In this document: positions 1 to 64,000 of the stretch, piece by piece | How positions within the stretch are numbered: position 1 is the first letter of the stretch | Layout of the letters: every line of letters starts with the position of its first letter | Translations under genes and position numbers: made by a program | Source: Raillietiella orientalis | Lineage: Eukaryota | Reading direction: 5' to 3' | DNA length: 64,000 nucleotides | NCBI GenBank assembly: GCA_036172245.1 | Contig: JAYWIR010000003.1 | Span: forward strand, 1,116,001 to 1,180,000 | The notes under the pieces: model-generated | Seen by the model: only the letters and a program-made list of their open reading frames with translations | What the model was told of the DNA's origin: nothing | The model's database searches: none

Positions 1-3000
1 GCAGTACCGCAGCAAGGGAGCTTCTTTCTGCCCACGCTCTCCTTCGGGGGCACGGCTCGCCGATCGGGCACTCCTTCCGCTCACCCAATGTTCGCAGGGT
101 CGGCAGGCGCACAAGAAGCGTTTCGAAGATGAGCGAGTAAACGCGTTGGACCACGCTCCTCGGATCGAGGTCCCTGCCGAGAAAGCGATGCCGGCGACCA
201 GGCCGAAGACAGGAGCTACGAAGGAAACGGTCAGAAAGAAGAAAAGGAAATGAAGAAAATAAAAGAAAGTGAATGCAAGTCGAAGCTTCGACAAAGGAAG
301 GCTGCCTGCTTCGGAACGTCCTCTGCATGGATGTCCTTCCAAGAATGCAGGCAAGTTCATGCTTCCCACATGGGGTTTCTTCGATGACGACAAGAGAAAG
401 CGGACCGCAGCAAGGCTGTCGTCGTCGCCTGTCTCGACGGCGCTGCAGGCAGCTGCAATCCCTCGCAGGAAGCACAGAGCTGCCAGGGATGCGGCCGGCG
501 GCAGGACATCACGTACGAACAAGGGTGCCGAATGCTTTTCACAGTTGCTTCTGCAGGTGGCTGGGATCGCGTCCGAGCGCTCCCATCACGTCCGAAGGGG
601 AACACCATCCGCGAGCAGCTGCGGGAGAGATTCCCGTTCTGCAGAAATTACTGCAGTTCGCGTCCACACCCCTCTCCAGCTCGGATCCCATGATGACGAG
701 AAGCGCCGCACGAGAGACACCAGTGCAAATACAGTATCGCGGACTCCAGCAGTTCAGTAAGGAAGTGTGGGTGTTCCGGAGCAGTGGGGGCCAATCGAGA
801 CCCTGCAGGGGTATTTCGAGCAGCTCACTCGACGACGAGAGTCGTGTAAGAGGGGCACTCGGCCTCCGTTTGGATACCGTTCGCGGGGTGCTAAGGAATC
901 CCACCGCCTCCCCTTGTCAGATGAGTGAGTCGCCGTAGGATGACTGTGCGCCTCCGGACTTGGCTTCGGCGCCGCCTCGGCAAGAACGAGCGTCCTTCGC
1001 GATTAGCATGCGTCCACCTGGCCAATGCCGTCCGTCAAAGTCGTCGGATCGTTCGCTCCCAAGGCAGGAGCACTCAAGTCCTTCTGGCGGAATCGGCACC
1101 TCGCCGTGCTCGAAAAGGCTTTGCGGAGGTGGTCGTCGGTCTGCTTGTCAACTTCGCCGGGGGCGGTAGCACAAACAAGACGCAGGGAGTGGAGCACTCG
1201 CACCGTGGGCCGTTCCAGAAATGGAAGCTCGCCCTGTTGCAACAGATGGTGCGCGAGCTCGCTCTTCTGAAGGCGGTTGGACCCCACTTTCGGTGAAGGG
1301 AATTCCTGAGACGAGGCGCCGAGGAATTTCAGACACGCACCCCTAGAAATCCGTTTTCGTCGCCGAGCCCACGCCAGACCCACACCAACCACAGACCTCA
1401 TTTCTCCGTTTCGCTTGAGGAACGTTTCGCGTTTTCTAAGCCCGAGGGACGCTGCGGGAGCTGACGCTGCATTGGACCCGCGTTTAGCAGCGTATATCGC
1501 GGGCGTAGCGAAGTACGAACTCTTCAAAGAAGGCAGAGTCTGCCTGCATGCCCTCTGCATCTACTGGAAACAGATATTCGAGAGGAGGGGGCTCTGACTG
1601 TCACTCTGTAGCACGCCGTACCTCGGTTGCGCGCTTTCCACGTCCTCAACTACGAAGGACAGACCCATGAGCTCTCAGAAGCAAGTTGAGCGTCGCAGAT
1701 AAGCCCTTGAAAGGTTGTACAGCCCATGCCTTCCGGATGTCTCCGGGGAAGCGCCCGGTCGACTCTGTCGAAGGCTTTACGCAAATCAACTGCGACTTCC
1801 AAGACCCCAGTTCCCTACCCTGACGACCGTGAGCAGGAGCGGGCGACGAGTGCGGTGGAGGAAGGTGGGAAGCAGTAGCGCGAGACAACCGGCAAGAGGA
1901 AGCCGCCGGCTTAAACCACTTAAGCCGCTGGCGAGCTCGAACGTCGGGCTCCAGGTCGCCGACCGGCGCGCGCTGCTCCGCTCACCCGCAGGCTCGCAGC
2001 TGGATGGTGGTGCAGGCGGCGTCGGCTTTCGCGTCGTCCACCGACGCCGGTAGATGCAGCTCGCGTGGTGCCGTGCTGAGCAGCTGGCGGCGCAGCCGAG
2101 GGCTCGGTTTGTGCGACAACCGCGGAAGGATGGTTGCAGATGCACGGAGGGGATGGATGGACGGCCCTTTCCGGGGGGGAACGCGTCCGAGGTGAGCATG
2201 CCTGAAGGCGCGACAGTTCGACGTGGGATGGAGACTCGTCTGCGTTGCAGTGGCCCCCGGCCGGCGCTTTGCGTGCGATCCACGGGACCGGGAGGAAAAA
2301 TGCTTCGAGGTTGAGATGCGCGTTTCCGACGTCGCCATCTGGAACCAGTGGCGCGCCGTGTGCCCGGGCGACGCACGCAGCAGCGAAGAGAGCGGCGAGC
2401 GACCGACGTGCCGGGGACCAGGCAGCGGGAAGGAGGAGCAGCTGCGCAGAGGCAGCTTTTCGCGAAACGTCAACATCTCCTTAAAAGTGGATCTATCAAT
2501 TATCTGAGTTTGATATTCCTGGATGCATCGGATCATCGCAGCAGCGCTGACCGCCCATGCAAAGTTCCGCGTGGGACGCGAGGATGCGCGCCGCGCTTCC
2601 CTTCACCTCGCGTTGCCACGCTGCTTGCCTGTCTAGGACACCGTCAGCGTCCCTGCCGCCGGGATGGTCCGCGTGATGGCGGACGTAGAAGCTGGGAGAG
2701 GGCGCGGCAGCGCAGCCAGACGCGCAGCCTGTACGAGAAGACGATGGCTCTGGCGATGTGAAAAGCGCTGTTGCCACCCGAAGACGCCATGGGACAGCTC
2801 GACCGCCTTGCGAAGTGGCGTCGACTCCCTCGACAGTTGAGCGCGCAGAGCACGTCTCAAGAGCATCGCGAATGCGACTCGTGCGATTAGCCGAAGAGCG
2901 AGCGCGTGTGGTGCAGCGCGGTCCTGCCATCCGCCACGTGACTTCGGATGCCACGCGCATGCGACGGACGCACCCGGTCATGTATAACGCGGGAAGGTGA

Positions 3001-6000
3001 AGCAGGAGGGTCATCAGCGCTGAGCATTCGTGAGCCTGTTCGTGGCGGTGACCTGCGGCTGCAGACTTCGGGACGTGACCTCCTTAACATCCTCGTTTCG
3101 TTGACTAGTAAGCAGTGCGCCTCCAAGCAGTAACCGGGAGGAAAGTTGTCGCACGATTTCGGGAAGCGCGGGACGCCGAGCCCGTCCCACGCGCTACTTT
3201 GCGTGCCGAGTGCCGTCCCGACGCGAAGTTCGAGAGGAACACCTGAAAGGATGGATGGCAGAAGCGAAGGCCTATCGGTGGCATGGACGGTTGGATAAGG
3301 TGAATGGATGGTGGAAGGTGTGAATGTGGTGGCCACGAACGCACTGGGAAGGAGATCGAGATCTTCAAGGTTTAGCAGCAGCCGCATGTGGGTTCCACGC
3401 GTGGTAGGACACTTGGGAAGTGATGAGTGGGTAACCGCATCTGAGGGATCATAGCCTGGATCCTTGGGAAACTTGCCTTCCGGTTTTGTGGTATCCAAGG
3501 ATGGAGAGGAACGGTGCCAAGATTCAGCGGTCAAACGGAGCAGAGGAAAACGGCCTACGTGCGCATTGACGTTTTCAGCCGGTCAGGCCGGGGCGTTTAT
3601 TAAAAAACCTTTGATATTTGCGGTACAAGGCCCCGCTGCCGCCAATAGCACTAGAGAGCTGCCGGGTGGTCGGTGCACAGACCGACTTGACACGCCCCGT
3701 CAGCGGAAGGGGTTGGGGAAAAAAACAAAATAAAAATAAAAAAAAAAAAAAAAAAAAAACAATTGTCCTTTGGAGGGCAGGGAAGGGTTCACGGTCCGCT
3801 GCGTGGAGGTTCCATCCTTTGCAGGATGCCGACGAGGTCCTTCTGCAGATTTCCCAGGTGGGGCCAACGGGTTGCTATTCGCAGAAAGCGAGCTGCATAC
3901 TCCATGACATCCCTTCCGTTTCCATCTTCTGCTTCGTCAGATCCACTCCAACCCGCCACGAGGTCTCGGATGCAGCAGAATGCTGCCACGGGTGCGGCTG
4001 GACTGAGGGCGTCCCGCACGAAGGGAAGACTGTAAACGCCTCTGGGGTTGCCATCATCCGGTATCCCGAGGGCCGTTCCAAGACGATCCCAAAGAATCCG
4101 GAGGGCAGGGCAGTCAACAAGGAGGTGGGGGGAGGGACTCCCGCTCCCCACACCTGGCACACGTAGGATTTACTCTTCCCCGCGTCCAGTGGAAGCGGCG
4201 CGCGTTGCAGGGTAGACCCCAATGCCCCCACAGAAGCGACGACTCTTGCCACTTCAGGGGAAGAATCCTGGATCCAATTAGTACCGGGGGCCACTTCAGG
4301 TCATCCGACCGGATGCCGAGCAGCTCGCCCCAGTTTTTCAATCCTTGCGGAAGGACGCTCTGGGTCGTGGCGTCCGCCAGCTGTCTCATGGTCCAACCGC
4401 TCATTAGCTTTTCTCTGCCTGCGATACGGCAAGAGACTTGCCACCTCGGCGTCCGGCTGCTGACGAGGGCCCTCCGTAGGAAGGGCAGCACCGTCGCTAC
4501 GCAGGTCGTCTCTGCCCACGTGCTCCTGGCTGGACACTCCAGGATCTCGCGAAGAGTGCAGCGGACGTATCGGGCGCGTCGCAGGCTATTCCACCTCTCG
4601 TGGCTCCTCTGATTAACTACCGCTTACGTGCCAACCGTTTCTTCCAGTCATGCGCTGGAGTTGACGGGACTGCAGATCAGCCACGCATTCTCCCTTGCCA
4701 GGGTGGCTACTCGTCCGAGGAGCAGGCCGCATCTTCGTATCTTCCGGCCGGAGCACAGAAGATAGGACGCTAGTCCTTGCGTCCTGGAGACACGGCTGGC
4801 AAGAAGGCGGGCCGGAACGCACCAAGGGGTGCTCCACAACTTCGCTGCGATGGCCAAGGTTCGCCATCGCAGCGGAATTTCCATGCGCTCCAGCGTCAGG
4901 AGGCCTAGACCACCATCTCGACGCGGAGCGCTCAAGTCCATCAAAGGGATTCGGGGCCTCCCCTTGCCCCAAAGGGCGATGCGGAGGAGGTCCTCTCGTC
5001 CTCTTCTTAATTTCCACGGGGAAGGGGCAAACGAAAAGGGGCGGAGGATGGGGGCCGCAAACGCGTTCCATACCGCAGCCCGTTCCGTCGAGTGGAACTT
5101 GCCTTCCAGGAACGGGCCGATCGCCAACTCCACTTTCTGGAGACGGCCTGACCAGGCTTGTGACGGGCTGAAGTCGCCTAGCGGAACGCCAAGGCACTTC
5201 AAATACCCGCCTGGTGGGATCCCAAAGCGGATTCAATGAGGCCGTCCTACCCACGTCGCTCCAACTGCCACCACCGACGATTTTACCCTGTTAACCCGCA
5301 GCCGCGTCCCACGGCTTAGCAGATCGAAGAAACATTCGACTGCCGTTGTCGGGGCGGACATGGGGAGCAGGAGCAGAAGATCGTCGGCATATGCGGACAC
5401 GGCAGGCGTGCCGGGGCACGAGCTTGGCAAGGCAGCCAAAGTCATCCTGTATGCTCTCAGCACCAACTCGAAGTAGGTGCTAAATAGCAGGGGACTGAGG
5501 CTATCACCCTGCCGTATCCCGCGGCGCACCGGCACGCCGTACACGTTTTGCCCTCTGAAAGAGATGTTAGTCAGCGCGGCGCGCCAGCAGGAGCGCAGGT
5601 ACGCCATTAAGGAAGGTGGGAAGCCCATTCAATGCAGAAGCTCCAGAAGAAGCCCCTGGTCCACGCAGTCGACCGCCTTATGGAGATCGAATGCGATCGC
5701 TAGGGCACCCTTGCCCACCCGGCTGTCCCCACCCTGACCAGGGGTCTCCTCCAAATTTGGGTTTCCGACAGTTCCCTTCCGCTCTTTAACTTCGCATTGC
5801 ACATGAAACCATGTACTGGCGAAGAACAGGTTAGCCTCCATACTTCGCCCGGGAACAGCGTATGTCTGCTCCGGGCTAATTACGGATTCGGCTATCTGTC
5901 CGTGCCGCGCAGCCCACAGTTTCGCCACCAACTTGACGTCCGTATTCACGACAGTGATCGGACGCCAGTTGGTTAGCTTACGGAGGTCTCCTCCCTCAGG

Positions 6001-6210
6001 AAGGAGCCTCATCCTAGCTGACCGGAACGAGGCGGGAACATTGCCTTCCCGGATCAGCTGTGTCAACCTAAGCACCAAGGGCGTCGCCTCTGCCGCGAAA
6101 CTTTGAAAAAACTCCGCGGGAAGGCCGTCCTCTCCTGGTGCCTTCCGCCTCTTGAGCCTTTTTATCGCGGTGATGATTTCACCGGTTGTAAAAGGCTCGT
6201 CGAGGCTTTC
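1..6210. repeat. Left arm of a large near-perfect inverted repeat (partner 17416-23625); probably continues beyond the window start
   Basis: ORFs in 1-6200 have mirror ORFs with coordinates summing to 23626 (e.g. 269..760+ / 22866..23357-). Identity stops at 6210/17416 (cgaggctttc / gaaagcctcg). Confidence 0.97.
1850..2760 (+). pseudogene. Very old, degenerate non-LTR reverse transcriptase relic; dispersed repeat also at ~14240-15020(-), ~20866-21776(-) and ~31712-31996(+)
   Basis: Nucleotide repeat seen in four places. Translated pieces are colinear with ORF2 at 10768-12246: KCFEVEMRVSDVAIWNQWRAV ~ SSYESRMRLLPKGGDLTQVAQWRPI; DVPGTR..AQ..LSLIFLD ~ AVPGRR..AQ..LVLVFTD; WERARQ ~ MERGVRQ. The repeat is certain; the RT origin is by-eye inference. 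Confidence 0.6.
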
Positions 6211-6990
6211 TTTCTCTTCCTCCCCTATGACCGGAACTCCTTCCGGGAGCAACAGTCGCGAGGCGTCCTGCTCGGGAGGCGCCCTGGCATACAGGGAGGA
6301 ATAAAACTTTCTCAGCATGTGTCGAATCGCTGACGGGGCCGAGTGTTCGCTGTCCTGGTCGTGCAGCAGGGTGGGCGGCCCGGACTGCCAAGCTTGGCGC
6401 TCAGCCCCGGCTCGGTAGTCGGCCAGGCGACGGACGTTGGGGGTTCTCGCGTAACGACGGGCGTATAGATACGCCCTTTCGTTGCGAGTTCCTTCCCCAA
6501 ACCCGGAGGGTAGGCGCCTTAGGGGAATCTCCTCACAGAACTCGCGGACCGAACGCTTGAAAACGTCCCAATCCTCGAGATTCCGGTTGGTGACGCCTCA
6601 GGAATTGGCGGAGATGATCCGCCGCACCTGGGAGCCTCGTCCAATCCCCCGGTAGACGCCACGCCCTGGATGGGGGTCCTTTATTGCGTGGCCAGACATC
6701 GAACATCAGACGGAAATGGTCCGACAGCGTCGACAGGAGCCTTCCTCGTATACCGACTCGAGAACACATGTCGTGGTCGAGGAAAACGTGGTCGATGCTG
6801 TTCTTCATTTCCGGGTGTCCCTCCATCAAGTTGCGCGCGGGCATGGCGGAGCACAACTCGATCGGCACGTTCTTTTGCGTGCAGCACGCACCTGAGAGCA
6901 GGCGGAGGTTAAAGTACCCGGCTATCAGGTGTGCCTTGGAGAAGCCGAAAAACGTTTCTGGGAGGGTTACCTTCCACGTTCCCTTGGACC
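3572..6990 (-). mobile_element. 5'-truncated Tx1/L1-clade non-LTR retrotransposon (family B): partial APE endonuclease, RT, C-terminal zinc-binding region and 3' UTR; disrupted
   Basis: Endonuclease motifs LIAGYFN, IDHVFL, SDHF. RT motifs KAPGEDG, WRPITVVNTD, FDLHKAVDCVD, GIRQGDSLSPLLF, AYADDL. C-terminal HWGLPCNARR..CARC..HLLVDC. T-rich 3' UTR ending AATAAA-hairpin-AAAA. Several in-frame stops and frameshifts. Confidence 0.92.
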
Positions 6991-8314
6991 GTTCCTAGAC
7001 GATCCCAAAGAGGCCGGAGGGCAGGGCAGTCAACTAGGAGGTGGGGGGAAGGACTCCCGCTCCCCATACCTGGCACACGCAGGATTCACTCTTCCCCGCG
7101 TCCAGTGGAAGCAACGCGCGTTGCAGGGTAGACCCCAATGCCCCCACAGAAGCGCCGACTCTTGCCACTTCAGGGGAAGAATCCTGGATGCAATTAGTAC
7201 CGGGGGCCACTTCAGGTCATCCGACCGGATGCCGAGCAGCTCGCCACATCTTCTTAATCCACTCGGCTGGACACTAGGGGTCGTAGCTTCTGTCAGCTCT
7301 CCCATGGTCCAGCCGCTCATCATCTGTCTGCCTGCGATACGGCAGAAGACTTGTTACCTCGGCTTCTGGCTTTCGTGAAGCGCCCTTTGGAGGAAGGGCA
7401 TCGCTGTAGCAAGGGGTGTCCTTTCCGCCCACGTGCAACTCGCTGCAAATTGAAGAATTTCACGCAGAGTGTGGCGGGCGTAGAAGCCGACTCGCAGGCA
7501 GTTCCACGTCTCGCGGTTTCTTTCATTTATCTTCGCCCACGTGGCAGCAGTCTCCTCCAGCCATGCGGAGGAGTTGGCGGGGCTACAAACCATCCAGCCG
7601 TTGTCCTTAGCCAAGTTGGACATGCGTCCAAGGAGTAGTTCGCATGTTCGTATCTTCCGGCCGGAGCACAGAAGATAAGACGCTAGTCCTTGCGTCCTGG
7701 AGACACGGCTGGCAAGAAGGCGGGCCGGAACGCACCAAGGGGTGCTCCACAACTTCGCTGCGATGGCCAACGTGCGCCATCGCAGCTGGATTTCCAAGCG
7801 CGCCAGCGTCAGGAGACCAAGACCGCCGTCCCGACGCGGAGCGCATAAATCCTTCAGAGGCACTCTAGGCCTCCCTTTGCCCCAGAGGGCGATGCGGAGT
7901 AGGTCCTTGGTCCTCTTCTTCAACTGGGGGGGAACGGGGCAAACAAAAAGCAGGGGGCGAAGGATGGGAGCCGCGAACGCGTTCCATACCGCGGCCCGTT
8001 CCGGCAAGTGGAACTTGCCGTTCAGGAACGGGCGGATCGCCAAATCCACATTCTGAAGACGGCCTGACCATGCTTCTGACGGGCAGAAGTCCCCCAGCGG
8101 AACGCCAAGGTACTTCAGATGTGTGCCAGTCGAGATCCCCAGGCGGATCCAGTCAGGCCGTCCTACCCACGTCGCTCCAACTGCCACCACCGACGACTTT
8201 GCCTTGTTTACCCGCAGTCCCGTCCCGTGGAGTAACACATCGAGGAAATCCTCGACTACGACTGCCGGGGTCGACATGGGTAACATCAGCAGAAGATCAT
8301 CGACGTAAGCGGAC
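6991..8314 (-). mobile_element. Second family-B copy: 3' part of RT (from the YVDD motif) to the zinc-binding region; 3'-truncated and interrupted at 8314 by the full-length element
   Basis: ORF 7354..8286 is a close paralogue of 4648-5628 (GTGLRVNKAKSS, KYLGVPLG, RRDGGLGL). It resumes at 14046-14240 on the other side of the insertion. Confidence 0.92.
8299..8314. repeat. Target-site duplication, left copy (ATCGACGTAAGCGGAC)
   Basis: Identical 16-mer at 14046-14061. Removing the element plus one copy of the 16-mer restores GTG TCC GCT TAC GTC GAT GAT CTT (VSAYVDDL) on the minus strand. Confidence 0.93.
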
Positions 8315-8592
8315 GTAAGCCTTGCGCACGGGCAGTATCATAGGCGAGGAAGGCGACTGAGCCGTGATTATTGCTAGTTGAAAACTTTACCCAATACCCC
8401 GCCAAGGCAGTGAGTAACATCACTGCCGCGGCAATTTTTGCGTGCCCCGAGAGGGCAAGTGTTTTAAAAGGAAGTGTGGAAGTGACAGTGCCATCAAGGA
8501 CCATCTTCGCCAGCAGCAGCAGCAGCAACAGCCAGGAGTCCACAGTGGAAGAAGACCTGCGAACTTCGCCAGCGGCAGTTTCAGCCGCGACG

Positions 8593-10380
8593 ATGCAGGC
8601 AGGAGGAACGACGAGGAGGCCGACGTCCCCTGACAAGGTACAGTGCGGCGAAGGCGAGGAGGTGGCGATGCCGAGGATCGCGCCCGCGGCGGGAGTTGAC
8701 GCGCCTGCGGCGACGATGCCGAGGTTCGTGCCCGCGGCGACGACGGCGGAGGTCGTGCCCGCGGCGGCGACGCCGAGGATCGTGCCCGCGGCGGCAACGG
8801 CCGCGCCTGCGGCGGTGATGCCGGGGGTTCTGCCCGCGGCGGCGGTAGCAACGGCGAAGGTGGCAACGACGAGGGTTGCGCCCGCGGCGACGACATCCCA
8901 GGCGGGACCCGCGGGCGTCCACGCGGCACGCAGGGTGCCAGACGCGACGCCATCTTGCTCGGGTGCCCCAACACAGCATCCACTGAGCTATGCAGCAGCG
9001 GCGGCGGCGGCGAACACCTTCGTACGCCCCGTACGAGAATATGGAAAACCAAGGGTATTAATCCTTCAAGACGCCCCGGAATTGATGGCACCGGAGAAAG
9101 AAAATGTACGCATCATAACATTCAGAACTGGATTAATCCGCGTACATAATATTCGTGAGGTCTACTTCGCCCTGAATAGAGCCAACGTAGACTTCGACCG
9201 TGTACAGGCCATAATCCCGTGCGCGAGTGGCTTCAGCATCCACACGGATGACGAACAACTGGCAGATTCCCTTCTCGAACAGGGAATAAACATCAATGGT
9301 AGGGTGATACGGGGGCTAGGTGAGTTGTCCACCACAACCGTACACATTGCGGGTGTTAGCAGGCTAACCCCACAGAATGAGGTGTGGAGATTTCTTCAAC
9401 AGTTTGGGGAGATAAAGCAGGCGGCTTTCCCCAACATCGTGGAACAAGTGTTCTCAGGAGTAGGCTTCGCGAAAATGAAGCTGAAGGATGGTGCACAAAT
9501 TCCGGGAGTGTACCACCTGGACAATCATTCCCCGGAAGTAATGTTTCGGTACAAAATGCAACCGTCATTCTGTACCATTTGTAAAACATTCGGGCATCGA
9601 ATGACAGCGTGCACAAAAGCGCGCTGCTATCGTTGTAATAAGATCGGGCACTTAGCAAGACAGTGCCTTGAGCCGGAGGCGTGTTCTTTCTGCAAACTCC
9701 CTGGCCACGCCAAGTGGAATTGCGGAAAGTTTGAGGAGTGGAGGGCGTTGCGTGGTCTATCTCCCGTGCGAGAGAAACCACAAAAGCCGGTCGAAGAGCC
9801 GAAAAGAAATGTTGCGGAGAAGGCGAGGAGAACCATCGAAGTCCCTCTTATATCGGAGGACGGCTTCGTGGCAGTAAAGAAGAAGGGGAAGAGAAGGATG
9901 CTCGAGAACGAGCATCAAGACTCCGAAAAACCCCAAGAAATAGCGGAAGAAGGCGAGAAGGCGGAAGAACAAGAAGTGGCGGTGGCGGATAACCCCGCCC
10001 CGACATCGCAGGAAGACCTGCAAATAGTTCAGGAAATGGACAACCTGTCGAAGGAAGTCCAGCAGAAACCAGAACAGGTCGAACACGAACAACTTTTACG
10101 TCGTTTGTGTGAAGTCCAAGAAGACATCAGCAAAATAGTAGAAACAAAACAACGCGATAAGATGGAAAGGCAGATTCTTGCTGTTAAGCAGGATTATTGT
10201 GCGATGGTGAGTTTAGAAACACTCCCACGCAAAATTGTAGAGAAGGCGGAATGCCCAGCAGAAGTAGAAACGACAGACTTAACCGGCACCGAGAGCGATG
10301 CTGGAAGTGAGAAACCATCTGCTGCCGGGAGAACGAAAAGATCTCCCAGGCAGATGAAAACGAGAAAAGGCAAAAAGTAA
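8593..10380 (+). CDS. Retrotransposon ORF1 (gag-like nucleic-acid-binding protein): Ala/Pro-rich N-terminus, RRM-like region, three CCHC zinc knuckles, charged C-terminus; frame intact
   Basis: CTICKTFGHRMTAC, CYRCNKIGHLARQC, CSFCKLPGHAKWNC; TTVHIAGV..EVWRFLQQFGEI is RRM-like. First ATG at 8593; the frame is open from 8344. Confidence 0.9.
   Translation: MQAGGTTRRPTSPDKVQCGEGEEVAMPRIAPAAGVDAPAATMPRFVPAATTAEVVPAAATPRIVPAAATAAPAAVMPGVLPAAAVATAKVATTRVAPAATTSQAGPAGVHAARRVPDATPSCSGAPTQHPLSYAAAAAAANTFVRPVREYGKPRVLILQDAPELMAPEKENVRIITFRTGLIRVHNIREVYFALNRANVDFDRVQAIIPCASGFSIHTDDEQLADSLLEQGININGRVIRGLGELSTTTVHIAGVSRLTPQNEVWRFLQQFGEIKQAAFPNIVEQVFSGVGFAKMKLKDGAQIPGVYHLDNHSPEVMFRYKMQPSFCTICKTFGHRMTACTKARCYRCNKIGHLARQCLEPEACSFCKLPGHAKWNCGKFEEWRALRGLSPVREKPQKPVEEPKRNVAEKARRTIEVPLISEDGFVAVKKKGKRRMLENEHQDSEKPQEIAEEGEKAEEQEVAVADNPAPTSQEDLQIVQEMDNLSKEVQQKPEQVEHEQLLRRLCEVQEDISKIVETKQRDKMERQILAVKQDYCAMVSLETLPRKIVEKAECPAEVETTDLTGTESDAGSEKPSAAGRTKRSPRQMKTRKGKK
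8668..8900 (+). repeat. Imperfect coding minisatellite in ORF1 (about six [M/T]PR[I/F][A/V]PAAA-type units)
   Basis: Recurrent ccgaggatcg/gttcgtgcccgcggcggcg motif encoding MPRIAPAA, MPRFVPAA, AEVVPAAA, TPRIVPAAA, MPGVLPAAA, TTRVAPAA. Confidence 0.8.
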
Positions 10381-10390
10381 GATCCCCTAC

Positions 10391-13300
10391 GTGGCCTCGT
10401 CGCTGTCCTCGACCAGGAAGGTTAACATCGCTTCCTGGAACGTAAATGGACTCACCGACCCAGGCAAAAGAAAAAGAATAATGCGGAACATCGCACAACA
10501 ACATGTGGTGTGCCTACAAGAAACCCACCATCTGGGACATCAAAATGTCCTGGAGATGGAACGTCGTTTTGATGGTAAAATGTTCGTCAGCGAGGGACAG
10601 AGAAAGACCATGGGCGTGGCAATCCTCATCAAAAACGAGCTTGCCCACACCATTTTGGAAACCTTCTGTCCCATACCTGGCAGAATAATCGGCGTACGAC
10701 TGTCCTGGTCCAGCAACGTTCACCTCTTCCTGGTAAACGTGTACGGACCACACAAGTTGAAGCATCGGTGCGCGGAAAAACTACACGAAGAACTCCGCAA
10801 AAGAGTAGCACCGAAGGACATAATCATCGTCGCAGGGGACTTGAATATCCTGGACGAGATCAAATATTCCCAGGAAGAGAGGCGTATCGTCGGTTGTCCG
10901 ATGATTTCGGACTCTTGTGGCGAACAGCTAACCACAAACCGATCGATCACGTCCTTCACAGTGCGGAGATCGACAACCGCATACAGGGGTTTCGCGACGT
11001 GCAAACTCTGCTGTCCGATCACCCGCTGGTACGGTTCTCCCTCCGGAAGGAGAATCCTCGGCGAAAGAAGGCCACCAGGGCGGCGCTCATCTGCATGCCC
11101 GCCTGGTTTGAGACGCTTCCCTGTCACCAGGAGGTCATCGAGGCGATTCTGCGTGACTCCACCATCCGCAGAGTAGCCGACTGGGACAGGTTGAAGCATA
11201 AAATCCATTTATTCTGCAATATGCAGTATTTGAGTAAGCGACTGAGGCAGGAAGCGTACCGGGAGCTTAACATCCAAGATCGCTCCCTCTCAAAGTACTA
11301 CGATCAGTACGAGAGTCGGTACGTCTTCCAAAATGTAAAAGGGGAAATCGGCGTGCTGGAGAAGAAGAATCTGGCGACAGACATCTTCTGCATCCAGCAT
11401 GATGGACAAATGAGAGAAACGTCGGAGGATATTCTCGATGCATTTCATCGGCATTATGAGAATCACTTCAGTCGACAACATCTGTCTACGCCGATACAGC
11501 AAGCCTTTCTGGGACACCTCGAGAAGAGAATAGACGACCTCCAACGAAACAGACTGGAGGAGGAGTTTTCCGAAGACGAGGTGAAAGCTGCATTTGACGA
11601 ACTACGCAAGGACGTGGCGGCAGGCCCTGATAGCGTACCAGTTACGCACTACCAGCGGTACCTGCATGCCTACCTGCGCTTGTTCAAACAGCTCATCCTC
11701 TGCATCCGCGAAGAAGGCAAACTACCGGAGTCCTCCTACGAGAGCAGGATGAGATTGTTGCCGAAAGGAGGCGACCTCACGCAGGTAGCTCAATGGAGGC
11801 CAATCTCCGTCCTGAACTCCGACGCCAAGTGGCTGGCGAAGATCTGGTCCAACCGCTTAGGCAGGGTCATGCCGAAGCTGATCTCCCCAGTCCAAACATG
11901 TGCGGTCCCTGGCCGTCGCATGTCGGACAATGTCAAGTGTGCCCAGGCCATCGTGGGACTCAGTCGATACGTCGGCGAGAACCTGGTGCTGGTGTTCACT
12001 GACATGGAGAAGGCGTTCGACTCCATCGACCATAGGATGCTGCTGAAGATTCTGGATAAGCTGGGCCTTCCAGAATACTTCAGCGACTTCGTGAAGATGG
12101 CACTCAAGAACCAGTATTGCCGCATCAAAATCAACGGCGAGGAGACGGCAGCAATCAGGATGGAACGGGGAGTCCGGCAGGGCGACTCAATAAGTCCGAT
12201 GCTGTTCGTCATCTACATGGAGGCGTTGTCTTCCTTTATCGAGTAGAGCGGACGCCTCCAAGGAATAACGATCGATGGCCAACGCCTCACCCATCTGGCA
12301 TACGCTGATGACCTCCTCTTTTACATTAAAGGAGAAAGAAATCAACGAGCGTTTCTGGATGTGATGGAGATAATGGAAGAAGGACTGGGCCTTAAGATCA
12401 ACGCCCAGAAGAGTCAGCTCCTACCCGTTGGGATACTAGACCTCTCCGCTCTTACGGGGAGAGGATTCCGAACGGTGGATACGGCCAAGTATCTGGGAGT
12501 CTACATTAGCGAAGACTCCGCGTCGAAGCTACTGTGAACAACAATCCTGGAGAAAACGGCCAAGGAAGCAGCGAAGTACACCCGAACGGACCTTGGGATG
12601 AAGCGAAAGGCCAACCTATGGAATGGAGTACTCCTTCCAAAGGTGCTCTTCGGAGCGGCCTTCGCTAGAATGAACAAGGATACGACGAGGGAGTTCGAGA
12701 AGCTGCAAAGAAAAACACGGTGAGGCCACTACCGCCCAAGAGTTCGTCTAAAACCCCTGTGTCGTCCCAGGGAAGAAGGAGGTTCCGGGATGAAGTCGCT
12801 TGCACATTCCATGGAAATCATGGATTCGCGACACATCCTGGACATCGCTATCCACTAGGATGACTAACCATATGCGGCACACAGGGCCTACGCGTTGTTG
12901 CTAAACAACTCAAAAGGCCTGATGACTGCGCTGCTAGGCCGAGCAGGGGAATGGATTAACATCGACCCGACCTGGAGGAGAAAGCAACGGCTGGTGCGCA
13001 AGCACAAGATGAAGATCGTGCCGAGAAGCAGGGAACTCTGGCAGGAGGAATCCATCCTGGTGATCCCCTGGATGCTTCCGGTCCCTCCGGACACGAGAAG
13101 CTGGATCTACCAGCGGCCCAGAGTTACCCTGCAACGAATCCAGGAGTGGAGAAGAGGAGGCTACCTACATCATACGCGTGTACTTTGGTACATAGATATG
13201 ATGCTAGGAAGGTTTACCCACCTGACCCGCGAAGTGTGGATTAACCACAACGACTTCGCGTGGTCAAGGGTGACCAAAATGAACCTCCGGAAATTAATTA

Positions 13301-13899
13301 AAGAAGAGGACCGTGATACCAGTGCCCTCCAAGAAGCCGCCGATCGCTACGGGAGTGACCGGATCAACCTGTTGGCGATCGGCACAACGCTCTGGAGGAG
13401 TGACCTTCCGCCGGACACCCAGGACAACCTCCTGATGTTTTATCACGGAGGAATCCTGACGGGGTCCAGACTACAGCACTTCACTAGAAGAAGGGAAGAC
13501 CCAGACTGCACGGCATGTGGTGCCACCGACACAAGACTTCACATCTTGACGTCTCCCACGTTGCTGCACGACTGGCTGATCCTGAAAAGGATCATCGGAC
13601 GGACAAACAGCTCCGTAATGGAGATCCTCGCCGGGATGTTTCAGGGGGATGGTAATGTTCCCTGTTACAATCCCATGGTGAGGACGACCATCGCCCTCTT
13701 CATCACCGCCATACTTGTGCGATGGTGGAAGCTGAGGAAAGCCAGGAGAGCCGCACCTCCTATGGAGATCCTCCAAGGACTCCTGAAGAAGGAAATCAGC
13801 ATCAGGAATTGTGGAAGCATCCAAGCCTGGACGTACCGATTCATCCTGAAGAGGATCGAGGACGACGCCCGGGAGCAATCATCTGGAACTCCACCCTGA
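10391..13899 (+). pseudogene. Retrotransposon ORF2 (APE endonuclease-reverse transcriptase), disrupted
   Basis: IASWNVNGL, CLQETH, GVAIL, NVYGP, AGDLN, IDHVL, SDH; WRPISVLNSD, DMEKAFDSIDH, GVRQGDSISPMLF, AYADDL, KYLGV. GTG start, one frameshift near 10860-10900, in-frame stops at 12244, 12535, 12721, 12856 and 12865. Confidence 0.95.
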
Positions 13900-14045
13900 G
13901 AAGCAGAACTTGAGTGAACCCCCAAGGACTTCAAAGTGAACAGTGGTACTATAGTGTGTGAATGAGATTGTGTGCATGAAAATTGTAGTGTGAATGAAAA
14001 AATTGAAAAATAAATTTACCCCACCCCTTGTGGGACTTGGGAAAA

Positions 14046-14240
14046 ATCGACGTAAGCGGACACGGCAGGCGTGCCGTGGCAGAGTTCGGCAGGGTGGCCA
14101 AAGTTGCCCTGTACGCTCTCAGCACCAACTCGAAGTGGGTACTAAAAAGCAGGGACTCGGGATATCGCCCTGCCTCATCCTGCGGCACACCAGCACGCCG
14201 AACACGTGTAGTCCCCTAAAAAAGAGCTTCCCCAAAGGCT
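14046..14240 (-). mobile_element. Upstream continuation of the family-B RT interrupted by the 8315-14045 element (includes the right TSD copy, 14046-14061)
   Basis: Minus strand reads ..LLFSTHFELVLRAYRATLATLPNS..PAVSAYVD, matching the uninterrupted copy at 5370-5560. Confidence 0.88.
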
Positions 14241-15589
14241 AGCAACGCAGCAACGCGAGGTGGAGCGCAGTGCTGCGAGTATCCTCGCATCCCACGCGGA
14301 ACTTTGCGTGGGCGGTCAGCGCTGGTGCGACGATCCGATGCATCAAGGAATAGCAAACCCAGATAATTGATAGATCGACTTTTAAGGAGATGTTGACGTC
14401 TCGCGAACAGCTGCCTCTGCGCAGCTGCTCCTCCTTCCCGCTGCCTGGTCCCCGGCACGTCGGTCGCCCGCCGCTCTCTTCGCTGCTGCGTGCGTCGCCC
14501 GGGCACATGGCGCGCCACTGGTTCCAGATGGAGACGTCGGGGACGCGCATCTCAACCTCGAAGCATTTTTCCTCCAGGTCCCGTGGATCGCACGCAAAGC
14601 GCCGGCCGGGGGCCGCTGCAACGCAGACGAGTCTCCATCCCACGTCGAACTGTCGCGCCTTCAGGCATGCTCACCTCGGACGCGTTCCCCCCCGGAAAGG
14701 GCCGTCCATCCATCCCCTCCGTGCATCTGCAACCATCCTTCCGCGGTTGTCGCACAAACCGAGCCCTCGGCTGCGCCGCCAGCTGCTCAGCACGGCACCA
14801 CGCGAGCTGCATCTACCGGCGTCGGTGGACGACGCGAAAGCCGACGCCGCCTGCACCACCATCCAGCTGCGAGCCTGCGGGTGAGCGGAGCAGCGCGCGC
14901 CGGTCGGCGACCTGGAGCCCGACGTACGAGCTCGCCAGCGGCGTGGTTTAAGCCGGCGACTTCCTCTTGCCGGTTGTCTCGCGCTGCTGCTTCCCACCTT
15001 CCTCCACCGCACTCGTCGCACGCGTCGGACGCGTGCGACGAGACGCGTGTCCACCTGAAGGCCGCATGCCCGGCGGCCTTCAAGTGCGCATGATATACGG
15101 CGACGTCGTGTCGTGTTCGGGACTCTCGGCGTCCCGGCAGGCAGACAACCTTCGATTTTCCGTACCCTCTATCTGGGAACTTTCTTCCGGGATAGTTCAG
15201 AAAGAAACGCCTCAGCGCAATGACGAGTTACAAGCAGCGGCACGCACGACTGGTTACGTCCATTTCCTGGAACGGAAGATGATGCTGAATTAGGTTGCTC
15301 GCGAGTAGAGTGGTGCCTTCGGGCTTAGGATAACCCCTGCTTCCAAGCACCTCCTTGGTTTCTTGTAATCTGTTGCCCGGTTGCGTACGTAGTTGTCCTT
15401 CTTTCTAGCTTGCATCTTCTTTGTGCCTAACGGGCCTGCCGTCTCCGCCCAGCGAAGCGTGTTGGCACGTGTTAATCTGCGTAGGAAGGTCCGCGCGCCT
15501 TCCATATGGGCGCGGCAGTGACCGTCACGCGAGCCGCATCGCCCGATTTGTGTGCTCACAACGGTTCGCGTTGCTTCCGTCTTTCGAAA

Positions 15590-16250
15590 TTCATTTTCGG
15601 AGCGCCCTCCTCTCCCTTATGCAGGAGTTTCGGTACTGATTCTTGCATTCTGGTATTCTTTGTACTTGCGCCTCCCAATTTTCCGTCCCTCTCAGTCTTT
15701 CCCAATTGCCGCTTTCTTTCCGCGTGTTTGCACGTCTTCGTACGCGAAGTTTCCCTGCTTTCTGCAGCTTCAGAAGAGAACCGTTTTCCACCCAAACTTT
15801 TGATTTCTTCTCCGAATCGATGAGGCTTCTCGATATTTGAGTATTTGGTGGTGTCCGCCTAGTATTGAAGTGTTTCGGAGACTTTGGTGGCAGCTGATTT
15901 CTCCTTTTCGTGTTCCCATTCCCTTGCAACCCTTTCGCTCTGTTTATCTCTGTGAAAGAACGCAGTTTCTTGCGTACTTCGACGGTCTTCCAAGCTTTCA
16001 CTTCGCCCTTTATGCGACCGAGGTGGATCTCGACAGCACCGGCGAGCGGCACGAACGCCTTCCTCGTGAATCGACGATGCTTTCTTATGGCTTCCGTATG
16101 CAAATCGCTTCCCATGGACATCAAAGAAGAAGCGGGTACTGCACATTTCTATATCTGATGGCAGTCGCGAAGAAGGGTAGATGCATGCTTGAAAGGAAAG
16201 CATGGGGTCAGGTCGGGATCATTCTTTGTTGGGATTGCCGAGACCCTTTC
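15590..16250 (-). pseudogene. Possible degenerate ORF1 (gag-like) relic of a related element
   Basis: LPSDIEMCSTRFFFDVHGK...AARRCCR followed by a K/E/R-rich stretch resembles the post-RRM, knuckle and charged order of ORF1 at 8593-10380, but the Cys/His residues are eroded. By-eye only. Confidence 0.3.
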
Positions 16251-17415
16251 AATCGGTAGAACTCGCTTTCTGAAATTCCCACCTGTCGTCGTGCCTTCGA
16301 ATTTCCTGAGGAGCCTTCATGCTCTTCGTTCCTCTGGCGGTCTTCGTTTGCAGTTCGAGTCCCGCGACCTGCTGGAGGAGACAAAAAGGCCATCACAGGA
16401 TTCCGGTTTGATGGGGGATTTTTCCCTCGCATCGGATCAACACGCATGTTTCGAACGATCGACCCCTTTCGGGTGGTGTGCTCTTTGTCCGGTTTCCGGA
16501 AGCTTGCGGTTCGGGGCACCTGACTTTTATTTGTCAATTATAGGCTTGATACCGGAAACCAGCTTTTTATCGCTCGACTTTACACGGTGTGTTGAAAAAT
16601 GCAGTGGGTAAGATTAATGGATATTTTCCCAACCATTGAGGTTTCTCGTACGGTTTCGACTTGCCCGGGACATCACCGGAACAAGCACTTTGACGTGTGT
16701 TTTCAGTTGGCTCTTGCCTCGTTGCTGACTTCGCTGTTTTGTTTCGGCAGGAATAAAACTCTGTCAAATATGTTGTTGATTTCTTGTTTCTCTTTCTTTG
16801 GCGGCGCACATGCCCTTGACTGTGCACATTCGTGAATCCATTCATTATGCTATCTCTGGCGACAGTCAATCCGATCTGTTTGTCACTTTTCTCGAAACTC
16901 CGTCGGTATCCACGCACGGCCGCGCGAAGGATGCGCGAGATGTGGCTGAGGACTCCGTGCGCGATGCCAACCGCTGCATGCTCTCATCCCCAGGTGGAGG
17001 ATCCACGCCGACAGAATGGGATGGTTCATGAGTTTCCGGTCCTCCATGGGCCATGGCACCGATGGCGAGCGCACGATCTTCGGTTGCGGCATCGGTGGAA
17101 GCTGGAAACCGGATGCTTCCGTCGAGTGGTCGGGATGAGAACTCGGGACCCCAGAGTCCCTCCAGGAATCGAAGAGTTGGTTGTTCTCCAGGAATTATCC
17201 TCCGGTTTTTTAAGGGAAGGCGTCTCCCCGCTAAGGGACACCCTCGTCCGCGTGCCATCGAGCCCGTTGATGCCTCTGCAGAGTGTCACAAGGGCGCTAC
17301 TCCTTTCCATGAGGGGAACGCTCTCAAGAGAAATTCAGGCCAAGGAATGACGCCATCGTAGTCCTACTGCGAATCGCAGCCACCGCGTCCATGAGCAACA
17401 GGGCAGGAGGAGAGC

Positions 17416-20400
17416 GAAAGCCTCGACGAGCCTTTTACAACCGGTGAAATCATCACCGCGATAAAAAGGCTCAAGAGGCGGAAGGCACCAGGAGAGGACG
17501 GCCTTCCCGCGGAGTTTTTTCAAAGTTTCGCGGCAGAGGCGACGCCCTTGGTGCTTAGGTTGACACAGCTGATCCGGGAAGGCAATGTTCCCGCCTCGTT
17601 CCGGTCAGCTAGGATGAGGCTCCTTCCTGAGGGAGGAGACCTCCGTAAGCTAACCAACTGGCGTCCGATCACTGTCGTGAATACGGACGTCAAGTTGGTG
17701 GCGAAACTGTGGGCTGCGCGGCACGGACAGATAGCCGAATCCGTAATTAGCCCGGAGCAGACATACGCTGTTCCCGGGCGAAGTATGGAGGCTAACCTGT
17801 TCTTCGCCAGTACATGGTTTCATGTGCAATGCGAAGTTAAAGAGCGGAAGGGAACTGTCGGAAACCCAAATTTGGAGGAGACCCCTGGTCAGGGTGGGGA
17901 CAGCCGGGTGGGCAAGGGTGCCCTAGCGATCGCATTCGATCTCCATAAGGCGGTCGACTGCGTGGACCAGGGGCTTCTTCTGGAGCTTCTGCATTGAATG
18001 GGCTTCCCACCTTCCTTAATGGCGTACCTGCGCTCCTGCTGGCGCGCCGCGCTGACTAACATCTCTTTCAGAGGGCAAAACGTGTACGGCGTGCCGGTGC
18101 GCCGCGGGATACGGCAGGGTGATAGCCTCAGTCCCCTGCTATTTAGCACCTACTTCGAGTTGGTGCTGAGAGCATACAGGATGACTTTGGCTGCCTTGCC
18201 AAGCTCGTGCCCCGGCACGCCTGCCGTGTCCGCATATGCCGACGATCTTCTGTTCCTGCTCCCCATGTCCGCCCCGGCAACGGCAGTCGAATGTTTCTTC
18301 GATCTGCTAAGCCGTGGGACGCGGCTGCGGGTTAACAGGGTAAAATCGTCGGTGGTGGCAGTTGGAGAGACGTGGGTAGGACGGCCTCATTGAATCCGCT
18401 TTGGGATCCCACCAGGCGGGTATTTGAAGTGCCTTGGCGTTCCGCTAGGCGACTTCAGCCCGTCACAAGCCTGGTCAGGCCGTCTCCAGAAAGTGGAGTT
18501 GGCGATCGGCCCGTTCCTGGAAGGCAAGTTCCACTCGACGGAACGGGCTGCGGTATGGAACGCGTTTGCGGCCCCCATCCTCCGCCCCTTTTCGTTTGCC
18601 CCTTCCCCGTGGAAATTAAGAAGAGGACGAGAGGACCTCCTCCGCATCGCCCTTTGGGGCAAGGGGAGGCCCCGAATCCCTTTGATGGACTTGAGCGCTC
18701 CGCGTCGAGATGGTGGTCTAGGCCTCCTGACGCTGGAGCGCATGGAAATTCCGCTGCGATGGCGAACCTTGGCCATCGCAGCGAAGTTGTGGAGCACCCC
18801 TTGGTGCGTTCCGGCCCGCCTTCTTGCCAGCCGTGTCTCCAGGACGCAAGGACTAGCGTCCTATCTTCTGTGCTCCGGCCGGAAGATACGAAGATGCGGC
18901 CTGCTCCTCGGACGAGTAGCCACCCTGGCAAGGGAGAATGCGTGGCTGATCTGCAGTCCCGTCAACTCCAGCGCATGACTGGAAGAAACGGTTGGCACGT
19001 AAGCGGTAGTTAATCAGAGGAGCCACGAGAGGTGGAATAGCCTGCGACGCGCCCGATACGTCCGCTGCACTCTTCGCGAGATCCTGGAGTGTCCAGCCAG
19101 GAGCACGTGGGCAGAGACGACCTGCGTAGCGACGGTGCTGCCCTTCCTACGGAGGGCCCTCGTCAGCAGCCGGACGCCGAGGTGGCAAGTCTCTTGCCGT
19201 ATCGCAGGCAGAGAAAAGCTAATGAGCGGTTGGACCATGAGACAGCTGGCGGACGCCACGACCCAGAGCGTCCTTCCGCAAGGATTGAAAAACTGGGGCG
19301 AGCTGCTCGGCATCCGGTCGGATGACCTGAAGTGGCCCCCGGTACTAATTGGATCCAGGATTCTTCCCCTGAAGTGGCAAGAGTCGTCGCTTCTGTGGGG
19401 GCATTGGGGTCTACCCTGCAACGCGCGCCGCTTCCACTGGACGCGGGGAAGAGTAAATCCTACGTGTGCCAGGTGTGGGGAGCGGGAGTCCCTCCCCCCA
19501 CCTCCTTGTTGACTGCCCTGCCCTCCGGATTCTTTGGGATCGTCTTGGAACGGCCCTCGGGATACCGGATGATGGCAACCCCAGAGGCGTTTACAGTCTT
19601 CCCTTCGTGCGGGACGCCCTCAGTCCAGCCGCACCCGTGGCAGCATTCTGCTGCATCCGAGACCTCGTGGCGGGTTGGAGTGGATCTGACGAAGCAGAAG
19701 ATGGAAACGGAAGGGATGTCATGGAGTATGCAGCTCGCTTTCTGCGAATAGCAACCCGTTGGCCCCACCTGGGAAATCTGCAGAAGGACCTCGTCGGCAT
19801 CCTGCAAAGGATGGAACCTCCACGCAGCGGACCGTGAACCCTTCCCTGCCCTCCAAAGGACAATTGTTTTTTTTTTTTTTTTTTTTTTATTTTTATTTTG
19901 TTTTTTTCCCCAACCCCTTCCGCTGACGGGGCGTGTCAAGTCGGTCTGTGCACCGACCACCCGGCAGCTCTCTAGTGCTATTGGCGGCAGCGGGGCCTTG
20001 TACCGCAAATATCAAAGGTTTTTTAATAAACGCCCCGGCCTGACCGGCTGAAAACGTCAATGCGCACGTAGGCCGTTTTCCTCTGCTCCGTTTGACCGCT
20101 GAATCTTGGCACCGTTCCTCTCCATCCTTGGATACCACAAAACCGGAAGGCAAGTTTCCCAAGGATCCAGGCTATGATCCCTCAGATGCGGTTACCCACT
20201 CATCACTTCCCAAGTGTCCTACCACGCGTGGAACCCACATGCGGCTGCTGCTAAACCTTGAAGATCTCGATCTCCTTCCCAGTGCGTTCGTGGCCACCAC
20301 ATTCACACCTTCCACCATCCATTCACCTTATCCAACCGTCCATGCCACCGATAGGCCTTCGCTTCTGCCATCCATCCTTTCAGGTGTTCCTCTCGAACTT

Positions 20401-23400
20401 CGCGTCGGGACGGCACTCGGCACGCAAAGTAGCGCGTGGGACGGGCTCGGCGTCCCGCGCTTCCCGAAATCGTGCGACAACTTTCCTCCCGGTTACTGCT
20501 TGGAGGCGCACTGCTTACTAGTCAACGAAACGAGGATGTTAAGGAGGTCACGTCCCGAAGTCTGCAGCCGCAGGTCACCGCCACGAACAGGCTCACGAAT
20601 GCTCAGCGCTGATGACCCTCCTGCTTCACCTTCCCGCGTTATACATGACCGGGTGCGTCCGTCGCATGCGCGTGGCATCCGAAGTCACGTGGCGGATGGC
20701 AGGACCGCGCTGCACCACACGCGCTCGCTCTTCGGCTAATCGCACGAGTCGCATTCGCGATGCTCTTGAGACGTGCTCTGCGCGCTCAACTGTCGAGGGA
20801 GTCGACGCCACTTCGCAAGGCGGTCGAGCTGTCCCATGGCGTCTTCGGGTGGCAACAGCGCTTTTCACATCGCCAGAGCCATCGTCTTCTCGTACAGGCT
20901 GCGCGTCTGGCTGCGCTGCCGCGCCCTCTCCCAGCTTCTACGTCCGCCATCACGCGGACCATCCCGGCGGCAGGGACGCTGACGGTGTCCTAGACAGGCA
21001 AGCAGCGTGGCAACGCGAGGTGAAGGGAAGCGCGGCGCGCATCCTCGCGTCCCACGCGGAACTTTGCATGGGCGGTCAGCGCTGCTGCGATGATCCGATG
21101 CATCCAGGAATATCAAACTCAGATAATTGATAGATCCACTTTTAAGGAGATGTTGACGTTTCGCGAAAAGCTGCCTCTGCGCAGCTGCTCCTCCTTCCCG
21201 CTGCCTGGTCCCCGGCACGTCGGTCGCTCGCCGCTCTCTTCGCTGCTGCGTGCGTCGCCCGGGCACACGGCGCGCCACTGGTTCCAGATGGCGACGTCGG
21301 AAACGCGCATCTCAACCTCGAAGCATTTTTCCTCCCGGTCCCGTGGATCGCACGCAAAGCGCCGGCCGGGGGCCACTGCAACGCAGACGAGTCTCCATCC
21401 CACGTCGAACTGTCGCGCCTTCAGGCATGCTCACCTCGGACGCGGTCCCCCCCGGAAAGGGCCGTCCATCCATCCCCTCCGTGCATCTGCAACCATCCTT
21501 CCGCGGTTGTCGCACAAACCGAGCCCTCGGCTGCGCCGCCAGCTGCTCAGCACGGCACCACGCGAGCTGCATCTACCGGCGTCGGTGGACGACGCGAAAG
21601 CCGACGCCGCCTGCACCACCATCCAGCTGCGAGCCTGCGGGTGAGCGGAGCAGCGCGCGCCGGTCGGCGACCTGGAGCCCGACGTTCGAGCTCGCCAGCG
21701 GCTTAAGTGGTTTAAGCCGGCGGCTTCCTCTTGCCGGTTGTCTCGCGCTACTGCTTCCCACCTTCCTCCACCGCACTCGTCGCCCGCTCCTGCTCACGGT
21801 CGTCAGGGTAGGGAACTGGGGTCTTGGAAGTCGCAGTTGATTTGCGTAAAGCCTTCGACAGAGTCGACCGGGCGCTTCCCCGGAGACATCCGGAAGGCAT
21901 GGGCTGTACAACCTTTCAAGGGCTTATCTGCGACGCTCAACTTGCTTCTGAGAGCTCATGGGTCTGTCCTTCGTAGTTGAGGACGTGGAAAGCGCGCAAC
22001 CGAGGTACGGCGTGCTACAGAGTGACAGTCAGAGCCCCCTCCTCTCGAATATCTGTTTCCAGTAGATGCAGAGGGCATGCAGGCAGACTCTGCCTTCTTT
22101 GAAGAGTTCGTACTTCGCTACGCCCGCGATATACGCTGCTAAACGCGGGTCCAATGCAGCGTCAGCTCCCGCAGCGTCCCTCGGGCTTAGAAAACGCGAA
22201 ACGTTCCTCAAGCGAAACGGAGAAATGAGGTCTGTGGTTGGTGTGGGTCTGGCGTGGGCTCGGCGACGAAAACGGATTTCTAGGGGTGCGTGTCTGAAAT
22301 TCCTCGGCGCCTCGTCTCAGGAATTCCCTTCACCGAAAGTGGGGTCCAACCGCCTTCAGAAGAGCGAGCTCGCGCACCATCTGTTGCAACAGGGCGAGCT
22401 TCCATTTCTGGAACGGCCCACGGTGCGAGTGCTCCACTCCCTGCGTCTTGTTTGTGCTACCGCCCCCGGCGAAGTTGACAAGCAGACCGACGACCACCTC
22501 CGCAAAGCCTTTTCGAGCACGGCGAGGTGCCGATTCCGCCAGAAGGACTTGAGTGCTCCTGCCTTGGGAGCGAACGATCCGACGACTTTGACGGACGGCA
22601 TTGGCCAGGTGGACGCATGCTAATCGCGAAGGACGCTCGTTCTTGCCGAGGCGGCGCCGAAGCCAAGTCCGGAGGCGCACAGTCATCCTACGGCGACTCA
22701 CTCATCTGACAAGGGGAGGCGGTGGGATTCCTTAGCACCCCGCGAACGGTATCCAAACGGAGGCCGAGTGCCCCTCTTACACGACTCTCGTCGTCGAGTG
22801 AGCTGCTCGAAATACCCCTGCAGGGTCTCGATTGGCCCCCACTGCTCCGGAACACCCACACTTCCTTACTGAACTGCTGGAGTCCGCGATACTGTATTTG
22901 CACTGGTGTCTCTCGTGCGGCGCTTCTCGTCATCATGGGATCCGAGCTGGAGAGGGGTGTGGACGCGAACTGCAGTAATTTCTGCAGAACGGGAATCTCT
23001 CCCGCAGCTGCTCGCGGATGGTGTTCCCCTTCGGACGTGATGGGAGCGCTCGGACGCGATCCCAGCCACCTGCAGAAGCAACTGTGAAAAGCATTCGGCA
23101 CCCTTGTTCGTACGTGATGTCCTGCCGCCGGCCGCATCCCTGGCAGCTCTGTGCTTCCTGCGAGGGATTGCAGCTGCCTGCAGCGCCGTCGAGACAGGCG
23201 ACGACGACAGCCTTGCTGCGGTCCGCTTTCTCTTGTCGTCATCGAAGAAACCCCATGTGGGAAGCATGAACTTGCCTGCATTCTTGGAAGGACATCCATG
23301 CAGAGGACGTTCCGAAGCAGGCAGCCTTCCTTTGTCGAAGCTTCGACTTGCATTCACTTTCTTTTATTTTCTTCATTTCCTTTTCTTCTTTCTGACCGTT

Positions 23401-23625
23401 TCCTTCGTAGCTCCTGTCTTCGGCCTGGTCGCCGGCATCGCTTTCTCGGCAGGGACCTCGATCCGAGGAGCGTGGTCCAACGCGTTTACTCGCTCATCTT
23501 CGAAACGCTTCTTGTGCGCCTGCCGACCCTGCGAACATTGGGTGAGCGGAAGGAGTGCCCGATCGGCGAGCCGTGCCCCCGAAGGAGAGCGTGGGCAGAA
23601 AGAAGCTCCCTTGCTGCGGTACTGC
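17416..23625. repeat. Right arm of the large inverted repeat (reverse complement of 1-6210)
   Basis: Mirror translations are identical apart from a few substitutions (DDLLLL/DDLLFL, APTTA/APATA, VGATW/VGETW, GRVPP/GRGPP). No net indel across 6.2 kb. Confidence 0.97.
23095..23240 (+). mobile_element. Short fragment of a family-B-like ORF2 C-terminus (mirror copy at ~386-531, minus strand)
   Basis: LFVRDVLPPAASLAALCFLRGI matches LFVRDALPPAASLAALCCLRGI at ~24085-24150. Confidence 0.75.
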
Positions 23626-24528
23626 ATTACCCTACGTGAACATCTGGGTAGCGACATCGCGGCACAATGGCAGGTTGCCGTTAAGATCGCCAACAGGGAA
23701 AAGAAGATCGGGGATTGGAGAACGGGCCAGCTGAACAGAGCTGCCACTCCGGGGACCACCGCACAAGGACTGTTGCGCTGGGGCGAGCTACTGGATGTTC
23801 CTGAGGAACATCACGAGTTGCCCCCGGTGCTCATGGACTCGCACACCCTCCCCAGCAGTGCCGCCTGTTGCCACTTCATGGTGTTGCATTGGGGCCTCAC
23901 CTGCAACGCCCGCCGACGCCACAGTACGCGAGGGGGGTGTCAACCCCCAATTGTGTCAGATGTGGGCAGACGGAATACCTCCCCCACCTGTTAGTGGATT
24001 GTGTTGCGCTCCGTCCCTTGTGGGAACGCTTTGCCGCGGTCCTGGGTATCCCCGGAGGCAACCCAAGAGGCGTTTTGCGCCCCCTCTTCGTCCGAGACGC
24101 CCTGCCTCCAGCGGCCTCGCTTGCAGCCCTGTGCTGCCTACGCGGGATCGTCGTGGCATGGAGCAAAGCGACGGGAGGATCCAGCGACAGGGGTGCCACC
24201 GTGTATGCCGCCCGCTTCCTGCGGATGGCGACGCGATGGCGCCATCTGACATCCACCATTCAGCAACAGATTGCCGGCATCCTCCAGAGGATGACGGACC
24301 CTCCCAGCAGACAGTGATCCCTTCCCGCTCCCTCCCCAGTTTTGTTTATTTTTTTGTTTTCTTTTTGTTTCGTACCCCTCCCCTCTGCTGCCGAGGTCGA
24401 CCGCGCCGGTCTGCGCACCGGTAGCCCGGCGAGCTGCTACTTTCTAGGACGTGGCTGCACTACTGGTCCAGTCGCAGTGTAGCTAAGTTTGTTTGACAAA
24501 ATAAACGTCCCTGCGAAGCGGGTTTAAA
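23500..24528 (+). mobile_element. 3' end of a related Tx1-like element (family C): ORF2 C-terminus and 3' UTR
   Basis: WQVAVKIANREK, GLLRWGELL, LHWGLTCNARR, CVRCGQTEYLPHLLVDC, YAARFLRMATRW, stop at 24315-24317, T-rich UTR, AATAAA at 24500-24505, hairpin and AAA. Confidence 0.88.
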
Positions 24529-27500
24529 GCGAGCCGTGCTGCAGCCGCGACACGAACGGGAACGCGTCGATTGGCGGGGCGTCGGAAACGGATACGGAGG
24601 CGTGGGCATCTCTGGACGGCACGGCAACGCGCTAGGACGTTGCCACCCCTGTTTTTGACGACGAGGACCGTTTGGAAGGTGGAGGACCGATTGCTGCGAT
24701 CGGTGTGGTGCACGCATCCAGCGTTTCGGGAGGAGGCAGGACGGGCTCTCACACGCTCTGGCATCGAAGCATGCTGTGCTAGCACCCGGCAGCTGCAGCC
24801 TTGCGCAATGGCACGGAAGATGGAGCCACTAAAAGCATCCAGGCTTCCCGCGTAGTGAACGAAAAAGCCGATTAGCGGATGCAAATGGAGTTGTCGCAAC
24901 TACGCCGCCGTGCGGAGAGCCGTTGTGGCGTGGGCGACCTTTCCATCCAGGTGACAACTGCCCTCGGCTGACGACCGGGTCACGAAGAAGGGTGCCAGCT
25001 GCACTTGATTGATGATCTTCCTGGAGTGCGGATGTCGAGCGCCCTGCACAACCGGGAACAAAGGTCCCAGGTGGAAGACGCCGGATAAATTGGAGAGCGA
25101 GAAGCAGGACGGGCGTGGTTGCTGCTCTTCGAGTGAAGGCAAGAACTTGGCAAGGAGCTGCTTGCGTCGACCGACTTTCTCTGGAACCACTTTTCTCTTC
25201 TTCGTCCGAGGTCCACTCAGCTTATGGACGGCCGCGTGAGAATGTCCGCGAAGTGTGCGATGGCGATGCTTTTGCTGTTGGCGGCCTTGGTGCTCGGTAG
25301 GTTGCGCGACTGGCGCCGGTCGCTTGCGCCATCTCAGACCAGACCAGCGACGGCACGTGCGGGAAAAGCGAACGACGCGTTCCTGCTGGGTGCAGGAACT
25401 TGCGTGCCTCCCGGCCGGATTCACGCCTGCATCGGCCCGGAGGCTAGCGCCATCTGCTTCCGTCTCGCACGGGCTCCTACCGCCCTGCGGCGCTTTTGCG
25501 ACGCAGGCCGACCGCTGGTTGTCGCGCGTCCGTCGCTTGAAGCGCGGAAGGCGCGTGTCGGTCGGCCTGCATGCCGACACACCGCGAGCTCGACTCATTC
25601 CTTTTCTCTGACTTTCAGTGTTGGTGACGATGGAGGTAAACTGCGAGGAATTCGTGAGGTGAGCCGCGCCTCTGCATCTGCGGCGGTTCGAACGCAATCG
25701 GCGTTCGACGTCACGCCCCAGGGTGGGGGAAGCGCCATGCGACGGCTTGCCCTCAGGGCGCACGGCGTCTCGTTCACGACGATCCGTGCGCCAGGCACGA
25801 CCCAGCGAGCCGATGTGCTGCGTGCGTTCTCTCTCGGATGGTCCTCTGCGCATCTGACGTTTCCTTCGTGCGCTTCGAAGCGCGTTCGTGCGTGGTGATG
25901 AAGTTCGCGACGCCACGCCCCCGCACGCGTGGTTCGCGAAGAAAGCCTTGTGAAGCGCCATGCGACGTTCGCTGCTCGTTCGCGCTCCTTGGATGCACGT
26001 CGCCTGCCTCCGGACAGAAGGAAGGACGCGAGCTCCCCCGCTGACGGCTCGGGAAGCCGTGGCTTCGCGTAGGAATAGGGGGTCACCCTCGCTCGGAGAT
26101 CCGGAACACCCTTGCGACTGCTAGGAATCTTCTCGGCACGCCCTCGGGCGAACGACAACTGCGCGCCGACAACTTGTGCAAACGGAACGATGCAGTATCC
26201 GGAAACACCCTTTGTATCGACCGTGGTTTCACGAACGGGCTGCTGAGTGGATTGCTACCGGTGAACCCCTGGAGGCGCAACGAGATGGCTGAGCGTTGAA
26301 AGGCGGCCTTTTTGCTTCTCGGACATTTCCCGCTTTGGGATGCTGGAGGGACAGCTGCTCGCTTTCGCCAGAGGAACGGTGGACTGACTGCTGGTGTTTT
26401 CTCAGGGGCGGCAACCAGGAGATGATGGTTGATTCAAAGTACTCGTTTCGAGGAGGCTCCATCCGTGATCGAAAACGTTGCATCACAATTGCGGACTGCC
26501 CGCCGGGCAGGAAGTGCCACTATGGCGTATGCACAAATTATCTTCCCTGACGAGGTGAGGCGTGTTTGTTGTCGGCAAACGAGATGTGCCAAGCTGGAGT
26601 CTCCCTGATGCGCAGCAACTTTTCAGGAAACTCCCCGAAATTGTGCGATGGTCGCAGACGGCTTCATCAACTGTGCAATCCGCGGGATTCCTTTAAACTG
26701 TGCCTTCCTCTAGGAGGTGCTCGTCACTCGGGGGAGGTCACAATGGATGAACAATAAAGAAAGATAGATGGATGCGCATGATTCTGGAGGGTGTCCAAGG
26801 GGGCCAGTGTCCACCGGAAGTGCCGAAGAGTCTCCCGGGACGTATTGCAGCTTCCGTGAAGCCCCAGGCTGTCTTCGCTCCGTGTGCGACTCTGCTGGAT
26901 GCTGCAGCGCGCCACTCCTGCGTCCCGGACCGAATCCCCTTCGCAACGATCGTGATGTCGGCGCCGGTGGCCGGTGCGCGCAAGATGCTTCGTTTCCTCG
27001 CTTGCACACGCTCACCCTGCGTTCTGCCTTCCCTTTTCTTTCTGCGCTTCACGCCGCTGCAGGCTTCCGGCGTTTCGATGGGAACGCGACTTCCGCACAT
27101 GCAGCCGAGCAGACCATGCGACGCAGTGACTTGCGTGCTGGCTGCAGCTTCCACCTCCATTCTCTCTGTTGTTGGCTTCATAGTGTTCAGTTCGTGGCAC
27201 ACGAGGACGCACGAAACACACAAAACAAAAACTGGCGTTCCAGGAGCGAAACGCACGCACTTGCGTGCCCGTTCAACGCACCCCGTCGTGGGTGGTGCGC
27301 GAAGGGAAGGCATGCGGATCGTCAGCGCTGAGCTTTCCTGCCCATCGGACCAGCCGCTCCAGACTGCCAGACCCGTTCCTCGGCCTACAGGCCTTGAGGT
27401 CCTCAAGGAGGCGGGTGCACCCGTGCATGAAGAAGAAGCTGCTGCGAAAGAACCCGCGGAGAAGCTCTTCTGCTAGCCACGCCCCCTTTGCAGTTGGGAG

Positions 27501-27759
27501 GAATCGCGTGTAAGCAGAACGGACATTCGAACTCGCGGACCGATCTCTTGGGCTCGTCCCAGTCGTCAGCTCACGTCTGCCGAAGCCACGGCGGAACTGG
27601 CGGGGATGCTCCTCAGCATCACTGGCGCACGTTTCTTTTTCTTTTTTTCAAAAAGAGGCCAAGCTGGTGGCGACAAGAATCCCTGGGGATAGCTGCAAAC
27701 GGTGCATGTGCCTAGCGGCAATCCACCGCACAGCGGCGTCAGCTCCTTACAGAAAAAGA

Positions 27760-28160
27760 GGTTTGCGACCTTCTCGACGCTTCCCGGCGCGTTGCAGAGC
27801 CACGCCAGACGAAAATTTGCGGTTGCTGTTCCCCTGGGCGGTGAGACATTCGGCGGCGCAGTTCCTTTTGGTGCTCGCGTGCGCATCGAAATGGTGGGGC
27901 TGCTGTCGGCTCTTGGGTTTCCCATGTCGCGGCGCTAAGCGTAGGGCTCCTCGGACGCTTCCCGTTCACGATGCTGTGTGCAGCACGCGCGTGCCTTACG
28001 CCTTGAGAACGCGGAGCAGCTGCCACAGGGAACGCCGGGATCTGCTCGGCTGGTGCGCGCGTCGGCGATGCTGCTTCCCTGGAAACCGACGGAGCTGGGA
28101 GCGCAAAAGACAGGCGAATGCCTTCCGGTAGACGAACTTGCGTTCTTCGAAGCTGCCGTC
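27760..28160 (-). pseudogene. Degenerate RT N-terminal region downstream of BAF-like copy A; homologous to ~35230-35600
   Basis: RGTATANFRLAWLCNAPGSVEKVANL ~ EGNVPASFRSARMRLLPEGGDLRKLTNW. Visible nucleotide similarity to 35340-35580 (tcggcgatgctgcttccctggaaa / tcggcggtgctgctcccctggaaa). Confidence 0.45.
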
Positions 28161-28266
28161 CGCCTTCGCTCACAAAGAGGACGGCAGGGGTGGTGACGAG
28201 CGGAAGACTCGCCCCCGTCGGGTACTTCGGTGCTGCGAAACTTTATTTCAAAGTCCGAGTTCGGAG

Positions 28267-28668
28267 TCAAAATGGCGGGGGCACTCTGCCTACGTCAGGA
28301 ATAAGGTGCAGAGGCATCCTCACAGCCATGACCAGCATCGAAAAGAAGATCATGCGTGCGTTGTTCATGTAATCGAAAGATTCGTCGCCGAGGAGTTCGC
28401 AGAATTCCGTGATAAATTGAAACATGTCGTACTGGCTTCCGGCAAAGAGGACGAACATATCTGCGGCAGTACTTATGCCGTGATGATAAAGGATGGGCAT
28501 CATAAAACTCCGCGTTCCAGGTATCGTTTCCGCGTCGGCTTCGAGGTCATTGCGTGCGTAGAAACTTCGGAACTTTTCGGAAAGGAATTCTATCTGGTTC
28601 TCCGGATCCTGTATTACTGCAGCCAGGAATTTCACGAACTCTGGCGAAGTGACGAATTCACGATTCAT
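28267..28668 (-). CDS. Divergent barrier-to-autointegration factor (BAF)-like protein, copy A (133 aa), intronless and intact
   Basis: LSEKFRSFYARNDLEADAETIPGTRSFMMPILYHHGISTAADMFVLFAGSQYDMFQFITEFCELLG aligns without gaps to human BAF residues 3-68 (recalled sequence), with identities at S4, K6, R8, F10, A12, E17, G25, L34, G38, A42, F49, D55, F59 and G68. Paralogous to 35669-36022. Confidence 0.72.
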   Translation of the reverse strand: MNREFVTSPEFVKFLAAVIQDPENQIEFLSEKFRSFYARNDLEADAETIPGTRSFMMPILYHHGISTAADMFVLFAGSQYDMFQFITEFCELLGDESFDYMNNARMIFFSMLVMAVRMPLHLIPDVGRVPPPF

Positions 28669-29049
28669 CGTCTTCCCAAGTTCAAAGGGCAACGAACAAC
28701 GTTTCGCGATGAAGTGCTTGGCTGTGTTTCAATGCTTCGAATTCCTGCCTCTGTGAAGGGAGGGTGAGTGGGGGGAGAAGGCAATTCCCAGGAGGAGAGG
28801 AAGGCGAAATGGAGGAGAGAGAAGGACGGGCGCGGTTCCACTATTCGAGGAGACTTTCTGGTTGTCTGGGTAACCGATTGCTTATGTCCACTTCCTTGCA
28901 AGCGTCTCATATCTTTCGAGATGATTGCCCTTCCGCAGACCAAGGCGTTTCTTCTCAAAAATAGTTTCGTGTGGTGGCACTGTGCTTGCGACAAGGGGTG
29001 AACCTTGGCCACCTCGTCGCGCGTTTCACGCCGACTCATTCTCCCCCTG

Positions 29050-29620
29050 CACTTCTGCGTACCCTCCCAACATCCCTGGTCCGGTGATTCCGACGTGCGT
29101 TGCAGGGGAGACCCCGGTGCAATATCAGCAGCGTCGACTGCTGCCATTTCAGGGGAAGGGTGGTCGTGCATCGTAACTGCTCCGTGCGGCGTGGAAGTCC
29201 ACGTGGTTTGTCGCCCGGTTTCTGCGGCCCATTCGCTACGTGGAATAATCGCTTCGAGTTTTTGTGGAAAAGCGCGTGTTTGGACCACCCGATAAGATGG
29301 TAACGCACGGAGATGGCCAACTTTCCGGCACGCGGTCCGCAGCGGTCCCAGCCGGCAGGGAAGGCGGTAAGGGAAAACCGAAAACATGAGATAAGGAACG
29401 AAAGAAAGGAAGGGAGAATCTTCCATTCAGAGGGAGGCGGGGGGCAGAGGAAATGGAAGAAGGGATCGCCGCTCGCCGCAAGGCGTCCTCTGCGTCTTAT
29501 CCAGGACGCTGATGAGATTGCTCCGCATGTCGCCCGGGTGGCGCCATTTCGTGGCGGTCCGAAAAAAGACTTCCGACCTGCGAATGCGGAGAGGGGGCGG
29601 AAATGGCACTGCGCCCGCAA
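29050..29620 (-). mobile_element. Two fragments of family-B-like ORF2 3' regions
   Basis: FFRTATKWRHPGDMRSNLISVL (~29480-29570) ~ FLRIATRWPHLGNLQKDLVGIL, followed by a pyrimidine-rich UTR. TLPLKWQQSTLLILHRGLPCNARRNH (~29080-29165) ~ ILPLKWQESSLLWGHWGLPCNARRFH. Confidence 0.8.
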
Positions 29621-29739
29621 GATGGGGGGCATCCTGCGAGCGGAGTTGCGGGGAACAGGGTACAGTTGGGGGGGTGCTGGACGGCGCGTTCAATTGGCTG
29701 ACGCGCGTTCCACCGCCTCCGTGTCCAAATAGATTCTTC

Positions 29740-29934
29740 TCAATGAGAAGTTTCTGGAGTTTGCCCCGGAAAAATTAGGAATCTTACAGGTGTTTTCGAG
29801 TCATCTGCAAAGTCATTGCGTGCGTAGAATCTGCAGAACTTTCGTGAAAGGGAATCTTTCCGGTTTTGTGGATATTTTACTACGTATAGTACGATGTTCA
29901 AGAGATATCGAGAAGTGACGACTTCCGGGAACAA
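29740..29934 (-). pseudogene. BAF-like copy C, truncated/frameshifted; TTG at the position of the start ATG
   Basis: EVVTSRYLLNIVLYVVKYPQNRKDSLSRKFCRFYARNDFADD matches copy A EFVTSPEFVKFLAAVIQDPENQIEFLSEKFRSFYARNDLEAD; the frame stops shortly after. Confidence 0.75.
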
Positions 29935-30460
29935 AATCTTGCGCAGTTCCAAGGGCAGCAAAGAACTTTTCACGATGAAATGCCTGGTTGGATTTACATG
30001 GAATTTTCTCACGCTGTCAAGGGGAGCAATTTCCGGTTGAGACAAGGCGAAAATAACAGGAGAGAGGAGGAAGTAGGAACTTTAACCACTGTTCGGATGA
30101 GCTTGCTTCTTTCCTGGGTTATCCATTATTCAGGTCCACCTCCGTGGAAGCGATCTCCATCTTTCGATGTGATTGCCTCGACGGCGGGTTATTATCCCTC
30201 TCCAGGGTAATGTTGCCACAAACGTGAAATCCAATTGAAGGCCAGAGGCTTCTTGCTCGAAAATAGTACGGTAAGCCTTCCTGTTAGCATGGTGACCAGC
30301 TTGCAGCATTGACCTCAACTAGGTCTCCTCATCACGCGTTTTCCAGCCATTATGGTGAACAACTCTCGACCACAAAGCGCGTAGAGATTCACCAGTAAGA
30401 CGGTGGTGCATTCACTGCGCGCGCGAGGGGAAAGTACGACGATGTGATGATGGAGCACAT

Positions 30461-31153
30461 TGGATGATCCTGCAGTCCGGGGAGGTGCCATGCCCATCCG
30501 GAGAAGTGAAGGCGCCGGGCTGCAGCGTTTCCAACAGGACCATCGCGCCACTGCTCCACCATCTTTGACGGTCTCCACGGAGTGGGCAACTCTCGGGATC
30601 AGGATTTGCATCAATGGTCGGCCTATCCAAAAGGTGGTCCGCTCCCACTCTAGTGAACGGACGCTCCGCTCTCGCACGTTGCGTGCATTTCATTCAAGAG
30701 AGATCGCGCAGGCAACCGTGGCTGGCTTCCCGCAGCTTCCGCTTTCGATCGATCCAGCTGCGTACTCTGCGAGTGCAGCTCACCCTCTTTTCGCCAGCAG
30801 TTGCGTTTCTTCTTCAAGGCAAGCCGGATGAGTGCGCACCCTCCGGAGATCACTTTCGAACTCCACGAGGCTCGTGGAGAACGACCGAAGCGAGAGGAGT
30901 GCATTCTGAGAGTGAGTGCGTGCCTCGTCCCTGGAGTGGCGCACCTCTTCTGCACGAAGCAAACGGAAGTGTTCCTCGCGGCAGCTGCTTTTCCCGCAGC
31001 GTGAACCCCGTGTCTCGTTGCTGAGGTCTTTCCATGCGCTCGCTGTTCGTCCGGAAAGAGCCGCTGCAACGCCCAGAACGCGTTCTCCGAGGTCGCGTGA
31101 GTCCGTGCGTGACCACAGCTCGTGCCTTGCACCTCGCGGAAACCGCGCAGCAG
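30461..31153. repeat. Left arm of a 693-bp inverted repeat (partner 33288-33980)
   Basis: Mirror ORFs with coordinate sum 64441 (30614..31024+ / 33417..33827-) and identical translations. Confidence 0.95.
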
Positions 31154-32004
31154 AAGCTTCGACGTGCCGTGCGTTGCAACGACCTTTCGGAGTGTACGCA
31201 CTCATTGATGTGGGGATGCGCTTCTCCCGATGTGCGACCCGATTCCCCTGACTGGATGAATGTATTCGCTTGGGGTCGCTTCCGTGGGACGACAGTCGGT
31301 TGGTTCTTCCGTAGCCATGCCGGAGCGATGGTAGGTGGATGGCCAGATGTTAAGATGCTGCGTGATGACAGAAGGGGAAGGTGTATGAGGTTAGGTAAAA
31401 ATGGATGCAGCATGCTTGGCGGGAATTCGTGCAGCTGGAGGAGAGGCAGAAATGGAGCAGGATTTGTGAGACGCTTGCGCAAGATCAAGAGGCGGAAGGT
31501 CAGACGAACTCATGAGGCGTAGTTGCAGTTTCTGTACACAGACCCAAAGGAACAGACCCACTGGAATGACGTCACTGTTAACGAGATGCACCTGAAAGAC
31601 TGTCAGCTGCTCTCGCTGGGCGTTCGAATCCATTTGCGCGTCAATCCATGCGGACCTTCGAACCTTCTCGTCGTTTTGCGATTTTAGTCAGCAGTCGCAC
31701 CGTTGAATGGCGCGCGAGCTCTCCGTGTGCCCGGGCGACGCACGCAGCCGCGAAGAGAGCTGCGGGCGACCGACGTGCCGGGGACCATGCAGCGGGAAGG
31801 AGGAGCAGCTGCGCAGAGGCAGCTGTTCGCGAAACGTCAACATCTCCTTAAAAGTCGATCCATCAATTATCTGAGTTTGATATTCCTTGATGCATCGGAT
31901 CATCGCACCAACGCTGACCGCCCACGCAAAGTTCCGCGGGGGATACGAGGATGCGCGCAGCGCTGCGCTTCACCCCGCGTTGCTGCGCTGCTAGCCTCTG
32001 AGGA

Positions 32005-33180
32005 AGCTCTTTTTTAGGGGACCACACGTGTACGGCGTGCAGGTGTGCCGCAGGATGAGGCAGGGCGATAGCCTGAGTCCCTGCTTTTTAGCACCTACTT
32101 CGCGTTGGTGCTGAGAGCATACAGAGAGACTTTGGCCACCCTGCCGAACTCTGCCACGGCACGCCTGCCGTGTCCGCTTATGCCGATGATCTGCTCCTGC
32201 TCCCCATGTCCGCCTCGGTCTCAGCTCTGGAACATTTCTTCGCGATGTTGAGCATCGGAACAGGACTTCGGGTGAGCAGCACCAAGTCTTCGGTTGTGCC
32301 AGTTGGTGCGACGTGGGCTGGGCGCCCTGATTGGATCCTCCTGGGGATCCCCACAGCTAGGTACATGAAGTACCTCTCCGTTCCGTCGAAGGACTTCTGT
32401 CTGACAGAAGCCTGGTCAGGTCATCTCCAAAAAGTGGAGCAGGGATCAGCCCGTTCCTGAGAGACAGGTTTCCCTGGCAGCATTGAGCCGCTGTGTGGAA
32501 CACGTTCGCGACGCCCATCCTCCGTCTCCTGCTTTTTATTTCTTCCGTCCACTCCGAGTTCAAATGAATGGACTAAGGACTTCCTGCGCATCGCCCTGTG
32601 GGGCAACGGAAGGTCCCGAGTTATTCTGATGGACTTGTGTGCTCCGCGTTGGGACGTCGGTCTTCGCCTCCTGACGCTAGAGCGGATGGAGATTCAGTTG
32701 CGATAGCGAACCATCGCCATCGCAGCGAAGTACACCCGTTGATGCGTTCCGCTGCGCCTCCTACTCGCCGTATATGCGGAACAAAAGGGTTTGCGTCTCG
32801 ACGTTTGTGCCCCGGCCGGAAGATCGTGAGATGCGGCCTCCTTATCGAACGAATAGCCACACTGGCGAAGGAATACACTTGGATGGTGCGTGGCCCTGCC
32901 AATTCTAGCGCGTGGCTAGAAGAAACAGTTGACGCGTAAGCGAAGGTCCTGGAGTGTCCAACCAGGAGTACGTGGGCGGCAATGACCCCCCAATCTACGG
33001 CGATGCCTTCCCTGGGGAGGGCACTTGGCAGCATCCAGAGGCCTTGTCGGCAAGTCTCCTGCTAGATCGCAGTAAAACAGAGATGTTAAACGGATGGCCC
33101 ATGAGACAGCTGGCAAACGCCGCGACCGTAAGAGTCCTTCCGCTAGAACGCAGCGCAACACATGCTGGCGCATACACAAA
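32005..33180 (+). mobile_element. Degenerate family-B RT 3' half
   Basis: RQGDSLSP.., SAYADDLLLLPMS, GTGLRVSSTKSSVV, MKYLSVP, NSSAWLEET; multiple stops and frameshifts. Confidence 0.88.
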
Positions 33181-33287
33181 TCACCCACATTAGCGATTCC
33201 GGCTGCGCCAAGAAAAAAAAACAACAGGTGAACCTGGCTGCCCACGAAGCGTCGTTTCACAGTGAAGCATTCTGACAGCACTGCACC

Positions 33288-33980
33288 CTGCTGCGCGGTT
33301 TCCGCGAGGTGCAAGGCACGAGCTGTGGTCACGCACGGACTCACGCGACCTCGGAGAACGCGTTCTGGGCGTTGCAGCGGCTCTTTCCGGACGAACAGCG
33401 AGCGCATGGAAAGACCTCAGCAACGAGACACGGGGTTCACGCTGCGGGAAAAGCAGCTGCCGCGAGGAACACTTCCGTTTGCTTCGTGCAGAAGAGGTGC
33501 GCCACTCCAGGGACGAGGCACGCACTCACTCTCAGAATGCACTCCTCTCGCTTCGGTCGTTCTCCACGAGCCTCGTGGAGTTCGAAAGTGATCTCCGGAG
33601 GGTGCGCACTCATCCGGCTTGCCTTGAAGAAGAAACGCAACTGCTGGCGAAAAGAGGGTGAGCTGCACTCGCAGAGTACGCAGCTGGATCGATCGAAAGC
33701 GGAAGCTGCGGGAAGCCAGCCACGGTTGCCTGCGCGATCTCTCTTGAATGAAATGCACGCAACGTGCGAGAGCGGAGCGTCCGTTCACTAGAGTGGGAGC
33801 GGACCACCTTTTGGATAGGCCGACCATTGATGCAAATCCTGATCCCGAGAGTTGCCCACTCCGTGGAGACCGTCAAAGATGGTGGAGCAGTGGCGCGATG
33901 GTCCTGTTGGAAACGCTGCAGCCCGGCGCCTTCACTTCTCCGGATGGGCATGGCACCTCCCCGGACTGCAGGATCATCCA
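33288..33980. repeat. Right arm of the 693-bp inverted repeat
   Basis: Reverse complement of 30461-31153; boundaries ctgctgcgcggtt (33288) and ggatcatcca (33980). Confidence 0.95.
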
Positions 33981-35668
33981 TCCAATGTCGCTGCACTTCT
34001 TGGGTCTCCCACCGCAACCGCAATCAGGGCACCACCTTCCAAACGGTCGCGTCTCTACACCCTTGCGCACCAAGGGTAAGCATCATGTTCCACAGACATT
34101 CGGGTGTCCACGGGACCCCTCGGACACGATAAAAAGAAATCACCACGTCATCAGTGCGAACGCTGTGTCTCAGCGGATTCGCGTCTCCGGTCCAGGTGGA
34201 GAGGAACTTCGTCATCTCCGACTGCGATGCACTGCGAAGCTTCGCACTGGTCCGGAACGAGTGCAGCTTCCGCGTGCAGTCCCGGAGCGGACGAGCGCGG
34301 GACTGGAGGATGCACAAACGCCGTCTTCCTTCAGATCTGCCGTGAAGAAACGCACGCTGCTTAGTTACGCTCCTTGAAGGCAGACGGTTCGAGGAAACGC
34401 AGCCAAACGCGAGGCCCAAACTATGCCTTGGACTTACGCAAACGTGGGTGGCAGCATGTCTTTGGCGGAGCAGGCGAACTGCATCCAATCTCCGCGGGCT
34501 CCCAAACACAAGCAACGAGTCGAGCAGTACGAAGGTGCACCGTCTGCGCACACGCCTGCGGCGCCGAGACGTTCCGAACCGTAAAGAACGCTCAGCTCAA
34601 GAGCTGCACCTCCCACTGCCGCTTGCATTTCGTGAATGAAGCGATCGACTGTCGGATATCCTGCCGAAATCACTGAGTGGTCTTAGAGGGTGCCGACACG
34701 GAAGAGAATGCTTCAGGCGATGTCCAACTTCTTCCTCTCAAGCCACACCTGACGACACCGCAATCGCTTCCCTCTCTGCGTGAGGAAGTTGTCCCTTTTG
34801 CGCTTAGAGTAAGCCGCCGTTGCTTGACGATCGCTCGACAGAACGAACTTCTAGTTGGTGAGGTGATGGTTCCGTTTCTTTTCCGATTCCCGCCGCTCCC
34901 TATGCGCCTGACTCAACACATTGGGCTGACGTGTGGCAAGGGGGAAACCGAAAGCATGGCCGGTGCCTGCGGAAACGCCAACCGAGGTCTGCTGCAGCCG
35001 CTTCTTCGACGTCGTTCAGTAAGTAGAGCATGTTCTGGTTGCTCGCTTGACGAAGGAGGCTGCAGCAGTTGGATCGTCGTGCCCGGTTCTCGGAGGAAAT
35101 CCATGCCCACTAACCTAGAGGTGGACGGCAGGCGATCGTTGCAAGCGGTGCTGGAACCCGACCCGAATGCATCGTCCAGCGGGGTCGCCTCCTACAGCGA
35201 AGGCGTTTTCCCACCCTCTCTCAACTCCGGGACGCCTTCGAGTTGCCCAGCCAGGGGGAATGTTCCCTTGGGCAGGGAGACCTCTACGCGCGGCTCCCTT
35301 TGTAGGAGTGTGCGCATCCAAGTGGTGGTCCTGGCGGTGTTTGGTGTCGCACGTTCTTGCTGAGAACTCAGATGTGCTTAGATGCCCCTGTGCACAATGT
35401 CTTGTTCAGCAGATGCTGTCTTTCCTCCAAGGGTACGCGAAGCTGCTGCCACAACGGACGCTGCAATCGCCGTCGCTGTTGCGCGTATCGGCGGTGCTGC
35501 TCCCCTGGAAATAGACGCAGCGGCATACGCAGAAGACAAGCGAATACATTCCGCCGGTCTTTACTCGAAGCTGCTGCTCACCTTCACTTCACCTTCTGGT
35601 GTGGACGCTTCCTTTGACCAAAAATTTATTTTACTCTCTGTGATTACCCGTTCTTGCAGCCAGCACCG

Positions 35669-36022
35669 TCAAGCCCTCCACAGTTCGTACAATAGCATTG
35701 AAAGGTATATGATTTTTGCGTTTGCTAGGTATCTGTACTCGCGATCTGCAATTAGTGCACAGAGTTGTTGGACGAACCGTTCCATGTTTCGTTCGCTTCG
35801 TACATAAATTTGGAAGATTTGCCGCGCCTGGAAGATTCCAGCAGAATCAAGCCTGGACAGCATTCTTCTTGTCATTCCAGATATCATGTCCACTGGATGA
35901 TCTAAGTGGCCTTTACGCCAGAAGTTTTGAAACTCATAAGAAGAGAAACGTCGTCTGTTCTCAGGATATTCCAGTACTTCCATCAAGGCATTCAGGAACT
36001 CCACCGTGGTAACCGTGTTCAT
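35669..36022 (-). CDS. Divergent BAF-like protein, copy B (117 aa), intronless and intact
   Basis: SSYEFQNFWRKGHLDHPVDMISGMTRRMLSRLDSAGIFQARQIFQIYVRSERNMERFVQQL aligns without gaps to BAF 3-63 (S4, F10, P19, V20, G25, L34, G38, A42, F59, L63). About 37 of 116 positions are identical to copy A by hand count, with one 2-aa gap. Confidence 0.72.
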   Translation of the reverse strand: MNTVTTVEFLNALMEVLEYPENRRRFSSYEFQNFWRKGHLDHPVDMISGMTRRMLSRLDSAGIFQARQIFQIYVRSERNMERFVQQLCALIADREYRYLANAKIIYLSMLLYELWRA

Positions 36023-39000
36023 CTTCTTGTGAAATGGGAAAAGCAACGGGAAGTTTTTGGCGACGAAGACAGTCGCTGGATTTGTGTGGAAATGCTGCTA
36101 GGTGCCACTGGGGGAAATTCCCAGAAGACGAGGTGGAGGAGATGGCAGGAGAAAGAAGGACGGTGGAGGTTTAAGTATTCGGGGTGGCGTGCTTGTTGTC
36201 CAGGTTACGGATTGAGGTCCACCTCCGTGGAAGCGATCTCCATGGTACGAGATGATTGTCTTGTCGACGGGTTGCCGGTCATGCCGCGCAACCCACGCGG
36301 CCCTACCGGAGACCCAAAGGGTTCCTGCTCGATAATGGTTCTGTTTTTTTCTGTTTAGCATGATGATCAGCTCGCGGCAGTGGCCTGATTGCGCGTGCAG
36401 CGCCATCCGCACCGACGCCACCTTCTCGACCACTGAGCTCACCGAATCTTGCCCGAAAACACCAACCGGGATCCCAGTCACGCACGAGTGCAATTGCGGA
36501 AAAGGGGGAGCGGGAGCTATAGGCGAGCTATGCTCCTGTCTGACACCGAAGGCTGCGTATCTACGTAATGGCATATCCCGGCCAAAGGCAAGGTCACGCA
36601 AGCATTGAGCATCGTGCAGAGCTCCGTGGACGGTTCGAATGGCAGAAAGGATTGTCCATTCGAATGGCGTCCCATGGCGGAGCGTTCGCTCCTAAGTGGT
36701 CCGAGCATGCACGAGAGGTAAGGAGTCTTCGGATGTTGCGGGATTCGATGATAATAAAACGGATGTTAATCACGGAAGGGGTTTACAGTCTTTGCGTCAT
36801 CATCTCTTCTATAGGATTGGTGTCACCTCTTGTTGTGCATGCTGACGGCAATTTGGTTGGTGAGATTACTAAGGCTATATGAAGTTGAAACCAGCAAGAT
36901 TAATGATATACTTCATTCGTGTGAATTTGATGTTTTCAGAGTGGAATCGAAACTGAAAGATATATATTCTTTATTTCGTTATATAGGTTTTGTTTTACTA
37001 ATTCTCTTTTGACCCCCAATGTCATTTATACATTTGGTTTTTCAGGAATTCTTTCCAAGTTATTGGATTTTCGCGGTTGCCGTATTGAAGGCAATCCATC
37101 TTGGTGATTATGATTTTCAGGAATGAAGTACAGATTATAATTTCATTGCTTGGTTTTCAAAATTTTGGAATTCTCCTCTTGGTGGATAGCAGGACACGTG
37201 TGCGATCCCCGCTCTTCCCAATGGAAACGCGAGTAATGGAACAGATGTTACCATGTAAAATTAAGGCTGGGTTGTGTAATTGAGGGTGAATAAAATAAGT
37301 AACGTTGGGATATGTAGAGAAATTTTGTTCACGAAGGTTTGAAGTTATTCAAGTTTTGGAGCAGAGAACTTTATGACCTGCTGTTGTAGCTGTGATGGAG
37401 GTCGACTGTTTACGGTTTGTTGGGAGTGACGTGCCCGGAGGGCGCATCCGGAAAACGGTTTCGGTTGCGAGCCCAAGTTTCTGTGGCATCTGTAAAAAAA
37501 AAGAAAAGGAAAATGGACCTGAGAAACGGATAGGTCGCGAGTTTTACTTGATTTAGTGTTGATGATTTCTGTAGTGGATTGGTTGAAACAAGAGCATTCG
37601 CGAGATTCATTCAGCACATACAGATCGTACTTTTATCGAAAAGTAAGCTACAGTAATAGGAAGTAGGAAGGTAGATTTTTTCGAATTATTTCAAGTAGCA
37701 CGACAGCCAGGTTGAGTGTATTGTTTGCATCATGTAGTTTTAGCCAAGGGGTACATGCAAGTAATAGAATTGGGTGCCTTTGTCAGTGATGCTGCATAGG
37801 TTTGTACCGTGAGAGCACATTTTTTATGAGGTTGCAGTTGTGTGAATGAACAGAGACAATCTGTTTAGTAAGAGGTGGGATGAATGCAGTTTCGTACCAT
37901 GAAAGCATTGATTGTGTGTTCTTTAGTGTGTCACACAAATTATGATCAGTTCTGATTGGAGTTGTGTAATAGGTCAGTTTGGAGTTTTATTATTTTTACC
38001 CGTTTGGCCAAAGAAGGGTACAGAGTGTTTGTTTATAGAGTATTGACTTGTGGATCTGTTGTGGTGGAGGAAAGATCTAACTGGCTGTCAAGGTTGGATT
38101 TGAGAGGAAAACAAGGTTTATGAGCGTTATAATTTTGAGAAGCTAGTGGGTATTAAGTAATGCACATTGCAGAGCATCGATGATTATTAGAAATGCATGG
38201 ATATTATTTATTTCCCTGTTATTGTAGTCTTTCATTTTGATTAGGGCGAATACAGAACTTTGGTTATTGGTTTATTCTGCTGCAGCCACAGCATATGCGA
38301 AGTACATACCAACTGCATCACATAGATCCATAAAATACTATTTAGTGTTTCCATTGTGCCCTTCAGAAAATTCACAAATGTAGAAATTCTTGCATTCACA
38401 AAATTATGTTTGCCTTGAACTTTAAAAATGTACGTTTCCAAATTCATTTGAGCCTCCAGAAAGGCATTAAATGTATAATACAAAGCATAAAAAGCACTTA
38501 AACTGTTGTGGAAATAAGATGCATCGTTTAAATTTATCTGCAAAGATATCGTAATTTTTTTCACGCTGAAAAAATTGTTGAACTAATCTAATCACATACA
38601 TTTCCTAATTTTGTATTTTATGTGCCACTTGCATGTATACCAGATGTGCAGGCCACTGTATTAACTTGAAAATTTTCTTAACTACACAAACTTTACAACT
38701 GACTTTATTTGGATAGCAGAAGGCTGGACATTTTTGAATTCTGATATCTCCAACAATTTTACATTATCTTTATAAGTATTCAGAAACAGCAATTTGTTTT
38801 TGATGGAAATGAAAAATGTTAGTCTTGCTAATATGGTGATAGTGACTTATTGTCAAAATATAATCCCAATGGAGTGACAAACTTTGATGGAGAAGCACAT
38901 TCATATGAAGTTGTTATCGTCAATGTTTGCTCTAACATGTTCTTTGGAATCCAGTAATCACAGGATTCCAATACTGAAAATACATCCTTCTTGCTGGTCT

Positions 39001-39088
39001 TTGCTAATCAGCATATACTTTCAATGAAGTATTATTTAGGATCCTTGGACACTTAAGGCATACAAGAGTAAGCCAAAAAATCCACCAG

Positions 39089-41721
39089 TCATGTTTGATC
39101 TTCTTGAACCATTTGAGCAATTATCTTTCTTCGTTCTTCAGCTTGACGTAACTGTCGTAACACTAGACTTTCATAATCATCTGCCATCTACAAACATAAC
39201 TTCAAATGATGCACCACTATAGCACTGCATACATGCATGCTCTGTAGTACTTTCTTTAAGTACTTGCAAGCATGAGATTATTGGTAGTAGTATAATGAAA
39301 TGGGTGTTTCAAACAAGGAATAAGAAATAGAAATATGAATGCAGTGAAAAAATTAATGACAAATGTGAGCAAAAACTTCATGAGGAAATGCAACTCCAAA
39401 TATTACATCAACACTTGGAAATCAACACCAAAGTTTGCAATAACGTTTTCAAGAAAAAGAAACAAAGCATGAAAAAACTAAAACAAACTGTGGTGAAAAC
39501 TGCAAACAAAAGTTAAAACCCAAGAATCTTCATTTACAATCAAAGGAGAAAAAAAGAGAATACTTTTGTAAACTACAACTTTTCCTGAGAATGTATCAAG
39601 ATACATTTTTGTTTGCAATCTCCTTAAGTTACATACAATACATGTGAGTGATAAAAACATACAAACATACATATGCAGTTCTTTTTATAAATTCTTTAAT
39701 TCATTGTAAATAAAAAACAGAATTCTGGAGAAAAAAATGAATGAGAGAAGCAAATGGTTTAAGAGAGCTTGCTACTGCAAACAGAAAACAAAAAAGTGAT
39801 AAGACTCACAATACAGCTGAACAAATACAAACAAACCAAAGATAAACTTTGCCACAAAAATTAAGTTTTTATCACACAAAATATCAGGGTGAACAGAACA
39901 GCTCACAATCAGAATAAAGGTTTGAAGTAACAATAAAAGTTCAATTGACCAATTCCATTATTGAAATGCCCTTACTGTTTGTTCATTTGAAAAATCATAC
40001 TCTGAGCTTTTGCAAAAAAAGAGAAGCATACCTTAAAGTTAGATCTTTGGGAGTTAATCTCTTGTTTTCTCTCTTGATCACCAAACCAGGTAATATTCAG
40101 TGGATTGCTTGAGAATCCCTTTTCCAATTTGCTTGCTACTTCCTATACATGAATAAATTCTCTGCCTTTTAAATGAGAACTTACAGCTGCACTAGGTGTA
40201 CTAAATTCCAACATGGCTGAGCCTTTTCGAGAAGACACCACCAGAATGTCAATAACTCCATACTATTACAATGATTGGAATTTAAAAAAAATTGCAAACT
40301 GTATGCTACAACTGTATTTACTTTGCTGAATATATCTTTGAGTACATCCTCTGTGTATGCTGGGGCTTTATTTTTGTGCCAACGCATGCGTAATCTGTTG
40401 GTTGGTTCAGTTGACTTCAGCTGCTGTTCTTCCTGTATAAGCTTTCTGATTGCTTCTTGTTCTTTCATCAAATGCCGAGCACCTTCTTTCCTCAGTCTTT
40501 CTATCTCAGCCTAAAATAGGATTTTTGTAAAAAAAAAAAAAAATTATTTCCAAACTGTAATTTCACAGGAATGCCATATAATGAAGCATCAATCCCTAAA
40601 TCAGGAAGATTGAAATCAATAAGATTTGATTTTTTACAAAGTTTCAATTTTTCCAATTCAGAATCCTCACAATCCATGAAGTATTCCATACATTTGTATG
40701 CAAAAAATATGTGCATAACACTCAAATATTGAAACATTTGTGCATGAAACATTAATTCTACACATAACAAAGTTTATCATTTCTACAGATATTCCCTAAG
40801 CACAAATGTGACATTAGACCTAAGTTGAGGCATTTAAGCATGTAAGACAGAAACAGAAGTTTTTTATTGTGAATTCCATTAAACTTCACCTTCATCATAA
40901 AGAGGGAATGTAAACAATGAAATCCATGAAATTTAAAATAATCAATCAAAATATATAGAAACTAAATTTATAATTTTATCGGTTCTTCAATTTCTGTCTC
41001 TTTTCGTATATTTATTTCAATCTCTATGTATCTGACGTCATTAGGTTTTTTTCACAAAACAGAAAATTTTCAGCTTAAAAGAAAATTAGATATAAATCAC
41101 TGCTAACTTTGTACTCGAAAATTGTCATCAAAAACATGCTATTTAGCTAACCTTGAGTTTCATCTCTGCTTCAAACGAAGGATCAATGTCACCTGACTGT
41201 GCAGCACGCTCTCTTGCTTCTAAATCATCCTTAAATTTCCTTCTCTTAGAATCAAGTTGTCGGTGCCTAATTTCAGCTTCTTTTTTTGCCTTAAGGGTTT
41301 TATCATACAGTGCCTATGTTCATAAAATCATCTTAGGAACTTGAAATCTTAGGAATTCAAATTACAGATCTACTGAAAACTTACACATTTTTAGAAGGAT
41401 AAAAACAAAAGGTAGGTACTCTATGAAAAGATAATGCAGGAAAACTCAGAATGAATACCTTGGTAACTTTGTTCAGCAACAACTCTAGGGCAGCAGACAA
41501 CTTGTGAAATTCTTCAGCTGCCAATGGGTTATTTGGATTTTTATCTGGGTGACACTTCAAGGCTTTCTTTCTGTATGCTGATTTGATCTTATTCCACAGT
41601 ATACAAGTTTCAAACAAAAATAACGAAATACCTCTGCATCGTCCGCATCCAACTTTATTTCTAGAAGGTCATATAAATCTATTTTCATTATTGCCGGATC
41701 TATTTTGAATTTTTCTCCCAT
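39089..41721 (-). CDS. DNAJC17: DnaJ homolog subfamily C member 17 (J domain and RRM), multi-exon
   Basis: ATG at 41721; [51 protein letters not shown]; terminal exon [23 protein letters not shown]..stop at 39089-39091. GT-AG introns (e.g. 41588-41631). Confidence 0.92.
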
Positions 41722-44429
41722 CTCTGAAAATCTTGAAATTCTAGGCTTGTTGAAAATGGGAATTATTCAAACAATAAATATTACGCTGAAATGAATTCGG
41801 TTAAATATACTTCTCAAATTTCAAATACCTAAATTGGTTACAAGAATCTCTAGTGGAGTCAGTAATACACTGCTTGGATATGAAACATAAATTTGTCACT
41901 AATGTGACATATTTCACCTCATAACTTCAATTTACTACACAAATGCATATCTGACTTTGCAATCAAATCCCCTCATGTTTAAGAACCTTACAAAACAATT
42001 CCGGGTGGCTAACGAGATGGGATATGGGGAAGTGCATTAGTGTTTTTTAGAAAGATGCTTTCGATTATACTCGATTTTGAGGTTGCAGATAAAAAAAAGA
42101 AAAACCAAGCAAGCATCCCACAGAAACATTTTTCTTTTTTATTTTTTGGTACATAAAGGCAACTTTTACACAAAATCACTGATAACAACAGCAGCAAGCT
42201 AATACGTTAAACTTGGTAAATGAATTTTTTGTTTAATTAATTTCTCTTGTAATCAGCCAACGCTAGATCAAATTTCCTGATTATGAAAAATTTGTGATAA
42301 TCGTGAAAATGAATATCGTCTAAAACATCAAGTTTAATAAGAGTTAAATTGAAGATTCAATGTTCTTCACAACTGATTCCCAAATATAAGATAATGCACA
42401 AATCACCGACATGCGAAATCCACCCGCTCAAGAAACAACTGCAGAAATACCGGATGACGAGACTTAATGCAAATTTAATTTCCTTTTTTAAATTTGTTTT
42501 TTCAATTTAAGATTTTGAAACTTGGCAAATTAATTTTTAAAAAAAACACTGAAATGCTAAATGAAAATTTAATGGAAACATTTTCTTGGCAGATCATGCT
42601 ATTGTCCAGCATAAGTACAAATAGCGAAATAAAAGAGTTGCACGACAATTTTTCCGATAGCGTGAAATGTGTCCCTCATCTAGTCCCTCGATTTGTTGTG
42701 TACATTTATGGCTTTAATTCTCATTGATATTAATACATGTTGGTCAATGAAAGTAGAGTTATCTGGAATCGATTGTGCACCAGAGGTACTTTGAATATGA
42801 ATAGAAAATGATGGAAAGAACCTACTCGTATACGTTCCTCCCATACCTTGTACCAGATCGATTTGGGAGAGGCTCATCTCCGTTTATAGATTTTGGAATT
42901 TTCTCCTTTTATACAGATTGCGATTCTAATGTTATTTCGATAGTAAATAAGGAAGATACAATTTTATTCATTAATGAATAAAACTACATGGTAAACACAG
43001 AATGCTGATACAGCCTTCTAAGGCTATGTGCTCGTTGGTATTGAGCTGTTTAGTTAAACAATAACCTCGTGAAGCTCACTTCAACTTTTGGGAAATCCTC
43101 TTCTAATCTGGCTTTATTTCCTAAATAATTGAGTTTTTTAATTGAAAGTCAGAACAAAATGCATGCAATGTATTCTGTTTCATTTGCATTTACTTTATGT
43201 GGAATAGCTAATGTTCTTTATCCAATTATTCTCAGGTATCTGAACCCATTAGTTTTCTTCATGTTTCTGAAAATTTATCCCTGTTTACTTTTATATTAAG
43301 CTTTGCACGTTTATTAGATAATCGCAGAACTACTTTATCCAAAAAGTGTGTGCGTGTTGTTGTTTTGAAGCATATGGTGCTTCATTTAGAACATTCAGAA
43401 AGCAATAATTTGGTGATTTATTTTTAGTTGGCATTTTAGTCGATCTGATTATACATGGGAAAGCTTGTTGAGAGGAAACATTATCATTTGACAAATTCAG
43501 GAAATGAAACTCAGAATGGGTGGACTATCAAGGTTTTTCTTTCATATGCAGATATGAACTTGCTTTTCGTTGAAGTTGTACATGGTCTTTTTCCCAGGAT
43601 CTCCTGAAGCTTTGCTTTCAATTTACCTTGAACCTTTGAGATGAATATGGTGTATGCTTTTAAATCAAATGAATTGCTTCCACAGATATAACATTTTTTT
43701 TTTTTTAAAAAAAAAAAAAAATCACAATGAGGATGTAAAAAAGTTACTGGCAAAATGCCAGCAACCGGTTTGTATACTCACGAGTGAAAAGCTCGAGCAA
43801 TAGCGTTCAAGTCATCAGGAAGCTGTCGTTCGCAAAATGTAGTAATTATACGAGGTCGGTGACCTATCAGATCTTGAAATGAGCCCCCAGTGGATGGCAA
43901 TGAACGAAAATGCTACTATTCTTTTTCAGAAGAGTGATGTGGATGTTTTCGATTTGAATTTGCCCTCACAGAGACTCAGGTCTTGTTATCGTTGCGTTGT
44001 GTTAGAGTGAGAAAAAGATTCATTTGGAGTGAGTTCCCAGCGACCAGATAAAAAATTTGATTTCTCTCGTGTTATTCAGTTTTCTTAAGAGTTTTGCGTG
44101 CAACCATATTTAAAGCTGAGGTGGATGCTGAAGGAGTCACACGGGGATGTGGTACGTACAGTATGCGTATGGAATGAATGGTGAAAACCTTGCTTTCGTA
44201 TGTAAGAACTGTATTAGTGGGAAGCTTTTGAAAGCTGAGAAAATCAACCCGTTCCCATTAGTTACCCCAGTTCGTGCTTGTGGAAGCTTGAAAGGTCGAA
44301 GTAGAATGAACTCTAGGTTCATTGTCCAGGTTTTTAGCAGGAACTGAATTTGTGGTAGGGCTCGAAAATTGGAAAGAAGGGGGAGGGTGTCTCTCGAGCT
44401 ACTGTCATCCTAGTGATACCCGTAGAGCA

Positions 44430-44850
44430 CAGACTGGCAGCGGATTCACGTTTTTAAAAAGGGCTGCCTCCTCCCTATGACCTCCTCCTCCTTGCAGGAA
44501 GGCAAGCCGAAATGGCTGGCTGCGGGATGCTGCTGCTGCAGGGACCCCTCCGTGGTATGCTCGCCGCCGTGAATGACGATAACGATCGTGTCAGGCCCGG
44601 GAGCAATCCTTTGTTTCCTTGCTGGCGCGCGCCGCCGTCCAGCAGACTGGAGGGCTCCCATTGCCCGTGCACTTCTCAGCTGTTCAGTGCCTCCGCGGGT
44701 GCCGCCGCGCGGCTCCGCGGGTGCACTTCGCGGGCGGAACGAAAGTGTCTTCGGCAAGAGTTCGCTGGCGCGGTGTCCCACTTGCCGTCCGAAGCCCTTC
44801 GGGCAGCTGCGGGGGGAAGCCGATGCAATCACTGCCGTAAATAAACAACG
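44430..44850. other. Isolated ~400-bp GC-rich island in AT-rich intergenic DNA; identity unknown
   Basis: Abrupt GC/CpG enrichment with short hairpins (agccgaaatggct, ccgaagcccttcgg); no recognisable protein motif. Confidence 0.55.
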
Positions 44851-46424
44851 ACGAAGTGTGCTCCCAGAACAGGTGTTTGAAAGTGAGGCCAAAAAATTGC
44901 ATCTACCGAATCTTCTCGTTACGTCAGTTGGGGAAAAAAAAAAACAAAAAACAAAAAAATTAGAGAGGAGTTGTTTAGGTTGTGGCGTGCACACAGAAGA
45001 TGATAGTTAGTGGACCCGTGTCACCGTTCCTAGTTCCGTGGTTTCATTCAAGAGTTCACCGAATCCGTGGGAAATTAGGTCAACAAATGTTTCCGCCTGT
45101 AAACAAAACGAGCCGTTTAAAGGTAAGACCACGTAAATTACGGAATGAAGTTTGGTTATGTTCCGTTTCCTATAGTAAAAGACGCAGATAGTCAAAAAAT
45201 TTTATTATGCCGTGATTTATAAATTTACATTAAAATAGTCTTCGATGTCTTCACACTTTAGGTTAGGGACATTCTCGGCATATTGTAAGTTGGTATGCCA
45301 TCTTGCAATGTGTTATATTTGATCTGCTATCCAACAAAGTTAATGATTTTTGATCCGTTTCCGGTGAATTTTTAATGTTAATCCGATTAAGACTCAGCAG
45401 TTCACCTTGTATTTATCTCAAGAAAGTGATTACTTTGAACGTGCATTCTACACTTCTTATTTTAACTATAGTAATGAATCACCCTTGGAGAATGGCGAAT
45501 ACCTTGAAAGTTGTATCTGTTTTCGTTTAATTTTGATTTGCAGTAAACAGTCTTGAATGCCATCCTGCACCGTGAATTGTACTTTTCGAACTTGCATATA
45601 TTTTTTTTGTACTATGTAAATAAATTATGCCAATATATTATTGAATTATGTGTAAGGAACCTCTTCAAACTTTAGTTTTACTAGCCAACTTTTTAAATGT
45701 TTCAATGTCTAAGGCTTCTAATAAAAATTTGAATGATATACATAAAAAATGTGATTTTGGGGGTAATCATTCAAATTACTGATGCTAAGGGCAAACCTGG
45801 AAAAAGTTGAAAATATTAGAGCATTAGCAAGAGAACTGCAATTTTGCTGTCATCCGAAGTTTCAAAACAGTTACCGACCTGTATGTTTTTTTGGATGAGT
45901 AGACCAAAGGTCTTTAAAGCTTTCTCAAATCATTGTTGAGAAATCGTTTCCACTGCAATCTTAATGAATTCAGAAACTTCTGAATTCTCATTAAGATTTC
46001 ATTACTCTTAAGCATCTCTATTGTAACTGCATCGCATTTTTGAAAGAAAACATGTATAGGGAGAAATAAAGTTCAGCTTGGGAAACCAATTAGTTATGGT
46101 TGAGAAATTGTGGCATTAGAATAAATTTTGGTGCAAATTCCAATATTGGTACATACATGCACCTATAGACAGATAGCTTCTTAGTGCAATCCATGACTAC
46201 AACACATGACATCAGCAAAGTATAGGATAGCTGTACACATGAAGTACAAGGGTGTAAATACCAGAAGTTTGCATTGCTCTTTGGTAAGTGAATTCTCAAG
46301 AAGTGAAGAATGAGACCTCAATTAACTAAATTCATAGCTGGTAACAAAGCAGTTCCAAGAAGCTAACTGAGTTATTCAAGAGAGATTTATCAGAAAATTA
46401 TGTATTGTTGGCCTAAAAAATGTA

Positions 46425-48937
46425 TCAGCTAGCCTGTGGTTGTTGCAAAGACACACTGAAATCTTGAGCTGAGATCAGAGCAGTTTTGGCAACTGATTCT
46501 GATGGGAAAAGCACTTGCACAAGCAGCTTGCCACCAATAATGGCGTCCGAATTTACACTCACAATCTGGTGGCTACATGGGCTCAGATACTGCAACTGTC
46601 CTCCCAAGGCCACCAAGGGCTGCAGAAGGGTCTCAACTTGTTTTCGATTGTAAGTTTCTGGTATGTTCTGTATCTGCATCACAACAGGCTTCTTAGAATG
46701 TTTTACAACACGTTGCCTACGAATCTACATAAGTGTGCAAAAGAAAATGAGAATGAAAAACGAAACAACAAATATTTCGCTACCTTAGAGTTTCTATGGG
46801 CAAAAGGTGCAGATGCATGTGTTGCAATCATGCCAGGATGTACCAGAGAAGGACCTCCTCCTGCAAACCACTGATCTAATATGAAGAAAATAGCATTTTC
46901 TACTGTATGACTTGGGAATACCTCTCTGATGAGGAGTGTGTATCAGTGCATCTGGCACAGGCACTGCTGATTGGCTCAAAAAAGAAGCTGGTGGATAGGG
47001 GATATTAATTCCCTGCACAAAAAATCAGTAATTTGCTTTAATCTTTCCAAGTTCTGGGACTTCTTACATCTGAAAATCTGGTACCTGGTTCTACCAGTGA
47101 GGCACTTGGCATTGAGTGACCATAAGGACAACTACTAGTAAGCACAGCCAGCATAGGTTGATGATGATTTGTCAAAAAATAAGGAGGATGACTAGAGTGC
47201 AAAATAGCACTACCCCCACTAAAGTGCAGAGTTTTTCAACCAATTCTTTCATAGTTAGCTCCTACTTGTTCAATGCAGATGTAGTGAAAAAGGAATAAGA
47301 ATCTCCAGAGGCACTGCATAACTGCAAGTTCATCAAAGGAGAAAGGGCACTTGTTAAAAATTGCCCAGGGATGGAAGGAAGATCATTGTAGGGGCTAGGA
47401 CAATGGGCAGATGAACTCACTCCTTGAGGAAGACAATACAAGAATCCAGCTGCAGATGTGTTCACTGGTAATACTGGAGGAAAACAGGAGCGTGGATAGA
47501 GAATGGGGGTAACCTGTGGTCCAGAAGAGCCCTCCCCACAATGCAGTTCCTCCATTCCATTAGTGATATCCTCCTGGCATGGTACACTATTTTTTTTTTA
47601 AGAGACCAATTCTAACTAACCACTACACGTGAATGATCCACATTTGTCACAGGAGACTCTGATTCCAAATCCGCTATACTCATTTCTGGCACAATACTCA
47701 TATTATGGCTTACACTGGATGAATAATTGAATTTCTCGTTCATGTGAACAAGGGAAGTTGGTGGCAAGCAATCTGGATTATAGCGATATAAAGAGCCATC
47801 TGCATTTACATATGGCTGGCCAGTCTATAGAAGCCTTTATTTTTTTTAAGAGCTTAAAGCAATGAAACTCACCTGTGGATCAATGAGGACACTTCCAGGG
47901 GGCACATCACTTAGATTGGTAACAGCCCATACCACTTGACGATCCGTTTCTTCTTCCAAGCAAGGGCTGTTTCCATCTTCCGATTTCTGGGAACGATATC
48001 CAGAGCTGCTAGGGCTCGCCACTGAATTGCTGCTAGTGCTAGTAGATTCCTGTTTTGCTAACTGACAGCTGCTGTCCGAAAAAATGGGATAACCATCAAA
48101 GCTACTAGACTTAGATACAATAAAACGAGGCATTATGGGCTTTTCTCCATTTACTGACTCAGTTTTCTCTGTTTTAGGAGCAACTACTACCAAAGGACTT
48201 CCTCTACAAAGCTATGAAGCAAAGTGTACGGTTTAGTCTACCTACTTTGTTTTATCACCGGAATCAGCGAGATGATCACAATTTAGCTCATCTTGCAAAT
48301 TTGTATGTTCAGAAGTACTGGAATTCGGACTTGCTCCATCATCCGATAAACCAGAGTCTTGGCAAAAGATGCGCCGTTTAGCACGCTCGTATTGCTCCTC
48401 CCTTTCCTCGAAACTTTTGCTGTGTCGACAATAGGCTTCTAGAGAAGCCTTCACTGGTTGACTGATTTCGTCTTGCAATGGTAAGTCTCGTTTCAAAATA
48501 CATTTTTTGGGTTCATCAAGTTCTGGTCTCAACTGATCAGAAAAACGCATTTCTGGCATGCGCGTACTGCGTGTTTTGTTCACAATTACTGCAGTGCCAG
48601 CTATGTCAACATTGTGTTCCATCCCAAAATATGCTGCTGCACGATGCACTAACATTCTCTGATAAGATGACATTTCTGGGAAACGATGGCATGGGCGTCT
48701 ACCATCAGCCACTAAAGTGCGCAACTCTTGCTCAATATGCAACAAGAGGTTACGATCTTTTACATTGCGATTGAGTGTATACACCAAAAACTTTTCCAAA
48801 TCAATACCACTGTTGTCAGTATATGAGTCAATTGTTTCTGACAAACTGTCCACATTCTTGTTAAGATGCAACCTGCCACGCTTACTGTAACTTCGTTTAG
48901 TTCCAGCAGGCTCTTCTGATGCTGGTGATGTGTTCTC
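46425..48937 (-). CDS. R3H and SUZ domain RNA-binding protein (R3HDM1/R3HDM2/ARPP-21/encore family), multi-exon; 5' exons not resolved
   Basis: FPEMSSYQRMLVHRAAAYFGMEHNVD (R3H), KSFEEREEQYERAKRRIF (SUZ), VPPGSVLIDPQ; C-terminal RRM-like exon ending at stop 46425; GT-AG introns. Confidence 0.9.
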
Positions 48938-51071
48938 CTGCATGACAGAAGTGAAAATCACAATAACACAGAAAGAGCTCTGCTCTGAAACATATAGTTA
49001 TGAGTCACAAAGTAATCTGAGGTAATTTGGTTCAGTGGTGAAAACTGCATGCTTATAGAAAATTAAGCATCAGGTTTTGTTAAGAAAAACAGAAAAACAA
49101 TTTACTTTCAAATATATTTCAAGGTATGCAAAGAATAAACAAATTATTCATAAAGAACAAACTATGACAAATATTATGGAAAAGTAATATCCATATTCTA
49201 TTAATGGTGATGAAAAGATCACGTGGGTGTTTCAGTGGCCCATCAAGTTGGTATTGAAAAGTTCTGTTAAAGCAAAACTTGTTAAAAGCAATTACAATGA
49301 AACTTTAATCACAATGCAAAATTTCTTTTGTGCAAGAAGTAAAGGATGAATAACAAACAACGTTTTTAATGTGAAATACTTGGGGAACCTCATTATCAAA
49401 AGAATATGCTTCCAGAGCACAAATTTGAATTACTGAAAAATTTAAAGCTTCAAAGTAAGAAAACAACGAGTTACAAATAAACAACTTGAACAATAATCCA
49501 TGTAAATTCATACAAACATGTGCTAGACTCTCCCTTGAAGATTATGCAACTGCTGAAAATTATGCTACTGATTTGTGGTAGTAGAAATTGGCCACAGAAA
49601 ACAGGCACAAAGATAGCAAAAATACTCTGCATCTTAGTAACCTGTCAAAGTTCCCTGGATGGTTGTGCACAAAAATGGCCAAGTAGGAATACAAAACATG
49701 TAAGATAAAATTAAGCACTTGAAAATTGCTCTAGAACTTTATGTGAACAAGTTCAAAATTAGGATTCTTTACAAAGTGCATAAAAATCAAACAAAATGAT
49801 TGTTTTTACTCACAAGGAAAGGAGGATAACAAACAGATCCTCTCATAAGCAAAATTTATTAATTCAATAACCAAGGCAGAGAAGTTTCAAATCCGAAAAC
49901 AAACACACCACATTTTCATATGGTTCTAACACTTACCTACAATATCAAGGTGAACTGAGGTGATAGCTACTTCGGTTTTAATTAAATGACACTTATTATG
50001 AAACACACAAGTTGGAAAGAAAAAAAATCACTCCTTTAGAAAACAAATAGGATGCACGTGATTAAAAAGAGCAACAGTTGAAAGAGGTTTCACTTGAGAC
50101 AGGTTTGACATCACACAAGCAATGCATTGCTTATACACTTATTAATAGGCATATCTCACATTTATAACATAACCAATGAAGAGAACCGAAGTAAGAAGCT
50201 TCGACACACTCACATTTTAAATCAATATGATTAACGACCAGATTCTGTCTTGATAGAATTGTCTTCCTCATCCACAAAATATAGATGTTATTCATAAATT
50301 TGGGTTGGCACTTGGATTTTTCAAGAATTCTGACTTTGTTAAATTTGTTTTACGAGTACATAACTACACTCAGAGAAATCATTTTTCAAGTATATTGTTC
50401 CAAAACTGATTACCCTGTTGTTTATTCATTTGGCCATGATTAATCGAAAAGGATTCTAGCATTGAAATATAGAGAAATTCCAGTTTTTTTTTTTTTTTTT
50501 CTTGACAATTTTTATACTAGCTCTAACCATTAACTTCATTAAATGCTTCAATAATCCAAAAATCAGACATTTATGTAATCACTTTTGTGAATGAGTTAAA
50601 TGAAATCAGCATGACTTCGGGAACTCTACTTAGATTTTTTTTTAAACAACTTCCGAATAACCGATGTACTAAATAATACGTTGAATTGCACATTGAGGAA
50701 CACATTAACATAAAAAATTGCATGAAAGTGCACAAAATATTGATATAACCCGTATTTTTGGCGCTAAAACAAAAACTCAAGAACTCTGCAAACCTAACTA
50801 ACTCCATCCTTTACCGCCAATAACACGTTTTTTTTTTTCTTCTTTTTTTTTTTTTTTTTTTTCTCTCTCCCCCTACTGAGGTACTACTACTTTCCCGACA
50901 GGTGCCATAAGAAATTTATAATGCAAATATCAAAATTCCAATTTGTGCTTCTCGAGAACCGTACGATGAAAAAGTGCTTTCGAGTTTTCCCACCGGAAGG
51001 TTCGGCTGCATTTTTCAGTTGGATGGACTGAACGTAAGAGATTGGGGTGTTCTGCCGGTGCAAACGTATTC

Positions 51072-51198
51072 GAAGGTGAACTCCTTGTATTTAACTGAAA
51101 TGCCGAGGTGCAGTACAGCCTGGCAGCGTACGGAGAAGGTGAATTGCTTGTATTTAATTGAAATGCCGAGGTGCAGTACAACCTGGCAGCGTACGGAG
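51072..51198. repeat. Tandem duplication, 2 x 63 bp
   Basis: gaaggtgaa(c/t)t(c/g)cttgtatttaa(c/t)tgaaatgccgaggtgcagtaca(g/a)cctggcagcgtacgga starts at 51072 and 51135. Confidence 0.9.
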
Positions 51199-54100
51199 GT
51201 TGGCGTTGAACCTTGAAAGAGGGGGCTTTATGAACATAAGATTGCATTCAACACATTTTTAGCACGGTCGATTGCTTCCAAGAATACGACCTCTAATAAT
51301 CCCATGGAGGGAACCATTGGATTTTTTTTTTTTTTTCTTTTTTTGCAATGTCGTAATCACGGTGAAAAAGATACGGAATTTCAAGTTCAAAACTCCTGCT
51401 TACAAGGATTATTATTACAGGGTGCAGTAAAATCACGCGAAGGAATTTAAAATGCATAATTGTATTTTTTTTTTATCATTATTATTTATTCTCCACTGTA
51501 AGATTATGCTGCCTTGCAAGCATGTCCGGAGAGAATTCCTGATAAGTGTATTGAAAAGTATTTGTTCACTTATTTGTCATCAGCACTCTTGACTTGAAAT
51601 GTGTTGCTTCCTGATTCCCGTAATTCCAGACAAGTATTCAACTTTTATTTTTTACTCGAAATCACGTAATGGATGATCACACGGAGATCTGATGGAGTGA
51701 AGGAATTAGAAAGTCGCTGTTTGATATGGCAATTCAATGCAAAATGTGTCGTGAAATATTTTGTATTGATACACATCTTTGTGTTTTGAGATCCGCCAGA
51801 GATCAGACGTCATCATGGCTTGACGATAGTACTATGTACTTTTTCTCATGAAGAAGCTCAATCTTATCGCCTTTACGTAACCTCCACGTAAATTCGGTTA
51901 TTGGTTTCCCGATTTGACAAGCTGATTTGCTTCCTTTTTTTTTTTTTTCTTTGAAATTTGCAAAGGATGGAGACAGGACAAAATTATCCTAGGATGCGTA
52001 ATTTTTGCAAATGTTCGTTTGTTTTTACGTTCAAAAGAAATGTAAGCTATCATGGTTTTCCATAGAATCCACCCTTTCACAAAATTCACGGATCTTTTCC
52101 TAATTAGACCTTTTTTCCAACCTGTTGACGTAGATTTATCTAGAGAAGAAAATCCAATTCAAAATGTTTCGATATGCTTCGATTCCCAAATTCCTTCAGA
52201 AACTGATGAATTTAAGTCGTGTTAGGACCTAACAAGAGACGTTTTGACGAACTGTGTCTTTAGCAGGATTTGGCATACCTTTTCCCATAACATCAGCGTG
52301 GTTAAGTGCTGCTTTATTTAATGCCCACTTCAGTTATTAGAATCAAAAAATCACATTGAGTCTGCTGATCAGAAGGACGATGGCAACGTAGCGGAGTATT
52401 CTTCATGCATGTCGCTCGACCGGAAACAGCTACAACTTGAAACAAGTCTTACGAAGACCTTCCTGAATTTCCACATTCAAATGTTCCATCGGCAAGAAGC
52501 AGATCTCTGTAGAGAAAAATAGAGATATGATATAATTTTCTAGCAGAAAGGATATATGTGTGATGAATAGTTCCGAAGTATAATGAAAAGCCCGATTTAC
52601 CGAAAATCACGATATTCAGAACTTCATTTGGTGAAATATAATGGAATTTCGTATCATATAAACTTGGAGTAGAAATGAAGCGTGTGTTACTTTTGAAAAT
52701 GACTGCCAGTTGTAAAGTTACTTTAGGAACTCCACAACTATCCTAAGAAAAAAGAAATTTCGGAATATGAGATGAGTAATGGTAAGATTAGGAACGTTTA
52801 GAATATCCAAAGCTTCAAAAGGTGACAGCCACATGTAGGCAAGTGCATCACTCTTGATGTCTTCAATTGTCTTCAATACTACGTTGTACTTACAGGGAGT
52901 TGTAAAATAATTCAGGATAAGTAGTCAGCGTTTAGCAAGTGCATTCTCAGGGAAGGAGTTTCCGGATTTGATTTAGGTAAGCACTGGTCTAATGCATTAG
53001 ATGCGTCCCATGTCCGTGGGCGCCTGGGTGATGAATTATACAGAGAAGCTTGTTTCTATTATGAACTGTTTAGCAAAACTGTAGATACGATACTCTACAT
53101 TCAACTTGTAATCTTCCATCGAACTATGGATTTGTATGTTGAGGGAAGGTGTGGTTGTGCCTGGGCGAGAAGCGATTTTTTTTTATTCGTATTCCGTAAG
53201 ATGTAGTTTACAGAAAATACAAGCTCTGTAATGATCCTTCGGCACTTGCTAGAACCTTAGTTCGAGAACCTTCTAATTGACAAGCAAGGTACGTAATTCT
53301 AGTTGAGCTAGTATCCAAGGTATTCCTCAACTGACAGATTTGTTTGGATACATTTTCCCCCACTGCCCATAAAGCTGAAGCAATCCATATCTAACGATTC
53401 AGAGAATTCAAAGTAATGCAGATATATCTATTTTTTTTTTTTTCCTTGAAATTTACTGAGAGCGAAAATTAATCTACGGAGATTATGAACTTTTTGATCA
53501 ATTCTGTATTGATCAAAAGGTTTGAAAAACAGTTACTTAGTATTTGAAAAAAACAAAAAAAAACTTTTAGGGAGTAACTCGTGAGATGGAAGGAAAGACA
53601 ATACCGATAAGTATTATCACACGATGCAATGTATATATCTTAAATAAGTCGCAACAGTAACTGATCACTGTATAATGAGGCAGCAGGTGAAACGAAGGAC
53701 TAAAGATGCTTTAAAAACAAAAGCGTGAAACCAATTGCGTGGGAATTTAAAGTTTCTCACAGGCCATATTTGATGAAAAACATTAACTTATTTTACTTCA
53801 TTTGTTTTCGTATTCACTAAAACAAATTTGCGAGAGAATTGGATGCGTTCCAATAACGAAATGCTTTCACAGGTGCCAAACTGGTTAAGCACAAAAACAC
53901 GTAAATTCCCACCAATCGAGAACGTGTTCATTCAGAATTTCGTGTTTTGTGGAGAGAAGTCGGAATTGAGCTTTCATTTTCAAGGTGTGAGTTGTGAGTT
54001 GAGCTGGATAGTCAGACGAAAATGGTGAGCACCTTTCAGAAAATAATGGCAAATTTGATATACAGGAGGTTTTGATGAACAAGACTTGGAACAAAAATTA

Positions 54101-55995
54101 TTCCTATGATGACCAATCTCATTAAAGTGTGTTCGAAGGATTCATTACTGCCTGCTTTCTTTTTGTCTCAACGTAGATGATTTTCTCCACTCGAGGTTGA
54201 TTAATAGGTATATTTTCCGTGGGTCGCGAGTCAAGGAATTTCAAACGACATTTGACATAGTTCTGATTCTACGATTAGACAGTAGGTTTTTTTCGATTTC
54301 GTTGGATTGAGCTGTGCGTGAGATATGTTGTGTGTGTAAGGCTAATTTTGTCTAAAAAGCTTTACATGTTGCCATATGAATGGGTAAAATTTATTTCTCG
54401 CAATGCGGAGATCATCTGATATAAATCTGCTTTTCCCTATCCATAATTTTGGACTTGAAGCGAGCACATCTCCATCGAAATGAGAATAGGGATAGCGGTA
54501 TGAATGATCGATCGAAATGCTCAAATTGATTACCAGGCTTCTTTTCTGAATCTGGGTTTGTTTTGCATATGTGTTACTTCCGGTTGCCTCAAAAGGAGTG
54601 GATAGCAAAGAATACAATTTTGCAGGAGTCCGTCGTACAGTGTGGGCTTGCTTATTGGCAGATTTCAAGATAGAATACTCACCAAGTACGTGTCTTCAAA
54701 ATTTTCTAGTTCATGTACAGTACGTTTCAGAAATTCCGATATGCGAACCGATTATTATAGGTTATTACTGTTTTAGAGAATCTACGAAAATTGTCTTTCA
54801 GGAAATGAATGCAAAGTGAAATCTTCCATGTACTGAACTGTATCTAATCTTTTTTGTTATGAACATAACGCATAATTGTTTCAGTATTCAATTTTTCAAG
54901 CTGAAAATCACTGAAAACGAATACATAAGTGAGAAAGTGATTTTCCACAACATGGTTTGGTTTGCAGTAATGATGACCAAACTGCATGAGTACGAATTGA
55001 AGTGGAGCAAAGTGTGAGTAAAGTCTGGAGATCAACTCATTTGTGTACTCCTTTGACTAATCTGCCCAAAATAAAAACGACAGGGCTATACCGATACAAA
55101 ACGAACATAGGAAGGGAAAAAATCACATCCGCTAAAATTTGAAACCGGAATTCCCATTCGTTTAATTCAAAAAAATAACCAGTACACTGCTGCATGGCAA
55201 AATACGTTTTAATCAGTAATGCTATATATTCATCTTGATTAGCCTTAATTTTCCAAAAATCACACCTTCTCCTTTCCTTTCAAACAGTCATGTATTTTCA
55301 ATGATCAGATGCACTAGTTTGTCCAAAATATTTTTGGAACGTATTTTAAGAAATGGATCCAGATATGTTAATGCGCCAAAATAAAATACATCTATACCTT
55401 ATTTTTCATTCATGCAAATTAAAAAAGTTTTACATTTCAATGAGCATGCATAATGCACTTACGATTCTTGACTTCCACAAAACATAAAGTAGATTCACAT
55501 AACTTGTTTATCCTCTAAATGGCAAATAGTGATGTCACACATGCCCACACTTTCAATTTTTCAAGTGCAAGGATTCATTATACAGGAGCAAGGAATTAAC
55601 CAATTAGAGGTCTATTTATACATGTGTATAACACTGAAAGTTACCTTAAAATGAAACAACCTCCCCAAAAATAATCAACAGAAAGTGAGACAAGTGTTAC
55701 AACTTGTTGGTCATCGTGTGAAATGTACATGCAAGTTTACAACTGAAAAGTTGGTTATGATAACAAACTAGCAGAAGTAGCTACAATTATTGAAAGATTT
55801 TAATGAAGGAACAGCCTCTGATACAATATGACTGCTAAAACTGAGTGAAATCAGAATAGTCTAACTGAATTTGCCAGACTTTCAGGAAGCTTTTTCTGTT
55901 GCTCCATAAAAATGCATATGTTTAACTCAGCACACTTGACTCTGGAGTAATATAAATAAGCTTTTGGCTTATTAAAATTTTGACGTTCCTTACAA

Positions 55996-57357
<1,362 letters not shown>

Positions 57358-60300
57358 CTAGACATAAGATAAAGATTGCAAATAGAGATCATTTTATTTA
57401 AGAAAACCAACAACCCTCATACAAATTCAATTAACAAAGTGCTAAACACGGTATTTAAAACAAGTTTTCATGAATTTTTGGGTTGATGCCCAAGAATAAT
57501 TGAATCAATACCACCCCTAAATTGAAAAATGCAAACATACAAACTAAAATTAGTGATGTATCAGTGATGGTTAGTTGCCATGAAGGTCAGGATTCTGATA
57601 CAACAATTTACCATAGAACAAAGAGCAAATATTCAACTCTTACGAGCAAAAATGTGACTGTGCTGATAAGTTACTTAACTTTTGAAATTTTATTTTAAAT
57701 GTGATCACTACCAATACTCTAGAATCTAAATTGCTCACCTGAATCTTAATCAATATAAATCCACTCAAAAAATGTCATTTTTTTTTCCTTTCATTTGCAT
57801 GTGGATAACAGAATGCAGCACATGGACTTGCTCTCTTCATTTTCATACCTGTTTACTTGTTATACCTCCTTTCGGAAAATTTTAAAGAACTACATTCTTC
57901 ATCCTAAAAACATACGAAACTGATCGTAATTGATTCAGAATAAAGCATGCAGCACACTCTTATCAAATTCCAGCACTGGAATCATGTATGATCATTCATG
58001 CACTCATTGAGTTTAAAATGTAGCAGTACAAACCCTCAACACGCAAAGCACCATGGTCTGTTTTACCATTTTTCATTGGAAAATACTAGAACTGAATTAA
58101 AAATAAACTTTGTACTTGTAATTTCGTCTTATCAAATCAACGTGTCCGATAACGTAACCCAAAAGCAGTTAGCACAAAGGCTATGCTTTCGAATGTTTTT
58201 GCTGCATATGCAGTTTAATCTTTCATTAGGAGTTTTTTACATACGGGCCGTTAATGGTACTAAAGCAACTCATGCAGAAAAATGCCTACAAATATGAAAA
58301 CATAAGAACAAGCAAATGACCACATGCAGGCCATAGTTTCCCATTTTATTTTTCCAGCCTCAGAACATCGAGTTTAGTACAACTTGAAAAAAAAGATACT
58401 TTCATTAAGAAAAGGTATTGCAGATATTACCCATTTTTCGAATACTCGGTGCAAGTTTGGAAAGAGGACCTTTCGCAAAGCAGAGTACGCATTTTTTTCT
58501 TCTTCTTCTTCTGCGTTTCGTGTCGAGGATGAGTAAGAGTTGTGTTCACGAACGAGTACTTACAAAATCGATGCGACAACAGAATAGCTCTGTGCGTTAC
58601 CATCACACGCGTAAAAAATTTAATGTGGCAAAAACACTCCTTGACTGTTGTCGATTACATGTTGGGTTTAGTGAATTTCCGAACGAATAAAAGCGCTTCT
58701 TTTTTTTTTCTTTTCTTTTTTTTTTATTCGCTTGTCTTCAGAAGCACATGTAGGGAAAAGGATAAGGGAAAGTATGTTATTCTACAGTTACCGGAACCAT
58801 TTCATAAACTGTTCTGTGTTTCCAGTAGTCATCCAAACTTCCTAAATTTTCACATCAATAATAACTTTCTTCGGGAAAATTAAACGTGTATTTTTTGAAA
58901 AAAAAAAAAAAAAAACAACAACGTGGACTTGGCATCTATAATTTGATTTTATTAAATGGGCATTCCTATAGCTTCGTTAAGAAAATTTTAAACTTCGTTT
59001 CTAAACTCTTTAAGATATCTTGAGGGTTGCAATGAAGATTGGAAACATCTTACATGCTGCAAAACATCGCCCTTTCCTATCACAAGATATGGACAGGTGT
59101 CTGTATACACATATTTCCATGAATTGCTTCCAGAGTAGCCACGCTTTTAGGTTTATCGGTGACTGATTTTCGATCACCTCAACTCTTTAGTAGACAAGCA
59201 GTGTATTCGGAATTTAAAACGATACAGTTAAAAGCAGAACAAATTATTTCAGAAAATCCATTAATCGATACTGCGTTTTAACACCGACATGTAATTTTCA
59301 AACTGGAGTCAGACTCTTACTTAGCATGTGTTCATATGTGCACTCTTCTTTAAGAGATATGAAACATGAGATATCTTCCATCAAGGATATTAGAATATCT
59401 GATGGTTTTTTGTCGCATTATTTTTAATCTTTCCTGAGTTTTAAAAGCGCCGGTAATTTCTCATTCAAAGATCTCTATTATTCCAAAAGGATATGATTGT
59501 TAATAAAGGAACCTCGCTAACATGCAATTTTTAAAAAGCGTTACTCGAAAGCTTTGCAACATTTGTTACCCACTCTTATTGATAGTTACATACAAAAAAT
59601 ATTGCATAGAAGAAAAGCTTTTAAAAGTTTAGCAGCTTAAGAGAATTTAAACAATGCAACAATACTTCTCAAATTGAAAATAACAAAAACAGTCTTCTGA
59701 AGTGAACAGCTATGCAATAAAGATACAGTCTGGAAAAAAAGAAAATACAAAACTTCGATATGCACAAGTTTCTTGGCCCAAAATTGTAAACTGCTTCCAA
59801 CTAATACCAGTGAGAATGGTCACTATTATAAACATTTGTCATTTGATTTGAAGCTCACAATGAACAATCAGATCAGATTCTGAACAAGTCACTCGCCCTT
59901 AATTTTGTAAAATCTAATCATTTCAAAAATACTCTGAACCACAAGCATTCGAAAGCATTCATAAACGCTCAAATACGTTGGGGGTAATAAGTTTCATGAA
60001 AATTAAGTTATTCACGAGCATATGATTTAATTATTCGTGCTTCCTTCATCAATGAACACTTTTAGATAGAAACACAAAATGCTCGATTTTTCTCAAATAT
60101 CACGGTTAAATGCTTTGTCAACCAATAGAGCACATAAATGCATCCAGATCTTCCTTTAATAGTTGATATATGCTCTTACTACAGCATTATTACAAAGTTT
60201 GTGATGACCGTTTTAGTAATATCAAAGATTTCACTTTGGCATACAAAGATTTAAGAGTTCCTGTATTTCATATATGCAAGGTGTTATGGTTCCATACTGT

Positions 60301-63300
60301 ACCTAAGAGAAAAAAGAATAAAGAATTCGGATGAAAGGAAAGCATCTTGTGGCGAGAGAATAGAGAAAACTTAAGGGCAGAATTCATTGAAAGAACAAAG
60401 TCTGCAACTACTTGAAAGAACCAAATTTGAGAGCTTACAAAAAGAATAAGGTACTGAAACTGAATGGTAAGTGAAACTCCCCATTATTTTGAATTTTGCA
60501 ATTTTTTTTATACATTTATTAATGTGTTGGCGTCATGTACAAGACATCCCAATGCTTTCCTAAAATTTCCTATAGCAGTGTCTAGATTTTCGGCATACCA
60601 ATATATAATTGTATTTTTTGGGGGGAATTTCATCCACCAGAAACAGCAGTCGTTATGAGATGATGTTCAATAATTACCTACGAAAAAGGGAAGTCTTTTT
60701 CAGGAGACGAAGATTCCGAGATACCTTCGCTAGAAAGCATCCCTGTAGATGTCTGCATGTGATGGGTTGATTTCCCTTCTGATGATGTCGCAGTACAAAT
60801 TCTCTTCCATCCATTGGTGAAATTGGAGCAATTCGTTTCGTCTTGGATGAAATTGCTCCATGATGACGTTTAAGCGTGTAATCAGTGAGAAGCGGGTCGT
60901 GTAGCAGTCAGCATTCAATAAGCTGCTAACTGTATGATCAGATAACCGTATAAATAAAATAGTATCAAATATCAGTGAAGTCCATTGATAATCTTCATTG
61001 GAAGTGGAAGAAAAATAGTAATAATTTAATGATGTATTTCTCAAAGTTTGTTTTGAAAATACTTTTGGGGTGCACAGTTTTATAGTACTTGCCACATTAT
61101 TCTTAAAACATAGTTCAAGTAAACAAATCTCAATAGTAGTTCTTTATAATGCATCACCTTGTTTACAGTTAGTTCTTTTCTTCTGACATCAGCGATTGTT
61201 CTTTAATGTTTGCGATGTGCAGCATAAAAGCACTTTCGTTTAAATTATTTTCCCAATTTCAAATAATAATTTCAGTCCTAATTCGTTTCAATGAATCTTC
61301 AAAATAAATATTGTTTCAGAACGTTAAAATATAATGGGAAAGAATGGAACAATATTATTCTTTATTTAATTCCAGAAAGAGAAACAGACATTTGGAAATC
61401 GGATGGTTTCATAACTTCATGAAAGTTTGAGCTGAAATTATTGATTTAGTCGTGTATTTGTTTGGAAATTCGCCTTGTAGAATGATGGGAAACCTAAGGC
61501 ACGAACATGAACTTTTGGTGGTAAACAAGGGGGGGGGGGGGTTCAGTCCGCGAACTACAATACAAAATTGCTTTGAGATTTACTCCGCTTGCAGTTTCAT
61601 ATCGAAACCGAAGAACCCGGTTGCTAACCGCCAGCTTCTGCGGAATCCCGATATCCGGTATCTTTCTGAGGAATCATCCAGGGCAAGTTCCCTTTATTTG
61701 CTCAGTGAACTACGCAAATACACACCTGAAGTAAACAAATAATTACTTACATAATTATTGACATGTGACCCCAGTCATAATTATCTATTCGGATGCTTTG
61801 CGGTCACCATTGGATACTAAGCATCTAATTATGATCTCATCAGGCAACCGATGTCATACTGAAGACGTGTATTAATGCAATGTGCTTGCATTTCCGCACA
61901 ATCGACGCATACCGCATAATACTTTGCAAAGAAAGAACGCCTTGGTTTGATGAGGGGGGAGGGTCTCTTGACTTCAATTTTTCTTCGAAATGTCTCTGAG
62001 ACTTAAAGCAAAGAGAAACGAACAAACCTAATCTGATTTCTCGAAAATGATCGGCCTACTTAAACCTCGAAGTTTTTCAACTCGGGTCTCACGGGCAAGG
62101 AAATTTTCGTGAACACGAGTACAGGAGAAATGCAGCTACTTTTGGGGCGCCAGATCCAGTCAATTTTACAAAGCTTCAATGAAAAGCGGATTGCCAGATT
62201 GGATGCAATAAGCATTTTATGAAAATCGTTCATGCAAGAACAATTCCACACTTAAGTGATTTGCGTCTAGTCTATATGTGTATACATATCGGAAATGCCG
62301 TACACTTTTTTCTTACAAGTGTTTCTGCAATTTCTACAAGACTACGAGGCTACTGATTCCTTGCATCCCACTTTTCTGTAGATTTGATAACTGGCGATAG
62401 CAGTCGTTGACCCACAGGCTACGCAGGTTCAAGAGTAAAAAGAAAAAAAAAAGAAAAAAGTGAGCATGTATGAATGGTTTTCAAACTTTCTTGTCAATTT
62501 GCAATATTTTTGTGATGAAACTAATTCACTGTGTACTCTGCATCCAGGCTTTCCACGTGCATATGCCAAGATACACCGTTAAAGGCGAGAAAATTAAGAT
62601 CGTAAAGTGATTCCCCTTTTTGTTGGAAATCAATCGCCGGTCGTCAATTAATTTTCATTCTTACTCAATCCTCCAAATTTCATATGAAATTATTGAGGAC
62701 TTTCATTCTAAATTATAAAAGAGAAATCCCTTAAATGTTTACGGAAGTTGCGAGCAGCACCTGGAAATGGATGGTTTCTAAGAACTTGTCAATTCAGTAC
62801 AATTCAATAAATTCGAACAAATAGACTGACAGTAAATGAATCCAGAGTTCAATATACAACCACGTGCTGAATTAAGGTTCCATGTTTTCTGAACTATTTA
62901 CATCTTATAAAAGTGTGAAAACATTGAAAAATCTATCTACCCTTCTCTCCAAAACAGTAGGCTGCTAATTACGAAGATCCACGTTGTCTTGGCGCCAAAT
63001 CCTACGTTTTTGCATGCAACTCTTTTGTGATTAAAAAGTAATGCGTGTCATCAATTGTGAATATACACTTTTTTGTACCTTGCACAAAGGTTATAAATAA
63101 ATCTCTGTAGTGTCAGTTTTATATAATTCATGAAACTCAATTCTTAACGTTGGTTAACACATGTAACTTACCCGATAGGTCATTAATGCCCGTCATAACA
63201 AATACATTCGTGTATTACTCGTGGTTATGATTCAATGCATGCACGAGCTGATATTTTGAATGCTCTCAGAAGGGTGAAAGGAAAATCATGCTGCTGATGT

Positions 63301-63565
63301 GCATACTAATCAAAGGTGAAAAAATTTTCAACAGCTTGTATTTATTTCTTCTTGTTTTCTGCAAAGTCCTTGTTAATAAAGAGACGTGAATTCTGAAAAT
63401 ACATTCACTATATTGAAAAAAAAAAAAAAAAAAAAAATCAATTGCACAGAGATATGGTATCTTCCAGTGTATATTTAAATTGAAAGAAATAATCCTGTGT
63501 AGGTGCGTTCATATCACAATGTAGTCACACAATTATTTTCATCACATTCTTGAGTAGTTACCTAA

Positions 63566-63930
63566 TCATAATATGAGGCAGCATTTACAATAATGTTGCC
63601 TGGAGCCTCCAACCGCAGGTGGTGTTTGTGGAGCAAAATATGCATGCACTACAATATTAGGTAAATGATTCTAAAATAAAAACGTAATGAAATTTACCAA
63701 AAATCATTGCTGATTACCTTCAAACGTCGTATTCCTGAGCGAGTAATAAGCTGGCAATCATACAGTTCAATTCTTTGGAGATTATGACAACTAGCCAGAT
63801 GCTCTAGAGAATTATCAGTTATTAGAGGACAATTGTCCAGTTCCAGAACTGTTAAGTGTTCACTGGAACACGTGGACATTCCAAGGTACCGGATCCCTTC
63901 ATCGGTTATTAATTCACAATGGGACAAGGT
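63566..63930 (-). CDS. FBXL20: F-box/LRR protein FBXL2/FBXL20 family, last two exons (gene extends beyond the window)
   Basis: TLSHCELITDEGIR..LELDNCPLITD..IELYDCQLITRSGIRRLK | NHLPNIVVHAYFAPQTPPAVGGSRQHYCKCCLIL* (CaaX end); intron 63671-63717. Confidence 0.92.
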
Positions 63931-64000
63931 CTGGAAAAGGCAACTAGACTTCCTACATAGATTTTTTTTTTTCTTTTCAAATAGCACTACAATGCAGTCA

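What the first reader, a model, noticed from the sequence alone, without database searches (positions are those of the whole stretch)
28267..28668. BAF-like ORFs stay intact while their retroelement flanks have decayed: signature of purifying selection
Copies A and B share only about one third of residues (hand count ~37/116), yet both keep ATG-to-stop frames with a single in-frame 2-aa gap and many conservative swaps (F/Y, I/L, E/D, R/K). The homologous flanks on both sides are frameshifted and full of stops. Inference: the proteins have been functional over a long period, i.e. domesticated genes or actively maintained cargo.
Basis: partly seen in the sequence, partly recalled or inferred. 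Interest (0 to 1): 0.7.

Follow-up and report, generated by a model that had tools for sequence, protein, structure and literature searches.

The report
Fast-evolving BAF-fold genes in repeat island
Two intact small genes and one broken copy, lying in a GC-rich repeat island of an arthropod genome, encode very divergent versions of the DNA-bridging protein BAF; their reading frames have been kept open even though the coding part has changed faster than the DNA around it.

Summary
The ORF at 28267-28668 (-), 133 aa (copy A), is real. It has an intact partner at 35669-36022 (-), 117 aa (copy B), with 37 of 117 aligned residues identical and one 2-aa gap.

"BAF-like" holds:
- The AlphaFold model of A matches the whole human BAF chain (Z 11.9-12.4, rmsd 1.5-1.9 Å; next unrelated fold Z 5.5).
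- B hits Pfam SAM_BAF below threshold (E 0.005, 17.8 bits; cut-off 25).
- B's nearest ESM-Atlas clusters are BAF.

Frame retention is unlikely under neutral decay (about 1-2% per lineage at the flank rate), and omega=1 is rejected, although dS is saturated.

The "decayed retroelement flanks" part fails:
- The flanks show no retroelement protein signal.
- They are better conserved (63-65% nt identity) than the ORF (49-51%).

The copies sit on a discrete unit of about 1.3 kb. A is acidic (pI 4.6) and B is basic (pI 9.2).

Best reading: a lineage-specific, fast-diversifying BAF-like gene family kept by selection. Whether it serves the host or is mobile cargo is unresolved, because no genome or RNA data were available.

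The parts
28267..28668 (-). Copy A: intact BAF-fold ORF, 133 aa plus TGA. N-terminal helical extension (res 1-24), BAF core (res 25-119), 14-aa tail. Acidic (pI 4.6).
   Evidence: frame; model pLDDT 77.7; BAF Z 11.9-12.4; pI
35669..36022 (-). Copy B: intact BAF-fold ORF, 117 aa plus TGA. Basic (pI 9.2).
   Evidence: frame; Pfam SAM_BAF E 0.0047-0.0072, below cut-off; model pLDDT 63.5; top 8 Foldseek hits all BAF; ESM Atlas BAF clusters 0.94; pI
29784..30315 (-). Copy A': dead copy. It keeps the upstream flank and the first ~48 codons (29791-29934). The ATG is replaced by TTG and the rest of the ORF and the downstream flank are missing.
27685..28998 (-). Repeat unit around copy A (about 1.3 kb): ~330 nt upstream flank, ORF, ~580 nt downstream flank.
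   Evidence: homology to B; none beyond the ends
35131..36386 (-). Repeat unit around copy B (1256 nt).
28780..28927 (-). Conserved upstream non-coding block (73% identical to B 36113-36258).
28009..28127 (-). Conserved downstream non-coding block (74.8% identical to B 35435-35553, ungapped). No codon periodicity of mismatches (8/9/13).
28242..28247 (-). AATAAA about 20 nt after the stop of copy A. It aligns with an AATAAA after copy B.
35625..35630 (-). AATAAA about 39 nt after the stop of copy B.

Best explanation
Copies A and B are real protein-coding genes of a small, lineage-specific family of very divergent BAF (barrier-to-autointegration factor) paralogues in an arthropod genome. Each is intronless and sits in a discrete unit of about 1.3 kb. 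It has its own start context (A at -3) and an AATAAA shortly after the stop.

Selection has kept the frame and the BAF fold. The 24-residue N-terminal extension specific to this family is the best conserved part of the protein. The BAF core has diversified so far that one copy is acidic and the other basic.

Inferred mechanism, by analogy with BAF and BAF-L: these are small chromatin or DNA-associated proteins. The basic copy B could bind double-stranded DNA through the helix-hairpin-helix surface. The acidic copy A more likely acts as a non-DNA-binding partner or modulator, as BAF-L does for BAF.

I read the locus as a resident gene cluster, with all three copies in the same orientation within 8.7 kb, that was later broken up by LINE insertions. 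It would be evolving under diversifying pressure of a kind compatible with genetic conflict.

Shown: ORFs, homology between copies, fold, frame retention, the divergence pattern. Inferred: expression, DNA binding, dimerisation, host-level function.
For: Fold:
- Model of A (pLDDT 77.7, pTM 0.71): the top 8 of 43 Foldseek PDB rows are all human BAF, TM(target) 0.81-0.87, rmsd 2.2 Å.
- VIA second look: Z 11.9-12.4, 86-89 of 86-89 residues aligned, model residues 25-119; next unrelated fold Z 5.5.
- Model of B (pLDDT 63.5): top 8 hits are again BAF, TM(target) 0.59-0.64.

Sequence and features:
- B hits Pfam SAM_BAF at E 0.0047-0.0072, residues 28-89 onto profile positions 4-65 of 88.
- ESM Atlas for B: BAF clusters score 0.94 and 0.93; 16 of 30 hits carry SAM_BAF.

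Selection on the frame:
- Neutral simulation: 447 of 20000 and 211 of 20000 runs keep the frame.
- omega=1 is rejected, LRT 14.0.
- NG86: pN 0.45, pS 0.64.

Gene-like features and layout:
- AATAAA is aligned after both stops, and both starts have a purine at -3.
- The three copies share one orientation.
- The N-terminal extension is 11 of 22 identical, against 26 of 95 for the BAF core.
- Charge flip: pI 4.6 versus 9.2.
- Flanks are conserved above the ORF (65% and 63% versus 49%; chi-square p 1.7e-4; pN exceeds flank p, binomial p 0.003).

Literature: BAF as an 89-aa homodimer binding dsDNA by an HhH motif, and BAF-L as a heterodimerising, weakly DNA-binding, tissue-restricted paralogue, come from passages of PMC13443024.
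Against: - No expression or population data could be obtained.
- Copy A alone has no Pfam hit and no usable ESM Atlas hit.
- Profile and single-sequence searches against PDB sequences did not retrieve BAF.
- A profile of A+B found 0 relatives among 1.84 billion representative proteins. There is therefore no orthologue evidence.
- GC3 of the ORFs (0.59 and 0.49) resembles the neighbouring LINE ORFs (0.59-0.68) more than the host exons (0.37-0.41). The flanks are GC-rich like the repeat island.
- The spacers between units are not homologous. This fits separate insertions of a discrete unit better than simple tandem duplication.
- dS is saturated, so omega is poorly determined.
- With only two intact sequences, the excess of ORF divergence over flank divergence could also come from constrained or gene-converted flanks.
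Confidence: 0.45

Rival explanations
1. The ~1.3 kb unit is a non-autonomous mobile or transduced element, and the BAF-like ORF is its maintained cargo. On this reading the divergence between A and B arose between element subfamilies while they were active, and selection acted at the level of the element. A captured BAF could, for example, protect element DNA from self-integration, or mimic or antagonise host BAF.
For: - The unit is discrete. All three copies share a 5' limit and the two full copies share a 3' limit, with unrelated sequence outside.
- The copies lie in a GC-rich nest of LINE fragments.
- Flank GC and ORF GC3 are like the LINEs and unlike the host exons.
- One copy is dead and truncated.
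- No homologue was found in protein databases.
Against: - No terminal inverted repeats above shuffled controls: score 8 against shuffle mean 9; 260 of 300 and 235 of 300 shuffles reach it.
- No LTR-like or target-site repeats were found.
- There is no poly(A) at the unit's end. The AATAAA lies mid-unit, and homology runs about 580 nt past it.
- No RT, endonuclease or transposase is in or next to the unit.
- All copies lie in one orientation within 8.7 kb.
- The protein diverges faster than the non-coding flanks, which is unusual for element-encoded proteins.
- Five literature searches found no transposon-encoded BAF.
Confidence: 0.3
2. The ORFs are relics. A once-functional BAF-like family is now dying, and A and B are still open only because inactivation is recent. 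A' shows the fate of the family.
For: - One of the three copies is already dead.
- The setting is a repeat nest with perfect palindromes and LINE insertions.
- No relatives are known.
- The protein divergence is very high.
Against: - Both intact copies keep the ATG, a purine at -3, the frame, the predicted fold and the AATAAA.
- Most of the A-B divergence must have accumulated under constraint.
Confidence: 0.12
3. The GC-rich 36.8 kb block does not belong beside the AT-rich arthropod DNA, because of assembly chimera or foreign DNA. The BAF-like genes would then belong to another organism or to an integrated large virus.
For: - GC drops sharply from about 58% to about 34% at ~36.8 kb.
- There are 100%-identical inverted repeats of 6226 and 693 nt, typical of fold-back artefacts.
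- The LINE is only about 30% identical to any database protein.
- One ESM Atlas cluster near B is half viral; this is a lead only.
Against: - The block contains only LINE pieces, a U4 snRNA and the BAF units. No viral or other cellular gene was detected.
- BFVD held no viral structure like the model.
- A scan of the IMG/VR viral contigs found no relative.
- GC-rich transposon islands in AT-rich genomes are ordinary.
Confidence: 0.06
4. The ORFs are chance open frames in repeat DNA, with no coding meaning.
For: GC-rich DNA gives many long spurious frames here. Examples are the 406-aa frame at 24903-26120 with low-complexity content and the 253-aa frame at 28665-29426.
Against: - The two frames are homologous at protein level (E 3.5e-19).
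- They fold into the same known domain.
- One hits the Pfam BAF profile.
- They show codon-position structure.
Confidence: 0.01

Closest known systems
BAF / BANF1 (Pfam PF02961 SAM_BAF)
   Same: The predicted fold matches over the whole 89-residue chain (Z 11.9-12.4, rmsd 1.5-1.9 Å). B matches the family profile weakly over positions 4-65. It is a small single-domain protein. From my own recall, not from a call: the glycine of the helix-hairpin-helix turn and an A-N-A-K/R-like motif near the last helix appear to be kept in both copies.
   Different: - Only 17-20% identity to human BAF in the structural alignments.
- Below Pfam's gathering score, and A has no hit at all.
- A 24-residue N-terminal helical extension, and a short insertion in the core (95 model residues against 89).
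- A is strongly acidic.
- Multi-copy, in a repeat island, with one dead copy.
- Canonical BAF is highly conserved, whereas these two share 27% identity in the core.
BAF-L / BANF2 (mammalian BAF paralogue)
   Same: It is a divergent BAF paralogue that heterodimerises with BAF, binds DNA weakly and is tissue-restricted (passages of PMC13443024). This is a precedent for a non-DNA-binding modulator such as the acidic copy A.
   Different: BAF-L is reported there as 53% similar to BANF1 and is a single-copy vertebrate gene. The copies here are far more divergent, carry an N-terminal extension and are arthropod-specific as far as can be seen. No orthology is implied.
ORF1 or accessory proteins of non-LTR retrotransposons
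   Same: A small nucleic-acid-binding-type protein encoded among LINE sequences.
   Different: - No ORF2 (endonuclease/RT) follows the ORF.
- The window's own LINE has a different ORF1, with CCHC knuckles.
- There is no similarity between the unit and the LINEs apart from a 66-68 nt piece outside the unit, at 29091-29158.

Membership tests
BAF family (Pfam PF02961 SAM_BAF) | Match to the family profile at or above the curated gathering score (25 bits) | tested here: not met
   B: 17.2-17.8 bits, E 0.0047-0.0072. A: no hit up to E 10.
BAF family (Pfam PF02961 SAM_BAF) | BAF fold over the whole domain | tested here: met
   A model: Z 11.9-12.4, rmsd 1.5-1.9 Å, 86-89 of 86-89 residues; next fold Z 5.5. 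Foldseek top 8 are all BAF for A and for B. These are predicted models built from a 2-sequence alignment.
BAF family (Pfam PF02961 SAM_BAF) | Homodimer whose interface forms the LEM-binding groove | tested here: inconclusive
   One complex-prediction job gave no verdict (see Tried and rejected). Needs experiment.
BAF family (Pfam PF02961 SAM_BAF) | Sequence-independent dsDNA binding through the helix-hairpin-helix motif | not testable with these tools
   Only indirect: the B core is basic (pI 10.2) and the A core acidic (pI 4.5).
Non-LTR retrotransposon (ORF1-type gene of a LINE) | Endonuclease/RT ORF2 downstream in the same orientation; 3' poly(A) or target-site duplication at the unit ends | tested here: not met
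   No RVT, Exo_endo_phos or gag hits in 124 + 66 flank frames. tblastn with the window's LINE proteins hits only 4135-19491. No terminal repeats. Homology runs about 580 nt past the AATAAA.
DNA transposon / MITE-like unit | Terminal inverted repeats at the unit ends | tested here: not met
   Best local alignment of the ends scores 8 against shuffle mean 8.7-9.0; 260 of 300 (B) and 235 of 300 (A) shuffles reach it.
Processed retrogene | Intronless copy ending in poly(A) just after the polyadenylation signal, with homology between copies limited to the mRNA | tested here: not met
   The ORFs are intronless. But A-B homology continues for about 580 nt beyond the AATAAA and about 330 nt upstream of the ATG.

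The most novel reading that the evidence does not exclude
These are conflict genes. A BAF-fold family, either carried by a mobile unit or deployed against mobile DNA, is diversifying its DNA- and partner-binding surface in an arms race. The basic form would coat or bridge DNA, and the acidic form would act as a decoy that poisons BAF dimers. The conserved non-coding flanks and the conserved N-terminal helix would provide common regulation and a common anchor. If the unit is mobile, this would be the first transposon-borne BAF: a self-supplied 'barrier to autointegration', or a BAF antagonist.
Probability: 0.15. Interest if true: 0.8.

Novelty: new variant of a known kind. Interest (0 to 1): 0.5.

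Why it matters
BAF is normally a single, highly conserved gene. It bridges DNA, rebuilds the nuclear envelope, restricts some DNA viruses and is used by retroviruses to avoid self-integration (passages of PMC13443024).

This locus shows something different: a cluster of BAF-fold genes that keep the fold but have diverged to 27% identity in the core, flipped net charge, gained a conserved N-terminal helix and sit among transposons. That would be a natural experiment in how far the BAF surface can be remodelled.

It could also point to an undescribed role of BAF-like proteins in genome defence or in the biology of mobile DNA in arthropods. Detection needed structure prediction and protein-language-model features, because no sequence search passed a curated threshold. 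Similar families may therefore be hidden in other genomes.

Tried and rejected
Searches for relatives that found nothing:
- The search for homologous proteins with A, near lengths: none.
- Profile of A+B against 1.84 billion representatives: 0 hits at E<=1e-3.
- Metagenome contigs: 410 pattern matches, none confirmed.
- IMG/VR viral contigs: 182 pattern matches, none confirmed.
- ESM Atlas with A: no usable hit.
- PDB sequence searches with the A+B profile and with B alone: no BAF. The best rows were an F-actin-capping protein (E 0.19) and Csa3 (E 1), taken as chance.
- BFVD viral structures: nothing below E 2.6.

Data that could not be obtained:
- No RNA holder listed and no run listed for 27900-29000.
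- No genome is held for this window.
- Earlier scan notes: none by place or by sequence.

Complex prediction: two copies of A gave no answer (score 0.00, controls not run). This is neither support nor evidence against dimerisation.

Ideas tested and rejected:
- Telomeric LINE array: no TTAGG repeats.
- ncRNA in the conserved flanks: no Rfam match at E<=0.1 in 27000-36900.
- A second conserved ORF in the downstream block: no codon periodicity.
- A further tandem unit after A: the alignment is not convincing.
- Further copies in the window: an HMM of A+B and tblastn with B find only A, B and A'. Two weak collinear hits at 42606-42925 show nothing BAF-like on translation.
- Unit ends: no TIR, no TSD.
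- dN/dS as a number: NG86 gives about 0.48 overall and 0.36-0.61 on the first 46-48 codons, but dS is saturated. The first ML run went to the boundary, and a grid showed the likelihood is flat for omega 0-0.5.

Literature: five full-text searches listed no paper on a transposon-encoded or arthropod-expanded BAF. I saw listings and abstract starts only. The exception is PMC13443024, of which I read matched passages.

Full report
**The observation**

Comparing A with all stop-to-stop frames of the window found it at 35669-36022 (-): 117 codons, 32.4% identity over 108 residues, E 3.5e-19 in that small database.

There is also a third copy, A', at 29784-30315 (-). It keeps the upstream flank and the first ~48 codons (19 of 48 residues identical to A). 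Its start codon reads TTG, and the frame breaks off into unrelated sequence. An HMM of A+B and tblastn with B find no further copy in the 64 kb.

**BAF-likeness**

Three largely independent lines agree.

- Pfam: B matches SAM_BAF (PF02961) at E 0.0047-0.0072 and 17.2-17.8 bits. That is below the 25-bit cut-off. Residues 28-89 map onto profile positions 4-65 of 88. A alone gives no Pfam hit.
- Structure: an AlphaFold2 model of A was built from the two-sequence alignment without templates (mean pLDDT 77.7, pTM 0.71). Its first eight Foldseek PDB matches are all human BAF (TM normalised to target 0.81-0.87, rmsd 2.2 Å). In the VIA second look, BAF chains score Z 11.9-12.4 with 86-89 of 86-89 residues aligned at 1.5-1.9 Å, covering model residues 25-119. 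The best unrelated chain scores 5.5. The weaker model of B (pLDDT 63.5) again has BAF as its first eight hits (TM 0.59-0.64).
- ESM Atlas: the nearest clusters to B are BAF-domain clusters (0.94 and 0.93; 16 of 30 hits carry SAM_BAF).

Against this:

- PDB sequence searches do not reach BAF.
- The ESM Atlas gives nothing for A.
- Identity to human BAF is only 17-20%.

I therefore call these BAF-fold proteins and very divergent homologues. They are not members by Pfam's own criterion.

**Context**

The window is two-part. Positions 1 to ~36.8 kb have 52-62% GC; the rest has 32-42%.

The AT-rich part holds host exons. An R3H/SUZ exon there is 52-58% identical to encore/R3HDM proteins of decapods, horseshoe crabs, lice and Hymenoptera, so the host is an arthropod.

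The GC-rich part is a nest of L1/Tx1-like LINE pieces. One is nearly complete, with a CCHC ORF1, an endonuclease and an RT. It is only about 30% identical to anything in the protein database.

**The unit**

A, B and A' share a bounded stretch:

- A 28927-27685 aligns with B 36258-35131.
- A' 30315-29967 aligns with B 36386-36055.
- A' 30177-29784 aligns with A 28929-28515.

Local alignments beyond these limits do not exceed shuffled controls. A supposed next unit after A does not align.

The unit is about 1.3 kb: ~330 nt upstream, the ORF, then ~580 nt downstream. An AATAAA lies about 20 nt (A) and 39 nt (B) after the stop and is aligned between the copies. Both starts have A at -3.

The unit has none of the usual mobile-element hallmarks:

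- No terminal inverted repeats.
- No terminal direct repeats.
- No Rfam match.
- No retroelement domain in 124 frames of 70 or more residues (23.0-37.6 kb) or in 66 frames of 35-69 residues around the units.

The only LINE-like bit nearby is 29091-29158, outside the unit. "Retroelement flanks" is therefore not supported.

**Selection**

From the alignable flanks I took p = 274/749 (JC 0.50) and 13 indel events. Nine or ten of those events are not multiples of three. I then let each ORF decay for half that distance. A frame of 110 or more codons with its ATG survived in 447 of 20000 runs for A and 211 of 20000 for B. That is about 2e-4 for both lineages together.

Other measures point the same way:

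- Identity by codon position is 0.50 / 0.60 / 0.44 (pos2 versus pos3, chi-square p 0.026).
- Nei-Gojobori gives pN 0.45 and pS 0.64, so omega is about 0.48.
- A pairwise ML codon model rejects omega=1 (LRT 14.0, p 2e-4). But it runs to saturated dS, and the likelihood is flat between omega ~0 and 0.5.

Purifying selection on frame and fold is thus supported, but a dN/dS value cannot be quoted with confidence.

**The twist**

The flanks are not the decayed part. In one and the same DNA alignment, A-B identity is:

| Segment | A-B nucleotide identity |
|---|---|
| Upstream flank | 65% |
| ORF | 49% (51% in the codon alignment) |
| Downstream flank | 63% |

The flanks contain blocks of 73-78% identity. 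The valley, at 31-43%, lies over residues ~37-70 of the BAF core.

The ORF mismatch rate exceeds that of the flanks (chi-square p 1.7e-4). Even the non-synonymous proportion (124 of 277 sites) exceeds the flank proportion (binomial p 0.003).

Between A and A', ORF and flank are equally diverged (67% each). B stands apart in the ORF only (51-54% against 64-65% in the flank).

There are two ways to read this. The flanks may be constrained or homogenised. Or the coding core may have evolved faster than its surroundings, which would mean diversifying selection on a retained fold.

Within the protein, the family-specific N-terminal extension is the best conserved part (11 of 22 identical against 26 of 95 in the core). 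The two proteins also differ in charge: A has pI 4.6 and net charge -9, while B has pI 9.2 with a core pI of 10.2.

**Mechanism (inferred)**

BAF is an 89-residue homodimer. Each subunit binds dsDNA non-specifically through a helix-hairpin-helix motif, and the dimer groove binds LEM-domain proteins. BAF-L heterodimerises with BAF, binds DNA weakly and is tissue-restricted (passages of PMC13443024).

By analogy, the basic copy B could bind or bridge DNA. The acidic copy A could act as a non-binding partner or modulator. The conserved N-terminal helix would provide a family-specific contact. None of this is shown.

**Host gene or cargo?**

For a resident host cluster:

- The copies share one orientation within 8.7 kb.
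- Each has its own poly(A) signal in the middle of the unit.
- Conserved non-coding flanks surround a fast-evolving CDS.
- The unit has no mobile-element hallmarks.

For mobile cargo:

- The unit is discrete, with coincident ends and unrelated spacers.
- It sits in a transposon nest.
- Flank GC and ORF GC3 (0.59, 0.49) are close to the LINE ORFs (0.59-0.68) and not to the host exons (0.37-0.41).
- One copy is dead.

I put the resident cluster at 0.45 and mobile cargo at 0.30. One window cannot decide. A genome-wide copy census, sister-species synteny and RNA data are the decisive tests, and none was available.

**Novelty**

Five full-text searches turned up no transposon-encoded or arthropod-expanded BAF family (listings only). 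No sequence relative exists among 1.84 billion representative proteins.

This is a new, very divergent variant of a known fold family. Its divergence pattern is unusual, and its biological level of selection is unresolved.

Noticed in passing
window 8318-8456 (+) and 8457-13899 (+): A full-length U4 spliceosomal snRNA (Rfam RF00015, 98.7 bits, model 1-138 of 138) directly abuts the 5' end of the nearly complete L1/Tx1-like LINE (CCHC ORF1, endonuclease, RT). This could be an snRNA-gene-targeting LINE or a U4-LINE chimera made by template switching. No other U4 piece was found in 1-27000 at E<=0.1.
   Followed up: partly
window 1-6226 vs 17400-23625; 30461-31153 vs 33288-33980: Two perfectly identical (100%) inverted repeats, of 6226 nt and 693 nt, lie in a region where other repeat copies are 70-96% alike. 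The second pair brackets a LINE 3' fragment (31723-33146) lying between BAF copies B and A'. They are either very recent palindromes or fold-back assembly artefacts.
   Followed up: no
window ~36750-36850: GC drops sharply from about 58% to about 34%, marking the edge of the repeat island against AT-rich host DNA. No element terminus was recognised at the junction.
   Followed up: partly
window 48242-48997 (-) and 56683-57357 (-): Host exons: an R3H + SUZ domain exon (encore/R3HDM-like, 52-58% identical to arthropod proteins) and a C2H2 zinc-finger exon.
   Followed up: partly
window 28665-29426 (-): A 253-codon frame upstream of copy A ends in a TGA that overlaps A's ATG (ATGA). It has no Pfam hit, and the arrangement is not conserved at copy B, so it is probably a chance frame in GC-rich DNA.
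   Followed up: partly
window 36205-36243 (-) and the matching part of 30128-30190 (-): The best conserved piece between B and A' (63 nt, 84% identical) holds a 12-13-codon upstream ORF about 180 nt before the BAF-like start. In copy A the corresponding ATG is shifted.
   Followed up: no
copy B (35672-36022 -), ESM Atlas result: Beside the BAF clusters, an unnamed cluster of ~111-residue proteints (score 0.93; members half viral, with Oomycota the commonest phylum) ranks third among feature neighbours. This is a lead that BAF-like proteins of similar length may exist in viruses. No sequences were available to test it.
   Followed up: no
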